DNA of 64,000 nucleotides, from the IMG/VR virus record IMGVR_UViG_3300037455_000221, positions 32,001 to 96,000 of that record, one strand, 5' to 3'. Both the position numbers and the translations under genes were made by a program. Positions 1-64,000 of this stretch are shown piece after piece. This stretch comes from a virus (taxonomy: Duplodnaviria > Caudoviricetes). The notes beneath the pieces were generated by a model, which was not told the origin of the DNA, did no database searches, and worked only from the letters and a program-made list of their open reading frames with translations. Positions within the stretch are counted from its first letter, which is position 1; each line of letters starts with the position of its first letter.

Positions 1-4
1 TACC

Positions 5-391
5 ATGCCTGCATTTGGTTCGGGCACACAAGAGAATAACAGAATCGAACTTGTTAATTGTGAAATGGTTTGTGACATTGATCCCGATATCGGTGAACTT
101 GTCAATTCAAATACTCAGGGATGCTTACTTATCCACGGACATAACAATGGAGATAACATGAGCGTTTTCGTTAAGGATTGTTATATCGAAAGCGTGAACT
201 GTAAGAGCGTTCATATGTATCCTGTCGGAGCAAATAACGATATCAAAATAGCGTTCCTCAATAACACGTTCATGAACAATAGGCAGGTATCTCAATCAGC
301 AATGATTGATTTCACATTTGATTCATCCACTATTGAGAAGTGTTCACATGGTAACAACCTTGATTTCTTTAATAAGACACTTGGAACGTGA
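5..391 (+). CDS. C-terminal part of a probable beta-helix (pectin-lyase-like) protein, truncated by the window start
   Basis: Repeating I/V-x-N/D-C beta-strand pattern (IELVNCEM, VFVKDCYIES, IAFLNNTF); ORF is open to the window edge. Confidence 0.4.
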   Translation: MPAFGSGTQENNRIELVNCEMVCDIDPDIGELVNSNTQGCLLIHGHNNGDNMSVFVKDCYIESVNCKSVHMYPVGANNDIKIAFLNNTFMNNRQVSQSAMIDFTFDSSTIEKCSHGNNLDFFNKTLGT

Positions 392-404
392 TTAAGGAGA
401 ATAA

Positions 405-494
405 ATGGACACAATAATCTCTTCTATCATAACCGGAATAGTCGCTATCACTACTTGTCTAATCACTCAGGGCATGGCTAACAGAAAGAGATAA
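405..494 (+). pseudogene. 29-aa hydrophobic peptide MDTIISSIITGIVAITTCLITQGMANRKR, probably a truncated holin-like gene
   Basis: RBS AAGGAG upstream; single TM-like segment resembling the N-terminus of 44365-44664; early TAA. Confidence 0.4.
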
Positions 495-560
495 TTAGCG
501 GGTGGGTTTTCCTCCCGCTAACATAACAAGGGATGCCTCCAATCGGAGGTATCTCTTTTT
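495..560 (+). terminator. Two hairpins; the second is an intrinsic terminator
   Basis: TTAGCGGG..CCCGCTAA, then AGGGATGCCTCC-AATC-GGAGGTATCTCT followed by a T-tract. Confidence 0.6.
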
Positions 561-602
561 ATGCTTTAAAAATTTAAAAATAAATGAAAGGAGAAAAACA
601 CG

Positions 603-2363
603 ATGGCAAATATAACTCATTCAGATGAGCTTGTGACAAAACAAGATTTGCATAGTTTTTATCAGGGTATATATCCGTATCTCGGCTCTAAATCACAATC
701 AGATTGGGATGAGTCAGATGTCACGAAAACTTCTTACATTAAAAATAAACCAAATTTATATCTGATATTTGATGGCACAAAGGCTACTTACCAGAGAAAT
801 ATGAAGAACTGGTTTAACGCTAATGGTGTGGACACTGCGGACGCGGAGGAATTAACACATCTTTGCGAGAGATGGTATAAAGTCAGCGCGATAGGCTGGA
901 AGGGCGGTGTGTCTTTTCCCGCCATCACAGAGTCTACCGGTTCGACCGGCACAAAGTTCGGCGATAATGTGGGGCTGACTTGTGTTCCGTCTACTGACAC
1001 GGTGGCTAATACTGACGATTATCAGGGACTTCCGCTGTTTGCAATAACTGACTGCAACTGGGAGCTTGATGAGAACGGTAATATTCTCATTACGGCAATT
1101 GATGGAATTACCGACAATTTCAAACGCAATGATCCAACAGTATTTGTTGGCGTAATACAACAGACTGGTTATGTGAAGAAGGTTAATACTGCAACTACAC
1201 AGGACTATTATTATGCTGATGCTGCAAATGCGTATGAAAATCTTGTGCCATTACCTGAGGCTATTAAGCTCGATGGTACAGTGAGGAGCTTCGTGGTGCA
1301 CGCTAAATATATGAGCGGCATTGTAAATTCAAAGATGACTTGCTGTTCTGGCGTAATACCTAGAAGAAATATTTCGCACAATGGACTTATTACAATGCCC
1401 GATAATATTGGCACACAGTACAGCGGAGGTACAAGCGTTGACTGGTCATTTCTTGTATGGATGCAGAGAATAAAGTATGCATCACTTACTTCAGATGGAG
1501 TACTTCAAGGATGTTGTGCTTATAATTATCAGTACTATGTGCAAGTGGGCGAAACAGATGTTAAGCGTCTGATACTTGATGCGACACAAGGAGCAAATCT
1601 TAAAGTTGGTTCAACGATATGTTTTGGCTCTTATGCGGGCAATACTGATAGAGGTAATAGCGGTACTTATGATATATCAGGTCAGGATGGCGCGATTATT
1701 ACTTCTATTGAAGATGTAACTATAAATAGTGTGGCCTATAAGGCTGTATACGTAGACGTTACTACTGCATTTACTACAGTCGCAAATGGCGCGGCTACTA
1801 CAGGCACAACCATAGTGAGCACACACCATTGGATATCGGGCATGTGTGATGGCGTTAAGGGTAATGATGGATCGCCCGTGTCGGCTACTAATGGAGTTTA
1901 CCCCGCAATGCTTCAGGGCGTTGAATATATGGTAGGCGGATACGAGGTATTCGCCGATGTTATCATGAATATTTCCGGCGGCTACTACTCTCCTGTCTAT
2001 GCAAGGCGCGCGACATATCAGGCTACGTCTATTACTGAGAATATGGTGGCGTCTACACTTAAGTGTGCTCAGCCTAGTAGTGATGCTTGGAGATATGTTC
2101 AGCAACATGATTTTGATGGAGAGATATTCTACCCTACGTCACAAGGTGCAGATAGTACTAAATATATGAAAGATGGATTTTATATGAATGGTACTACTAC
2201 CACTACTGCAACTAGGGAATGGCTGGCGTTTGGCACCCTGTACAGCGGCTCTGGGCATGCTGGTTTGTCGTGCTTGGCCGGCCACACCGCCCTTGGGGCC
2301 GGTTGGTGGGCCTTCTTGGCGCGCATTTCCCCCAACGGCAATAGGGGTGAATTGGCGGCGTAA
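603..2363 (+). CDS. DGR target protein, 586 aa; fibre/adhesin-like with a C-terminal CLec-type variable domain
   Basis: VR at the 3' end matches TR; N-terminal QSDWxExDxTKxSYIKNKP fibre motif; ends in WLAFG...ARIS as in DGR CLec targets. Confidence 0.9.
   Translation: MANITHSDELVTKQDLHSFYQGIYPYLGSKSQSDWDESDVTKTSYIKNKPNLYLIFDGTKATYQRNMKNWFNANGVDTADAEELTHLCERWYKVSAIGWKGGVSFPAITESTGSTGTKFGDNVGLTCVPSTDTVANTDDYQGLPLFAITDCNWELDENGNILITAIDGITDNFKRNDPTVFVGVIQQTGYVKKVNTATTQDYYYADAANAYENLVPLPEAIKLDGTVRSFVVHAKYMSGIVNSKMTCCSGVIPRRNISHNGLITMPDNIGTQYSGGTSVDWSFLVWMQRIKYASLTSDGVLQGCCAYNYQYYVQVGETDVKRLILDATQGANLKVGSTICFGSYAGNTDRGNSGTYDISGQDGAIITSIEDVTINSVAYKAVYVDVTTAFTTVANGAATTGTTIVSTHHWISGMCDGVKGNDGSPVSATNGVYPAMLQGVEYMVGGYEVFADVIMNISGGYYSPVYARRATYQATSITENMVASTLKCAQPSSDAWRYVQQHDFDGEIFYPTSQGADSTKYMKDGFYMNGTTTTTATREWLAFGTLYSGSGHAGLSCLAGHTALGAGWWAFLARISPNGNRGELAA
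2221..2329 (+). repeat. DGR variable repeat (VR)
   Basis: 109-nt ungapped alignment to 2469-2577 with 16 mismatches, each opposite a TR adenine. Confidence 0.97.
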
Positions 2364-2386
2364 GCCGACAAGAGGGGTCTCCCCTT
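2352..2386 (+). promoter_or_regulatory. DGR homing hairpins downstream of VR/IMH
   Basis: TTG-G-CGGC-GTAA-GCCG-A-CAA (2352-2371) and AGGGG-TCT-CCCCT (2373-2385); absent after TR. Confidence 0.6.
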
Positions 2387-2468
2387 ATTTTGTAACTTAT
2401 AAACTAAACTATTTTTGAAAAACCATAGGGTACTTAGTCGAGTGTCTGGGCGGTTCCGGTGTTTCTGG

Positions 2469-2577
2469 GGCTGGCGTTTGGCAACCTGAACAACGGCTCT
2501 GGGAATGCTGGTTTGTCGTACTTGAACGGCAACAACGACCTTGGGAACGGTAGGTGGAACTACTTGGCGCGCATTTC
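2469..2577 (+). ncRNA. DGR template repeat (TR), within a structured RNA of about 2425-2700
   Basis: Intergenic; 8 AAC + 1 AAT codons in the VR frame; directly upstream of RT; shares the GC-rich 3' end TTGGCGCGCATTTC with VR. Confidence 0.97.
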
Positions 2578-2715
2578 TTGACTACTCTCGATTAATTAAA
2601 CGGTGTAATAACTATGCGACTATGTATCCTCGCTGCGGCGGAAATAGAGAGCTATTGCAACCGGCTAGTAGGTAATGGCGAAGACCGGCGCTTTCAAAAG
2701 GAAAGGAAAAATATT

Positions 2716-3942
2716 TTGAAGAAAAGGTGTAAACATATTGATATTACTGATCCAAAGACGGTTAGAGATTGGGTAGCAGATTGCATAACTAGACATAAGG
2801 CTCGTTATGATTTTAGAGATATGCTACTTGAAAATGGATTATCTAAAGATGATTATGATAGAGTGATTGATGAACATGCTAATTATTTAATGGAATCTGC
2901 TATCGAAAAGATCACAGCTGAAACATGTAGGAGAATTAAAGAAAGAGATTTGGCTTTGCCTCCTGTGCGTATTCGTGAACAGAAAGATCATACTACTGGT
3001 AAAGTTAGAATGATTGGATGTGAATCTCCTATGCAGCAGATTATGGATTATATTGCTGTTTATTCTTGTCAAGAAATTTTTGATGCAAGAATCGTACCTC
3101 AACAATGCTCATCAGTTCCTGGTCGTGGTCAGGTATATGGGATGAAGTTAATTAGAAAATATGTTAACACCGATAATAGATCCATTAGATATTGTAAGAA
3201 ACATGGATATAAGTATTTTAGTAAATGTAAATACGTTGTAAAACTTGATATTGAAAAATGTTTTCCTTCCGCCAAAATGGAAATATTTATTGATTTATTC
3301 AAGCATGATTGTGGTAATCAAACAATTGTGTGGTTGTGGACAACATTGTTCCTTACTCATCGTTATGCGGGATATGAAGGATTTATGATAGGATCTCTTA
3401 TCTCACAATGGGCTTGTCAGTATATGTTATCATTTGTATATCGAGAAGCTATGAATATTGGTTATGTAAAACGCAATGTAAAGCATAGTTCTGTGTCTCA
3501 TATGATAATGTTTATGGATGATATGGCATTATTCGGGAGTAACAGAGAACAATTACATAAAGCAGTGCTTCATTTGATAACATATACTTATGATAAGCTA
3601 GGTTTTAAGATTAAATTGAATTATGCCATACACCCATTTAGTCAAGTGGATATGATGGGGTATGTAATATATGGTAATGGTACTGTTAGTATTAGGTCTC
3701 GCAATTATATCAAGGCTCGTAGATTAAAGATAAGGTGCATCACGCAAGGTAGTCTTTCGCTGAGGCAATCAAAGAGAATGGTATCATACAAGGGGTTTTT
3801 CAAGCACTCTGATTTTAATAAGCCGGGGATGTTTGAAATATTTTGTATCGCTCAAAACGTAATAAGTGCAAAGGAGAAACATCATGGAGAAGGGAATATA
3901 TTCGGAACTTCCGGAGAGAATAGATTATCTGCAGCATCGTGA
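2716..3942 (+). CDS. DGR reverse transcriptase
   Basis: KLDIEKCFPS, GFMIGSLISQW (DGR-type SQ signature), FMDD catalytic motif, DMMGY; likely TTG start after RBS GAAAGGA (track start 2614 lies in the TR spacer). Confidence 0.95.
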   Translation: MKKRCKHIDITDPKTVRDWVADCITRHKARYDFRDMLLENGLSKDDYDRVIDEHANYLMESAIEKITAETCRRIKERDLALPPVRIREQKDHTTGKVRMIGCESPMQQIMDYIAVYSCQEIFDARIVPQQCSSVPGRGQVYGMKLIRKYVNTDNRSIRYCKKHGYKYFSKCKYVVKLDIEKCFPSAKMEIFIDLFKHDCGNQTIVWLWTTLFLTHRYAGYEGFMIGSLISQWACQYMLSFVYREAMNIGYVKRNVKHSSVSHMIMFMDDMALFGSNREQLHKAVLHLITYTYDKLGFKIKLNYAIHPFSQVDMMGYVIYGNGTVSIRSRNYIKARRLKIRCITQGSLSLRQSKRMVSYKGFFKHSDFNKPGMFEIFCIAQNVISAKEKHHGEGNIFGTSGENRLSAAS

Positions 3943-4171
3943 TGGGTCTGCTGAGGCTAGACTCAGAAGAAATATAAAAGAAGGACAAGACGATGAAGGG
4001 AATATTATATGGACGGCTACTGAAGTATATATCCCTCATACGATGCTTAGTGAAGAAGAAATAGATGCAAGGTTTAATGACTATTTCGTGGCAGAAGAGC
4101 CTGAAGCAACTATTGCTGATCTCACGGAAGCAATTGACATATTAACAAGTATAGTACTTGGGGAGGAATAA
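3884..4171 (+). CDS. Small acidic phage protein (XkdW-like position)
   Basis: RBS AAGGAG; overlaps the RT 3' end; ends in a helix IADLTEAIDILTSIVLG; precedes an XkdX-like gene. Confidence 0.55.
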   Translation: MEKGIYSELPERIDYLQHRDGSAEARLRRNIKEGQDDEGNIIWTATEVYIPHTMLSEEEIDARFNDYFVAEEPEATIADLTEAIDILTSIVLGEE

Positions 4172-4174
4172 GTT

Positions 4175-4276
4175 ATGGTGCAGTTTTATTATAAGCTGGT
4201 TAAAGCCGGCAAACTTACTATAGATCAGGTTCCTGAAAAGTACAGAGAACTAGTGAGAGAATTATTGGAAGTGTGA
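4175..4276 (+). CDS. 33-aa XkdX/CD1375-like protein MVQFYYKLVKAGKLTIDQVPEKYRELVRELLEV
   Basis: RBS GGAGG; YxxLVxxGxxTIDQVPxxxRxxV pattern; not in the ORF track. Confidence 0.7.
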   Translation: MVQFYYKLVKAGKLTIDQVPEKYRELVRELLEV

Positions 4277-4327
4277 TAATTCAATAATATTTACCCCTTT
4301 TATATTATTGATTTATTATATATACAA

Positions 4328-4372
4328 CCCTAGGACAAGCCATTATGGCTTGTCCTAGGGGCTTTTGTTTTT
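4328..4372 (+). terminator. Intrinsic terminator closing the DGR operon
   Basis: Perfect 16-bp inverted repeat CCCTAGGACAAGCCAT-T-ATGGCTTGTCCTAGGG plus T-rich tail. Confidence 0.8.
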
Positions 4373-4386
4373 TGAGGAGAATAACT

Positions 4387-4770
4387 ATGGCATATATATA
4401 CAAGAATCCAAATCCACAAAAGAAACGTGTGGGCGATTGTGTAATCCGAGGTGTTTCAATACTAACAAATCAATCATGGATTTATTCTTATATATGTATT
4501 GTCATACAAGGATTAAAGATGTTTGATATGCCCTCTTCTAATGATGTATGGGGATCATACCTTAAATCTCTTGGATATACGAAACATATAATACCAGATA
4601 GCTGTCCAGATTGTTATACGGTGCGGGAGTTCTGTTATGATCATCCGCATGGTAAATATTTGGTAGCTACTGGCAGTCATGTAGTTGCTGTGATTAATGG
4701 CGATTATTATGATACTTGGGATTCCGGCGACGAAGTCCCTGTTTACTATTTTGAGAAAATAGATATATAG
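4387..4770 (+). CDS. Hypothetical protein with a possible Cys-His-Asp triad
   Basis: NPNP..GDCVIR, GSHVVAV, YYDTWDSG; RBS GAGGAG. Confidence 0.6.
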   Translation: MAYIYKNPNPQKKRVGDCVIRGVSILTNQSWIYSYICIVIQGLKMFDMPSSNDVWGSYLKSLGYTKHIIPDSCPDCYTVREFCYDHPHGKYLVATGSHVVAVINGDYYDTWDSGDEVPVYYFEKIDI

Positions 4771-4823
4771 CAGATAAATAAATCTGTTTATATAAATACT
4801 AAAAGACAAAGGAGGAATAAGTT

Positions 4824-5252
4824 ATGGCGTTTTATGATCCAACTTATCCCACAAACAATTACAGAAATTATCAGGCGGCGTATGCGCCACCACCGGCATT
4901 CAGCCCTCCACCATTGCAAACAGATTCTCCAATAATCTGGGTTCAAGGTGTAGCTGGGGCCAAAGCGTATCCTGTTCAGAATAATAAGATGGTTGTCTTA
5001 TTTGATTCTGAAGAAAAGCGTTTCTTTATTAAATCAACTGATGCAAGTGGAATACCACAACCACTTCGTGTATTTGAATATATAGAAAGTACTGAAGAAA
5101 AACAAAGTGCTCCCAGCATTGACACTACAATGTTTATCACAAGGGATGAATTTAATGAGGCAATTAATTCATTAAAGCAATCTCAACTTAAACAACAGAA
5201 TAATAATGCACAGAGAAAGGATGATAATAAACATGGCAAACCCTCTGTATAA
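4824..5252 (+). CDS. Hypothetical protein, Pro/Tyr-rich N-terminus plus IIWVQGxxGAKAY domain
   Basis: ORF with RBS AAGGAGG; part of the six-gene cassette. Confidence 0.7.
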   Translation: MAFYDPTYPTNNYRNYQAAYAPPPAFSPPPLQTDSPIIWVQGVAGAKAYPVQNNKMVVLFDSEEKRFFIKSTDASGIPQPLRVFEYIESTEEKQSAPSIDTTMFITRDEFNEAINSLKQSQLKQQNNNAQRKDDNKHGKPSV

Positions 5253-5463
5253 TGAGAGCATGCAGAAAGGATTTCAATCCCAATTCGGGTCATTCATGTC
5301 TAACCCAATGGGATTCCTTATGCAACATAGAATTAACATACCTCAACAGTATGCTAATGACCCACGTGGCGCTGTCCAATATCTATTAAATAATGGTCAA
5401 ATGTCTCAAGATCAATTGAACTCAATTATGCAAAAGGCGCAACAAATGGGTTATAAATTCTGA
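5233..5463 (+). CDS. Small Gln/Met-rich hypothetical protein
   Basis: RBS AGAAAGG; overlaps the previous gene. Confidence 0.65.
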   Translation: MANPLYNESMQKGFQSQFGSFMSNPMGFLMQHRINIPQQYANDPRGAVQYLLNNGQMSQDQLNSIMQKAQQMGYKF

Positions 5464-5554
5464 TATCAAGTCACACGCTCGAGAGTGTGATTTAGATATA
5501 ACTGGCGACGTCGTCACTAACCAAAAATAATTATTGGAAAAGGAGACATGAATT

Positions 5555-6292
5555 ATGGCAATTACTGATTCTGAAAGTGGAATGGTTATGCCTGTAGCTC
5601 CCGCTTATGGCGGAGGTTACGGAAACGGTGGATTTGGAGATGGATGGTGGGTCATTCTCTTCTTATTCGCAATTATGGGCAACGGCTGGGGTAATGGCTT
5701 CGGCGGTAATGGGGGCGAGTTCCCTTGGCTCATGAGTGGTCAGCAAGGAATCAACGCTAATACCAATGGCGGGTTCCGTGATGCTATGATCAACGATAAT
5801 ATTACTTCTGTAAGAGATGGTATTGCTGGACTCTCAAATCAGATCTGTACTGCACAGATGGCTGATATGGAAAGAAGCTTTGCGTCTCAGACTGCAAACA
5901 CTGCCGGTATGACTGCAATTCAGGCGCAGATTTATCAGGGTTTCTCTAATCAGGGAGCCGCAACTGCTGATCTGAAGTATACAATCGCTACCGAAGCATG
6001 TGCAACGCGTTCTGCTAATGCCCAGAACACCCAGGCAATTCTCGACAAGTTGTGCCAGCTTGAACTGGATGGTTACAAGAGAGAGAATGATCAGCTTAGG
6101 ACTCAGCTTAATATGGCTACTCTTCGTGAATCACAGACTGAACAGAATGCACTGATTCAGCAAGGCTTTGCTAATGAAGTTGATCAGCTGTACAACAGAC
6201 TCTCCAACTGTCCTGTTCCTTCAACTCCCGTATACGGAAGAACTCCTATCTTTACATGTGGTAATGGATGTGGTTGTGGAGCCGTAGCATAA
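5555..6292 (+). CDS. Gly-rich protein with a hydrophobic segment, long coiled coil and Cys-rich tail
   Basis: GGFGDGWWVILFLFAIMGNGWG, heptad-like middle, C-terminal CGNGCGCG. Confidence 0.75.
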   Translation: MAITDSESGMVMPVAPAYGGGYGNGGFGDGWWVILFLFAIMGNGWGNGFGGNGGEFPWLMSGQQGINANTNGGFRDAMINDNITSVRDGIAGLSNQICTAQMADMERSFASQTANTAGMTAIQAQIYQGFSNQGAATADLKYTIATEACATRSANAQNTQAILDKLCQLELDGYKRENDQLRTQLNMATLRESQTEQNALIQQGFANEVDQLYNRLSNCPVPSTPVYGRTPIFTCGNGCGCGAVA

Positions 6293-6304
6293 GGAGGTGA
6301 TACT

Positions 6305-6757
6305 ATGGCGGAATATCTTGCGAATAGTGTTGCTTCTGTGGCACTGAACAATCCTATATTGTTCACCGCTTCTATTCCTTGTCCCAATGGAAATGTTTAT
6401 CATGAAGATGAGACAGGAATTTTTATTCTCCGTGGTAACACAAATAACTGTTTTGCCAGATACCAGGTGACATATAATGGAAATATTAGTGTTCCTGAAG
6501 GTGGCACAGTTACTCCTATAGCTATTGCTATATCTGTTAATGGAGAAGCTCGACCTACAAGCATGGCAATATTTACACCTCAAGCTGTAGACGAGTTTGG
6601 TAATGTTACAAGTACTGCAATAATAACTGTACCTCGTGGATGTTGTTTTAGTTTATCAGTCAGATATGTCGACGCTACCGTTGATAATGCTGCTGTAACA
6701 CCTACTCCCACTATTGAAGTACAGAATTCAAATCTTGTAATCAACAGAATAGCATAA
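6305..6757 (+). CDS. All-beta protein, BclA-CTD/C1q-like
   Basis: Alternating beta pattern, GIFILRG..YQVTYNGNI, ends in NSNLVINRIA. Confidence 0.5.
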   Translation: MAEYLANSVASVALNNPILFTASIPCPNGNVYHEDETGIFILRGNTNNCFARYQVTYNGNISVPEGGTVTPIAIAISVNGEARPTSMAIFTPQAVDEFGNVTSTAIITVPRGCCFSLSVRYVDATVDNAAVTPTPTIEVQNSNLVINRIA

Positions 6758-6773
6758 AGAGGAGGACACCGCG

Positions 6774-7118
6774 ATGATGAGAGAATTGTATGACCTTTGC
6801 GATAAACTCAAAGGCGAGATAAAGAGTCTCAACTCTAAGAACGACATATCTCCTACTGAACTTGAACGTGCTTATAAAGCTGTAGATATTATCAAAGATA
6901 TCAAGACTATAGAAGCTATGGAGGATTACTCCGATGATGGTTATAGTGGACGTAGATATTACTACGATGATGATATGAAGTATGCTCGCGATAGAAGTTA
7001 TCGTAGAGAACGTGATTCAATGGGTCGCTATACAGATAATGGGTATAGCGGGCACGATGACAAAGAAGAGATGATGCGTAAGATCGATGAGATGAAACGC
7101 CAACTCGAAAATATGTAA
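6774..7118 (+). CDS. Hypothetical helical protein with an Arg/Tyr/Asp-rich linker
   Basis: RBS AGGAGG; RERDSMGRY motif. Confidence 0.7.
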   Translation: MMRELYDLCDKLKGEIKSLNSKNDISPTELERAYKAVDIIKDIKTIEAMEDYSDDGYSGRRYYYDDDMKYARDRSYRRERDSMGRYTDNGYSGHDDKEEMMRKIDEMKRQLENM

Positions 7119-7127
7119 TTCCATTAG

Positions 7128-7160
7128 TGAGAGGGTAGCCGCTGTGCTACCCTCTCTTGT
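7128..7160 (+). terminator. Hairpin terminator after the six-gene cassette
   Basis: GAGAGGGTAGC-CGCTGT-GCTACCCTCTC. Confidence 0.65.
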
Positions 7161-7198
7161 ATATATAATTAATTAATTTTATAAAAGGGAGAAAAGTT

Positions 7199-7396
7199 AT
7201 GGTTGTAAATAGAAAATTTAACACAGACTATGCATCCAACTGGGAGTTTTATGGTGAGAGTTCCGAAACAAAACCAACCATGGCTAATGGTTATGAAGAA
7301 GGAATTCCTGATAAGAGTCTTTTCATGGAACTTGATACTGGTGAAGGTTATTACTATAACAAAGACACCGACAGTTGGGCAAAGATCGGAGGATGA
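7199..7396 (+). CDS. Small hypothetical protein (possible head-associated protein)
   Basis: KPT...SLFMELDTGEGYYY..W pattern; immediately before the portal. Confidence 0.55.
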   Translation: MVVNRKFNTDYASNWEFYGESSETKPTMANGYEEGIPDKSLFMELDTGEGYYYNKDTDSWAKIGG

Positions 7397-7422
7397 ATTT
7401 AAAAGGAAGGAGGTTGCCCTAA

Positions 7423-8937
7423 ATGGCGACTACAAAGAAAACGACTGCGGGCAACACCCGCACTGCGGCAGAGATACAAAACTATCTTGAGTTTAATGAT
7501 CAGTTATTTAAGAAAACCCAGGAAACTCTGCTTAAGATTAAAGACCCTAATAGACAAACAATAGCAAGTATAATTGGCAAGGATCGAAGATTAATCCGCG
7601 AATATTTGAAGAACCCAGCAAATAACGAGTCGAACTTAATTGCATCGGCTCGTTATTTATTTTATAGGACACAGATATTCTTCAGGCTCGTACTCTTCTA
7701 TGCCAGTATGTTTGACTTTAGATGTAGACAAGTAATACCTAATATAAGCTTGACTAAAACAAATAACCAAAAGAAGATACTCAAGCAGTATAACGATACA
7801 CTAAATTGGCTTGACCGCTATGATATCCAGGGTATTATGTTACCCGCACTTATTCGTATATTCCGTGAAGATGTATTCTACGGTATCTTTTATCGCGACG
7901 AGAGTGGAAGTATACTCTATCCTCTTGATCCTTCATGGTGTCGTATTGATGGTATCTACTCTTCTCATGACTACGCTTATTCGGTAGATATGAGTAAGTT
8001 TAAGAGCGCGCAGATGCAAGAGTTTTTACAGTGGATCGGGGATCCTCTTCTGTCTATGTATCGGGAATATGAACGTACTAATGTAAAGTGGGTTCATATG
8101 GACGATAGATATGCGGCATGTTTTAAATTTCGCACAGATGATCTTGATCATGTATTGCCTCCGCTGATGGCTATACTTCAGCAATTGGCGGCGCTTAATG
8201 ATCTTGCGGATTTACAAGCTATTGCGGACGAGCTAAGCATCTACAAACTTTTGCTTATACCTATGAAAACTATATCAGGTAGTAAACGTAGTGATGATTT
8301 TGAAGTATCCCCTGAATTGATGCTTGGTTATTACAACAGGATGCTTGAGAACTTGCCTGACTATATCGCAGCTGCACTTATACCGGCAGATGTAGATAAA
8401 GATAATGTACTTGACTTTTCTACTACCTCTTCGGATAAAGATGTAGATAGACTTGAACAGAGTGAAAAAACATTACTTGGTACTGCAGGTGGTGGTGCTG
8501 TGCTTAATGCAAATATGATTACGTCTACCGCGGCATTCAAAGCATGGCTTAAGTCTGAGACTGAGTTCGCAATATCGCCACTTATACCACAGATACAAGG
8601 ATTCACAAATCGTATGCTCAAATATGATTGTGGTAATCCATGTACTGTAAATTACTTTGAGGTGTCTATATATACCAAAGAAGATTTACAAGCTACATTA
8701 CTTGAATCATGTCAGTATGGATTTAGTAACAGACTCGCATACAATACGTTTAATGGTGTTAGTGAAAGAGCAACTATTGCTATGCAGATGTTGGAGAACG
8801 ATATATTAAAGATGCCTGATAAGATGATACCTCTTTCCTCTTCTTATACACAAAGTGGTGATAGCGAGGAAGCGGGGCGTCCCGAAGTGCCCGACGATGA
8901 GTTAAGCGGATCGGGCGAACGTAGTAGAAATGAGTGA
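7423..8937 (+). CDS. Portal protein
   Basis: 504 aa; position before protease and capsid; C-terminal LSSSYTQSG..AGRP motif of SPbeta-like portals. Confidence 0.85.
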   Translation: MATTKKTTAGNTRTAAEIQNYLEFNDQLFKKTQETLLKIKDPNRQTIASIIGKDRRLIREYLKNPANNESNLIASARYLFYRTQIFFRLVLFYASMFDFRCRQVIPNISLTKTNNQKKILKQYNDTLNWLDRYDIQGIMLPALIRIFREDVFYGIFYRDESGSILYPLDPSWCRIDGIYSSHDYAYSVDMSKFKSAQMQEFLQWIGDPLLSMYREYERTNVKWVHMDDRYAACFKFRTDDLDHVLPPLMAILQQLAALNDLADLQAIADELSIYKLLLIPMKTISGSKRSDDFEVSPELMLGYYNRMLENLPDYIAAALIPADVDKDNVLDFSTTSSDKDVDRLEQSEKTLLGTAGGGAVLNANMITSTAAFKAWLKSETEFAISPLIPQIQGFTNRMLKYDCGNPCTVNYFEVSIYTKEDLQATLLESCQYGFSNRLAYNTFNGVSERATIAMQMLENDILKMPDKMIPLSSSYTQSGDSEEAGRPEVPDDELSGSGERSRNE

Positions 8938-8945
8938 GGTGAGAT

Positions 8946-9119
8946 ATGGATAAGGCAGCATTTATAAAAACTACGGATAAAGAGACAGCCGAACGATTGA
9001 TTAAACTGGGATACAATTTGATCACTCAATTCGGCGAAGAATATATTTTTGAGAATGACTCCATCACGACGTTCGATAAGAACGATAAGGTGGAGTTTTC
9101 TAATATAATGTATGGCTGA
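8946..9119 (+). CDS. 57-aa hypothetical protein (MDKAAFIKTTDKETAERLIKLGY...)
   Basis: RBS GAGGTG; fills the portal-protease gap; not in the ORF track. Confidence 0.65.
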   Translation: MDKAAFIKTTDKETAERLIKLGYNLITQFGEEYIFENDSITTFDKNDKVEFSNIMYG

Positions 9120-9134
9120 TAGAGAGGAGCGTCG

Positions 9135-10859
9135 ATGATTAAGTTACTTACACTCGACGATCTTTACAAATTCTTTGCAGAACAAAACAAGGATTATGTG
9201 TTCAGTTCTAAAGAAACTGACAGACAGTTCATGATTGGAATGTTTGCAGATATAACATTTGCTGATAATGAAGAGGAAAGTGATTTACTTCCTGTTCATT
9301 TACAAGCATGTCATACTGGCGAGAATGTTAATCACTGTTTTGTTTCAGACAGCACAATGGATGCCGCACTGCCGTCTCTTATAAACAAACCTATTCTTGG
9401 TTATATCTATAAAGACGATGAAGGCGAGTATCAATTCCGTGCCCATGATATGCATACAGAAAATGGAGAGACAGTATATGACGAGATCATTGTTGGATAT
9501 CTCCCCGAGTCATGTAATGCGCATGTTAAGTTTGACGAAGAAAAGAAAAAGAATTACGTAGAGGTCGACGGATACATTGTTGAGAAATATACCAAAGCCG
9601 CTGATATACTGCGCCGCGAAGGAAAATGTTATGTCAGTGTGGAAATGGCAGTTAATGAAATGTCATATGATGCCAAGACACATATTCTCAACATTACTGA
9701 TTTTACATTTACTGGGGTAACAATCCTCGGTAGATTTGAGGACGGAACTGAGGTACAACCGGGAATGGCTGGATCAAATATCACTATTCGTGATAGTGAA
9801 GTTTCGTTCGCTGAGCAGAAGGCTAAGCTTGAGGAACTCGAACGTCAAGTTGCAGAGCTCCAACAGAGTTTGTCTATAAATAATTCAGAGAAAGGAGGAA
9901 CAGATAGTCTTATGAAATTTGATGAACTTCTCAAAAAGTATAATAAGACTGCCGAAGAGGTAACTTTCGAAACCGAAGGATTTTCAGATGAAGAGCTTGA
10001 AGCAAAGTTCGCTGAAGCATTTGGTGAAGTGTCCGCAGAAGGAGAAGTTGCAGATCCTGAAGGAACTGCAGATCCAGCTCCTGCAGAGGTAGAGACACCC
10101 GCTGAAGGTGAAGCTGCTGCTGAAGGTGAAGAGTCTGAAAAGAAACCAGAGGAAGGTGAGGAGGCTGGTACTCCTGCTCCTGAAGAAGGTGAAGCCGCTC
10201 CCGCAGAAGGTACACCAGTGCCCGAAGCTCCCGCAGCGAACATCACCGCATCAATCAAGACTGGCGACAAGGTTACCAACTTTGGACTTAGTCTTGACGA
10301 AAAGGCATATGCTATCCAAGAACTTGTAAACGCTACTTATGCTGACGCTGACAATGATTATTATTTTACTGAGTGTTTTGAAGACGATGGATATGTAATC
10401 ATGCAATCTTGGTGCACTGGACGTGCATTCAAGCAGAACATCGAGCGTAATGGCGATGAGTACTCTCTTGTAGGAGACAGAGTTGAAGTATTCTCAGTTT
10501 GGGTAACCGAAGATGAGAAGAAACAGCTTGAGTCAATGAAGAGTTCTTATGACTCTATGTTGACAAAGATACAAAATTATGAGAGCGAACCTCAGAAGAT
10601 GGAAGTACTTAATAAAGAAAAGTACAACTATGTTCGCGAGAGTGAAGAGTTCTCAAAACTTATGACGACCGAATCACATTTTAATATGTCGGTCGAAGAA
10701 GTTACAGCAAAAGCTGATTCCATTTTGCTTAATGCAGCAGAGAGCGGATCGCTCAAGTTTGCAGAACAGCAAAATGTTCAGACAACCCGTAAGCCTGTCA
10801 TGTTTAAGGCAACTAAGACCACCGGCAGATACGGAAACATGTTTAATAGAGACAAATAA
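9135..10859 (+). CDS. Prohead protease/scaffold
   Basis: ACHTGENVN, VSVEM, FTGVTILG..VQPGM protease-like N-half; acidic Ala/Glu/Pro-rich C-half. Confidence 0.75.
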   Translation: MIKLLTLDDLYKFFAEQNKDYVFSSKETDRQFMIGMFADITFADNEEESDLLPVHLQACHTGENVNHCFVSDSTMDAALPSLINKPILGYIYKDDEGEYQFRAHDMHTENGETVYDEIIVGYLPESCNAHVKFDEEKKKNYVEVDGYIVEKYTKAADILRREGKCYVSVEMAVNEMSYDAKTHILNITDFTFTGVTILGRFEDGTEVQPGMAGSNITIRDSEVSFAEQKAKLEELERQVAELQQSLSINNSEKGGTDSLMKFDELLKKYNKTAEEVTFETEGFSDEELEAKFAEAFGEVSAEGEVADPEGTADPAPAEVETPAEGEAAAEGEESEKKPEEGEEAGTPAPEEGEAAPAEGTPVPEAPAANITASIKTGDKVTNFGLSLDEKAYAIQELVNATYADADNDYYFTECFEDDGYVIMQSWCTGRAFKQNIERNGDEYSLVGDRVEVFSVWVTEDEKKQLESMKSSYDSMLTKIQNYESEPQKMEVLNKEKYNYVRESEEFSKLMTTESHFNMSVEEVTAKADSILLNAAESGSLKFAEQQNVQTTRKPVMFKATKTTGRYGNMFNRDK

Positions 10860-10880
10860 TCTTTGAAAGGAGAAAACATT

Positions 10881-11369
10881 ATGGCTTATTCAGTCACTGT
10901 TGCTAAGCACAATGTAGCATTTCCGTCCAAGATTCGTTCTGGCGGTGATGGACACACACTTAATATTTTTGTAAACGCAGATACCGATAATGGTGTTGTT
11001 GGTTCTGTAGGAACTTGGAAGGATTTCGACCGTTACAATTTCGTAGCTGGCAATTCCTCTTTCGTAGGCAAGCTTCATGCTGCTGCTAACGGAAACTGGT
11101 ATGTCGAGGTTACTGCAATCGACGTTGAGAATCCCCCTGTATTCCTTTACAACTCTCCCATCATTGAGGATGAGAGATATGCAGATCGTCCCGATGCATT
11201 CTTCAATGCTCAGAATGATACTGTAAAGGGATATATCCTTGAGCTCTTTGATGTATTCGAGGAGTCTGAGGCTATCTTTACATTCAACACTTCAAAGGCT
11301 ACCGACCTTGTTGAGGGCGCTACTGTTGAAGTTGCAGCTAACAACAAGCTTAAGGTTACCGCACCGTAA
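10881..11369 (+). CDS. Head decoration/minor capsid protein
   Basis: Between scaffold and MCP; strongly biased codon usage. Confidence 0.6.
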   Translation: MAYSVTVAKHNVAFPSKIRSGGDGHTLNIFVNADTDNGVVGSVGTWKDFDRYNFVAGNSSFVGKLHAAANGNWYVEVTAIDVENPPVFLYNSPIIEDERYADRPDAFFNAQNDTVKGYILELFDVFEESEAIFTFNTSKATDLVEGATVEVAANNKLKVTAP

Positions 11370-11395
11370 TAAGAGAGAAAGGAGGACAATATATT

Positions 11396-12520
11396 ATGAG
11401 ACTTACATTTTCTGAAAAAGAGCTTGCAATCTTTGCTAAGCATGAAACAAATGAAGATGCTATCAAGAACCTTATGTTCGACCTTTCTCGTGGAAATGAG
11501 ATCGTTGACAGCGAGGGCAAGGTAGTTTCTAAGGCAGAAGCTAATGATAAGCTTCGTGCTTTTACTCTTGACTTTGTTGGTCTTGAGAAGGGATTCTCTC
11601 AGAGAGATCTGAAGAGAGCGTTCCAGAGCGGACAGATCCGCAGATACTTTGACCTCATTGAGGAGATCGTTGATGACTCTCTCGATGTAGGATATCATGA
11701 GTCCGAGTGGTTCAACAGACTTGTTGACTACAGAAATATCGCTAATGGCGACGGAGTTGAGTTCAAGGTTGAGGATGACAATGTTATCCTTTCCATCGCT
11801 ACTGTTGGAAAGTCACATCATGACTACATCCTTCAGAGACCTGCTCTTGGAACAACCTATACTCTTCCTATGGGTCGTTATGGCGCAGCTGTAGGCCTTG
11901 ATATCAATAGATATCTTGCTGGACAGGAAGACTTTGCTAAGCTTATCGCTATGCTTACCAAGTCTATCATGGTTAAGAACCAGGGCATAATCTATGGTGC
12001 TATCGCTAACGCTGTTTCCAGCCTTAGAGTTACTACTGGTTTCGTAGATTCCGGTCAGCTTAACGCTTCTACTAAGGACGATTTCGATGAGATCATCGAC
12101 AACGTTAGATCCATCTATGGTGACGCTGTTATCATCGGAACAAAGACAGCTCTTAGAAAGATTACTGGCCTTGCAAATGTTCAGTGGGCTTCTGATGCAC
12201 AGAAGGCTGAGATTGCTGGCATGGGCAGACTTGGTTCTTACGAAGGAACCGCTATGATCGAAGTTGAGCAGAGATTTGCTGACAAGACTCTCGATGTAAA
12301 TAAGAAGCTCATGGATGACAGCAAGCTTTACATTCTTCCTAGCGATGACTATAAGATCGTTGAGTTCGTCACTCGTGGCGAGACCGAGATCGATGAGATC
12401 ACCGAGAAGGGCGAAGAGCACGGCCGCATCGATGACATCGGCAAGTATGAAGTTCAGTACGAACAGGGTATTGCTGTTAAGGCTAATAGACAGTTCGGTG
12501 TATGGACTATACTTCCTTAA
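11396..12520 (+). CDS. Major capsid protein
   Basis: 374 aa; strong codon bias; IIGTKTAL..GRLGSYEG motifs; followed by a terminator. Confidence 0.85.
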   Translation: MRLTFSEKELAIFAKHETNEDAIKNLMFDLSRGNEIVDSEGKVVSKAEANDKLRAFTLDFVGLEKGFSQRDLKRAFQSGQIRRYFDLIEEIVDDSLDVGYHESEWFNRLVDYRNIANGDGVEFKVEDDNVILSIATVGKSHHDYILQRPALGTTYTLPMGRYGAAVGLDINRYLAGQEDFAKLIAMLTKSIMVKNQGIIYGAIANAVSSLRVTTGFVDSGQLNASTKDDFDEIIDNVRSIYGDAVIIGTKTALRKITGLANVQWASDAQKAEIAGMGRLGSYEGTAMIEVEQRFADKTLDVNKKLMDDSKLYILPSDDYKIVEFVTRGETEIDEITEKGEEHGRIDDIGKYEVQYEQGIAVKANRQFGVWTILP

Positions 12521-12571
12521 TTGACATTATAACAATAGAGAGCTCCTGCTTTAGTGGAGAGTTTATAAATC

Positions 12572-12602
12572 AGTGGGGGAGTCCGCGCACTCTCCCACTT
12601 TT
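12572..12602 (+). terminator. Intrinsic terminator after MCP
   Basis: AGTGGGGGAGT-CCGCGC-ACTCTCCCACT-TTT. Confidence 0.7.
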
Positions 12603-12623
12603 GAGTAAAAGGAGAATATAATA

Positions 12624-13235
12624 ATGGCTTACACAAAAAAGACAACTACTAAGAAAACCGCAGTCAAAGCAACACCTATCAAGCCTGATCCTATCGAGAT
12701 TGGGGTTCCAATCGAGATTGGGGTTCCTATTGAAGAGGAAGATATTCCTTTTGAAGAGGAAGCGCCCAAGAAAGAAAAGAGAGTCTTTCATGCGGATGAC
12801 ATGATTCTCTGTCGTTCGGTTACTGTAGGCAAGCTTGTTCTGGTAGGACAGACTAACAACACTGTATATAGATGGATGAACTATGGTGATGAGATTGAGA
12901 TCGAGTACAGAGACCTTTCTGCTCTGGTACGCGCTCACTCTCCTTATGTCTACACTCCTTACTTTATCGTTGAGGATGAAGATTTCATCGCAGAGTTCCG
13001 CGAGCTTGACAAGTTCTATAAGGAAAAGTTTACGATCAGTGAGCTAACCGATATCCTCAGGATGAATGAAGGAGATATGGAAGATGCAATTGCCGTGCTT
13101 CCTAAGGGAGCGAAAGAGCAGTTCATTAATCTTGCTTCCACTCAGATTTCAACCGGTGAACTTGACAGTGTACGAAAGATCAAAGTGCTTGAGAGGATTC
13201 TTGGCGTAGATTTTTCATTGGTAGCTGGAATATAA
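12624..13235 (+). CDS. Head-associated hypothetical protein
   Basis: Synteny after MCP; contains an 18-nt tandem duplication (PIEIGV x2). Confidence 0.6.
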   Translation: MAYTKKTTTKKTAVKATPIKPDPIEIGVPIEIGVPIEEEDIPFEEEAPKKEKRVFHADDMILCRSVTVGKLVLVGQTNNTVYRWMNYGDEIEIEYRDLSALVRAHSPYVYTPYFIVEDEDFIAEFRELDKFYKEKFTISELTDILRMNEGDMEDAIAVLPKGAKEQFINLASTQISTGELDSVRKIKVLERILGVDFSLVAGI

Positions 13236-13261
13236 GTGAGTCGTAGAGATGGAGGTGAGTT

Positions 13262-13735
13262 ATGTCTTCCATAAATTACGATGACATATTTAGTAGTTTT
13301 CTATCTAACGTTACGGACTACAAGATTGCGACACAAGACGAAGATGTGACCACCGAGCAGTTGACCGAGTATCTGCATAAGGTAATCGGCACTCCGTATA
13401 TCAATGCATTATTTCAGTCTATTGAATTAGATGATAATGCCGCTGTGCTTACATATGTAATGAAGACCCCGGATGTTAATCCTGGTAATGACGATTACTT
13501 CATGATTAATATGTTAGGTAAAGCGATGGTATACGAATGGGTACATCCCCAGGTTCGCAAGACGTCATTACTTGCTCAGATGTTCTCAGGTAAAGAGGTG
13601 AAGTGGTATGCGCAAAGCAATCACATTCTTGAACTTCGTGGCATTGAAGAAGATACTGAGCTTGAGGTAAGACGTATGATCAGAGACCGTGGCTTTATCT
13701 CAAATTCTTATTTGGGAGGTGCGGTGAATGATTAA
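13262..13735 (+). CDS. Head-tail adaptor (putative)
   Basis: Synteny and size. Confidence 0.5.
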   Translation: MSSINYDDIFSSFLSNVTDYKIATQDEDVTTEQLTEYLHKVIGTPYINALFQSIELDDNAAVLTYVMKTPDVNPGNDDYFMINMLGKAMVYEWVHPQVRKTSLLAQMFSGKEVKWYAQSNHILELRGIEEDTELEVRRMIRDRGFISNSYLGGAVND

Positions 13736-14051
13736 GTTTACAAGCGAACAAATAGAAAGTGAAAAGAAGCTGCTGCAAAAGAAAGTATTCTATCTTCTGC
13801 TTATTGTTGATCCTGACACTACGGATAAGTATCCGAATGTAGATGTTGAGGCGGCGTTTGATGATATATTCTCAGACCTTGATGGATTGAATGAATTGTT
13901 TTCATATCCGGCCGAGATAATCAATGTAGCAAAGAAACTTGCAAAGGCTCTTAAAGAATTTAGATCTCCCGACTTTGAGTATAAGCGATATAGAAAATTT
14001 ATACTTGATGCGGGAAATGAAGTAACTAAGATCGGACAAGGAGGTGATTAA
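13728..14051 (+). CDS. Hypothetical protein
   Basis: Coupled ORF with RBS GGAGGTG. Confidence 0.6.
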   Translation: MIKFTSEQIESEKKLLQKKVFYLLLIVDPDTTDKYPNVDVEAAFDDIFSDLDGLNELFSYPAEIINVAKKLAKALKEFRSPDFEYKRYRKFILDAGNEVTKIGQGGD

Positions 14052-15260
14052 ATGCCTTCCTTGCAAACATATAAAAGAATGCTTGGTACGCACACAAACG
14101 GCGAAGCCCATAAAGTGGAATCAGACATGGTAATGGAAGAAACATGGTATGACGATATTCAAACTCGTCTTGCTTATTTCTATGATTATGAACATGATGC
14201 ACATCCACGACAGTTCGAGGGCTTAAGTCCCGCGGACGATGCCGACAAGGTGCCAATCACAATTAAGTACATTGAGAACAGTTCACAGACTCTTAATAAG
14301 GACGCGGTAAGTTATCATATTATGTTTCAGCCTTCTCAGGATCTGAACGTGGTAAGTTACTATAAGAAGAATTATGAAGAGCGTTGGGGTGCTACATTTC
14401 CATGTGGATTATATGTAGATATTCCGGACTATCGTGGTGTGTACAATAGATGGCTTGTGGTCGGCATGGCACAGAGTAATAACGCTCAATTTCCTACTTA
14501 CGAAATATTACGCGTTAACTATCTGTTCACGTGGATATTTAATCGAACCAAGTATCAAATGGCAGGAGTCCAGAGAAACCAGAACTCGTATAACTCTGGT
14601 GTGTGGATGGACTATGTTTTTGAAACGCCTAACGATGTTATAAAGTTTTATTTGCCAATGAATGAAGTTACTTCTAAGCTGACCTATAATCAGCGACTTA
14701 TTGTTGATACAAAGATTGATGTTGCACAAGGAGCAATCCCGCGTGTATGGCAAATATCTAAAGTATCACACACCACTCCACATGGAATTGGTATATATAC
14801 CGGTGCCCAAGACGTATGGGATCCTAATAGGGATTATGTCGAGTATGAAGTAGCGGGAGATCCCTCTACTATCACCGGCATGTATGCGGATTATTTTGGT
14901 GAGAATACTCCTGAGGATTTCCTCGAAGAACCTGAAATTGATCCTAATAAACATATCGAAATGGTCGCAGCTGGTGTATCACAAACCATTAAGGTGGGTG
15001 GAAGTTCTAAAAAGATTACCGCACTCTTCTATGAGGGCGACGATCAAGTTGCGCCTGAATCTGGAACATGGAGTTATACAGTCGATGGTGAAGATGTATC
15101 TTCGCTGATCACTGAATCATTTGATGGTCTAGACATTAATCAGGTACGTATTAAATTTGCTGACGATACGAATTATGTAGGTAAGATCCTTACTGTGACT
15201 TACACTACTTCTCCAGTAGTAATCGTTGGTACATTAACATTGTCTATAAGCGGATTGTAA
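14052..15260 (+). CDS. Head closure/neck protein with a C-terminal Ig-like domain (putative)
   Basis: Synteny; beta-rich C-terminus (IKVGGSSKKITA...VGKILTVTY). Confidence 0.5.
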   Translation: MPSLQTYKRMLGTHTNGEAHKVESDMVMEETWYDDIQTRLAYFYDYEHDAHPRQFEGLSPADDADKVPITIKYIENSSQTLNKDAVSYHIMFQPSQDLNVVSYYKKNYEERWGATFPCGLYVDIPDYRGVYNRWLVVGMAQSNNAQFPTYEILRVNYLFTWIFNRTKYQMAGVQRNQNSYNSGVWMDYVFETPNDVIKFYLPMNEVTSKLTYNQRLIVDTKIDVAQGAIPRVWQISKVSHTTPHGIGIYTGAQDVWDPNRDYVEYEVAGDPSTITGMYADYFGENTPEDFLEEPEIDPNKHIEMVAAGVSQTIKVGGSSKKITALFYEGDDQVAPESGTWSYTVDGEDVSSLITESFDGLDINQVRIKFADDTNYVGKILTVTYTTSPVVIVGTLTLSISGL

Positions 15261-15272
15261 AGGAGATTGAAT

Positions 15273-15872
15273 ATGGAATGGACTGATCAAGACACTGCCT
15301 ATTTCGCGTCTCTGGTACATGATGTAGAAGACGACGACTCAAGGCTTAAAAGGGAAATAAAGGAAAAACTCATAAGTAATAAGTATATAATTAAGGCTCT
15401 TGATAATAAGGAATTGGAGAAAGCAGAAGCCGAACCAGATGAATATTATGGAAAGTCAATCTTCCCATATTACATTATTCATCCTACTCAGGTGCAAGCT
15501 AATAACTTTATTTGTTTTGAGACACGTTTCAGTGAGTTGGAACGTTATAACAAAGCAATGAAGATACAACAGATACTGTTTTATATTCTGTGTGAACAGA
15601 AGAATCAGGCAGTAACAACTGAGACAGAACTTTCCGGCGCAATTACCGAACTTGGTATTGCTCGCCATGATCTTATTGCATCCTTACTTATTCATGAGTT
15701 TAATTTCTTCCCATTCAAAGGCGGCAAGGCTCATCTTATATCTAATGTGCCTAGCACAACAGATGATAATTATGCCGTACGCACACTTACATTTGAATTT
15801 ATCACTGATGCTAATCTAGTCAAGACTATTAATGGTGATCCTCAGTTTGTAAATAAACTGTATGCCAAATAA
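15273..15872 (+). CDS. Tail completion/terminator protein (putative)
   Basis: Synteny; RHDLIASLL motif. Confidence 0.45.
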   Translation: MEWTDQDTAYFASLVHDVEDDDSRLKREIKEKLISNKYIIKALDNKELEKAEAEPDEYYGKSIFPYYIIHPTQVQANNFICFETRFSELERYNKAMKIQQILFYILCEQKNQAVTTETELSGAITELGIARHDLIASLLIHEFNFFPFKGGKAHLISNVPSTTDDNYAVRTLTFEFITDANLVKTINGDPQFVNKLYAK

Positions 15873-16707
15873 TAAGACGGTAGAATCCGCGGGTCAAACA
15901 TTAGGTAAGTTAGCTCCTATAAAGACTAAATTGCCGCCCCGGTATCCTACCCTTGAAATTGATAGGTTAAAAATATTTTTTGGAGATCCATTAGTAATTG
16001 ATGAAGATGGAGTTAGAGGCGTTGTTACTGTAAAGGCTCCGACCATAGGTGACATCCTCGCGATTGGTGAATCAAGATTTTATAGTAACTTGAGTATACT
16101 CGTCGGGAACACGACGCAATTTAGACTAATGTTGTGGGAGGCTGGAATAGATTGGAACACAATCACTGACTTCCAACTTTTTATCATTATGTACAAACAA
16201 TTAGAACCCGATGTAATCGGCCTATTGTTTGATAACATAGATTTTCAAAACTTTGAGGTATATGAGCGCCCCAAGGAAGATGGAAGTATGGAGAGATATC
16301 TCTATGACAAGGAGACCGACACGGAGATAACGGAACTTGTTTATCAATACTTTCATCAATATCTCCAAAATGTTTTTAATATGAAACCCGAACGCGAGCT
16401 AACCCCAGATAAGATGTTGAAGGAAGCTTGGATTCGTAAAGATCAAATTGAATTAAGGCAGAAACAAAAGAAGGGTGAGAACTCTTCTTTTTCTTTTGTT
16501 CCTTTGATCAGCACGTATATCAATCATCCAGGCACGAAGCATTCTTTAAAGGAATTACGCGAGGTAGGTGTGGCTGAGTTCTTTGATTCACTCAAGCGTA
16601 TTCAAGTATATGAACATGCAACTGCCGTGCTTAAAGGCATGTATTCGGGTTTTGTAAATAGCAAAGATATAGATCCTTCGGCTTATGACTTTGCCAAGGA
16701 TATCTAA
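15862..16707 (+). CDS. Tail-region hypothetical protein
   Basis: Synteny before the major tail protein; PTIGDI and GMYSGFV motifs. Confidence 0.55.
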   Translation: MPNNKTVESAGQTLGKLAPIKTKLPPRYPTLEIDRLKIFFGDPLVIDEDGVRGVVTVKAPTIGDILAIGESRFYSNLSILVGNTTQFRLMLWEAGIDWNTITDFQLFIIMYKQLEPDVIGLLFDNIDFQNFEVYERPKEDGSMERYLYDKETDTEITELVYQYFHQYLQNVFNMKPERELTPDKMLKEAWIRKDQIELRQKQKKGENSSFSFVPLISTYINHPGTKHSLKELREVGVAEFFDSLKRIQVYEHATAVLKGMYSGFVNSKDIDPSAYDFAKDI

Positions 16708-16731
16708 AAAATAAAAATGGAGGACATAATT

Positions 16732-17550
16732 ATGGCTTTTAATCTTGGAAATTTCGCTGTAAAGGAAATTATCTATGGTGTAGCTCAGAACTTCGACAAT
16801 GATCTTCTGTACACCCTTGACCAGCTTACCAGTGCATCCATCGAGATCAGCTCTGATCCTATCGAGATCACTGATAAGAACGGAAACGTAATCCGTACAA
16901 TTTATCAGAGCAAGTCTGGTACTTTCACCGCATCTTCTGCTCTCCTTTCTCCTGTACTTCTGAACGCTCAGTCCGGAAGTCCTATGGAGATTGCTTCTGC
17001 ATCTTCAAAGATCGAGATGCCTTTCATCTCTGTTGTTGCTGCAGGAACTACTCTTGAGGTTGCTGATGCCAAGACTGGAACCATTCATGTAATGGGACTT
17101 TACAACAATGGAGCAAATGGCGCTGTTCTCACTCAGGGAACTTCTGCTGTTGTTGACGTATCTTTCGCATATGATGCAGATGCTCACACTGTTACTGTAC
17201 CCGCAAACGCTACTGGCGCACCTACAAAGTATCTTGTTAAGTATGACAGAGACGTAGAGGCTGGCTATAAGATTACCAACACCGCTTCTAAGTTCCCTGA
17301 TACTATTCACCTTACTCTGTATGTTGCTATCGTAGATCCTTGTGAGGACGCTTACAGAGCAGCTTACGTTTATATTCCTAGCTTCCAGCCTGATCCCGCT
17401 GTTACGATCAATCTTGACGCTGAGAATACTGAGACCGATTTCAACGGAAGCCTTCAGATCGATTACTGCGATTCTGTAGATAAGGTTCTTTACTACATCT
17501 ACTTCCCTGATGAGGATGCAGTTACAACTGTAGTTACTTCTGAGTCTTAA
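16732..17550 (+). CDS. Major tail protein
   Basis: Codon bias like MCP; beta-rich; followed by a terminator. Confidence 0.75.
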   Translation: MAFNLGNFAVKEIIYGVAQNFDNDLLYTLDQLTSASIEISSDPIEITDKNGNVIRTIYQSKSGTFTASSALLSPVLLNAQSGSPMEIASASSKIEMPFISVVAAGTTLEVADAKTGTIHVMGLYNNGANGAVLTQGTSAVVDVSFAYDADAHTVTVPANATGAPTKYLVKYDRDVEAGYKITNTASKFPDTIHLTLYVAIVDPCEDAYRAAYVYIPSFQPDPAVTINLDAENTETDFNGSLQIDYCDSVDKVLYYIYFPDEDAVTTVVTSES

Positions 17551-17559
17551 TTCGTTAAG

Positions 17560-17589
17560 GCGGGGGCGGGCAACTGTCCCCGCTATTTT
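17560..17589 (+). terminator. Intrinsic terminator
   Basis: GCGGGGGCGG-GCAA-CTGTCCCCGC-TATTTT. Confidence 0.65.
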
Positions 17590-17600
17590 ATGGAGGCAAT

Positions 17601-17900
17601 ATGGCAAGAGGACAACGCAAGTGCATAGTCTGTGGATCTGATTATACTTACTGCCCAAGATGCGGTAATGGAAACGCTGAGGAGACGTGGAGATATCTGT
17701 ACGACACAGAACTCTGCAACAGCGTATTTGATATCCTCTCATCTTATTCTTTTAAGCACATTTCAAAGGATGAGGCGAGAGAAAAACTTGAGGGATTAGA
17801 TATTCCCAAGGGAATGAAATTCAATGCTGAAACTAAAAAGCAAATAAATGCCATTATGGCTAAACCTAAGAAGGAAACACAGATTGTGAACGAAGATTAA
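17601..17900 (+). CDS. Zn-finger hypothetical protein
   Basis: CIVC..YCPRC..C. Confidence 0.7.
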   Translation: MARGQRKCIVCGSDYTYCPRCGNGNAEETWRYLYDTELCNSVFDILSSYSFKHISKDEAREKLEGLDIPKGMKFNAETKKQINAIMAKPKKETQIVNED

Positions 17901-17959
17901 TTATATGGGATACATTCACAGTCTAGAGAATGATATCCCATTTTTTGTGGAGGAAACTT

Positions 17960-18283
17960 ATGGCAGAATTTTTCAGAGGTACCACTCCCATACTCACAAT
18001 CCAACTTTCTAACGGAGTAAAGTATGCGGAACTTGGTGAAACTCTATTCTTTAGATTCAAACAAGGCAGTGTAGTAATTGATGTTAATCCTACTATTAAT
18101 GGTGCCGGTGTGGCCGTACTTAAGCTTACTCAGGAGCAGACTCTTAAGTTTAAACCCGGAAAAGTGCTAGTGCAATTAATGGGTGTTGAAGGGCCTGAAG
18201 CTCAAGAGACAGTTGTTAAATCCAAGATTGGTGAAGTTATTGTAGAGGATTCAATTATTACTACTCCTATTCATAATTCATGA
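17960..18283 (+). CDS. BppU-N-like small beta protein
   Basis: RGTTP..LTQEQTLKF..VQL pattern. Confidence 0.5.
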   Translation: MAEFFRGTTPILTIQLSNGVKYAELGETLFFRFKQGSVVIDVNPTINGAGVAVLKLTQEQTLKFKPGKVLVQLMGVEGPEAQETVVKSKIGEVIVEDSIITTPIHNS

Positions 18284-18293
18284 GGTGATAATT

Positions 18294-18449
18294 ATGGATA
18301 TTACTGGATCAGTTGCGCCTCAACTTATAATCAACAGCCGTGACGTGCAATTTTGCCCCGTGCTGGTGTCTGAATTAACAGATATAGAACTTATTATAAC
18401 AGAGCAAACACCTGTCGTAGAGCTTATTATAGATGCTTACGCGGGGTGA
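18294..18449 (+). CDS. 51-aa hypothetical protein
   Basis: RBS GAGGTG; fills the gap; not in the ORF track. Confidence 0.5.
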   Translation: MDITGSVAPQLIINSRDVQFCPVLVSELTDIELIITEQTPVVELIIDAYAG

Positions 18450-18466
18450 TAAAAAGGAGAAAAAGG

Positions 18467-18700
18467 ATGAATGAAAAGAGATATGAAACAAGTAAGATAA
18501 CCGGAAGGACATACGAGCTATTCTCACAGATAAGAATACTAAATATACAGCAATGTATTTTTTATCTGGAGAATGGCGTTGTCCTTAATGATATAGAAAT
18601 TAGTGAAGACCGTAAGACGCATCAGCCGATTATGGTCTTTTTATTTAATAGAGAAGACACTTACGATGCCTATGATAAATGGTGTAAGCGTCATCAGTAA
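18467..18700 (+). CDS. Hypothetical protein
   Basis: ORF with RBS; FxREDTYDAYDKW. Confidence 0.65.
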   Translation: MNEKRYETSKITGRTYELFSQIRILNIQQCIFYLENGVVLNDIEISEDRKTHQPIMVFLFNREDTYDAYDKWCKRHQ

Positions 18701-18710
18701 GGAGACGTTT

Positions 18711-19208
18711 ATGAGGATAATGGGCATTGATGCTAGTACGACATGTTCGGGTGTGGCGGTAATTGAGGATGGCAAACTTATATATCATGATGCTATTGAT
18801 ATGAAGAAGAATAAGGATGCTGAGCAGCGAGTTAAAAACATGATGAGTGAGTTGGGTGAGATCATAAAAGCCTACTCTCCCACTGCCGTATATATTGAGG
18901 ATTCATGGAATAAACAAAATATTGAAACCACGAAGATGTTATCTAATTTGTTAGGCGCAGTGATGTATGTGTGCCAGGATCTTGGGTGTGAGTTTACAAA
19001 ATTACTTCCATCAGCTTGGCGTAGTTTAACCGGGATAAAAATGGTTGGTAAAGGCGGTACACATCTTAAACGCACTGAGCTTAAGCAAGAGGCTGTAAGT
19101 AAAGTAAAAAAGAATTACAAGATAGATTGTGGCGACGATGAAGCCGAAGCTATATGTATTGCTGAGGCTGGGTGGTTGTCACAAGATTCTGAGTGTTTAT
19201 TTGAATGA
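18711..19208 (+). CDS. RuvC-like Holliday junction resolvase
   Basis: IMGIDASTTCSG, VYIED, DDEAEAICI. Confidence 0.85.
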   Translation: MRIMGIDASTTCSGVAVIEDGKLIYHDAIDMKKNKDAEQRVKNMMSELGEIIKAYSPTAVYIEDSWNKQNIETTKMLSNLLGAVMYVCQDLGCEFTKLLPSAWRSLTGIKMVGKGGTHLKRTELKQEAVSKVKKNYKIDCGDDEAEAICIAEAGWLSQDSECLFE

Positions 19209-19221
19209 AAGGAAAATGATT

Positions 19222-19767
19222 ATGAATATAGAATTATTTATGAAACAAATGAACGGCGAGCATAAGGAAGGTATCATACAAAAACATATTACTAGACAAT
19301 ATATTCCTATTGAAGAAAAAATAGCAAGAGCAAAGAAAATAATTGAAATATCTTGTTATAAAGATATGGTAGATCAAAATGGGAATATTCAAAAAATATT
19401 TTGGGTTAATTCAGTCACTAAACATTTCCTTACTATTAAATCTATAATAGAAATGTATACTGATCTTACTTTTTCAGAGAATATAACTAAGGATTACAAT
19501 ATGCTTAACGAAAAAAAGTACGATGAATTAATCTTAAGTTTATTACCAATGGAAGATGTAATATCTTTCAATAACATAATAGACATGGTGTATGATGATG
19601 AATATGAGAATGTAAATTCTATTCAAGGTAGATTTAAAAATCTTATATTTGGATTTGATAATATACTTGGAAAAGCACTTGAAGAGATAGTTTATAATCA
19701 GATAAAGGAGGACGAATCTGATGGCAAGGAACGCGAGTTTAAGGAGTCTGATCCAACAGAGAATTAA
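19222..19767 (+). CDS. Hypothetical protein (tail chaperone-like position)
   Basis: Synteny before the TMP. Confidence 0.55.
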   Translation: MNIELFMKQMNGEHKEGIIQKHITRQYIPIEEKIARAKKIIEISCYKDMVDQNGNIQKIFWVNSVTKHFLTIKSIIEMYTDLTFSENITKDYNMLNEKKYDELILSLLPMEDVISFNNIIDMVYDDEYENVNSIQGRFKNLIFGFDNILGKALEEIVYNQIKEDESDGKEREFKESDPTEN

Positions 19768-20353
19768 AGGTATCTATAAAAAATATATTGTGCAATTCGA
19801 AAAAGATGTAATGCAAGATATAAAGTCAGATTTCAAAGATTCAATTGATATATGGATAAAAACATTTACATCTTGGAAGCAATCAAAAAATCAACCGGAT
19901 CATAATAGATTTGATGTTTTGTACGCTGCCAGTAGCTTATACCCTGATAAAAATCCCAATGTAAAAAGAATTGGTGAGTTTGGATATATATCACAAATGG
20001 AAGTAGGGCCAGAATATCTCGATCAAAACAGAGTAAAATTCATATCGCAATGGGGAGATGCTAGTGGGAATGTATTCCCTAATACCGCCGCATATAATTT
20101 AATGTATGAAGCTGGTATATATGGTTATTGTATCGATATAGTCAAACGTTCATGGTATAAAAATGAAAAGCCTAGTAAAAGAAAAAAGATAATAGACTTT
20201 TTATTGTTGGAAAATGTGATTCCTCCCAATCCATTTGATACGCCTGATAGTATTATGAATCAGAAATTTAAAAGAATTCAATCTCAAGCGTATTTAGATA
20301 GAAAGTGGGAAAAATATAATAAGAAAGTTATTCGTGATTTAAAGAACAAATAG
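19721..20353 (+). CDS. Hypothetical basic protein preceding the TMP
   Basis: RBS AAGGAGG; AT-rich. Confidence 0.55.
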   Translation: MARNASLRSLIQQRIKGIYKKYIVQFEKDVMQDIKSDFKDSIDIWIKTFTSWKQSKNQPDHNRFDVLYAASSLYPDKNPNVKRIGEFGYISQMEVGPEYLDQNRVKFISQWGDASGNVFPNTAAYNLMYEAGIYGYCIDIVKRSWYKNEKPSKRKKIIDFLLLENVIPPNPFDTPDSIMNQKFKRIQSQAYLDRKWEKYNKKVIRDLKNK

Positions 20354-20381
20354 AGAGATGTTGTAAAAACATCTCTTTTTT
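20354..20381 (+). terminator. Intrinsic terminator-like hairpin
   Basis: AGAGATGTT..AACATCTCT-TTTTT. Confidence 0.55.
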
Positions 20382-20399
20382 ATATATGGAGGTGTTTTT

Positions 20400-23300
20400 A
20401 TGGCAGAGGCTTTATATTCAATTAAAGTAGAAATTGATGAAAAAACTCTTAAACAAACTACAGCAAAGACTCAGCAATATATAGAAAAACGCTTAGGTAA
20501 TAATAAGGTAAAACTGAACCTTGGAACATCTGATATTGGACAAGCTCTTGGAGCCTTAAAAGAAATGGCCGGCGATAATAAAGAAATGGCTGCGTCGCTG
20601 GAGAAAACTTTCCTTACACAACAAGGAAAGATGGTCAATGCTGATCTAAGAAGTTATAAGCGTATTAACGCAAACTTTAATAAGAACAGAAAATACGATA
20701 CTGTTCTTAATAACTATTACAAAAAGTTTGAAAGGTTAAATACTAAATATGGAGAGTCTGATTCGCTAAAAGATCAACTTAGATTAATTAATGGCGTAAA
20801 AGGATTATTCACAGATATCACTACTGCAAAGAAATTAAATCTTACTTCTTACGATGGACATGACGTTCCAGATAAAATAGATAGTGACAACTTATATAGG
20901 GATCTTACAAGAAAAATTCTTTCGGAGCTGAGATCTAATATGTCAACCATGATGAATCCTGATATACAAAATGCAATCAGTGATTTAGAGAAGTGGGTTG
21001 AAAGTACAGGTAAAAGAAATACATATAATCTTTATAATGAAGGTGATATAGGATCGGTTATAAAGTCATTAACAGATTCAAAAGCTAATATTGATAAATG
21101 GAAGCAACAAGCTGTTAATGCTGTTAAGCAATCAACTGAAGAGATCAATAATGTAGCTAAGGTTGCTAACAATGCTCAAAAGTCAATTGCAAAATCTTCA
21201 GGGAATAAAGGGAAAAAGAAGTTATCTTTAGAGGCCTTACAAAATCAATACGACGAAATTGTTGGTAAAGATTTAGATGATACTGAAATTACTGAAGAAG
21301 AAAAAGAACAATTAATTAATGTATTAAATGAAATAAAAACAAAAAACTCAGAAATTTATAAAACATTAATAGAAGATCTATCGGAATATATAGGTAATAC
21401 TTTTGTTGAAAATAACGAACATATCTTTAAAGATGTTTTAAATAACATTGAAAATTCTGATATTAAATCTTCAACCAAGGTCTTTGATGATAGTTTATCT
21501 AAGATTATTAATAATATTAAATCAGATCATGATAGAAAAAAAGATAATAAATATATTGAAGATATGTTAATTGATCGCCTTGATTATATTCTTGGTGATG
21601 AAAATAGATCATATAAAGGGAAAAAAGCCTTAACAAATGAAGAAATAAATGAGATTGTTGAAATATTAAAGTATTCAGCTATCGCCGACAAGATGTCATA
21701 TAACGGCAAAACAAGACCGGGATTATATAATAATGTAAAATCTCATTATGAAGATTTATTATTTTATGCAAGTGATGCAGAAGGATATAATGCTAAGTCG
21801 TTTAAAGATTTAGGTACTGCAATAAAATCCGTAAATGCATTTGTTGATAATTTATCTTCCGGAGATATAAATAATCTCGATCTTGTAACAAAAGAAAAAT
21901 CAAATAAATTTATACAAAATATTTCTAGAATTCAAAAACAAATATCTTCTTTTAATGATTATCTTGAAGTTATTGGTAGATTAACAGATTTAAATGGATA
22001 TAGTGATTTTGGCGAAATGGGATTTAATGGAACCAAAATCTCACATAACGAAGGTGGATCTGTTAGAGTAGGTGGAAAAACTAGGATGATAGATTATCAC
22101 TCTCATCCTTGGCAAGGATATAAAAATCTTATGCCGTCCGCCTCGGATTTACGCAGTTATTTATATGCATTGAATGATAATAAAGATAAAAATGGTAATC
22201 CTTATCTTAAAGAAGCATATATTTCGCAAGGTGATAGATTATTAAAAATAGATTTTAGTAATATAGATTGGGGTAAAACTTCTCCTGAAGAATTAAGAAA
22301 AGAATTATTTTCTACCATAATGCAAGCCGTTAAAGATGCGGGAGGAGAAATAAAAAATTCAAAATCCTTTAAGGATAAAGAATGGTATACATCTTCAGAC
22401 CCAAGATTGTCTGGGCAAATTGAAGAAGCTGTAAATAGCGCAATGCTTTCAGTACTTTCTAAGTATGGAGGCAATGTGGGTATGGCTCATAAAAATGCTT
22501 CGGGTCAATATGTTGATATGCAAACCGGAGAAATATGGGCTGGTAATAAAGAGGTTAACGAGAAATATTTTGATAAAGATATTTTTAATGGAGCTGATGA
22601 AATAGGGAAAGCCGCATCTGAGATAAGAATTGCTGCTGAAACAATTGAAAGAGCTGCAGAGATATTAACAGGAAATGACAATGATATTCATGCGGCTTCT
22701 GATGAAATAGAGCAAATTTCAGAAGGTGCTGTTTTTTCTTTACTTGATTCTATTACTAAAGAGATTCAGCGAACCAATACTAAGTTGAGTGGTAAAAATG
22801 GTATTGGAGGCACTGCTCAAGTTGGAGTATTAGAAACACTGCGAGAAAACCTAAGAGAGTTCCTGCTGACAGACAGGACGGGCGTTGAAGTATTCGGTGG
22901 TATAAAACATGAATTTAATCAAGTTCGTACAGAGAATGATATAATACTTGCTAATAAAAAATTATATACAAGTTTAGTAGCTATAACAAAAGAACTGTCT
23001 GTATTAAAATCTAAAGGATTAGGAAGAACTAAGGAATACAGAGATAAACTTGCAGAAAGAAAACGAATTACTGCCAACTTAGATTCAGCCAATGAAGAAC
23101 AAGGATATTTAATGGATTTAGCAACAGCAGAAGCAAATGCATTAGTTGCTAAACAACTTCGTGAACAACTTGATAAAGATCAAAAACAAGCAAAGGCAGC
23201 AGTAGATACAAAGATTAACGCTGGCTATGTTATTGATAGCGCTTTCCAAAAAGCTTATGAAGGCTTTGATGCCAGTGCGTTAAAAAAGATGGCCGACTTA

Positions 23301-26300
23301 ATGGAGGTCATGAATGGTAATAAAGCCGGTATTAATGTAGATACATTATTTAAATCGGTTCAAGGTATAATTACTGGTCTTGAAGATGCAAGACGTAATT
23401 TAGGTGCTAATGTTTCAAGAGCACCTAAACAAACGACTCCTGTTTCAGATAAAGACATTTCTGCTTTTGTTAATAGGATTAATAGAGAAATCCAAAAAAC
23501 TGGTATTAATGCCGTAACTGGTGGCTCTGGACAAGTTTCTGAATTAGCAAAATTAAGAGATGCTGTTCAGAATATTAATCCTAATGATCGTGATGCATGG
23601 GATGATTATAATAAACAGTTTGAAATATTAACTGGTCAAAATAATATTATAGAAGGTAATGAAAAATTATATAGGCAACTTGTAGAAATAACACAAGACT
23701 TAATTAATTTAAAATTACAAGGCAAAGATACATCAAGAGGATATCAGAATAAGTCAAATCAAAGGGAAGCAATTTTAAATAAAATTGGTGTTGCGGGAAC
23801 GAATAGAGATGCGTTAGACAAAGAGGCTAGTAAAGACGCATATTCCGCAATAGCTTCTAAGTTAATTGATAGCGTTACTAAGATTGGAAATGATACTGCG
23901 CTTGATTTTCAAGCAAAGTTTAATAAAGGATTTGATTTTGAAGATGAATTCTATAAACCATATGTTCAACTTAGTAAAGATGCAAAGGCTATAATTGAGA
24001 GACTTATGCTCGTTATGGAGGGCACAGCTACAGATGCTCAGAAGGACATAGAAGAAGCCGGTAATATTATTAAACAATTAACGGATGTAAAATCTAATAT
24101 AAATTCAAAAGCAATTAAACAAGTTGCTCCGGTAGAAGGTTCAAAGATATCTTCTCGCATTGATCAATTCTCAGCATTTATCAATAAAAAAGGGGTTTCT
24201 GTTGATGAAAATTTAAATAATTCTCTTTTACAATATATTGAGAAATTAAAGAATTTTGAAAATGATGATACAAGAAATCCTAGAATTTATGAAATGCTCG
24301 AACAAGAAGGTGATCAGCTTAAGGAGCAAATTAATGCCTTAGATCAGATTATTAAGAGATATGAGGAAACATATCAGTTACGTGTTAAAATTGCAGAGCT
24401 TGAAATCTCTGGTGAAAATCCGGAAGCTTTAGCTGATTATAATGAAGAATTAAAAAAAGAAAAGGATATTATTTCCTCAATTGCACAATCGTTTGGTGTT
24501 GATGATAGTATTACTGCAAAAATATTTGGAGATCCGTCTGAATATGAAGGCAAAAGAAAAGAATATGTAGCAAAATTACAAAATACAATTCGCGGTATAG
24601 AAACTGCTAAACTGAACGAAGAAAAAAGAGGTTATGGATATACTGAAGATTATGAAAACAGATTTAAGGTAGCAAAAGATTATACCGATTATTTAGTCAA
24701 AAGATTACAAGACACTAAGCTGTCTACGGATGAAATAAAAGAAGCATTAAAAGAGGCTTATAGATTTGTTGATGATATTAATGAGGCAGATGGATTACAA
24801 CAATTAAAAAGAGATACTCATTCAAGCGAATCTGTTATTGTAAAAAGAAATCAGGCAGCCAATCTATTTTCTTCAGCTTCTACTCTGTTAACCAAGACAA
24901 GTGGGTTTGGAGTGAGTAAAGAAGATAGAATAGAAATATATAAGATATATGCGGAATTAAAAAATATATCAGATGCTGCTGATAAGGCTGGCGGAGAAAT
25001 GTCTGATCTGAATAGAATCAGATATGATGAACTTACAGCAAGAATAAAGGATTTAACTGCAAAGTATAAAGAGTTAGGTGTATACGGAAATAATCTCTTC
25101 TCTAGAATTGGTAGAACAATTAAAGCACAAACTATTAGTGCTCTTTCTCGTTATTTCTCTTTATATGATATTATTCGTTATGTGCGCAGTGGAATTAATA
25201 CCATTAAAGAGCTTGATACAGCAATGGTTGAGCTTCGCAAGGTTACTGATGGCACTGCTCAAGAGTATGAAGATTTCAGGAAAGAGATTAATGCAACCGC
25301 TAGTGAAATTGCATCTACTAATAAAGATTTAATTAGTTCTGCAGCGGATTGGGCTAGATTAGGTTATTCGATTAAAGAAGCTACTGAACTTGCTAGGGAC
25401 GCTCAGATATTTGTAAATGTTGGAGATGGTGTTGACATTAAGGGCGCAACCGATATGATGATCACCGCCATGAAGGCATTCAACATTGAGGCTGACGAAG
25501 CATTATCAATTGTAGATAAGTATAATGAGATAGGTAATAATTTCGCATTATCAGCTACTGATATTGGTGATGCGATGCAGCGATCTGCTTCAGTTCTTGC
25601 AGCATCCAATACATCATTTGATGAATCAATAGCACTTATTACTGCCGGTAATGAAATAATCCAGGATCCTGAAAAGATGGGTACAGCTCTTAGAACTGTA
25701 GCTCTTCGTATTCGTGGTGCGAAAGCCGAGCTTGAAGAAATGGGTGAAGAAACGGATTATGTTGTAAACTCAACTTCAAAGCTTCGTGAACTTATTAAGG
25801 GTTATACAAGTATTGGTGGTAAATATGAAGGCTTTGATATCATGGAAGACGAAGATACCTTCAAATCTCTTGCAGATATTATTAAAGGTATTGGTGAAGT
25901 CTATGATGAAATGTCTGATATTGATCGTACAGCAATGCTTGATAAACTTGCTGGTAAAAATAGATCAAATGCTCTTGCAGCAATGCTTCAGAATTATAAA
26001 CAGATAGATAATGTTCTTATGTCTATTGAAGAATCTGAAGGATCTGCTATTAGAGAAAACGAGCACATCGTTGATTCGATTCAGGGTAGAATAACAAAAT
26101 TACAAACTGCAGCTGAGAATTTCTGGCAAGCATTTTTAGATACAGATTTAATTAAAGATGCAGTTAGTGCCCTTACCGAATTATTAAATAAATTAACTGA
26201 ATTTATAGATAAGCATGGAAGCGGTGAATTGCTAGCGGGTATAGCTAGCATTGCAACTCTTAGATTCACAGGAGTTGGAAATGGTTTTATCAATTCTATA

Positions 26301-29300
26301 AAGACAATAATACAGTCAAAGGTTGCGATAAGTGCTACTCAAAATGCATTATCTCAATTAACACAAGGGACTGAAGAATATATTCAGGCAGAAAAAGAAT
26401 TAGCTGATCTTAATACTTTATGTCAGGGAAGTTTTAATTCTTTAAAAATTTCAGTTAATAAAGTAATAGGAGCCCTTAAGAAAATAGGCCCAGTTGGTTG
26501 GGGTGTTATAGCTGCTATAACAGCGATTGGTGTCGTTATAACTGAACTTACAAAGAAAGAAATAAAACAAATACAGAAAGTAAAAGAATTAGCTGATGAA
26601 TATAGCAGTAGTACTAAGGAGTTAAGTAAATATAAAGAAAAAATTGGACAACTTCAATCAATATTAAGAGATGAATCTTCTACAACTGATGAACTCATAG
26701 GAGCAAAAGAAGGTTTAAATGAAATTAATGAGCAATTAATGTCTTCGTATGAAAGTTTGAAGGGACGTATTGATTTAGCAAATATGTCACTTGAAGACAC
26801 TGTTGATTTGATTAATAAACTTGATCAAAAGAAATTAAACGATATAATTACAGCAGCTACCGGAAGAGAATCTGATTTTGCATATGCGCTTTCTGACGGA
26901 TTTGATTTTACAGATCTTGGAAAAGTATTTAATGGTAGTAGGTCTGAATTAGACAGAGCGATTAATTTTTATTTAAATGGATTAGATGCTAGGAATAATA
27001 CGACACTTCAAGCAGGCCTTAGTCATCTTGATACTACTAAAACTGCGCGTGAACAATATGCTGAGCTGTTAAAATTAATAGATGAACAAACAGCTATTAT
27101 ATTAGATGAAAATAGTAGTGCATTTACCAAATGGGAAGCAGAACGATTAAATTCTATTTTATTAGCAACTAAAGATGCCTTTGACGAGACTTTCGAACAG
27201 CTAGGTAATATTGAGGCAGCATATGGAAGTACATTGTTATCAAAATATGAAGATGCATATTCTAAATACCAAAATGCTGAATTAAATTATATATTAGATA
27301 AAAGTGAAGAAACAAAAAATGCGTTAAGCCAAGCATTAAGAGATTTATGGAAGACTGCTTCAGAAGAAGATAAAGTTGCAATTGAAGAATACATGAAAAT
27401 AAAATATGGAGAATCGTTCGGAACTCCTGATGATTGGAATTTTGACGACTATCAAAATAATAGAGTATTTATTCGTCATGCAACTGGTCGTTATATTGGT
27501 GATGATAGTAAGAATGGCGATATTACGAACTTACTTTCATTTAACAATTTAGATGAAGCATTAGAATATATAATAGAAAAAACTGGGAAAGAATTAAAGT
27601 CTCAGGAATTTATAGATTGGGCTTCAGTTAGCGATAGTGAGTTAGTATCATTGCGCGGGCATGGTGCTGATAATGAAATAGATTCAGGACTTATTCTGTT
27701 TAGAGAGCTTGTTAAAACTAGTGGGCAAGATTTAGATTATTTTATTGACAGATTAGAAGAACTTGGATATTCCATATCTCCAAAAGAAGATTATTTTAGA
27801 CAATATTTAGAAAAATCTCGCAATGAATCTATTGCAAAATTTGGATCTGGTTTTGCTGATCAATTTGATAAATTGAATCTTTCCACCGGAACACAAATAG
27901 ATATTTGGAATAGTATTAGAGATCAAGCTACTAATGCAGCAGAAGCGGTTGAAATGTATCGTCTTAAGATGAGCGGGCTTGAAGCGTCTACTAGTGCTAA
28001 TGATGTTCTTAAAGATATGGAAGAACAGTATAAGCCTACATTTGACGCAATGGCTGAAGCATATAAGGCTATATGGGATGATAAAAATGTATTCCAGGGA
28101 ATGGATAAAATCACTTCCGAACAGATTAATTCTGTACGTTCACAATTAGAAAGCGTTAATTCTAGTCTTAAAGAAAATGGATTAGATATGATTGATTCGT
28201 CTGAAATTGATGATTTCATACTTACGCTTTCCGACGCTGATGCAACGGCTGATGAAGTTCAAGCTGCATTTGACAATATCGCCACGGTGCTTGTTGACAG
28301 TTTAAATCCGGCATTAGGTCAAGCTTCTGGGGAAACTGCTGAATTAATGCAGAAAACACTTACTGAACTTGGTGTCACCAATGCTGAAGCAGTTGTATTT
28401 AGTAGACTTGGATATACAGCTGAAACATATGCAAAGGCTAAAGAAGCTGCCGATGCAGCTGACATAGATCTTGATGCCGAACTTAGTTCATTAAGCGATG
28501 AAGAATTACAAATAGTTGCAAATAATGAAGCATTAATGGCTTATTATAATGGTAAATTGCTTGTTGGAGGAGCAGAAATAACTACTCCTGAAGAAGCTCA
28601 ATTGCTTATTGATTATTGTAACCAAATGGGCATTGCTCAACTTGGTACTTTAAATCTTGCTAGTGCCGAAAGAGAATTACGTGCCGCAATTGATCAGACT
28701 AATGAAGGTATTAGAATTGGCAATATGGAACTTCAAGCAAGAGGAGAAGTTGGAATAGCTAACATTATTAAACAACTTAATAGTGAGAAAGCTAAAGTTA
28801 AATTTGGAGCCAAAACCATATTTAATGGCAATGAAAATAAATCTTCTTCTGGTTCTACTAAGTCTTCTGACTCTAAGCAGAAGTTTGACTGGATCGAGCG
28901 CGCCATCAAAAAGATACAGCGTGCAGTTACTAATCTTGGTAAGATAGCAGATGCTACATATAAATCATGGGGTGAACGTCTTGATGCTATTATGGGCAAG
29001 ACGCAAGAGTTCCATGATGAAATTGGTAGATTTGGACAAGGTAATATTGATTTATATAATCGTCCTCAATACATAAATGAAGATGGGTCTATATCTACTG
29101 TAAGGAGTATGTCATTTGGCGATGAATTTGGAAATGAAATATTAGTTCCAACCATAGCTTTTGATAATAATGGTAATCCTTATTCAATGTCTGACGATGA
29201 AGCGATTGCTCGTTATTATGAAACTGGTGAATATCTTGGTTTATTCAAGTCAGTTGAAGAAGCTGAAGAATATGCAGAGAAACTTCATGAGCAACAAGAC

Positions 29301-31640
29301 GCTCTTTATGTTAGTGGTGGAAACAGTTTTTATGCCGGTAAATATCAAAAGCTTAAGGAAGAGATAGCACTTCAAGAACAAGCTGCTCAGGCATATATGC
29401 AAGAGGCTAACGCTATTGGTCTTGCTGCTGAATATCGTAATAAAGTTATGAATGGTATGATGGACATCGAAACTATAAGTGATGAAACACTTAAGGAACA
29501 GATATCCGATTTCCAGGAATATTATGATAAAGCTACTGATGCTGCTGATGCTGTTGAAGATTTACGCGGCGAACTTGCTCAACTTGCTCAAGTCAAGTTT
29601 GATATGATCACAAAGCAGTTTGAAGAGATGGCCCTTGCTATCGATCATGCCGCTACACGTATTGGACATATTCAAAGTAAGATGGATTCTGAAGGTTATT
29701 TTGAGTCTTCTACTCTTATTGAACAGCTCTTATTTGGAGATAAGGAAAAGCTTTCACAGCTTGAAGATGAAGCACGTCAACTTGCCGCATCCATTGATGA
29801 GGCTGTAGCTAATGGTGACATTGAGTATGGTTCTGAACAATGGTGGGGAATGTATGACTCACTTCAGAATGTAAATGATCAGATTGTAGAAATGAAATCT
29901 AACATGGCTGACCTTAATGATCAGTTACGTCAGATGGATTGGGATAGATTTGATTATGTACAAGATTCTATAGAGCGTCTTAGAACTGAGAATGATTTCT
30001 TGATTGATACTCTGGAGACAGAGAATCAATTATTTGAAAAAGTCCAGTTAATGAATACTGATATTATGGTGTCCAATGGTAACTGGACTGAGACTGCTAC
30101 TGCTATTCAAGGACTTCGTGTGAATAACTTGGAGATCTTTAAGCAGCAGAATGAAGAAGTCGCCGAAGAAATTAAAAAGATAAATGCCGATCTTGCTAAT
30201 GATCCTAATAATAAGAAATTGTTAGAGCGTCGCAACACTTTGATAGATCAACAACAAGATATTATAAAAGGTATCACACAAGAGAAGCAATCTATTAAGA
30301 GTCTTATTCAAGAAGGCTATGAGACGTTCCTTAACTATCTACAGAAGTCTATTGATAAGCGTAAGGAAGCTCTTAGGGCTGAAAAGAATCTGTATGACTA
30401 TCAGCGTACAGTTTCTGATCAAACTAAGACTATTACTGATTATAGAAAGCAACTTGCTGCACTTAGTGGCGGAACTGATTCTGAAGAAAATCGTGCTCGC
30501 TTACAACAGCTTAAGGATGACCTTACTAAAGCTGAGAAGGATCTTCAGGATACTGAGTATGAAAGATGGTTAACTGATCAAGAAGAGATGATGGATAGTA
30601 TGTATGAGTCATTTGAGAATCTCATCAATGAAAAACTTGATGATCTTGAAGGATTAATTGAAAGTGCTATTCAGCAGACAAAAGATAATTCTGATAGTAT
30701 TGCTAAGACAATTGGCGAACAGGCTGATGAATTTATCTACGATCTTGATAACACTTCATTTGGAGTAAACTTTGATGCACGTATTAGTGATGCAGTAACT
30801 GCTGTTAATTCAGTAGAGAATGCTATTAATAATATGATTAACGCAGCAAATATAAATGCTCAGAATGAATTAGCGCAGTTGCAAGCACTTGCTCAGACCA
30901 TTGTTACTCAGGCTCAGGTTCAGGCACAACAGATTGCACAAGCTAATGCTAATATTAATAATAATGGTGGCGGCAATGGTGATGGTAATGGATCTAACGT
31001 TGATAAGACTAAGGGTTCTGATGTTACAAATACCGGGAATGATGTAAAAACAGAATCTAAAACTTCAGCCAATCAAGGTAACACAAAACTTACTTCAGAA
31101 GAAAGAAGTAGAAGAATTAGGGAACTCAATGAGGAACGTGCTTATTATTCTAATAAGGCAAGAGAAGAAGAAAGATATGCTGCTACACCTGGTTTGCTTA
31201 GTTCTGAAAGACAACAGCATCTTACTAATATGAGCTATTATGATACAAAGGCAAATCAGATAGGACAGGAAATAAACAGATTGTCTAAGTTTGCTAAGGG
31301 TGGTACTGTTGGTTCTGCTATTAGAGGCACCGGCGAAGATGGTATCATTCTTGCTCGTACCGGTGAAGAGGTACTCTCTCTTGAACGTATAAAGCAGATG
31401 CAAGGTATTTTCAAGATGATGCAGCCTCTTGCCGCACTTGGCACTAATAAGACCATTAGTAACATTGGTGGTACTACTACTGTCAATGGCATGAACGTAT
31501 CGTTTGAGCTACCTAATGTAACAAGCTATGAAGACTTTGTACGCCAGGCTAAGAGCGATCCTACGTTTGAGAAGTTGGTACAAAATATAACTATAGGCAC
31601 AGCCCTAGGAAAAAGTAAATTGAGTAAATACTCACTGTAA
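20400..31640 (+). CDS. Tape measure protein, 3746 aa, with accessory domains
   Basis: TP901-type core (KELDTAMVELRKVT..NEIGNNFA..GNEIIQDP); long coiled coils; C-terminal FAKGG motif; followed by Dit. Confidence 0.92.
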   Translation: MAEALYSIKVEIDEKTLKQTTAKTQQYIEKRLGNNKVKLNLGTSDIGQALGALKEMAGDNKEMAASLEKTFLTQQGKMVNADLRSYKRINANFNKNRKYDTVLNNYYKKFERLNTKYGESDSLKDQLRLINGVKGLFTDITTAKKLNLTSYDGHDVPDKIDSDNLYRDLTRKILSELRSNMSTMMNPDIQNAISDLEKWVESTGKRNTYNLYNEGDIGSVIKSLTDSKANIDKWKQQAVNAVKQSTEEINNVAKVANNAQKSIAKSSGNKGKKKLSLEALQNQYDEIVGKDLDDTEITEEEKEQLINVLNEIKTKNSEIYKTLIEDLSEYIGNTFVENNEHIFKDVLNNIENSDIKSSTKVFDDSLSKIINNIKSDHDRKKDNKYIEDMLIDRLDYILGDENRSYKGKKALTNEEINEIVEILKYSAIADKMSYNGKTRPGLYNNVKSHYEDLLFYASDAEGYNAKSFKDLGTAIKSVNAFVDNLSSGDINNLDLVTKEKSNKFIQNISRIQKQISSFNDYLEVIGRLTDLNGYSDFGEMGFNGTKISHNEGGSVRVGGKTRMIDYHSHPWQGYKNLMPSASDLRSYLYALNDNKDKNGNPYLKEAYISQGDRLLKIDFSNIDWGKTSPEELRKELFSTIMQAVKDAGGEIKNSKSFKDKEWYTSSDPRLSGQIEEAVNSAMLSVLSKYGGNVGMAHKNASGQYVDMQTGEIWAGNKEVNEKYFDKDIFNGADEIGKAASEIRIAAETIERAAEILTGNDNDIHAASDEIEQISEGAVFSLLDSITKEIQRTNTKLSGKNGIGGTAQVGVLETLRENLREFLLTDRTGVEVFGGIKHEFNQVRTENDIILANKKLYTSLVAITKELSVLKSKGLGRTKEYRDKLAERKRITANLDSANEEQGYLMDLATAEANALVAKQLREQLDKDQKQAKAAVDTKINAGYVIDSAFQKAYEGFDASALKKMADLMEVMNGNKAGINVDTLFKSVQGIITGLEDARRNLGANVSRAPKQTTPVSDKDISAFVNRINREIQKTGINAVTGGSGQVSELAKLRDAVQNINPNDRDAWDDYNKQFEILTGQNNIIEGNEKLYRQLVEITQDLINLKLQGKDTSRGYQNKSNQREAILNKIGVAGTNRDALDKEASKDAYSAIASKLIDSVTKIGNDTALDFQAKFNKGFDFEDEFYKPYVQLSKDAKAIIERLMLVMEGTATDAQKDIEEAGNIIKQLTDVKSNINSKAIKQVAPVEGSKISSRIDQFSAFINKKGVSVDENLNNSLLQYIEKLKNFENDDTRNPRIYEMLEQEGDQLKEQINALDQIIKRYEETYQLRVKIAELEISGENPEALADYNEELKKEKDIISSIAQSFGVDDSITAKIFGDPSEYEGKRKEYVAKLQNTIRGIETAKLNEEKRGYGYTEDYENRFKVAKDYTDYLVKRLQDTKLSTDEIKEALKEAYRFVDDINEADGLQQLKRDTHSSESVIVKRNQAANLFSSASTLLTKTSGFGVSKEDRIEIYKIYAELKNISDAADKAGGEMSDLNRIRYDELTARIKDLTAKYKELGVYGNNLFSRIGRTIKAQTISALSRYFSLYDIIRYVRSGINTIKELDTAMVELRKVTDGTAQEYEDFRKEINATASEIASTNKDLISSAADWARLGYSIKEATELARDAQIFVNVGDGVDIKGATDMMITAMKAFNIEADEALSIVDKYNEIGNNFALSATDIGDAMQRSASVLAASNTSFDESIALITAGNEIIQDPEKMGTALRTVALRIRGAKAELEEMGEETDYVVNSTSKLRELIKGYTSIGGKYEGFDIMEDEDTFKSLADIIKGIGEVYDEMSDIDRTAMLDKLAGKNRSNALAAMLQNYKQIDNVLMSIEESEGSAIRENEHIVDSIQGRITKLQTAAENFWQAFLDTDLIKDAVSALTELLNKLTEFIDKHGSGELLAGIASIATLRFTGVGNGFINSIKTIIQSKVAISATQNALSQLTQGTEEYIQAEKELADLNTLCQGSFNSLKISVNKVIGALKKIGPVGWGVIAAITAIGVVITELTKKEIKQIQKVKELADEYSSSTKELSKYKEKIGQLQSILRDESSTTDELIGAKEGLNEINEQLMSSYESLKGRIDLANMSLEDTVDLINKLDQKKLNDIITAATGRESDFAYALSDGFDFTDLGKVFNGSRSELDRAINFYLNGLDARNNTTLQAGLSHLDTTKTAREQYAELLKLIDEQTAIILDENSSAFTKWEAERLNSILLATKDAFDETFEQLGNIEAAYGSTLLSKYEDAYSKYQNAELNYILDKSEETKNALSQALRDLWKTASEEDKVAIEEYMKIKYGESFGTPDDWNFDDYQNNRVFIRHATGRYIGDDSKNGDITNLLSFNNLDEALEYIIEKTGKELKSQEFIDWASVSDSELVSLRGHGADNEIDSGLILFRELVKTSGQDLDYFIDRLEELGYSISPKEDYFRQYLEKSRNESIAKFGSGFADQFDKLNLSTGTQIDIWNSIRDQATNAAEAVEMYRLKMSGLEASTSANDVLKDMEEQYKPTFDAMAEAYKAIWDDKNVFQGMDKITSEQINSVRSQLESVNSSLKENGLDMIDSSEIDDFILTLSDADATADEVQAAFDNIATVLVDSLNPALGQASGETAELMQKTLTELGVTNAEAVVFSRLGYTAETYAKAKEAADAADIDLDAELSSLSDEELQIVANNEALMAYYNGKLLVGGAEITTPEEAQLLIDYCNQMGIAQLGTLNLASAERELRAAIDQTNEGIRIGNMELQARGEVGIANIIKQLNSEKAKVKFGAKTIFNGNENKSSSGSTKSSDSKQKFDWIERAIKKIQRAVTNLGKIADATYKSWGERLDAIMGKTQEFHDEIGRFGQGNIDLYNRPQYINEDGSISTVRSMSFGDEFGNEILVPTIAFDNNGNPYSMSDDEAIARYYETGEYLGLFKSVEEAEEYAEKLHEQQDALYVSGGNSFYAGKYQKLKEEIALQEQAAQAYMQEANAIGLAAEYRNKVMNGMMDIETISDETLKEQISDFQEYYDKATDAADAVEDLRGELAQLAQVKFDMITKQFEEMALAIDHAATRIGHIQSKMDSEGYFESSTLIEQLLFGDKEKLSQLEDEARQLAASIDEAVANGDIEYGSEQWWGMYDSLQNVNDQIVEMKSNMADLNDQLRQMDWDRFDYVQDSIERLRTENDFLIDTLETENQLFEKVQLMNTDIMVSNGNWTETATAIQGLRVNNLEIFKQQNEEVAEEIKKINADLANDPNNKKLLERRNTLIDQQQDIIKGITQEKQSIKSLIQEGYETFLNYLQKSIDKRKEALRAEKNLYDYQRTVSDQTKTITDYRKQLAALSGGTDSEENRARLQQLKDDLTKAEKDLQDTEYERWLTDQEEMMDSMYESFENLINEKLDDLEGLIESAIQQTKDNSDSIAKTIGEQADEFIYDLDNTSFGVNFDARISDAVTAVNSVENAINNMINAANINAQNELAQLQALAQTIVTQAQVQAQQIAQANANINNNGGGNGDGNGSNVDKTKGSDVTNTGNDVKTESKTSANQGNTKLTSEERSRRIRELNEERAYYSNKAREEERYAATPGLLSSERQQHLTNMSYYDTKANQIGQEINRLSKFAKGGTVGSAIRGTGEDGIILARTGEEVLSLERIKQMQGIFKMMQPLAALGTNKTISNIGGTTTVNGMNVSFELPNVTSYEDFVRQAKSDPTFEKLVQNITIGTALGKSKLSKYSL

Positions 31641-31647
31641 TATTTAG

Positions 31648-31680
31648 GTGGAGTAGGTGTCACAGCCTACTCCACTATTT
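31648..31680 (+). terminator. Intrinsic terminator
   Basis: GTGGAGTAGG..CCTACTCCAC-TATTT. Confidence 0.65.
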
Positions 31681-31707
31681 CTTTATTGATTGAAAGGAGT
31701 AACTGGT

Positions 31708-32022
31708 ATGAAGAAGTTTGATGAATTAAAACTTAAGAGGCGTGAACAAAAGATTATTGATCTTCAGCAAGAGAATGAAGAACTGAGAAACCATATGATG
31801 GCTGAAGAGGTATTAAAGGATAAACAGCGCGAGGCTGATGCGCTTTTATATCAGCTTAATGAATTACAGAATAAGTTATGTGAGGAGATCCGTGAATTTG
31901 AAAAGGCTCGTGATGAATATATAGCTGAGAAAAGAAGGTTCGCGAAACTCAACATTGAATATAAAAGAAAGATGGATAAGTACTTTAAACAAATTGGTTA
32001 TAAAAAGGAGGAGGCGACATGA
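31708..32022 (+). CDS. Coiled-coil hypothetical protein
   Basis: ORF with RBS AAGGAG. Confidence 0.6.
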   Translation: MKKFDELKLKRREQKIIDLQQENEELRNHMMAEEVLKDKQREADALLYQLNELQNKLCEEIREFEKARDEYIAEKRRFAKLNIEYKRKMDKYFKQIGYKKEEAT

Positions 32023-32849
32023 GTACTATCGCTAATGATTTTATAGATTTTTATTACTGCGGTCATACGCTATCTGAATACAACGGCATTGTCGGTAGTA
32101 TTGGTGGCATTACTCCTGGTGACCCTGTGGAGATAGGTAGTGTGCTAAATCTCAATCCCGTAGAGATTAAACCACTCAAGAAAAGAAAAAGCGTGTATGC
32201 CAGTTACGATGATTATGTAGAGAAGCAGTTTTCATTCTTCAAGAATCCTTGTACCGGATTGAGTTATTATTCAAGAGGTGAAGTAACTGAAATAATTAGA
32301 TGGTTAAATCAGCCACGTTATGAGAAGTTTATTCCTATGTACACTGATACTTCCTGGCCAGTTGTACATTACTATGCTTCGTTTAATGTACAGCCAATTA
32401 CCTATCAGGGTAATGTAATTGGATTCCAACTTAACATGGTAACAAATGCGCCATTTGGATATTATGAGGAAGTAACCGCATCAGGTGTTGACTCGCTTAT
32501 ACTTAAAGACACATCTGACGAACAAGGATTCATATATCCTACTTGTACTATTCGAATGATTAATAGCGGTCATTTGGTTTTAACCAATGATCGGGATCCT
32601 AATAATCAGACAGTTGTTTCTAACTGTGAGTCTGGCGAGATTATAACTCTTAATGGAGAGTATGGAACTATTACTAGCTCACGTGCACATACTTATTTAT
32701 ATGATGATTTTAATTATGTGTTCCCGAAGATATGGAATAAGATGGCATCTGACGGAAGCAATCATAGGATAAACATATATTCAGCAAACCACGCTGACAC
32801 AGTTATCACTATGACATATGAACCTATAAGTAAATTTGGACTTATTTAA
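32019..32849 (+). CDS. Distal tail protein (Dit)
   Basis: DFYYCGHTLSEY, IRWLN, TNAPFGY, DFNYVFP; position after the TMP. Confidence 0.75.
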   Translation: MSTIANDFIDFYYCGHTLSEYNGIVGSIGGITPGDPVEIGSVLNLNPVEIKPLKKRKSVYASYDDYVEKQFSFFKNPCTGLSYYSRGEVTEIIRWLNQPRYEKFIPMYTDTSWPVVHYYASFNVQPITYQGNVIGFQLNMVTNAPFGYYEEVTASGVDSLILKDTSDEQGFIYPTCTIRMINSGHLVLTNDRDPNNQTVVSNCESGEIITLNGEYGTITSSRAHTYLYDDFNYVFPKIWNKMASDGSNHRINIYSANHADTVITMTYEPISKFGLI

Positions 32850-32861
32850 AGGAGGAGGGTT

Positions 32862-35800
32862 ATGGCAAATACAAATAATTTTTATGAGCCTATTAAAACC
32901 CTATACGATACTTTTACGATTTTTCTCTGTAATAGAGATCATAATAAAATTGGCATATTAAAGAATGTAGACTTCTCTTCTATTCATTTAAAACATGAAA
33001 TGGCAAATGGTAATGAAGTTTCATTTGATGTGTACTATGAATTAGATGGAGAGAAAGAACCATTATGGGATAGTATAGTTGATCTTAAATTAATATTTAT
33101 TCCTGAGCTTAAAGACTTTCTTGAGATAACCATTACAGATTATGATTCAGTACAGCAAAAGAAAAGTATCGTGGGTGTGAATGCCGGTATTGCCGAGCTC
33201 TCACAAACGCAAATATATGGATTGGAAATTAATACGCCTGAAGATTTATTGAACGATGACAATAGCGACAATACTGATTTAACCGTGTTCTATAATGCAG
33301 ATAATCCTAAGAAATCTTTATTGAATAGAATATTGTATAAGATACCTCAGTATACTATTGGACATGTGCCGGAAAGTGTCGCGGCCATAGATCATACTTT
33401 CTCTGTTAATGATAAGAGTGTATGGGAATTTCTATCTAAAGACGTAGCTGAAGCCTTTGACGTATTGTTTGTTATAGATAATGTGACTAAAACTATTCAC
33501 GCGTATGATCTATTAATTGTCTGTAATGATTGTCATACAAGACAGCAACCATATTATGAGTTTGGATATTATGATGATCCTGAGTATGCTTCGGACTCTG
33601 ATTTAAGCATTGTTACTGATGAAGACAACGCATGGCTTTATGGTAAGGATAGTGTAATTAGCTATAAGAGACTAACTTGTAAAGAATGCGGTAGTCATGA
33701 TCTTAGCTACTTTGGCGAAGATACTCATGTGCTTGTAGATAAGGATAATCTTACCGATGAAATTACACTTACAATAGACACTGACAACATCAAGAATACT
33801 TTTAAACTTGAAGCGGGCGACGATCTTATGACTGCTACAGTTGTAGGACTTAATCCTAATGGCTCTCAGTATATTAATAAATTTAATGAAATTGATTATG
33901 CTGATATGCCGGATACTTTGGTCGAAAAACTCAACCAATATGAGGCACAGTATGATTCTTATAAAGATGAATATGCTGAACTTATGGAAGATTATTATGA
34001 TTGTTTAGATAATGTCTATAAGTATAAAGACTCACTTATGCCAACGCAATCAGAAGATCCTATTACAGCTGAGACTGAAGCTGCTAAACTTACAGTAGCC
34101 AATCTCTCTCCCGCTGCTCTTACCAGAGTTGGAGAAGCTACAACAGTACAATCAGTTAACGGATCACTTGTTCAATTAGCAAAAGTATTTGTTAAGACTG
34201 GTTATGTAAAAGTAGAAGTAGATATGGATGAGGTTCCAGCTACATTTACTTATATTGGATTAGATGCTAATAATCATCATTATGGTACATGGACTGGTAG
34301 ATTTATAGTAACTAATTATTCTGATCCTGACGACACAGCACCTAGTGCTCTACTTACTATCATTATTAATGATGACTATGAAACTTATCTTGATCAGAAG
34401 ATTGCTAAGAATATAGTACGCTATGACGATAAAGAAGGTAGCATATACGAAGTTCTTAAGATAGTTGATATTGATGAATTTAAGGACGCGCTAACATATT
34501 ATTGTGTTAAAAGACTTGAATCATTTAGAGATGCATTATCTAACTGTTTAAATATTTTAATTCAAGAAGGACATGGTACACGAGTAATTGGTACTGATCC
34601 TACTACTGGTAGTGATGTTGTAGATGAGTTCTATGATGATATGTATGTTCCTTATCGTAATAAATTAGATGCGGTTGAAGAGGAATTGCCACGTAGACAA
34701 TCTGGTCTTGAATATGATGGAACTCCGTGCGAAGGATATGATGGATATGGCGAACCATATGCTACTGCTAATGTAACTTATTGGGCAAATATTGTAGGAG
34801 TAGATCCTAATTCAGATCCTATTAAATTAATTGATCCTCCAAATCCTGGCACACTTGAATATAGAAAGAGAGAAATACAAGAAGCACTTAATCTTGAGAA
34901 CTTTCTGGGAGAAACTAATTATAAAATATTCTGTGCGTATAGACGTGAGGGAACATATTCTAATAGTAATTATATCTCCACTGGATTTACTAATGCTGAG
35001 ATGTTCGAGAATGCACAGAAGTTTTTAGATGCTGCTAATGAGGAATTGCTTAAAGCTAGTACGCCACAGTATACAGTTAAATGCAATTTATATAATTTAT
35101 TACCTACTGATGGCTATGAGTATTTCAGAGAAAAGATAGTACTTGGCAATTGGATTAGAGTGATTGCAGATAACCAGATATTTAGATTACGTCTATTAAA
35201 TGTCAACATTGATTTTAGCAATTTTAATTCTATAGATGTAGAGTTTTCTAATGTTACTAAGATTGGTAACATAATGACTGATGTAGAATCTATACTTAAT
35301 TCTGCGAAGTCAATGGCTACCTCTTATGGCGCTACAGAAAACAAGGCAGATTCTGGAGAAGAAGCTAATAGTGCTTTGGGTGAATTTGTACAGAATGGTC
35401 TCCTCTCTTCTCTTAGTACGCTTAAGAATAATGTAGATGAAGAAATTACCATTAGCAAGTATGGAATCTATGCTAAGAGTTTCGATCCAGATACAGGGTC
35501 ATATAGTCCTGAGCAATTAAGAATTACTCACAATGTACTTGTTTTTACCAATGATAATTGGCAAAGTGCAAAAGCCGCACTTGGTAAACATGAGTATACA
35601 TATTATGATTCTCAGAATGATATATATGCTAAGGCCAAAGCATATGGTCTTACTGCTGAGTTTGTTCAGGCTGGACATATTAATGGCTCAACTATTATTG
35701 GCGGCGATATTTATTCGGAGAATTATTCATCAGGTATAGCTGCCGGACATACTCAAGCCGGAAGTCATATTAATTTAAATGATGGCACATTTAGTTTTGG

Positions 35801-36761
35801 TGGTGGCAAGTTAACATATAATGGTACAGCATTAACATTAGACAATGGTACTATTACTGCTGGTACTATTAGTGGTACTACTATTAATAATGGCAATGGT
35901 ACATTTCAGGTTGCTGCTGATGGCGCTGTGACGGCATATAACTTAACTGCTAGAGGAACAATAACATCTGGAAGTACTATTACTGGTGCAACAATTTCCG
36001 GTGGCGAAATTAAAGTACCGGCCAACACTCAAAATCCTGCATTTTATGTCAATACAAACGGAGTTATGAGTTGTTCTGGTGCAATCATTAATGGAAACAT
36101 TAACAATGGCGCATTTTCTGTTACTGCAGCTGGCGTACTTACAGCAACTAGCGGAACAATTGGAGGTTGGACTCTTGGTACTGATAAATTGTATAGCGGT
36201 AATGTAGCATTAGAAAGTAGTGGCAATATTACTTGTAAAATTAGTAATCAATTAAAATGGGGCATCTATAATAATGGTGACGCTACATTTAATAATATTA
36301 CTATTAATGGTGGTACAATTCAGAACGCTGTAATTTCAGACTATGTTACTACTCAAGAATTGAATGCATATAACGTTACTATTAATGGTAGACTTGATGC
36401 CGCGATTGGTAACATTGGTGAGTTGAATGCAGACAAGGCTAATATTGAAGATCTTACTACGGGTACACTTGTTGTGCAAGAATCTGTTGAGGCGCAGACT
36501 CTTAATGTTAGTGGAACAGTAACTGCAGCACAGCTTACAGCTGGAGTCATCAATGGACATCATGTATCTTGGCAAGCAATAAGAGTTGGAGCAGCAGCTA
36601 CTACTTCAGATAAGTCATCCTTATGGAAACAATCAACTAGTCCATATGAAATAGTTAGAAGCACTACTCAACCTAGTGGCACAGGATGGAATAAATTGTG
36701 TGATATTGTAATGAATATACCTACTAAACTTATTTATATTTTGGCAGAAGATAATGCATAA
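32862..36761 (+). CDS. Tail hub/spike (Tal-like) protein
   Basis: Follows Dit; NEVSFDV..., LGNWIRV; C-terminal G/T-rich beta repeats; CxxC..CxxC insert. Confidence 0.75.
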   Translation: MANTNNFYEPIKTLYDTFTIFLCNRDHNKIGILKNVDFSSIHLKHEMANGNEVSFDVYYELDGEKEPLWDSIVDLKLIFIPELKDFLEITITDYDSVQQKKSIVGVNAGIAELSQTQIYGLEINTPEDLLNDDNSDNTDLTVFYNADNPKKSLLNRILYKIPQYTIGHVPESVAAIDHTFSVNDKSVWEFLSKDVAEAFDVLFVIDNVTKTIHAYDLLIVCNDCHTRQQPYYEFGYYDDPEYASDSDLSIVTDEDNAWLYGKDSVISYKRLTCKECGSHDLSYFGEDTHVLVDKDNLTDEITLTIDTDNIKNTFKLEAGDDLMTATVVGLNPNGSQYINKFNEIDYADMPDTLVEKLNQYEAQYDSYKDEYAELMEDYYDCLDNVYKYKDSLMPTQSEDPITAETEAAKLTVANLSPAALTRVGEATTVQSVNGSLVQLAKVFVKTGYVKVEVDMDEVPATFTYIGLDANNHHYGTWTGRFIVTNYSDPDDTAPSALLTIIINDDYETYLDQKIAKNIVRYDDKEGSIYEVLKIVDIDEFKDALTYYCVKRLESFRDALSNCLNILIQEGHGTRVIGTDPTTGSDVVDEFYDDMYVPYRNKLDAVEEELPRRQSGLEYDGTPCEGYDGYGEPYATANVTYWANIVGVDPNSDPIKLIDPPNPGTLEYRKREIQEALNLENFLGETNYKIFCAYRREGTYSNSNYISTGFTNAEMFENAQKFLDAANEELLKASTPQYTVKCNLYNLLPTDGYEYFREKIVLGNWIRVIADNQIFRLRLLNVNIDFSNFNSIDVEFSNVTKIGNIMTDVESILNSAKSMATSYGATENKADSGEEANSALGEFVQNGLLSSLSTLKNNVDEEITISKYGIYAKSFDPDTGSYSPEQLRITHNVLVFTNDNWQSAKAALGKHEYTYYDSQNDIYAKAKAYGLTAEFVQAGHINGSTIIGGDIYSENYSSGIAAGHTQAGSHINLNDGTFSFGGGKLTYNGTALTLDNGTITAGTISGTTINNGNGTFQVAADGAVTAYNLTARGTITSGSTITGATISGGEIKVPANTQNPAFYVNTNGVMSCSGAIINGNINNGAFSVTAAGVLTATSGTIGGWTLGTDKLYSGNVALESSGNITCKISNQLKWGIYNNGDATFNNITINGGTIQNAVISDYVTTQELNAYNVTINGRLDAAIGNIGELNADKANIEDLTTGTLVVQESVEAQTLNVSGTVTAAQLTAGVINGHHVSWQAIRVGAAATTSDKSSLWKQSTSPYEIVRSTTQPSGTGWNKLCDIVMNIPTKLIYILAEDNA

Positions 36762-36783
36762 ATAAAAGGAGTTAAAAGAATAT

Positions 36784-36987
36784 ATGGAAAAGAATATTAA
36801 TATTGTAACTGAAGATTTACGTCAGCAACTTGTACGTGATATGAATAGCTCAGGGCTTCCTATTAGTACTCTCTACTTGATCATAAATGAGTTGCAATAT
36901 AAAACTGAGAAAGCATATTATGCTGAACTTAATGCTTCTGTTATTAAAGAAGTAGATCAAACTGAAACCGAAGAGGAGTCCGAGTGA
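36784..36987 (+). CDS. Small tail-associated protein
   Basis: NxSGLP motif; follows the tail spike. Confidence 0.6.
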   Translation: MEKNINIVTEDLRQQLVRDMNSSGLPISTLYLIINELQYKTEKAYYAELNASVIKEVDQTETEEESE

Positions 36988-37020
36988 CTCCTCTTCTCTT
37001 ATTAGAAAGGAGGAATACAT

Positions 37021-37581
37021 ATGGCGGTTGATGTAGAAACAAGGCGACTCAATGACCATACTAATATCACAGAAGCCAATAGCGACGAGGAACTTATACT
37101 TGATTCCTCCACATATGGAACACGAAATATAACTGTCAATAATTTTAAAAAACAAATTATTGGAGATAATGATATTTCCACCCTTGGCGATGGAACTGTT
37201 ACCGGTGGTGTTCTTGCAGCCAACAATGGAGTTGGTAGTTTAAATAATAAGATGGGAAACTCAAATATCTCAGCTTATGGCGATGGAACAGTCACCGGTA
37301 TTTTAAATAATTTTGCAATACAAAACGTACTAATTCCTGTTAGTGGATGGAGCGAAAATGCACCATATACTAACACTGTAACTGTAAACGGAATGACAGC
37401 TCAGGATAAAGTAATTTGTTTAGGTTATGTACCATCAAATACACCTTCAGATAATATAGCAATAGCTCAAGCAGCAAGTCTTCTTGACTATGGTATCACT
37501 GATGAAGATGAAATTACATGGTATGCATTAAATGGTAAACCATCAATTACTTTTTCTGTGTCAATAATGAAAGGATACTAA
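37021..37581 (+). CDS. Tail fibre-like/adaptor protein
   Basis: Two DIS-x-x-GDGTVTG-type repeats and a GW...PYTNTVTVNGMTA domain. Confidence 0.6.
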   Translation: MAVDVETRRLNDHTNITEANSDEELILDSSTYGTRNITVNNFKKQIIGDNDISTLGDGTVTGGVLAANNGVGSLNNKMGNSNISAYGDGTVTGILNNFAIQNVLIPVSGWSENAPYTNTVTVNGMTAQDKVICLGYVPSNTPSDNIAIAQAASLLDYGITDEDEITWYALNGKPSITFSVSIMKGY

Positions 37582-37582
37582 T

Positions 37583-39865
37583 ATGGGTACAGTAACTATT
37601 CGTCCTCGCATACATAGAAAAAGTCCCATTGAAGCTAATGGACTTCAGATAGGCACAAGAGGTGATAGATGGGAAGAAGAATTTATAAAAAATGCTGACT
37701 TTTCTACAATGGATAATCCTACTGACTGGAGTTATCTATTCAGAGATTCTAAAGCATATGACTTTGATCTAAGTGGCTTGGATAGTAGTGCTGTAACTAA
37801 TATGGATTATATGTTTAATGGCACACATGCGAGTACACTTAGGTTGGCTGGACTTACTGTTGGAGCTAATACTTCAGCAAGTTATTTATTAAGCGGATCA
37901 TTTAATGCAGTTGATTTTACTGGAGCTATATTTTATAGCTTACCACAAAATATGCTTAGTGGTGCAACCATAGCTCAAGGGTTACAATTGCGCACACTAG
38001 ACGTATCACATCTTACAAGTCTTGCGGGTATGTTTCGAAGTGCAAATTTGGCATCACTTGATCTTACCGGATTTGATACACATACCATCACGGATATGTC
38101 GAGTATGTTTGATGGCGCAGTTATTCCTATATTAACAGGGTTAAAAACATTAGATTATTCTCATGTGACCAATATGAGAAGTATGTTTAATGGAAGTAAA
38201 ATACCAGTAGTTGATTTATCTGGAATAAATTTTGCAGCATTAGAAACTGCTGGTAGTATGTTTCAAATATATGACAAACAATATGCGAAGATTGTAAATT
38301 TGTCTGGTTGTAAGTTCCCAGCTTTAACAGAAGCCTCGTATATGTTTTATTCATGGACAAGTTCAGATTGGACTTCACGTGATCGTGGGCTCACTATTGA
38401 TTTAACTGATGCAGAATTTACATCGCCAAGTGGTCTTAATGCGTATTATATGTTTGGATATTTATATGAACCTGACGGTTTAGATTTATCATGTTTTTCA
38501 AATGTTAAAATTATTAATATGCAATATATGTTTTACTATACATGGCTTGGCGAGACAGACTTTAGTGTGTTAGATTTTTCCGAGGCTAGTTCGCAAGGTA
38601 TAGCGGGTTGGTCTTCAGCTTATTATGGGCCAGTAAATTATTGCCGCACACCAAGTATTCATATAAAAACAACTGTCCCGTATAATGTGACTCAATTAAG
38701 TCAAGGATTTTCATATTATGCATTTGCCAATGATGTAACTGTTGAATTAACGTGTCGCTCAACTGTAGGCTCAATAGTCTACTTGATTTATTTTCAGAGT
38801 TATGGAAATGGACTCCCTGATATCTCCACTTACATAATGGAAAATAGTGAATTATATGCGTCTTCTTGTACTTATTTTATATATCAATCTTGGAATTATC
38901 CTAAGGTTGATATTACAGTTCGAGACACTACCTTACACATAGGAAATAATGCGACATATAATAATTTTATGTATCTATCTCAAGAAGCCGGAACAATTGA
39001 TTTAAGTGATATGGTGATAGATGGTACGTTTGCTAGTGGTTCTTATTTTATATATAAGGGATATAATGCTGACGCGATTTATCTTCCGTCTACAGGAATA
39101 AAATTCAAAGGACAATTACCATACTTCATATATCAATCAAATAGTAATTGTTATACCCCGATATATAATCTTGACAAGGTAGATGTATCAGAGGTGACGA
39201 CGTTTGCCAGTTATACTCTTTGTGGATTGAGTGGCACATATGATCTTACTAGCTGGGACGTAAGTAAGGTGACAGGCATAGGATATGATTTTATTTATTA
39301 TGTACATGCAGATATGGATTTAAGTGGCTGGGATTTAAGTAGTCTTCAAGGGCTTGGTAGTACACTTATATATTATTCTAAAGGTAATTTTAATTTAAGT
39401 AACTGGAATGTAACTAATATTCAAAGTATAAGCGGTCTGGCTTATGATTTTGAAGGTAACCTTGATCTTAGTAATTGGAGGCTTACTAGTTGTACTTATC
39501 TATATGGTATAAGTGGTTTTAAAGGAGGATCGATAGATTTTAACGGATGGGAGATTCCCGCTAATCAGAATCTTAGTAACTGTCAACTTTTATATGTAGA
39601 TAATGGAGCTGAACAATCCTATGTATATGTCCCAAATACGGTATATCAACCTACATCTTATACTGGTGGGATGTTTACATCATCAGCTCCTACACAATAT
39701 TACACAGATCCTCCCATTATAGATCTATACACTAATGCCACAAGCATTGAAGATCAGGGATGGGTATTCTCACATATATATTCTGCAGCAGAGCCTTATG
39801 GCTATAGAATACATTTAGGAACTACACATGAAGATTTCTTAGAAGCCATAGGAGGTGATGATTAA
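37583..39865 (+). CDS. BspA/DUF285-type leucine-rich repeat protein, 760 aa
   Basis: Repeats such as DLSGLDSSAVTNMDYMF and LDLTGFDTHTITDMSSMF; no signal peptide seen. Confidence 0.85.
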   Translation: MGTVTIRPRIHRKSPIEANGLQIGTRGDRWEEEFIKNADFSTMDNPTDWSYLFRDSKAYDFDLSGLDSSAVTNMDYMFNGTHASTLRLAGLTVGANTSASYLLSGSFNAVDFTGAIFYSLPQNMLSGATIAQGLQLRTLDVSHLTSLAGMFRSANLASLDLTGFDTHTITDMSSMFDGAVIPILTGLKTLDYSHVTNMRSMFNGSKIPVVDLSGINFAALETAGSMFQIYDKQYAKIVNLSGCKFPALTEASYMFYSWTSSDWTSRDRGLTIDLTDAEFTSPSGLNAYYMFGYLYEPDGLDLSCFSNVKIINMQYMFYYTWLGETDFSVLDFSEASSQGIAGWSSAYYGPVNYCRTPSIHIKTTVPYNVTQLSQGFSYYAFANDVTVELTCRSTVGSIVYLIYFQSYGNGLPDISTYIMENSELYASSCTYFIYQSWNYPKVDITVRDTTLHIGNNATYNNFMYLSQEAGTIDLSDMVIDGTFASGSYFIYKGYNADAIYLPSTGIKFKGQLPYFIYQSNSNCYTPIYNLDKVDVSEVTTFASYTLCGLSGTYDLTSWDVSKVTGIGYDFIYYVHADMDLSGWDLSSLQGLGSTLIYYSKGNFNLSNWNVTNIQSISGLAYDFEGNLDLSNWRLTSCTYLYGISGFKGGSIDFNGWEIPANQNLSNCQLLYVDNGAEQSYVYVPNTVYQPTSYTGGMFTSSAPTQYYTDPPIIDLYTNATSIEDQGWVFSHIYSAAEPYGYRIHLGTTHEDFLEAIGGDD

Positions 39866-42800
39866 ATGGGATATGTTTATTTTGCTCCACGTGATGGGAG
39901 TAATAAAATATCATTAAATGGATACAACCACTTAACGTGGCGATATAAAATGGTACCACTTATACGAACAGATAATTGTACGGATATGAGTAATATGTTC
40001 TCGGGCGCGAATTATTCGTTGCCCGAGACTCTTGATTTAAGGGCATTTAATACTTCGCATGTAACTACAATGCACTCTATGTTTGATAATTGTAAATCAG
40101 AAACAATACTTGGTCTTGATAATTTCAATACTGCTAATGTTACAGATATGGCCTTTATGTTTAATGCTAGTAAAGCGACGGAATTAGATTTATCTAACTT
40201 CAATACTTCTCGTGTTACAGATATGGAAAATATGTTTTGTAATTGTGATGTTGAAGATCTAGATATAAGTAATTTTGATACTTCTTCAGTTACTAATATG
40301 TCTTGTATGTTTGAGAACGTGACAGCTCCAATAGATACAAGTACTTTTGATACTTCAGAAGTTACTACTATGCATAACATGTTTAAAGGAACATCGGGTA
40401 CTACTTTAGATTTATCAAATTTTGACACATCTTCTGTGACAAACATGAGTGGAATGTTCCAAAATTCATCATACAATGCAATAGACGTATCTTCTTTTGA
40501 CACGTCTTCTGTAACCAATATGTCGAGTATGTTTAGCGGTTCAACTGAATCGAATCTTGACATATCTAATTTTGATTTTTCTGATGTTACAGATATAAGT
40601 TATATGCTTGGTAGTAAAACTCTTAATTCATTAACATTACCTAATAATTTTAACACTTCTAATATTGTAAATATTACAGGACTATTCCGTGGATTAAATA
40701 TACCGAACTTAGACTTAAGAGGGATAGAGTTTGAATCTGCAGAAACGCAACAAAATCTATTTGCCGGACTAACCACAAATACATTAGATATATCAGATTG
40801 GGATTTAGGAGAACATGCAGCAGCTACTGCTCCTTCCTGGTATCCTTATTCATCTCAATCCTTTTACGAAGGTATATTTAGCGGAGCTCAAATACAAGAT
40901 TTAAGATTATCTAATAATAATAATTTTCCGGAGGGATATAAAATTGCTTATATGTTTAATAATTTTATAACTGATGGAATTTTGGATCTTTCTAGTTTTC
41001 ATTTTAACAAAGCAGTAAATCAACAATCTAGTGAAATGTTTCACCATGCAAATATTAATACCTTAATCATGGGGAATATTACTAGAAATGAATTTGCAAA
41101 TGATCTTAGACAAATGTATAACGGCAATTATAGTTCATTTTTCAATCAAACGGTAATTGGGCTATTAGATATGAGCTCTTCTTTGATTGAAATAGGAAAT
41201 GGAAATTGTTTCTTTGATGGATTAATTGCTACGCGCATTAATATGCCTAATCAAATATGTGTTGATTTAGGATCTTCATCAAGTATAAATATTTATCCAT
41301 CAAATGGAAAAGCAAAATATGTCGATTATTCTTCTGTTGATACTAGAAATGCAGATTATACTGATAATCAGTGGATGTATATGTCGAGGTACGTAACGCA
41401 GAATAATAAAATAGTTTGGATACCTTCAACATTTGTACTTGATGGAAATCGTACTATGTATTCAACTTTAAGAGGCGATGTGTATACTGACGCTCCAGAC
41501 TATACTACACTTGGATGGAACGCAGAACCAGCAAATGTAATTATGCATTATAGTGCAACACATGCTGATTTTGAAACAGCCATACTTAATGATAATGTAA
41601 ATGAATGGATATCTCCTCAAGGATATCCAATATTCTTCTGTCATCCCAGTGTTCCTTTGGGATCAGCTATGACTATAAATCAGTTTGAAGCCGAGTACGA
41701 TACTGTATACTGGGACGGAGTGCTAATCGATCCTAATAATTTTACATTTAACGATGTGGGTTCACATGTTCTCAGAATAGTTTATCAAGATTATCCTTAT
41801 GAACAAACAATTACCGTAGTAGATCATGGTAATAGTTATACAGTAGTTGGAAATCCATACGATTATACATGGAGTACTACCAATTATACGTATGTTGCTA
41901 GCGCGAGTACATGTGTAGAATGTAGATTGTATCCTGATAAATATTTATTTGTTTATCCAAAAGCTAAAGTAGAACAGCTTATAAACAAATACACAGCAAT
42001 TACTAGTGCACCAAACACTACTATTACAAAAGTATCTGGAATTCCATTCCAAATGAGGCAATTTAATTTACAGAACTGTAGGCAATTAACTGATATATCT
42101 GAATTAATTGTGTGCACTTCTGGATATTCTGGAAGTGGTGCTTATACTCATCTTCGAGGTTTTAATCCAGGCTCCATGTTCTATAACTGTACATCGTTAG
42201 TCGATGTATCTTCTGTTGGTAAATGGCTTATTTCTACTTCGTATGAATATTATTATCGAAGTAGCGGTTATACATATACTACGTATGGTTATTACGGTTG
42301 GAGTAGTACATTTTCCAATACCCATATTACTACTGCCCCCAGTATTAGTTTAACACCTGGCAGTAATAGTACATTCTATGGTTGTACATATTTAACTGAT
42401 ATTTCAAAGTTAAAAGTTTTTGGCACTGAAAGTTCTAGTAATGGTAATTATTTTAGTGGAGTATTTAGTGGGTGTAGTAATTTAAGTAATGTATCTCGTC
42501 TAAGCCAATGCTTAAGTTCTTATACCGTGGACAGAGGCAGCATTCGTTATAGTATAAATTTAAGTAGTTTTTTGGCGGGGACACCAATTACCAACACTGA
42601 CTTCATTCCAGATAATTTATGTGTAAATAACATTGATAGTATGTTCTATAATTGTACCTCTTTAAGAGATATAAGTGGAATGGGAAGAATATATCGTACT
42701 TTTAGAACTTTTTATAGTCCATTCTATAATGTTCCAGCTACAGATTATAGTGCGTTAGATGCATGGAAAAATACTACTGGTAATCTTTTTAGCAGTATAG

Positions 42801-43957
42801 GATTCGAAGGTAGTAAAATGTCTAACCTATCATTTTTGTCAAATTGGGATCTATCTTATTGCACTAATTTCAGCTTTAATAATTGCTCTAATCTTACATC
42901 CATAAGTGCTTTAAATGGTAAAATCGATACAACAAAAGACATAACTGTAAATCTATCTTATTGCTCGGCGTTAACGTCACTGGTAGGATTAAGTGGGATT
43001 ACATTCTCAACCAGTAGTTATTTCCAAAATTGTTCGGGACTTACATCTCTTAATGGACTTCAAGGTTGTACTATTAAAAGTTGCTATGGTCTATTCACAG
43101 GATGTTCATCTTTATCCGATATTACGGCTTTGTCACAAGTTACATTTTCAGGCATAACAGATATATACGGTATGTTTAGTGGATGCTCCTCACTTACATC
43201 TCTTGATGGGCTAGAGGGATTAGATATATCCAATTGCACCAATCTTAATAATGTATTTTCTAACTGTTCGTCTCTTACAGATATTGACGCTATAGAAGGG
43301 TGGAATCCATATCAAGTTAAACAAGTTTCTAGTTTATTTTATAATTGTAGCAGTATTACTTCATTTGCAGCATTACACAATTGGACGACTAGTCAGCTTA
43401 CTTCTATGACTTCTACATTCTATAATTGTTCATCGCTTTTAAATCTTGACGGATTAGTTGGGTTTAACCCTGGACAATGTACATCGTTGACAAGTGTGTT
43501 TAATGGGTGTTCTGCACTTACTGATATATCAGATATAGCATATTGGTATGTAGGTAGATGTCAAAATATGTCCTCTATGTTTAACGGATGTACATCACTT
43601 ACGTCTATTGCTCCTTTAGCAAATTGGAACGTTTCAGCCCTTCAAAATGCTCAATATATGTTCCAGGGGTGTACGTCACTTGCATCTACTGCTGGATTGA
43701 ACAATTGGAGTGTAGCAACTCTTGCATATACACAATATATGTTCAAAGGATGTACATCACTTACATCTATTACTGCTCTTGCAGATTGGAATGTTGTAAC
43801 CCTTTCAAATATGTCTTACATGTTTGATGGTGATATAGCTATTACAGATGCAGATAGTATTGATGTATGGAAGAATAAGAGAACAATGACAAGGGTTACA
43901 AGAACTTATGCGTTCCGCAATGTTCCTCGTCCTTGGCCTACATGGGCGCAGTCATAA
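39866..43957 (+). CDS. BspA/DUF285-type leucine-rich repeat protein, 1363 aa
   Basis: LDLSNFDTSSVTNMSxMF repeats in the N-half; FxxCxSLTxIxxLxxW repeats in the C-half. Confidence 0.9.
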   Translation: MGYVYFAPRDGSNKISLNGYNHLTWRYKMVPLIRTDNCTDMSNMFSGANYSLPETLDLRAFNTSHVTTMHSMFDNCKSETILGLDNFNTANVTDMAFMFNASKATELDLSNFNTSRVTDMENMFCNCDVEDLDISNFDTSSVTNMSCMFENVTAPIDTSTFDTSEVTTMHNMFKGTSGTTLDLSNFDTSSVTNMSGMFQNSSYNAIDVSSFDTSSVTNMSSMFSGSTESNLDISNFDFSDVTDISYMLGSKTLNSLTLPNNFNTSNIVNITGLFRGLNIPNLDLRGIEFESAETQQNLFAGLTTNTLDISDWDLGEHAAATAPSWYPYSSQSFYEGIFSGAQIQDLRLSNNNNFPEGYKIAYMFNNFITDGILDLSSFHFNKAVNQQSSEMFHHANINTLIMGNITRNEFANDLRQMYNGNYSSFFNQTVIGLLDMSSSLIEIGNGNCFFDGLIATRINMPNQICVDLGSSSSINIYPSNGKAKYVDYSSVDTRNADYTDNQWMYMSRYVTQNNKIVWIPSTFVLDGNRTMYSTLRGDVYTDAPDYTTLGWNAEPANVIMHYSATHADFETAILNDNVNEWISPQGYPIFFCHPSVPLGSAMTINQFEAEYDTVYWDGVLIDPNNFTFNDVGSHVLRIVYQDYPYEQTITVVDHGNSYTVVGNPYDYTWSTTNYTYVASASTCVECRLYPDKYLFVYPKAKVEQLINKYTAITSAPNTTITKVSGIPFQMRQFNLQNCRQLTDISELIVCTSGYSGSGAYTHLRGFNPGSMFYNCTSLVDVSSVGKWLISTSYEYYYRSSGYTYTTYGYYGWSSTFSNTHITTAPSISLTPGSNSTFYGCTYLTDISKLKVFGTESSSNGNYFSGVFSGCSNLSNVSRLSQCLSSYTVDRGSIRYSINLSSFLAGTPITNTDFIPDNLCVNNIDSMFYNCTSLRDISGMGRIYRTFRTFYSPFYNVPATDYSALDAWKNTTGNLFSSIGFEGSKMSNLSFLSNWDLSYCTNFSFNNCSNLTSISALNGKIDTTKDITVNLSYCSALTSLVGLSGITFSTSSYFQNCSGLTSLNGLQGCTIKSCYGLFTGCSSLSDITALSQVTFSGITDIYGMFSGCSSLTSLDGLEGLDISNCTNLNNVFSNCSSLTDIDAIEGWNPYQVKQVSSLFYNCSSITSFAALHNWTTSQLTSMTSTFYNCSSLLNLDGLVGFNPGQCTSLTSVFNGCSALTDISDIAYWYVGRCQNMSSMFNGCTSLTSIAPLANWNVSALQNAQYMFQGCTSLASTAGLNNWSVATLAYTQYMFKGCTSLTSITALADWNVVTLSNMSYMFDGDIAITDADSIDVWKNKRTMTRVTRTYAFRNVPRPWPTWAQS

Positions 43958-43967
43958 GGAGGTAACT

Positions 43968-44297
43968 ATGGATAAGAATAAGTTTGTACAATTTACCAAA
44001 CGCTTTGTTACCGGACTAACTATTTGTGCTGTAATATGGATATCGTGGAGTTATGTACTTGCTACGATCCAGTTCTTTACAATAGGAACTACAGATACAC
44101 TTGAGTCTTTATCAACCAATGTGTGTACTGTAATACTTGGTACAATGATTGGATATATGATAAAGAGTCTTGTAGAAACATATTGTGAACGTAAGAGTAA
44201 TCTTGCCGAGCAAAAGTATGATGATATGATGGATATGATCAGAAATACAGATATGTCTCCTGATGAAATAGTGGGGATGTATGAAAAAGTAAAATAA
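43968..44297 (+). CDS. Two-TM membrane protein (holin-like)
   Basis: Two hydrophobic segments; lysis position. Confidence 0.55.
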   Translation: MDKNKFVQFTKRFVTGLTICAVIWISWSYVLATIQFFTIGTTDTLESLSTNVCTVILGTMIGYMIKSLVETYCERKSNLAEQKYDDMMDMIRNTDMSPDEIVGMYEKVK

Positions 44298-44364
44298 AGA
44301 TATGGAGGGTGTTGCCATCCTCCTATTTTTATACATGAAATATTTCAGAAAGGAGGTAGTCTCA

Positions 44365-44664
44365 ATGGAACCAGCGGTAAGTATTATCACAGCGGTTATT
44401 GCTGCGGGATCTGCAATTGTTGTTAGCATCATAAATAACATTGCGCAGATGAACAAGATTAGAGATGAACAAAGGGAAACGTTTAATAAATTTAGTGCTG
44501 AGACTGGCAAAGCTATGGCGCTCACAGATGAGCGCATAAAGACTTTGACTGAGGAAGTTAAGAAGCACAATTCAGTTATTGAACGAGTATATAAATGTGA
44601 AACAAGGGAAACTATTCTTGAAAAGGACATAGAGGAACTTAAAAGAGATATGAAAGCAGATTGA
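44365..44664 (+). CDS. Holin-like protein (one TM plus coiled coil)
   Basis: N-terminal TM; LTEEVKKHNSVIERVY motif typical of lysis-region genes. Confidence 0.65.
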   Translation: MEPAVSIITAVIAAGSAIVVSIINNIAQMNKIRDEQRETFNKFSAETGKAMALTDERIKTLTEEVKKHNSVIERVYKCETRETILEKDIEELKRDMKAD

Positions 44665-44682
44665 AAAGAAAGGATGATTGAT

Positions 44683-45000
44683 ATGAAAAATATATTTGAT
44701 TGGATCAAGGCACACACTGCAGATATTCTTATTATTCTTGGTGCTATTAGTGCTATACTTGTTAATCTTCAGGAGTCCGGAGTAAATGCTACTTGGATGT
44801 CAATTACTATTGCGGTCATAGCACTCGCTATTGAGGTCATGAAGCACGGTGTAAGTGAAAAGGCGATTAAACTAGTGACCGAAGCAGTATTGATCATTCT
44901 TGAGGCAATTAAGGCCAATGAGAGCGTTGCATCCGACGCTGATGTAGTTGGTGTGCTGAAGGTTGATGTAGAATCTAGACTTAGAGAGGCAGTTAAATGA
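44683..45000 (+). CDS. Putative holin
   Basis: Two TM segments; overlaps the peptidase start (ATGA). Confidence 0.55.
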   Translation: MKNIFDWIKAHTADILIILGAISAILVNLQESGVNATWMSITIAVIALAIEVMKHGVSEKAIKLVTEAVLIILEAIKANESVASDADVVGVLKVDVESRLREAVK

Positions 45001-45902
45001 CAGATTTTAGGGAGAAATACGGGCGTACTAATCGTGCGCTCGTAGACCCTTATGATCATCGTGATTGGAAGTTTAAGGATACTGTGTTTGCGGTATCACC
45101 TAATGGTATACCGGCAAATTATCAAACTAAAGATTCCGATTTCACATATGATCAGGGGAATAGTATGATGTGTGCAGCATGTGCTTATAACTTTATTCGC
45201 TATCTGCAAGAGCGTGAGAAGGGTCAGAGCGAACTTACCGCACCACTCAGCCCGGCATTTACTTATTGTAATCGCCCTGATGAAGAAGCTATGGAGGGTA
45301 TGTATCTTAAGACTCCTATGCGTAATGGTAAGAACGGATCCATACTCTTCCACGACTTCCCGGATTTTGGAAAGCTGACTGAACTTAGACCAAAGTTTAA
45401 TGCACATAAGGCAGAGTGGATGAAGAAGGCTAAGCCGTTTGCCATCAATGGTTATTATCAATGCACTACGCGTAAAGAAGTGCAGCAAGCTATCATGAAT
45501 ACCGGCGCTGTGCTTATTGGTATTCAGGTGTTCCCATGTTTCTATAGACCAGATAAGGATGGATATATTAATTACAATCCTAATCTTGATTATAATAGTG
45601 ATGGTGGACATGCTCTCGCTGTGTACGGTTGGAAGACGGATAAGAACGGAAAGTTGTGGTGGTTGATAAAGAACTCATGGGGCGGAGATTATGGTGTTAA
45701 TGGCTCATGCTGGCTCCCGGAAGAGTATCCCTGGATGCAAGATGCTTATGTTGCCGTGGACAACACAATGGAAATGAAGTTCACAAAATATATGGAAAAA
45801 TTCTATGGGGATGGTAAGGAGGTTGATCCACCTTTTTTAACCTCAGTGAAGAAAATGAAAGCAAAGATTAAGTTGTTCCTTAAAGGAGCGATTGTGAAGT
45901 GA
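44997..45902 (+). CDS. Papain-like C1 cysteine peptidase
   Basis: DQGNSMMCAA (Gln, Cys), GGHAL (His), IKNSWG (Asn). Confidence 0.9.
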   Translation: MTDFREKYGRTNRALVDPYDHRDWKFKDTVFAVSPNGIPANYQTKDSDFTYDQGNSMMCAACAYNFIRYLQEREKGQSELTAPLSPAFTYCNRPDEEAMEGMYLKTPMRNGKNGSILFHDFPDFGKLTELRPKFNAHKAEWMKKAKPFAINGYYQCTTRKEVQQAIMNTGAVLIGIQVFPCFYRPDKDGYINYNPNLDYNSDGGHALAVYGWKTDKNGKLWWLIKNSWGGDYGVNGSCWLPEEYPWMQDAYVAVDNTMEMKFTKYMEKFYGDGKEVDPPFLTSVKKMKAKIKLFLKGAIVK

Positions 45903-45913
45903 TTATAAGGCTA

Positions 45914-45952
45914 TGCCGTATCTGAAAGTATTTTGTCAGGTACGGCATTTTT
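45914..45952 (+). terminator. Terminator of the late operon
   Basis: TGCCGTATCTGA..TCAGGTACGGCA-TTTTT. Confidence 0.75.
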
Positions 45953-45993
45953 TGCCTATGCGTATGATAGACTAGAGAAAAAGGAGGCGAACT

Positions 45994-47328
45994 ATGAAAG
46001 GTGTAATCAAAAGAGGTAATTCATATAGGATCACAGTTTCAAAAGGATATGATGATAAGGGAAAGCAGATCCGTCTGACTACTACTTATACTCCACCCAA
46101 GGGAGCCAGTGAGGCTCAGATTGCGTATGAGATTGAACAGATAAAGAAAGAATTGACTGAGGATAAACTTACTCGTGAGCGCATGACGTTTCAGTCGCTG
46201 TATGATTTGTGGAAGAAAACAGTTGCCAAAGAGGATTTAGAGAGGAGCACATATACGGATACTGTGTCTCGTCTTGAGAACGTCATCCTTCCTGAATTAG
46301 GTTGTTACAAACTTATTAATATAACCCCGATGGTAATTCATGATTATCTTAAGGGTCTGCGTACTATGCAACGAGCCGATGGTAATGTAGGATATGCTGA
46401 ATCTACTATAACAAGAATGAAGAGCATGATCTCTACTGTATTTGAATTTGGTGTACAGTACGGATATATTCAGGCAAATCCTTGTCGTTCTGTAAGAATG
46501 AAACACAAGATGAACGAGGGAGTGGTTAATAAGGAAGGCGTATTTACTCCACAGCAGACCAAGAAGTTTCTTGAGATACTGGATAAGCCAATTCCGGTTT
46601 TACTTGACGAGCGTAAAGTAATCAGGAATGGAAAGACAGTAACGCTTAAAGCATGTGATATGAACAAGCCATTTAAGGTAGCACTTAAGTATAAGTTATT
46701 CTTCTATATCGCTGTCTTTGCCGGCATGCGTCGTGGCGAGATTATTGCCCTCACATGGGAGGATCTCAACTTTGACGAAGGAATTATCAATGTAAATAAA
46801 TCTACCGCTCGTGATGGCAGTAAACAGTATATAAAGATGCCCAAGAGTGCCAATGGTATACGCCAAGTGTGCGTACCTTTATTCGTCATGGATATAGCTA
46901 AGAAAGTAATGGAAGAACAACAAGAGTATATCGAAAAGGTTGGATCATACTGGAAAGGCAAGAAGGGCTCTGAGAGCTTCATATTCGTCCAGGAAGACGG
47001 ATTACAGATGCGTGTGGAAACTCCTTACACTGAATTTAAAAGAATCATCCACGCCTATAATAAGACGGTTACAGACCCTAATGATATCCTTCCGAACATT
47101 CCGCTGCATGGATTAAGACATACTTCCGCATCATTGGCTAAGATGGGAGGAGCTGATACTTATGCTCTATCTAAACGTTTGGGGCATGCAGATATATCTA
47201 CCACTCTCAATATATATGTCGATATGTTTCGTGAAGCTGACCGTCAGGGATCAGATGCCATTGTACGCGCTTTAGGTATAAACACCAAAACAAACACCAA
47301 TAAAGAAAAACTGGAGCCCCTCGATTGA
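45994..47328 (+). CDS. int: Tyrosine integrase
   Basis: N-terminal arm-binding domain; GMRRGEIIAL, PKS, HGLRHT, LGHADISTTLNIY. Confidence 0.95.
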   Translation: MKGVIKRGNSYRITVSKGYDDKGKQIRLTTTYTPPKGASEAQIAYEIEQIKKELTEDKLTRERMTFQSLYDLWKKTVAKEDLERSTYTDTVSRLENVILPELGCYKLINITPMVIHDYLKGLRTMQRADGNVGYAESTITRMKSMISTVFEFGVQYGYIQANPCRSVRMKHKMNEGVVNKEGVFTPQQTKKFLEILDKPIPVLLDERKVIRNGKTVTLKACDMNKPFKVALKYKLFFYIAVFAGMRRGEIIALTWEDLNFDEGIINVNKSTARDGSKQYIKMPKSANGIRQVCVPLFVMDIAKKVMEEQQEYIEKVGSYWKGKKGSESFIFVQEDGLQMRVETPYTEFKRIIHAYNKTVTDPNDILPNIPLHGLRHTSASLAKMGGADTYALSKRLGHADISTTLNIYVDMFREADRQGSDAIVRALGINTKTNTNKEKLEPLD

Positions 47329-47506
47329 GGAACCCCAGTATTTATGCGTCGGAGTGACTAGATTCGAACTAGCGGCCTCCGCCTCCCTAAAGTATTTTTA
47401 TGCATTTAATATTTTTCCAAATCTAGTATTTATGCGGGTTTTCTGTTTATAACTGTTCATAACTTTTATAGAAATAAACACCAATAAACACCAAAATAAA
47501 CACCAG
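47279..47506. repeat. attP arm-type direct repeats (T/C)AAACACCA(A/G) x5
   Basis: 47279, 47291 | 47475, 47485, 47497, flanking the tRNA-derived core. Confidence 0.8.
47348..47390 (-). other. attP core: 3' half of tRNA-Pro (anticodon AGG)
   Basis: Minus strand TT-AGG-GA GGCGG AGGCC GCTAG TTCGAAT CTAGT CACTCCG A; the 5' half is absent. Confidence 0.85.
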
Positions 47507-47509
47507 GTT

Positions 47510-47689
47510 TTACTCGCCACGAAGATATCTATCAAAAGAATCCTTATTAATGAGAAGTTTCTTTCCTGTCTCGCCAATAGGAACGGTATATACCGCTCCT
47601 GACTTGGCTATCTTCCTGACGGCTGAAACAGAGAGGTGATAATGTTCTGCTGCTTGTTGTATTGTCAACATGATCGGCGCATCTTCCAT
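47510..47689 (-). CDS. xis: Excisionase (HTH), 59 aa
   Basis: MLTIQQAAEHYHLSVSAVRKIAKSG..IG..KLLINKDSFDRYL; adjacent to attP; not in the ORF track. Confidence 0.8.
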   Translation of the reverse strand: MEDAPIMLTIQQAAEHYHLSVSAVRKIAKSGAVYTVPIGETGKKLLINKDSFDRYLRGE

Positions 47690-47691
47690 AG

Positions 47692-48090
47692 TTATTCTCC
47701 TAACTTTAATATCTTACTAATTGCTACAGCTTCTTCGTATGAAATACTTCTGCGAGACTTAATCTTGCCAAGGACTTCATAAGCAAATCGTCTCTTTGCA
47801 ATCTCTTCATCAGTGCCCTGAGGCTCATCCTTGGAGGGCGAGAAGAACTCTTTCTTATCCTCTTCAGTGAGATCCCACAGATAACAGAACTCTGTATACG
47901 ATCCGAAGTCTATTGCAAGCACAGGAGCTACATTAAAATCAAAATCTGCTGAGTAATATTTTACACCCTTCTTTGATCTAATATACTCAAAGGCGTCCTT
48001 TATACTCTTTGGTTCATATTCAATTGATAATGTTTGTATTACCGGGTCATTTATGTCACGTTTATAACCCTGTTCAAATGCTAACTTCAT
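47692..48090 (-). CDS. Hypothetical protein
   Basis: Coupled ORF. Confidence 0.6.
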   Translation of the reverse strand: MKLAFEQGYKRDINDPVIQTLSIEYEPKSIKDAFEYIRSKKGVKYYSADFDFNVAPVLAIDFGSYTEFCYLWDLTEEDKKEFFSPSKDEPQGTDEEIAKRRFAYEVLGKIKSRRSISYEEAVAISKILKLGE

Positions 48091-49124
48091 TATATTTCTC
48101 CTTTGATAATCTTTTCATTTACAGAAGCCATAAACTCATTGATCTTTTTATAATTAGGTTTCTCTGGTAAATCAGTATTTTCTTTATCATAAGCAAGTCT
48201 TTTCTCGTACTCATTTACAATGTCATAAAATTCCGGAAGGACTTGATTATCTTGTGTTATAAACTTACCGTTTCTAATCTCCATAAGAAAATCATGCTCA
48301 GCTTCTCTATAAGTTACTATGTCTTTTTTCTCTAAGATATCGAAACACATTAGATATAATCTTATGAGGTGCATCATATGCTTAGCAATTTTGCCATGTT
48401 CTAATGCATGATCATTGCGCTTACCAAGAGTATTGTATGACTTAGCGGTTGTTTGTAATGAGTTCCACAGTCCACAGTAGTCTCTTAAAGGATAGTGTGT
48501 AAGCTTTACATCCATGAAAATTTCTGTGTCCATTTCTGGCTTATCAGATTTATCGATATAAAGATTAATAGAATCCTCAGGCACTATTGAAAACTGATTA
48601 TTAAAATCTTCTCTCATGAACTCAAGAGTCTTAAGTATATGCTCTTCTAATTGTGCTTGACCCATAGAGTGCTTTTCTTTTTGTGTCAATCTATACAGCT
48701 GCTGATTTGCATATCCGCCAAATGAATGAATGCACTTCTTAGATAAAAACAATCCTTTATTATTTATCAGCTCCTGGCCAATTGGATTAAGATACAGATA
48801 ATGTTCAGGTTTTAATCCAAGAAGCTCAATGGTATTTGGATTCACATTTGTGAGCAAAGATATAAGTTTATTAAATGAATAAACGGTTGTATCTGTCTTT
48901 TCATCCACCACTTGATCAAAGTTCTGATTTGTAAGCAGCTCCATTTTAGAATTTAAAGCACATCCTCTTATATCTACATCTGAGATCCCTATGTTGGTTC
49001 CATATGCATATGATCCACCCAGGCCCAACAATATAATGTTGGGGCCAAGGTGCTCATTGTTGTGTAGAAAACTATATTCACCATTGGTATCAGATATGGT
49101 TTCTTTAATTTTATCTAATGTCAT
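48090..49124 (-). CDS. Pol-beta superfamily nucleotidyltransferase (RlaP-like)
   Basis: GGSYAYGTNIGISDVDIRG, NPNTIELL, KHMMHLIRL. Confidence 0.8.
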   Translation of the reverse strand: MTLDKIKETISDTNGEYSFLHNNEHLGPNIILLGLGGSYAYGTNIGISDVDIRGCALNSKMELLTNQNFDQVVDEKTDTTVYSFNKLISLLTNVNPNTIELLGLKPEHYLYLNPIGQELINNKGLFLSKKCIHSFGGYANQQLYRLTQKEKHSMGQAQLEEHILKTLEFMREDFNNQFSIVPEDSINLYIDKSDKPEMDTEIFMDVKLTHYPLRDYCGLWNSLQTTAKSYNTLGKRNDHALEHGKIAKHMMHLIRLYLMCFDILEKKDIVTYREAEHDFLMEIRNGKFITQDNQVLPEFYDIVNEYEKRLAYDKENTDLPEKPNYKKINEFMASVNEKIIKGEI

Positions 49125-49162
49125 AATCCTTCCCTCTTATCCTTAAATAAATCTCAAAATTC

Positions 49163-49441
49163 TCATTTCCAATATTTCTTAATAAGTTCTAATTCCTCAG
49201 ATGTAGGGGCTCTCATTGTGAAACAAGAACTTTCTGTTACGTCCTTAATGGCTCTGTTATATCCGGCTTCATATCCTTCTTTATACTGGTTACGATCATA
49301 TGCAAGTGCCTTAAGAAGTTCTTCTTTATTTACATCTACGCCCATGCTTTGAGCGACAGACATAACGTTGTCCTCTAGTGTTGTTTGTATTTCAGTCTGA
49401 TATACTTTTATTGGTGAGATATAACCGTCTAATGGATTCAT
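49163..49441 (-). CDS. Hypothetical protein
   Basis: VDVNKEELLKALAYDRNQY; overlaps the nrdD stop. Confidence 0.65.
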   Translation of the reverse strand: MNPLDGYISPIKVYQTEIQTTLEDNVMSVAQSMGVDVNKEELLKALAYDRNQYKEGYEAGYNRAIKDVTESSCFTMRAPTSEELELIKKYWK

Positions 49442-50418
49442 CTATTCCAGCTCCTTAATTTCTGTGAATGTTTATAGCGCAATTCAACTTCTTGCTGTTT
49501 GCCAAGATTAAATGCCGTTTTATAATCACTTGTTAAATATCCGGTCACTCTACGAAGATGCGTTACATGATTGCTACCACACATAGGACATTCTTCATCC
49601 ATATCATCAGAATATCCGCAATCTTCGCACTGATCATTAGGAACGTTAATTGCGAAGTAGGGAACATCTTTATCCATAGCATAATTGATTATGGTTTCAA
49701 CAGCATCAAGGTTATTCTTTACAGAAGACTCAAGCTCTACATAAAGAATGCTTCCAGCATTAGAGTAGTTATCAAGTACAGATTCAATGTCAATCTTCCT
49801 GAAAGGATCTATCTGTTCCCAGACAGGGCAGTGTACCGAGTTAGTGAAGAACTCTTTATCACTAACATTAGGGATTTCGCCATACTTTTTCTTGAACTTC
49901 TGCATTGATGTGTAGCACAGATTTTCTGCAGGAGTTAAGTATACACCATAATTAAGATGTTCTTTCTCCTTCTGTTCTTTACATCTATCCTTAAAGAGCT
50001 GCTCAATTTTGCATCCAAGAGCGAAGCCTTCATCGCTTAGCTGATTGCAGCCTACAAGGATCTGTAATGTCTCAGCAAGTCCTATCTGTCCAAGAGCAAG
50101 TGTACCATGCTTAAGTGCACTCTCTATGTTCTTGCCATCGTAACCAGCCATTGTATGATTGGTATACATAAATGCTCCTGATCTGGGATCTTGTGAACAA
50201 ATATAATCATATCTTTCACGAAGCATCTGGAATCCAATTGTTATATTGTCATCTAATATCTGCATGAAACAATCAACAATGGGTTCACCAGTTTTTTCTG
50301 CTCTTTCCTTGGCTTGCATAGCAAGAGTGGGCATGATAATTGTTACCGGACAGATGTTACCACGACCATCTTTGAGCTGGTCAAAACCATTTATATCAAA
50401 ACCGTTGTATGTCCTACA
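49438..50418 (-). CDS. nrdD: Anaerobic ribonucleotide reductase, exon 2
   Basis: CRT, GRGN, TPAENL, CxxC..CPMC, RRVTGYL glycyl-radical motif. Confidence 0.95.
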   Translation of the reverse strand, partial: CRTYNGFDINGFDQLKDGRGNICPVTIIMPTLAMQAKERAEKTGEPIVDCFMQILDDNITIGFQMLRERYDYICSQDPRSGAFMYTNHTMAGYDGKNIESALKHGTLALGQIGLAETLQILVGCNQLSDEGFALGCKIEQLFKDRCKEQKEKEHLNYGVYLTPAENLCYTSMQKFKKKYGEIPNVSDKEFFTNSVHCPVWEQIDPFRKIDIESVLDNYSNAGSILYVELESSVKNNLDAVETIINYAMDKDVPYFAINVPNDQCEDCGYSDDMDEECPMCGSNHVTHLRRVTGYLTSDYKTAFNLGKQQEVELRYKHSQKLRSWNR

Positions 50419-51243
50419 CAAGTCTCACTGTGTGAGACCTAGACTATATCTTCATTATTTATTCTATTACCAAACAAATAATGCTCAGCACTTCCACTAA
50501 ATGAATTTCACATTTAATGTACTCTACTCGCTTCTTCGCCTGAATATTTCTTTCAGGTTATGCTTTCGATAGTCGTTTGACCTTACGCATAATTAAACAA
50601 ATAACCTAGATAATCTTCTTTTAATTCACCTTTTAACACTCTAGCAATTTTATGTCTGTCAAGTTGTAATGCATTGGCACATTTTCTTATAGATCCATAC
50701 ACTCCTATAGATTCATTATTTAAATTTTTAACTTCTACTGAAGTATTATTTTTATGAGTGCGGTTTCCACTATGCCATCCGTGATATACATTATATGAAT
50801 TTGTACACCACTCAAGATTTTCAAGTCTGTTATCTGTTTTGTCACTGTTGATGTGATTAACGTATTTATAATTATTTGGATTAGGTATAAAACAATGGGC
50901 TAATATGACATGTACCCTATTATGATGAGAAACTCCATTTTCTGTTTTATATTGAACTTGTAAATACCCATCGGATCCTTTTGAAGGAGTAAGCTTTTTA
51001 CCAGTTCTTTTACTATAAATATTTAAATCATCATCTACTAAAAATCCATCATACTCTTTCATAAACACCTCATTGAGGTCTTTGTTTAAGTATGCGTCTT
51101 GGCACAGGATTCTTTCTTTCGAACATTCCCTGTTAGCCAACTTGCAAAATGTCATTTCCTACATTTCCATTTTTATAATGTCAAGTTGACACCTTACATT
51201 TGTAAGTTCACTGAGTTTTACATGAGCCATCGTGTTGTTGTTA
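50419..51243 (-). mobile_element. Group I intron (825 nt) with a homing endonuclease
   Basis: 5' exon ends in U (GGT), intron ends in G; joining gives STMG|CRT; IGS GCTCAT pairs with ATGGGT; R (TCAAACGACTA) and S (AAGATATAGTCT) elements; P9 GTCTCAC/GTGAGAC. Confidence 0.92.
50583..51062 (-). CDS. Intron-encoded HNH homing endonuclease with a NUMOD1-like tail
   Basis: DGYL..RVHVILA..VNHINSDKTDNRLENLEWCT..N; YGSIRKCA; RBS GAGGTG. Confidence 0.9.
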   Translation of the reverse strand: MKEYDGFLVDDDLNIYSKRTGKKLTPSKGSDGYLQVQYKTENGVSHHNRVHVILAHCFIPNPNNYKYVNHINSDKTDNRLENLEWCTNSYNVYHGWHSGNRTHKNNTSVEVKNLNNESIGVYGSIRKCANALQLDRHKIARVLKGELKEDYLGYLFNYA

Positions 51244-52515
51244 ACCCATGGTTGACATATAAGTTCTAGGATCGTTAGGATCATATCCGGCATTACCACT
51301 CCAGTCAACGTTACAATAATTTGGATACAATCTTAATGCAGTACACTTTATAGCCAGCCTGAAAAGGTCATAGTTAGGATCTCCTGGCTTTCTATTCACA
51401 CCTTTCATACACTGGAATATTGCACAAGGGAAAATAGATGTACGGTGGAACTTGCCAAGTCCTTCTATTGCTACTTCAAGTAGCGTTTGAGTAACCATTC
51501 TTCCTTCAAGCCTAGTACATGTACCATAGTTGATAGATGTAAAAGGTAGTTGATTACCGGATCTGCTCTGAAGACTATTAAGATTATGATACATAGCTTC
51601 AACAGCTTGCTTTGTTTCTTTCTTTGTCATAGCCATAGCATACTTGTAGGCTTGTTCGTAATAATAATATCTAGTATCTTCAATACTTATTTCTTCAGGG
51701 TTTGTAGCCCCAAGTTCTTTTTGTATCTGAGAAGGAAGTAATCCAACTATATATTCAAGTCCGTCTTTGTAATGCTTATAAAATGAAAGTCTTACGTACG
51801 GAACCATTGTCCAATCTAAATGTGTTGCTGAACATCCGCCAAACTGGTCAAGACTCTGCAGCTGGAAAATTACTGCGGTTAATTGAAGAGCTGAACCTAT
51901 TGATCTGGCCGGACGCATGTCTGTCTGTTTTACTCTGAATCCATTAGCAAGAAGATCATCAAAAGGAATGCTTAAGCAGTTGTGATCTCCAAGAGGATAA
52001 TGGTCGAGATCATGTATATACACTTCATTACCAAGATGCTTCTTACGTGCTATGTCTGATACAAGATAATCAAGTGCGTATTTCTTCATAAGTACACTTT
52101 CGGCTTCACCTTTACGACCACCAAAAGAATGTTCGTCTACATTAGCATTCTGATTATCTACATCTATTGCTTCAATCTTACGAGTAACTTCTCTCATAAA
52201 GTCAGCGTTATATTCACGAGAGCGCGTTCTTTTATTCCTATAAAGTATATACTTCTTGGCGACATCCTTATGTTTTGACGCCATTAATTTATTCTCAATA
52301 ATATCCTGGATATCTTCAACTGATAATATCTTATGATCCTTAACTTCCCATGATGCCTTAACTAACTTTTCAATGCCATCTGCAACCTGATCTGCGCATT
52401 GCCTAAACTCTTCGTCTACTTCTCCGCGTTCAGCTTCACACGCCCTAACCATTGCTGTTATTATCTTCTCGCGATCAAATTTCTGCTGTCTACCGTCTCT
52501 TTTATTTACTACCAT
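51244..52515 (-). CDS. nrdD: Anaerobic ribonucleotide reductase, exon 1 (ATP cone)
   Basis: VNKRDGRQQKFDREKI, YIHDLD..HNC, SRSGNQLPFTSINYG, RLYPNY, STMG. Confidence 0.95.
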
Positions 52516-53161
52516 TTTTGAGAGCCCTCCTCTGTTTTCTATGTACCTTTCTTTCCCAGCGCTCCCTATATTCCTTTACTGTGTCACTAATATCAACTGT
52601 AACATCTTCCTTTTTACCATCTCCATAACGAGTATATCCATAAGTATTTGGAATAGAACAATGTGTAGGATCAGTATCAAACCTTTCATTGTAAGGTGTC
52701 TTATATGCACCATGCTTTTTTTGAATCCTATCGTCACATATCCTACATCTACATTCTACCCAGCCACCTTTACTAATTGGACTATCTGGACGTCCACAAT
52801 GCTGACATACATTAGCAGAAATTGCTGTATACTTATCAATTACATCCTCAACTTCATCCACGCACATATTGGTATACACACGGAGCTCGCCAAATTTCTC
52901 CTTGATCTGAACAAAATATAGGCGATTCTCAAGTCCAAGCCTATGAATGATCGGATTAAGTTCCTTGATACACATATGCCACAGATCAGCCCAACCACCA
53001 TTACTACCAAACGCATCATATTCGGTAACGCCAATAGTAGGTATAACTTCACCAGTCCAATCACTATGTATAGCAATCCAGTTACCATACTTCCTTATTA
53101 TCTTTTTGGCTCTGAGGTGATCACTTATCCTCTTCCTCGCTTTCCTTCTTTTCGCGCTCAT
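52502..53161 (-). CDS. Hypothetical protein with a QIKEKFGELRVY motif and Zn finger
   Basis: Motif plus CQHCG..CRIC. Confidence 0.7.
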   Translation of the reverse strand: MSAKRRKARKRISDHLRAKKIIRKYGNWIAIHSDWTGEVIPTIGVTEYDAFGSNGGWADLWHMCIKELNPIIHRLGLENRLYFVQIKEKFGELRVYTNMCVDEVEDVIDKYTAISANVCQHCGRPDSPISKGGWVECRCRICDDRIQKKHGAYKTPYNERFDTDPTHCSIPNTYGYTRYGDGKKEDVTVDISDTVKEYRERWERKVHRKQRRALKNGSK

Positions 53162-53708
53162 CCATTTTCTCCTTCCATATTCTATCCCAGCCGTATACCC
53201 ACAGCCTTGCTTCATCTTCGGTATACCCTTGATGGATTAATTCTTCACACCAATGTTCCCGGAAATATTCATGTATAGGTGTGTGTAAATCTTCAGTCTT
53301 AGCTTTTTCTCCGGCTTCACCAACTCTACGAGCGAGCTCTATTTCCCAATCATTCGGGTTAAACCAAACTGCCGCTTTAATAGCTTCGTCTACAGTATAT
53401 TGAATCTTATTACGCTTACACTTTTTGTAATATTTAACAAGCGAATTCTTGACCCAACTAATGCATTCAGCTTCTTCACTATCAATAAAACATTGACTAC
53501 TTATATGAACGTATGCTTTGTTTTTATCTACACCCATACTACATGTAAGATAAGGATAGTATTTGGAAAGATCTTTTTGATTATTTATGGTTAATATGTG
53601 ATCTCTTCCATCCGCACCATAAATAGAAAACTTACTGTTTTGTAAGTATTTATCACTACGATCACCGAAGCTGTCACATACATCACATTTACCACAAAAT
53701 TCTGACAT
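53121..53708 (-). CDS. Hypothetical protein
   Basis: RBS AAGGAGG; GKCDVCD. Confidence 0.65.
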   Translation of the reverse strand: MSEFCGKCDVCDSFGDRSDKYLQNSKFSIYGADGRDHILTINNQKDLSKYYPYLTCSMGVDKNKAYVHISSQCFIDSEEAECISWVKNSLVKYYKKCKRNKIQYTVDEAIKAAVWFNPNDWEIELARRVGEAGEKAKTEDLHTPIHEYFREHWCEELIHQGYTEDEARLWVYGWDRIWKEKMDEREKKESEEEDK

Positions 53709-53863
53709 ATTACCTCCTTCCTTTTTAGAAACCAATAGGGCAAGACCGTCGCCTTGCCCTATCCTTATAGGCTTCAGATCATTCTACGAAATAAAGCTTT
53801 CTAACTTTGTCAACTTATCTATGACCTCTCTTATATCTGTCGCCCACGTCCTTCGACTCTTTT

Positions 53864-53892
53864 ATACTATCATATTATTGGTACATTGTCAA
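53864..53892 (-). promoter_or_regulatory. sigma-A-type promoter
   Basis: TTGACA-N17-TAGTAT. Confidence 0.7.
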
Positions 53893-55448
53893 GTATCTAA
53901 TTTTGTAAATTTCATATTTATCCAACCGCTACCATCAGTAAGTTTGCCCCAGTCATTTTCTATTTCAGAAATAAGTACTCTGCTATTTTTCTTAAGAGAA
54001 GTCTTAACACTATAATTAATTCCGGGGCCACTACGTACATTAAGGAGCATTGCTGTAGTCTTTACTGGCTTTACTTCTTCTTTCTTAGCAGCACCCATAA
54101 CTACTGCACCGGGGATAGGAAATACTGTAGTTACAGCGGATCCCTTGAACTTGTCAAAATATCCTTGACAACACGCTGCTCTCTTCTGCTGATTAGCTAC
54201 ACTCTGATCAGCGGGCTTTTCAAACTGAAGAAGCATTATGTTACTTGCCTCAAGTACTGAGGTAGCCTTCATAAGATTATCCCACACGCCCTTGTATTTG
54301 GTTTGAAGCTCCTGAGTAAGATAAGTGAGCTGAAGATTGATATCGCAAATTGACATTTTACACTGTTTTGCGAGATCAAGTAATCCCTTCTTTCTTGTGG
54401 AGTATGTCCACTGTGCAAGACCATAACCGGCTCCGTCGTTAACAAAGTTGGTATACGTACCATTGTCAACCTTAGCGGTATACTGATCGTCATTTAATCC
54501 AAGCTTCTTCTCAAAACTGTTCTGAAGGTTGTTAGGTCTGATAGCACTCTCCATAGAAATATTACCCACAATACCGGCACATCCAAACTCATTCATACCG
54601 AGGATCCTGAAGAAATCCCAAGTAGCTTTTGAATAGTCAGCATAGGGATCAGGGGTGCCAGCTGGAAAGTTGGGAACAGGAGTGGGAGCTGGTGTGGGTG
54701 TAGGCTGAGGTGTGTTTGCACCAAGCAGATTATTCACCACGGTAATGACGTTAGGCATAATAGTCTTAAAATAGGGGCCAGGGCATGCAGTGTTTTGGTA
54801 GTCGCAGTGGTACGTAACGTTGCAGCCATTAACATGATTAATCCTATCGCTCTTATTATCAGACCAAATTAATCTTTGAATACCATTACGTTTACAAATA
54901 TCTACAAGCAGATTATAAAGTGACTGAAGAGCCAGTTCAGATACTGTCCAAGTAGGTGAAAGAGTGTTATTAGCTACCTCAATAGTGATAGCACGGAAGT
55001 CGTTAACTCTTGATCCGGAACACCAGCTTCTATTTTCCTCACCACAATAGCCGCCTATACGTCCGTCTGTACCAATACCATAGTTAGACGATGCCTGTCT
55101 GCTAGGTCTAGCAAATATATTACCACAAGTTTCTACGGTAAGATTGCCGGCCATATGGTGAATTGTAATTGTGTCAATTTTATTATTAGTGACACCATAC
55201 TTCGCAGCGTCACTACGAGGATTATAGTTAGGCGTAGGAATAATTACATTACACAGAGGTGAAAAGATAAAATTGTTGGCAGCATTTGCTCCAACTATTT
55301 CTGTGTGCTGTCTGGCTAACGCTAAACATTCCTCGATATCGTCAGCTTCGTCTAAGCCATTAGAGAGTTCCTTTAACGCTTCCGGATTAACTCTCTTTAC
55401 ACTAGTTACAAGTTCAAGCTCATTGGTTTCTTCTTTTTTAAACTTCAT
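53889..55448 (-). CDS. Cell-wall hydrolase: amidase-2, PT linker, phage tail-type lysozyme, SH3b
   Basis: ITIHHMAG, ASSNYGIG, ITIEVAN, H..TACPG; GIVGNISMES, GYGLAQWT; LNVRSGPG..GWI. Confidence 0.9.
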   Translation of the reverse strand: MKFKKEETNELELVTSVKRVNPEALKELSNGLDEADDIEECLALARQHTEIVGANAANNFIFSPLCNVIIPTPNYNPRSDAAKYGVTNNKIDTITIHHMAGNLTVETCGNIFARPSRQASSNYGIGTDGRIGGYCGEENRSWCSGSRVNDFRAITIEVANNTLSPTWTVSELALQSLYNLLVDICKRNGIQRLIWSDNKSDRINHVNGCNVTYHCDYQNTACPGPYFKTIMPNVITVVNNLLGANTPQPTPTPAPTPVPNFPAGTPDPYADYSKATWDFFRILGMNEFGCAGIVGNISMESAIRPNNLQNSFEKKLGLNDDQYTAKVDNGTYTNFVNDGAGYGLAQWTYSTRKKGLLDLAKQCKMSICDINLQLTYLTQELQTKYKGVWDNLMKATSVLEASNIMLLQFEKPADQSVANQQKRAACCQGYFDKFKGSAVTTVFPIPGAVVMGAAKKEEVKPVKTTAMLLNVRSGPGINYSVKTSLKKNSRVLISEIENDWGKLTDGSGWINMKFTKLDT

Positions 55449-56013
55449 TACTGTCTTCTCCTTCTTCTAAAATTGCTTTATATAAACCAAAATGCATAGC
55501 TATTAAACCATTATCGGAAGGAAGAATACAAAGTTCATCACCTTCTTCTATAAGGTCTACATTTTCCAATGCGGTAGCTATAATTACATTCTCTTTAACT
55601 CCTGTTGGCCTCATCCATACAGATTTCATATCTTCTTCAGGGGGATTAGAATATGTATTAATTAAAACATCGTCTGGGAATTGATTATCTCTATATGGAT
55701 CTAATATTAAGGCATTTCTAAGTTTGCGCTGTTCTACGGTTAATCCTTCGTCAGAATGATAACTATCGGCTTCAGCAATTGGTATTTCATGAATCTCCAG
55801 TGGCTTAACCATATAGTTCTCATTATATCTTAAAATAATTAACGCATTTGTATCTTCTATAACTCGAAGTGAAATACCAGTTTGCTGATCGATATAGCAA
55901 AATGCCTTAACTGTATCCTTACCACCAACCATTTCTTTAATGCTATCAGGTGTTTGTATCTCTACATATCTTCCTACGATCTCTCTAAAATTATATTCAC
56001 TAATTGGTTTCAT
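55438..56013 (-). CDS. Hypothetical protein
   Basis: Coupled ORF; LDPYR..FPDDV. Confidence 0.6.
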   Translation of the reverse strand: MKPISEYNFREIVGRYVEIQTPDSIKEMVGGKDTVKAFCYIDQQTGISLRVIEDTNALIILRYNENYMVKPLEIHEIPIAEADSYHSDEGLTVEQRKLRNALILDPYRDNQFPDDVLINTYSNPPEEDMKSVWMRPTGVKENVIIATALENVDLIEEGDELCILPSDNGLIAMHFGLYKAILEEGEDSNEV

Positions 56014-56351
56014 ATAGCCTCCTTATAATATGTGGATAACTTTCCATCCTCTGCTATGTTTTGTAATTCTAATGTGGTAGTCATATCTGTGCTATCTACA
56101 AATGATCCAATAGCAATACCATTGCGGTCTGTTACACATAAATGATGAGGCTCAATATTTATTTGAGCACTTGTTAATATACACTTTTGTGTAATAACCA
56201 GACCATCCGTAGTTCTGATCTTAAGATAGAATGGATCACCATCTATTTGTAAACAACTCAGATCAAAATAACTTGTACCACAATATGGACACTTGCTTAA
56301 TCCTACATCATATGGCGCACCACAATTCGGACAATTACGATTTTCACTCAT
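56010..56351 (-). CDS. Zn-ribbon protein
   Basis: NCPNCGAP..KCPYCGT. Confidence 0.7.
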   Translation of the reverse strand: MSENRNCPNCGAPYDVGLSKCPYCGTSYFDLSCLQIDGDPFYLKIRTTDGLVITQKCILTSAQINIEPHHLCVTDRNGIAIGSFVDSTDMTTTLELQNIAEDGKLSTYYKEAI

Positions 56352-56367
56352 ATTATTTCCACCCTTT

Positions 56368-56396
56368 ACTATATCACATATCTGTTGTTATGTCAA
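56368..56396 (-). promoter_or_regulatory. sigma-A-type promoter
   Basis: TTGACA-N17-TATAGT, overlapping the dnaE 3' end. Confidence 0.7.
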
Positions 56397-59300
56397 GTGT
56401 CTTCTTGTGCCTTGTAACAGGAGCGATCTTACTTATCACGCGTTCAGTTTCACCGGTCTTTTCAAAATTATCTCCGACCTTACGCCACTTAGGACGGTTA
56501 TAATCATATTCAAGAACGTGTATAACATCGCCTTCTTTAACAGTATAATGCTTGTCAATTTTAACCTTGTCAACCTCACCATTATTAATCTGATAAAGAG
56601 TAAGAATGTTGCCGCTGTATCCTTCAACTGCTGTAACATACCAATAGCCTGGCTTGACTGCCGGATCTGTAGTGACTAAATAGCCAAGACATTCAGCTTC
56701 ATAATCTATTCTATCGAATAAAGTAGTTGGAATGTGCTCTTTATGTTTTGACCAATATGTAAGAACACCATTCATATCCATATCCTGGAATTGTTTTTTA
56801 GTTTCTTTCCCGGAATGCTCTTTAACATTGTTGACACCGAATGTCAAACAAATGTCAGTATCTTTTGTTATAGTTTTACGAGCTGAATACTTTTCCCATT
56901 TAGCCTCTATATCAAGAAGATCATTGATCTCTCCAAATTCTGAAAAGAAATCAAGAGCAATAAGAATCTTAATTTGTCTCTTATCAGCAATCTTCTTTTC
57001 TTTATTTATATCATTAAGGACATCTATAAAATTATCATAATGTACATCTTTGAGATCATAAAGTTTTTCAGCGACAGTGGCAGATAGATAAGGAAGCGAA
57101 GCAATTCCTTTATATATCGTATTTGTCTCTTTATCAAAATCATAGTAACTTGACGAATATCTAAACTTAATATTTTGTAATTTAATACCAAAGTAATCAA
57201 GTTCATTAGTAAGGCGAGTAGTAGTATCTTTGTTATTAACGTATGTATTTAAACATACAGTATAATATTCAAGCGGATAATTTACTTTAAGATATGCTCC
57301 ATAGCACATATCGAGAGAGGTAGCGGCTGCATGGGCACTACAAAAGCCATAAGCCATACAGCTCTGGATCATTCCCCAGGTTTCATCAAACATATCTTCG
57401 GATCCAGTTTTCTCAATCCATGTTTTTCTAATTCTAGTTTCAAGCTTAGCAAAGTCATCAGGTTTAATTTTCTTTTTACTAATCTTTTTAATTAAACCAA
57501 TAGATTCAGATGGGGTTATGTCAAGCCATTGAAAATATTCCATAAGATTCTCTTGGAATAATATATATCCTTTTGTAGAAGCTAATACGTCATCAAGTTG
57601 CTGAGAACCGGTAGTATAATCCTCATGATTTAAAAATCTTTCACGCCATGAATCAAACGACGGACGAATAGCAGCGGTAAGTAATGCGCCATCTTCAAAA
57701 GATTTTACCCCATATCGCATTTCTTGTTGTTTACCATTTTCAGTATCAACTTGATTAAGTGTACACGTAATACCATCTGCTAATAATTTCCAGATACGTT
57801 CATCATTTTTTATATTAGTAAGTAATTCACGTGCGGGAATTATTGGTTGACCAATAGCTTTAAATGTTTCAGCAATAAGATGCCATACAGTTACAATGAG
57901 GAAGTCATCCTTCAATACTTTATATTCATCTGCTTCGGCTGAAGTGATAAGAACGCATAATGCATCACCAAATTTAAGTACTCCATATTCATAAAGAATA
58001 TTTTCATTGCAAAGAAGATGTGCACAACTATGTACAGATGCGGAAAAAATAACTCCTACATAGTTTTCGGATTCGGCTATTAAATCCTTCCATTGGGGAT
58101 CATTCCTATATTTATCGAGATCGGCACTAATTTCATTGCTCGTATCAAAGTCGATATTTTTAGCTCTACATAAATTTTTAAAAGCTTCTTTTTGTTGAAA
58201 GTTACCAGTTTTATACATTGGATAACAACTATGTTCTCCAAGTAATTCACGTGCTGCCTTAACAAATGGTTCCTGAGTTTCGACATTATAATCAATATCA
58301 GGTAATGCTCTGTTTTCAAGGAGACGTGCGGTTGATGCGAATCTATCAGGGAATATAGGTAGGTTAATTTTAAAACGATCAAGCTGAGTCATTCCGCAGA
58401 TACGATTAATATAAAAAGATGCACATGATCCTCTTCCTCCACGAGTAAGCACACCACCATATTTATTCACAGCAAGATCAACGAGTTTAGTATTAAGAAG
58501 GAAATAGTCTGCGGTATGAATCTCGTCATTAGTCTTCTCAATAATATCCATTTCATAACGGATACCTTCTTTATATCTTTTGAACTCTTCTCCTTCTATA
58601 TGTTCTTCTTTGCGTATTTTATTAAATCTATGATTAACTAATTTCTTCAGTTTACTTACACGTTCAGCCGGAGTAAGATCAGGATCGATAGTGGGCATCT
58701 TTATAGCATGATCAATATTAATTTCTTCACAGTGAGTAAGAAGCATTGTATTATTGATAGCTTCTTCAATTAGAGATTCTTTAAGGATTCCCTGTGCTAC
58801 AAAACGATCGGCCATCGTATCGTAATCTGGATAATCAAGAATAAAATTAGACTCTTCTTCATACTTCATTCCCTTACCAAGAAGAAGTACATCACGCTGC
58901 TGTCTTCCTATATCATCAATATAGTGTGAATCATTAGCCGCAATTAACTTAAGACCATACTTATCCATGAAACGAAGTGCTTTTTTATTAATCTCCTTCT
59001 GTAATGGATCATTATGATTTTGCACTTCTAGAAAAAGATTTTCCCGAAAGTGATTATATAGTGGGAGAAAAATATTATTAATACTATCGTCATCACGAAG
59101 GATTCCGGCTACACAAGCAGTGGTGATATATACATCATCAGGATCAAGCGTAAGTAAATGTTGTACGTCAAGCCTGGGTTTGTAATAATATCCTTCAATA
59201 TTAGCAATTGAAGATAGATAGTTACACTTTTTACGTGCTTCATTTGTACGAGGTGCTACAATAATATGATAATTTCTTTTGTCTTTAAGATCTGGGTTAG

Positions 59301-59529
59301 CATCTTTTACAATGTAAAACTCTCCAACCGGAAGACATTTAAGATTATAAGTATCTGCGAGTGTACGGCACTCCCAAATTTCCCCCATGCATCCATGTTC
59401 ACATGTAGAAAGAGCAGTATGACCAAGTTCAATTGCTCGCTCAGCGTACTGTTTATTTCTTGTTGTCGAATCAATTGTAAAAATATTACTTACATGACTA
59501 TGTTTATGATAGTTATAATATTCTTTCAT
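56374..59529 (-). CDS. dnaE: DNA polymerase III alpha (family C)
   Basis: PHP motifs HKHSH and ANDSHY; GRGS, PDIDY, LFQE, YGFCSAHA, YLKVNYP; start after RBS AGGAG. Confidence 0.93.
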   Translation of the reverse strand: MKEYYNYHKHSHVSNIFTIDSTTRNKQYAERAIELGHTALSTCEHGCMGEIWECRTLADTYNLKCLPVGEFYIVKDANPDLKDKRNYHIIVAPRTNEARKKCNYLSSIANIEGYYYKPRLDVQHLLTLDPDDVYITTACVAGILRDDDSINNIFLPLYNHFRENLFLEVQNHNDPLQKEINKKALRFMDKYGLKLIAANDSHYIDDIGRQQRDVLLLGKGMKYEEESNFILDYPDYDTMADRFVAQGILKESLIEEAINNTMLLTHCEEINIDHAIKMPTIDPDLTPAERVSKLKKLVNHRFNKIRKEEHIEGEEFKRYKEGIRYEMDIIEKTNDEIHTADYFLLNTKLVDLAVNKYGGVLTRGGRGSCASFYINRICGMTQLDRFKINLPIFPDRFASTARLLENRALPDIDYNVETQEPFVKAARELLGEHSCYPMYKTGNFQQKEAFKNLCRAKNIDFDTSNEISADLDKYRNDPQWKDLIAESENYVGVIFSASVHSCAHLLCNENILYEYGVLKFGDALCVLITSAEADEYKVLKDDFLIVTVWHLIAETFKAIGQPIIPARELLTNIKNDERIWKLLADGITCTLNQVDTENGKQQEMRYGVKSFEDGALLTAAIRPSFDSWRERFLNHEDYTTGSQQLDDVLASTKGYILFQENLMEYFQWLDITPSESIGLIKKISKKKIKPDDFAKLETRIRKTWIEKTGSEDMFDETWGMIQSCMAYGFCSAHAAATSLDMCYGAYLKVNYPLEYYTVCLNTYVNNKDTTTRLTNELDYFGIKLQNIKFRYSSSYYDFDKETNTIYKGIASLPYLSATVAEKLYDLKDVHYDNFIDVLNDINKEKKIADKRQIKILIALDFFSEFGEINDLLDIEAKWEKYSARKTITKDTDICLTFGVNNVKEHSGKETKKQFQDMDMNGVLTYWSKHKEHIPTTLFDRIDYEAECLGYLVTTDPAVKPGYWYVTAVEGYSGNILTLYQINNGEVDKVKIDKHYTVKEGDVIHVLEYDYNRPKWRKVGDNFEKTGETERVISKIAPVTRHKKTLDITTDM

Positions 59530-59563
59530 TATTGAGTCTCCTATATATTTCATATATAAGATA

Positions 59564-59592
59564 ATACTACATTGCATTTGTGGTAATGTCAA
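59564..59592 (-). promoter_or_regulatory. sigma-A-type dnaE promoter with overlapping ACATTGC repeats
   Basis: TTGACA-N17-TAGTAT; ACATTGCA...TGCAATGT inverted repeat. Confidence 0.7.
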
Positions 59593-59670
59593 GTGCAATG
59601 TCGGGCAATGTAAAACCATCAAATTGATGGTAAAATATACTGTTTTTACCCTCAAAATGATGGTTTAAAT

Positions 59671-59868
59671 CTAATGTCGTTTTTGATTAAAAATGATCAC
59701 AAATATCAAGGCTACCATTATTATTATGGCCAGGTCTATCCAAAATGGTATTAGTACAACTGGCCATGGCCAAGCAATTACACCGCACAACTTAAGTATA
59801 ATAAATGTTAATTGCAATAACTGTAAGAATGTAATTCCTCCACTAGCTACTCTATTTTCTGTTTTCAT
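59671..59868 (-). CDS. Small membrane protein
   Basis: LTFIILKLCGVIAWPWPVVLIPFW. Confidence 0.75.
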   Translation of the reverse strand: MKTENRVASGGITFLQLLQLTFIILKLCGVIAWPWPVVLIPFWIDLAIIIMVALIFVIIFNQKRH

Positions 59869-59869
59869 A

Positions 59870-60172
59870 TTATTTATCTCCTACGCTGATTGTTGCTGCT
59901 ACAACATGAGTTTTAAAATACTTATCTAGTATATCTTCCAAGAACCACTCTAGGTTATCTATTAAGATATTAGGCTGTGCCGCAACGCATCTTGTATAAT
60001 TTACATAAGTGAATGGCTCAGGAATCTTATACCCCATCTTCTCCGCCATATCCTTAACATTCTGAGCCTGGACTTGATTGTAGCAAACAATTGGATATCC
60101 AGTTATGGCGCTAGTAATAATAAGGTCATGAGTTTTTCCTTTACCACGTTCTCTACTAATTAAGTTTGTCAT
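59870..60172 (-). CDS. Small P-loop-like protein
   Basis: RGKGKT ... ILID. Confidence 0.55.
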   Translation of the reverse strand: MTNLISRERGKGKTHDLIITSAITGYPIVCYNQVQAQNVKDMAEKMGYKIPEPFTYVNYTRCVAAQPNILIDNLEWFLEDILDKYFKTHVVAATISVGDK

Positions 60173-60353
60173 TATTTAATTCCTCTATCCTCTGAGATAT
60201 TCTTGAATTAATGTTATTTACTTTGTCAACTTTATTACTACGCTTATAGTTAAGACAATATACTCTATCGTCCTGATCAAAGTATGTTACACGGATATCG
60301 TGTATTTCCTTGACTTCATTATCATCTGTGTAAAATGTTATTGTATGTTTCAT
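60156..60353 (-). CDS. Hypothetical protein
   Basis: RBS AGGAG. Confidence 0.55.
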   Translation of the reverse strand: MKHTITFYTDDNEVKEIHDIRVTYFDQDDRVYCLNYKRSNKVDKVNNINSRISQRIEELNNDKLN

Positions 60354-60371
60354 ATCAAATATCCATTCTCC

Positions 60372-60626
60372 TCAAACTTGCTTTATTGCTAATGCTACAT
60401 AACCGGACTCAAGGCCCCAGCCTGACAGCACATATGTTATTTTGTATGTTAGCTTGTGTATAAAATGTTCTTCGATAGGATCACCAGTGATATTATCTAA
60501 GACTTGAAATTTAATTTCGTCACCAGTTTGATATCCGCGATCATTGTATCGAATCTCAAAATTCTTTTCGCCTTTTACAATAGCATCAGCAAAACACTGC
60601 TTAATCTTTAAATTATGAGTTACCAT
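60372..60626 (-). CDS. ASCH/PUA-like (DUF3850-type) protein
   Basis: HNLKI..GEKNFEIRYNDRGYQTGD..ITYV..GYVAL. Confidence 0.8.
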   Translation of the reverse strand: MVTHNLKIKQCFADAIVKGEKNFEIRYNDRGYQTGDEIKFQVLDNITGDPIEEHFIHKLTYKITYVLSGWGLESGYVALAIKQV

Positions 60627-61830
60627 CTTCGTCCTCCATAATCTCTTTCACATAGGGAAGATCCTTAAGAACATTTACAAACTCTCTCCACTCATCAAGT
60701 TTATGACCGGTGCGCTGATGAATTATGTTCATCACGTTTTCATAGTTCATTGTTATTGTTCTTTTCTGATTATAGGATGATGGAAGTAACTGTATAATTG
60801 CATACCAAATATGCTTTTTCTTATCAGTATCTTCCTCATTAAACCATGCATCCCGTAATTCATTTAATGTATCTATCCACGGTCTTGCAATCTCTTCATA
60901 TACATTAACAGAGTCCGCATATTTATACTTATCATTTATAATATCGTTGATACAGGTATGAGAGACATTATATTTTTTCGCAATCTCTCTCTTACTCAAT
61001 ACTCCATCCTCCCATAACTGTCTAATATATGCACGCTCTTCTTGTGTAAATTTTCCTTTATAAGTAGATACTGTTTTTGGTTGTAAACTATTCTCATATG
61101 AATGTTTTATATTATCACTTTGTGTTACCCATTCCAGATTATCTGCAAAATTATTCTGTTTATTCCCATCAATATGATTTACTACTAATCCGTCTTTATA
61201 ATCCTGACTATGAAATAACTTTGCGACAATTCTATGCAACGGAATTTGTTTGCCGTGTAACGTAACATATATATATCCGTCTTTATGTTTACTTCCACCC
61301 AATAACCTATAATGATTTTTGAATTTATGTTTTACTCTTCCATAACAACTCACATCATAATCATTATCATAAAAAACCCACACCTCACTCGCTAACATTT
61401 CTTCATCAAGTTCGGGAACAAACTGTTTCACATTTACTTTATATCCGGGCAATTTATCAAAACTAAAATCTTCCATTTCAAACGGTTTTGATAATAATCG
61501 ATGCATAGTGCTGCATGAGTTTGTTGTTATATTGATACGATACTGATCCATTTCTTTCCACCAATAAAGTGGTGCGGTGATATCCATGCTTACAAATATC
61601 TGTCTAAGGTATTTTCTATGCTCTGATCCAGCCTTATACAGCTTACGCATTAGTCCTAAATCATTTTGGCCTACAACAAATTGCATTCCCGGATCATTTG
61701 GATTAATTGGAGAAGGATCCTCGACCCATTCCCAACCACTATCACTTTTATCCCAGCTATTCATAGGGTTTCGCATGCCACGAATGGCATGCTTAAACCC
61801 CCACACATCTATTTCTTCAACTTTGATCAT
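60613..61830 (-). CDS. ThyX-fold-like phage protein with an in-frame NUMOD4-HNH-HTH insertion
   Basis: AIRGMRNP, HRKYLR, APLYWWKE, NSCSTMH ... QLLPSSYNQKR, HKLDEW flanking YDVSCYGRV..VNHIDGNKQNN..NLEW. Confidence 0.7.
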   Translation of the reverse strand: MIKVEEIDVWGFKHAIRGMRNPMNSWDKSDSGWEWVEDPSPINPNDPGMQFVVGQNDLGLMRKLYKAGSEHRKYLRQIFVSMDITAPLYWWKEMDQYRINITTNSCSTMHRLLSKPFEMEDFSFDKLPGYKVNVKQFVPELDEEMLASEVWVFYDNDYDVSCYGRVKHKFKNHYRLLGGSKHKDGYIYVTLHGKQIPLHRIVAKLFHSQDYKDGLVVNHIDGNKQNNFADNLEWVTQSDNIKHSYENSLQPKTVSTYKGKFTQEERAYIRQLWEDGVLSKREIAKKYNVSHTCINDIINDKYKYADSVNVYEEIARPWIDTLNELRDAWFNEEDTDKKKHIWYAIIQLLPSSYNQKRTITMNYENVMNIIHQRTGHKLDEWREFVNVLKDLPYVKEIMEDEDGNS

Positions 61831-61997
61831 GCGTCAAATACCTCTTCATGATTGTGCATTCTCTTGAACTCCTTAGCCATCAGCTCACTCACATTGTGAT
61901 AGCCATTACGCTTGATCATCTGGTTGCGGAGCACTATGCGCGCCCATCTTCTGTTGTATACTGGTGTAGGATTGTAGTTCTTCTGTTCTTTTGTCAT
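61827..61997 (-). CDS. 56-aa hypothetical protein
   Basis: RBS AGGAGG; ATGA overlap with the next gene; not in the ORF track. Confidence 0.6.
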   Translation of the reverse strand: MTKEQKNYNPTPVYNRRWARIVLRNQMIKRNGYHNVSELMAKEFKRMHNHEEVFDA

Positions 61998-62016
61998 GTT
62001 AACCTCCTAATTTAAA

Positions 62017-62799
62017 TTATACATCAATTAATTTATCAACGTATGCTCTATCTTCACCCTTAAGGATAGGCATTTCATGATCTATATACCAGCCCTCTTC
62101 GCCTTTCAAACAAGCACTACCTCTCTTCTGCTCAATAGGAAAGTCATTCCAATTAATACCCTTCTGCTCATGTAACATATCCTGGATATCATTACAGCTC
62201 TTGCAGTGCAATTCTTTCTGACTAAAGTTGGCATGTCCAACCATTTCAATACTATTTCTTGTTGCATCTAACTGACGCCAATAGATTAAGTTGGTTACTT
62301 CTTCCTTAGGAATATTGAAGCAACGGGCATCAAACATAGCGCCTTTATTAATTGCTTTTCCTAATGTATCGACATACTCAGGATCCGAAGGTGACAAAAA
62401 TTCATGATCATGTGCATAGTACTGTACAACATGATGTTTAAACGCTTTATTAAAAGCTAATGTTGCCATAGATGCTGCAATGCTACACATCTTCTGCACT
62501 TCGTAATTAAACCACGCCTGGCTTGTAAGTGTCTGATAATCAATAAGGATCAATGTGATTTCATCTGATTGGGTATAACCAAATACACAGCCCTGAATAT
62601 TCTCACACAAATACTTCATAGTATCTTGCATTGACTTTATCAGGATCTCGTCGAATGGTTTTTTCAAACCTCTTGTGAAAGTGTGAAATGCCTTGCCGTC
62701 TATCCTTATTGCTACTGGAGTTCTTCTTAATAATCTTGTCTTAGAAACTTCTTCGTAATTGAACTTCATTCTTGTTCCAAGTTCATCGTGCACAGCCAT
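62017..62799 (-). CDS. Thg1-like tRNA(His) guanylyltransferase / 3'-5' polymerase
   Basis: IRIDGKAFHTFT, YTQSDEI, FDAR, WRQxDATRNS. Confidence 0.9.
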   Translation of the reverse strand: MAVHDELGTRMKFNYEEVSKTRLLRRTPVAIRIDGKAFHTFTRGLKKPFDEILIKSMQDTMKYLCENIQGCVFGYTQSDEITLILIDYQTLTSQAWFNYEVQKMCSIAASMATLAFNKAFKHHVVQYYAHDHEFLSPSDPEYVDTLGKAINKGAMFDARCFNIPKEEVTNLIYWRQLDATRNSIEMVGHANFSQKELHCKSCNDIQDMLHEQKGINWNDFPIEQKRGSACLKGEEGWYIDHEMPILKGEDRAYVDKLIDV

Positions 62800-62803
62800 T
62801 ACA

Positions 62804-63016
62804 TTATTCCTCCACTATTTTTTCACTATTTCTTAGTTGTAAATACATACGTTTATACCGACGTGCTGCTTTACGTGCTTTCTTGAGCTGATCAATTGTA
62901 TCATTCATAGTTTCTACAGCTTCAAGAATTTCTACGGTTTTAAATGGAAAGTCTTTGTCTTTAAAAGCACTACCACTACATGCTTTTATTATGATCATTG
63001 CATCTTCTCTAGTCAT
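62804..63016 (-). CDS. Hypothetical protein
   Basis: RBS GAGGTG. Confidence 0.55.
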   Translation of the reverse strand: MTREDAMIIIKACSGSAFKDKDFPFKTVEILEAVETMNDTIDQLKKARKAARRYKRMYLQLRNSEKIVEE

Positions 63017-63024
63017 AATTCACC

Positions 63025-63288
63025 TCAATAAATTACCGGTGTGCCAAGTGTACAATGACATATGCCGCTGCCACCATTTGATGGATGGTTAGAACAAAAC
63101 TTACATGGATCAACCGGAGTTGTAGATCCCACAAATGGGATATGGATTGTAGTTGAATTAGACGCATATTCAGTATAAGTGTATCCGCAATGATCACATG
63201 TTCTTCGATATTGTACCGGATAACTTCTTAATACTTCTTCCTGAAGATCATGCCCACAAATAGGGCATGTATAGATTATCTCAACCAT
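63025..63288 (-). CDS. Cys-rich Zn-binding protein
   Basis: CPIC, CDHC, CKFC..NGGSGICHCTL. Confidence 0.7.
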   Translation of the reverse strand: MVEIIYTCPICGHDLQEEVLRSYPVQYRRTCDHCGYTYTEYASNSTTIHIPFVGSTTPVDPCKFCSNHPSNGGSGICHCTLGTPVIY

Positions 63289-63472
63289 CTTTTACCTCCC
63301 GGTAATTATCACAATCCTCTACTGTTGATTTGATTGGCTGAAGCACGGCTGTATAGATTTGTGGTTGATACTGAACTCCTTGAGGTGTCTGCACCATCAT
63401 ACCTATCTGAAAGCCCGCAGTAGGTGGCGGTATTACATCATCAGGGATATCAAAGATTGCTTTGTATTGCAT
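63281..63472 (-). CDS. Hypothetical protein
   Basis: RBS GAGGT; coupled. Confidence 0.5.
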   Translation of the reverse strand: MQYKAIFDIPDDVIPPPTAGFQIGMMVQTPQGVQYQPQIYTAVLQPIKSTVEDCDNYREVKDG

Positions 63473-63776
63473 CGTGTGTTACCTCTTTTTTGTAATCATA
63501 TATTTTACCAATTTCATATTGATAATTTTCTATAGGAGTTTTCATATAAAAATCACAATAGCCGCGGCCGTTCTGTGCTATTACATACTCAATGCCTTTT
63601 GTTAAAATAGATGTATCAAGTACTCCATGTAACATGAATATTCTAAAACCATCTGATCTTCTTAATCGACACCAATGAGAATCTGATGTTTTTTCGTGAT
63701 TAATGACTTGAAATTTTTGACTGGAAATAACATCATATATCCACTGATCAAACTCATCTTGATTACTCCAGAACAC
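63450..63776 (-). CDS. Hypothetical protein
   Basis: GTG-start ORF in the minus-strand operon. Confidence 0.45.
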   Translation of the reverse strand: MFWSNQDEFDQWIYDVISSQKFQVINHEKTSDSHWCRLRRSDGFRIFMLHGVLDTSILTKGIEYVIAQNGRGYCDFYMKTPIENYQYEIGKIYDYKKEVTHDAIQSNL

Positions 63777-64000
63777 ATTACATCTTATTCTTAGAGCTAT
63801 AAATCCTATATCTTTACAGAATGTAATAAAGTCATTTAGCCAATCATCATTGTATCTTTTACTAACAACACACGCACAAGATGTTTTAATATTAAATTCA
63901 TTAAGAGTATTTACTATTTTTGCATAATCAATATCAACAAAGATTTTATTATCAAAAATATTTCCTCGAATAGAAGGTCTAAAATCATGTACTGATATAT

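Follow-up and report, generated by a model that had tools for sequence, protein, structure and literature searches.

A JAB-like domain carrying a JAMM-type motif in the N-terminal extension of a giant phage tape measure protein

The window analyzed in this study is a stretch of 64,000 nucleotides from the 129.6-kb genome of an uncultured tailed phage (IMG/VR record IMGVR_UViG_3300037455_000221, positions 32,001 to 96,000). Its tail module contains one very long open reading frame, whose product, P0001, is the phage tail tape measure protein (TMP), as a preliminary description of the window had proposed; the core, the great length and the gene position all fit. The Pfam PhageMin_Tail model matched the core of P0001 (aa 1628-1852) with an E of 3.7e-24, and the PHROG tape measure families 4211, 1272, 28 and 167 matched aa ~1350-3100. 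A search among giant proteins returned 826 relatives of the core at E <= 1e-10, and core identity to the 120 of these that were listed is 36-70%. The TMP gene is preceded by two overlapping reading frames in the position of the tail assembly chaperones, which are arranged likewise in two related loci (L002 and L004), and it is followed by the gene for the distal tail protein. YomW and YomU_Tube occur as neighbors in related loci, as in SPbeta-like tail modules. No SLT, M23 or NlpC domain was recognizable in P0001 with Pfam. The features of the locus are collected in Table 1.

Table 1. Features of the tape measure locus and of the JAB-like domain (coordinates are those of the window)
Feature	Position	Strand	Basis
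Two overlapping ORFs, tail assembly chaperone position (19129-19767 and 19721-20353)	19129..20353	+	Position only
TMP gene, P0001, 3746 aa	20400..31640	+	Single ORF; Pfam PhageMin_Tail and PHROG matches
Predicted JAB/MPN-like domain, aa 520-716	21957..22547	+	Conserved block in 12 homologues; AlphaFold models
E539, candidate general-base Glu, in the strand GE[MTVI][GA][FY]NG (here FGEMGFNG)	22014..22016	+	Invariant in 12 of 12; hhalign with DUF4329
H567-S-H569-P570, candidate metal ligands, end of beta strand	22098..22109	+	H, H and P invariant; aligned with Prok-JAB HSHP
P579-S580-A-S-D583, JAMM Ser and candidate third metal ligand Asp, helix start	22134..22148	+	P, S and D invariant
PhageMin_Tail core of TMP, aa 1628-1852	25281..25955	+	Pfam match
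Distal tail protein, DUF6558 N- and C-terminal domains; end of TMP slot	32019..32849	+	Pfam E 4e-22 and 8.6e-20

When the plus-strand frame 20400-31640 was translated, the Glu, HxH and PSASD elements all lay where the preliminary description had placed them, with I564-D-Y-H567-S-H569-P570 at 22089-22109 and the first His codon at 22098. The arrangement had been written there as IDYHSHP-x8-PSASD, and the x8 is right as a count up to the Pro; the spacer from HxH to the Ser is itself ten residues, giving HxH-x10-SxxD, where canonical JAMM has x7. The spacer is also longer than the canonical seven in DUF4329 and Toxin-JAB1 sequences (12-13), and the distance of 28 residues from the Glu to HxH is off canonical JAMM. 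The loose core H.H.{6,12}S..D was found once in the six frames of the window, compared with 1.13 +/- 1.19 times in residue shuffles, so the loose motif by itself is at chance level. The strict form H[ST]HP.{5,12}PS..D was found once in the window and not at all in 100 shuffles. At the level of sequence, the JAMM catalytic signature (Glu, HxH, S-x-x-D) is complete in the P0001 domain, and the pattern E, H[ST]H, S, D of Tox-JAB-2 (Zhang et al. 2012) is likewise present.

The site is significant because the motif residues are conserved across homologues. An alignment of 12 homologous TMP domains, with 36-46% identity between lineages and 185 ungapped columns, contained 22 invariant columns, among them E539, H567, H569, P570, P579, S580 and D583, and position 568 is S or T throughout. 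Random placement of all seven motif residues on invariant columns would be expected with a probability of ~(22/185)^7, about 3e-7. The JAMM signature recognized in the preliminary description is thus intact and invariant in all 12 domains. In a divergent copy, in P0090, HxH..SxxD is kept and the Glu is not aligned. The N-terminal extension is variable apart from one conserved block, inside which the JAB-like domain lies.

Comparison of the domain with JAB family alignments gave scores above those of column shuffles in two cases. hhalign against the Prok-JAB alignment (19 sequences) gave a probability of 80%, a P of 1.5e-5 and a score of 38.3, the maximum in 120 column shuffles being 18.1; against the DUF4329 alignment (10 sequences) it gave 50%, 1.6e-4 and 32.7, with a shuffle maximum of 15.2. 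The match to Toxin-JAB1 (3 sequences) was not significant. In these alignments the PS..D of P579-D583 is paired with the PS..D of both Prok-JAB and DUF4329, and E539 with the Glu of the DUF4329 E.CG motif; the patterns YDN..(P)S..D and Y[IV].[ST]..G.L.K.D are also common to the domain and DUF4329. In one homologue, Pfam gave sub-threshold matches, both on the motif region, to Prok-JAB (E 0.012, 15.9 bits, cut-off 25) and DUF4329 (E 0.027, 14.9 bits, cut-off 28.6). The domain of P0001 itself matched none of the JAB-family models (JAB, Prok-JAB, RadC, DUF4329, Toxin-JAB1), searches of the domain against Pfam, NCBIfam, PADLOC and PHROG returned nothing at or near cut-off, and phmmer and profile searches of the PDB returned only spurious repeat or low-score matches. 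The nearest named ESM Atlas clusters were all JAB families, namely DUF4329 (the nearest), Toxin-JAB1 and Prok-JAB, with scores of 0.81-0.85. When the eight motif columns were masked, the hhalign scores fell to background (10.5 for Prok-JAB and 11.1 for DUF4329). Nothing but the motif connects the domain to JAB families at the level of sequence, and since the profile matches add no information to it, the hhalign, sub-threshold Pfam and ESM Atlas results are not independent of the original observation. By profile and language-model search the closest resemblance of the domain is to the toxin-type clades DUF4329 (Tox-JAB-2) and Toxin-JAB1. Toxin-type JABs have been argued to lack the tunnel for the tail of a ubiquitin-like protein (Ubl), and may be nucleases (Zhang et al. 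2012, PMC3482391). Tox-JAB-2/DUF4329 occurs widely in giant viruses as well as in Rhs and T6SS effectors, and in the literature searched its chemistry (peptidase or nuclease) is only predicted or annotated.

Two AlphaFold models were built on 4-5 sequences, with different homologues as targets, and gave pLDDT values of 72 and 77 and pTM values of 0.71 and 0.78. Both suggest that aa ~520-716 form a folded alpha/beta domain of ~200 residues, so the globular island of the preliminary description was recovered with a greater predicted extent than the 520-640 given for it. The predicted layout consists of an N-terminal helix, four short strands, the active-site helix and two helix or hairpin elaborations. 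The HxH motif terminates strand E69-74 of model 1 and strand E52-57 of model 2, and S..D is at the N-terminus of helix 87-99 and 70-82, respectively; the strands with E539 have a pLDDT near 50. In the predicted secondary structure the Glu thus falls within a strand, while HxH closes a strand and S..D opens a helix, and the same placement is found in JAMM enzymes. In VIA-align comparisons with 48,161 chains, JAB/MPN chains made up 11-12 of the top 50 for both models, and their rows span the whole model, whereas most other rows cover only helices. The rows to Rpn11, CSN5 and Sst2 are weak and do not discriminate between JAB clades. The Foldseek comparison advised in the preliminary description returned nothing from the PDB; against BFVD the matches, at E 4e-6 to 1e-3, were uncharacterized proteins from mimivirus-like, algal, irido- and tailed viruses, A0A3G5A0S4, G8DDC3 and A0A8S5TR93 among them. 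Carriers of Tox-JAB-2 include mimivirus-like, algal, irido- and tailed virus groups (Zhang et al. 2012, PMC3482391). On the weak structural scores taken together with the motif, the modeled fold appears to be JAB-leaning. The preliminary description had named beforehand a missing MPN fold and unconserved metal ligands as outcomes that would speak against it; no non-MPN fold was predicted, and the ligands are conserved.

The domain occurs only in a small clade of giant SPbeta-like TMPs, within their N-terminal extension, and the patchiness anticipated among related TMPs was observed. It is present in 13 of 123 TMP relatives among the matches listed, and nearly all of the 120 listed giant TMPs (of 826) are without it. 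For example, P0013-15, which have 65-66% core identity to P0001 and collinear flanks, keep the N-terminal extension and have only a low-complexity helix at the site of the domain. Only four other cluster representatives among 1.84 billion carry the domain, and scans of genome, viral and metagenome collections added one further contig, near-identical to P0005. tblastn of the domain found no match among 50,697 phage records, and a profile search of proteins of 123-405 aa for a stand-alone form gave nothing at E <= 10. Because close relatives are without it, the domain is an accessory that is not needed to build the tail, that is, an optional cassette. A swapping 'polymorphic cassette' was rejected as a description, as the domain-less TMPs have no other enzyme at the site, only low-complexity helical sequence.

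The best reading of the sequence comparisons is that the domain is probably closest to Tox-JAB-2 (DUF4329) and Tox-JAB-1, not to the Ubl-specific deubiquitinases. We give about an even chance to the interpretation that TMP aa ~520-716 are a virion-borne JAB-superfamily metallohydrolase, closest to the toxin-type clades, which acts on the host after ejection. In the putative metal site H567, H569 and D583 would be the ligands and E539 the general base, together with S580. Being part of the TMP, the domain would be packaged in the tail and, at infection, would leave the virion together with the TMP. If, as we infer, the site binds metal and is catalytic, the domain ejected into the cell would then be a zinc-dependent hydrolase of a host molecule, with a peptide or isopeptide bond and nucleic acid as candidate substrates. 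The result would be a structural protein with a fused effector, by analogy with Rhs, PAAR and VgrG proteins that carry toxin domains. Three copies of a folded 200-residue domain would fit only tightly in the tail-tube lumen, which counts against this interpretation. A bolder proposal, which we hold only tentatively, is that the N-terminal extension acts as a cargo arm, and that through its tail the phage injects the JAB-like domain as a toxin-class effector. The ruler protein would then be used as T6SS or Rhs systems use their VgrG, PAAR and Rhs scaffolds, and the enzyme would disable a host defense or take over a host process at DNA entry, by Ubl deconjugation or by cutting nucleic acid, according to whichever catalytic reading of the Tox-JABs holds.

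Several other explanations were weighed against the virion-borne hydrolase. TMPs such as lambda gpH and T5 pb2 are proteolytically processed, and the domain of P0001 might similarly be a maturation protease that cleaves the TMP or a tail-assembly partner, for example removing the ~1500-aa N-terminal extension to leave an ordinary ruler length. The position of the domain in the only conserved block of that extension favors this role, as does the association of JAB peptidases with tail assembly in lambdoid and T1-like phages (PMC1779556). However, close relatives whose TMPs are collinear (P0013-15) keep both extension and core without the domain, which weakens the self-processing role; moreover, no Ubl or TAPI-like gene was found in the 129.6-kb genome and the nearest clades are toxin-type JABs, and we consider such a protease rather unlikely. 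The possibility that the domain is not a JAB at all, but a lineage-specific alpha/beta fold whose His, Asp and Glu make up an unrelated site, metal-binding or structural, with convergent JAMM-like spacing, would account for the loss of the hhalign signal on masking, for a loose motif expected about once per window by chance, for family-library and PDB sequence searches that were negative or below cut-off, and for the empty Foldseek search of the PDB. It is nevertheless judged unlikely: JAB/MPN chains recur among the top 50 for two separate models in rows covering the whole domain, HSHP, PS..D and their secondary-structure placement exceed the loose motif, and every one of the nearest named ESM Atlas clusters is a JAB family.

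The preliminary description had labeled the motif a metallo-isopeptidase and had offered, as the alternative to self-processing, an ejected anti-defense deconjugase, which would strip ubiquitin-like modifiers put on by host Bil-type or CBASS Cap2-type systems. [quoted passage not shown] The isopeptidase or deconjugase label was not upheld, and a deconjugase appears improbable. None of 5027 PADLOC models, JAB deubiquitinases included, matched at E up to 10, the spacer and upstream region are unlike those of Ubl-specific JAMMs, and the nearest families are Tox-JAB clades reported to be without the Ubl-tail tunnel (PMC3482391). No Ubl partner was found in the genome, where ThiS/MoaD (PF02597) and Lambda_tail_I (PF06805) gave no match at E up to 1, and no second JAB domain was found in the phage. 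Least probable of all is a cell-wall peptidase cutting peptide or isopeptide-type links of peptidoglycan during penetration, in the manner of the M23, NlpC/P60 and lysozyme domains of other TMPs. Wall hydrolases are common in TMPs, and that of SPbeta, YomI, reportedly has SLT and M23 domains. The absence of a recognizable SLT, M23 or NlpC domain from P0001 and the joining of a JAB domain to an NlpC/P60 domain in lambda TAPK also count in its favor. On the other hand, we know of no JAB-fold peptidoglycan hydrolase, the TMP N-terminus, near which the domain lies, is expected to be the last part to leave the tail, and the domain-less relatives have no substitute enzyme at the site.

Although TMPs are known to carry cell-wall hydrolases, a JAB-superfamily domain inside a TMP has to our knowledge not been described before, and a literature search for tape measure proteins with JAB or JAMM domains found nothing relevant. 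If active and ejected, the domain would clearly exemplify the delivery of a polymorphic-toxin-class enzyme by a phage tail, and would provide an experimental handle on Tox-JAB-2/DUF4329. In addition, its patchy presence on near-identical TMP backbones provides natural pairs with and without the domain for comparison.

Four known systems may be compared with the P0001 domain. SPbeta YomI/CwlP, said to be an enzyme-bearing TMP, also belongs to an SPbeta-like tail module and is a giant TMP with a catalytic domain, which in P0001 is a predicted one. The two differ in fold class, no wall-hydrolase domain is detectable in P0001, and the domain here occupies the N-terminal extension instead of the middle or the C-terminal region. 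[quoted passage not shown] 2006, PMC1779556), likewise places a JAB-superfamily domain within a siphovirus tail module. However, TAPK is a small protein of its own, fused to NlpC/P60 and with an adjoining Ubl partner, and its presumed role is in tip assembly, whereas the P0001 domain is embedded ~520 residues into the TMP, without an NlpC/P60 domain or Ubl gene. With Prok-JAB (PF14464), AfJAMM (PDB 1r5x) and RadC (PDB 2qlc), HSHP...PS..D and the next strand align (LKEAYI and LKAFHI). In contrast to these, the spacer is 10 instead of 7, the Glu is 28 residues upstream instead of about 45-55, the stretch from the Glu strand to the HxH strand has no predicted helix, and no associated Ubl, E1 or sulfur-transfer gene was found.

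The remaining system is Tox-JAB-2/DUF4329 (PF14220), a toxin-type JAB clade of polymorphic toxins that is also found in NCLDVs and in Xanthomonas phage OP1 (Zhang et al. 2012, PMC3482391). tblastn of a DUF4329 protein against the phage records gave no match, and OP1 ORF24 was reached via the family model only. DUF4329 domains are C-terminal toxin tips with an adjacent immunity gene, or small secreted proteins such as OP1 ORF24, whereas the domain described here is internal to a TMP (aa 520-716 of 3746) and has ~100 extra C-terminal residues, two helices and hairpins, that are conserved among the TMP domains. The signature E, H[ST]H, S, D is common to both, as are an extended spacer from HxH to SxxD (12 residues in DUF4329, 10 here), YDN..(P)S..D, an all-beta stretch from the Glu to HxH and a later Y[IV].[ST]..G.L.K.D hairpin, and both occur in viruses.

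In the window, which covers bases 32001-96000 of an IMG/VR virus record 129.6 kb long, one ORF encodes the whole of P0001, a tape measure protein (TMP) of 3746 residues. Residues 1628-1852 match PhageMin_Tail in Pfam (E 3.7e-24), four PHROG tape-measure families cover residues ~1350-3100, and the SPbeta markers YomW and YomU_Tube are present in the same module of related loci. The tail module also contains a gene for a RuvC-like Holliday junction resolvase (Pfam E 5.7e-9), with the tube region on one side and the chaperone-position ORFs on the other, and kept in the same place in the related loci L002 and L004. Another non-helical island of P0001 (GNIDLYNRP...) was covered by no Pfam family in the whole-protein scan.

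Coordinates of the features discussed (window positions unless a related locus is named)
Feature	Position	Strand	Remark
P0001 gene	20400-31640	(+)	TMP
JAB/MPN-like domain	21957..22547	(+)	P0001 aa ~520-716
E539	22014-22016	(+)	TMP frame
H567-S-H569-P570	22098-22109	(+)	TMP frame
P579-S580-A-S-D583	22134-22148	(+)	TMP frame
Non-helical island	29020-29310		P0001 aa ~2875-2970
RuvC-like resolvase gene	18603-19208		
Two overlapping ORFs	upstream of P0001 gene		chaperone slot, by position
Distal tail protein gene (DUF6558)	downstream of P0001 gene		
TMP gene insertion	L002:10944-12130		1.2 kb, 325-aa ORF
TMP gene insertion	L003:7615-9096		1.5 kb, 396-aa ORF
Divergent domain copy in P0090	L113:6922-7515		aa 308-505
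Genes between tube and TMP genes	L113:1828-4427		P0090 phage
Lambda K Prok-JAB match	L071 / L007:1277-1876		

The preliminary description had reported E, HSHP and PSASD residues forming a JAMM-type metal site in P0001, and these residues were found exactly as stated; their spacing is HxH-x10-SxxD. A loose JAMM core (HxH, 6-12 residues, SxxD) occurs once in six frames against 1.1 expected from residue shuffles and proves nothing alone; the extended form H[ST]HP...PS..D appeared in 0 of 100 shuffles. Conservation is a stronger argument than these shuffle statistics that the site is beyond chance. An alignment of 12 domains has 185 ungapped columns, 22 of them invariant, and these include all seven motif residues (E539, H567, H569, P570, P579, S580 and D583), so the proposed ligands are indeed conserved.

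Two AlphaFold2 models, each with a different homologue as target, gave pLDDT 71.9 and pTM 0.71, and pLDDT 76.8 and pTM 0.78. The order of elements is identical in both: an N-terminal helix, then four short strands, of which the first starts with the Glu and the fourth ends with HxH, a helix beginning at S..D, a beta hairpin and two C-terminal helix-plus-hairpin units. In BFVD, Foldseek gave significant matches (E 4e-6 to 1e-3) to uncharacterised proteins from mimivirus-like, algal, irido- and tailed viruses, and to some phage proteins that carry the annotation "minor capsid protein."

Family alignments were built from genome searches for Prok-JAB (n=19), DUF4329 (n=10, including phage OP1 ORF24) and Toxin-JAB1 (n=3). 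In hhalign the domain matched Prok-JAB (probability 80%, P 1.5e-5, score 38.3; column-shuffle maximum 18.1, reversed 19.4) and DUF4329 (probability 50%, P 1.6e-4, score 32.7; column-shuffle maximum 15.2), while the match to the 3-sequence Toxin-JAB1 alignment was not significant. In the alignment to DUF4329, E539 lines up with the Glu of that family's E.CG motif, and YDN..(P)S..D and a Y[IV].[ST]..G.L.K.D hairpin are common to both. The motif region of one homologue gave sub-threshold Pfam matches to Prok-JAB (E 0.012) and DUF4329 (E 0.027), and the closest named ESM Atlas clusters were DUF4329, Toxin-JAB1 and Prok-JAB (0.81-0.85).

The Prok-JAB match on phage lambda gene K begins 138 nt upstream of the annotated start (NC_001416). 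The JAB domain is apparently cut short in the 199-aa annotation, since the open frame has 254 aa and the catalytic E.CG Glu falls in its upstream part. Many 100%-identical K matches (L008-L070) lie on short, low-coverage contigs of Algoriphagus, Neobacillus, Streptomyces and other unrelated bacteria, and look like lambda control-DNA contamination of assemblies.

When 1.84 billion cluster representatives were scanned in full with HMMER, the domain turned up in only four others, all giant proteins. Patchiness among related TMPs, a check the preliminary description had suggested, was apparent: of 123 relatives collected by way of their core region, 12 have a complete copy and P0090 has a divergent one. 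The domain forms the chief conserved part of a variable N-terminal extension (~1000-2300 aa; ~1000 aa in P0001) preceding the part common to the relatives, and its distance from the N-terminus ranges between aa ~243 and ~819. Three close relatives, P0013-15, have 65-66% core identity and collinear flanks and lack the domain, with only low-complexity helical sequence at its site; it is also absent from the other ~105 relatives among those listed. The copy in P0090, another giant TMP (hmmsearch 25 bits), retains HTHP-x9-FSGGD, its Glu not aligned; thus, the family may extend beyond what the search of 50%-identity representatives indicated. The P0090 phage has aminotransferase class V, ERCC4-like nuclease and phage integrase genes between tube and TMP genes, an unusual place for an integrase.

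In two related phages (L002 and L003) the TMP gene is broken exactly at positions equivalent to P0001 residues 1652/1653 and 1712/1713, and the downstream frame resumes 5-8 codons past the stop without an obvious start. These interruptions resemble an intron, or else the splitting of a gene by a free-standing homing endonuclease. However, the group I match in Rfam has only 13 bits (E 2.4), and neither insertion ORF had a Pfam match.

These analyses show that a virion structural protein carries a conserved JAMM-type site in a predicted folded domain. With the eight motif columns masked, both hhalign scores fell to background (10.5 and 11.1), so all sequence links to JAB families restate the motif; the evidence that does not depend on the motif comes from its invariance and from fold prediction. 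It is highly probable that the domain belongs to the JAB superfamily and has a live metal site, and unlikely that this is no JAB at all. The domain would bind zinc and hydrolyse a bond. TMPs leave the tail at infection, and the domain may exit with them and act on a host target; this full statement, a host-directed, virion-borne hydrolase, has an even chance of being correct.

The preliminary description had offered a virion-delivered deconjugase or TMP self-processing. Absence from close relatives with collinear flanks makes the domain an optional cassette, not required to build this tail, which counts against an essential self-processing role and fits an accessory, infection-stage function. 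A TMP maturation protease is rather doubtful, and a wall peptidase very improbable. A specific Ubl deconjugase is improbable: PADLOC defence-system models did not match the domain, and no Ubl could be recognised among the phage's genes. In contrast, the domain's long spacer, all-beta stretch between Glu and HxH, BFVD list and ESM neighbours agree with the toxin-type JABs of Zhang et al. 2012 (PMC3482391), who argue that these resemble RadC in having no Ubl-tail tunnel, and may be nucleases rather than peptidases.

The catalytic superfamily is already known, as is the presence of Tox-JAB-2 in phages. Tox-JAB-2 (= DUF4329), defined by E, H[ST]H, S and D, was noted in polymorphic toxins, NCLDVs (iridoviruses, mimiviruses, algal viruses) and Xanthomonas phage OP1 (PMC3482391), and shares the long spacer and all-beta stretch with the P0001 domain. 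The domain family itself is new, detected by no curated model and with ~100 extra conserved C-terminal residues, as is, so far as known, the placement of a JAB-like domain within a TMP. A tail module with a JAB domain has a precedent in lambda-type TAPK; however, the architecture of TAPK is different, combining JAB with NlpC/P60, and its neighbour is the Ubl protein TAPI (PMC1779556).
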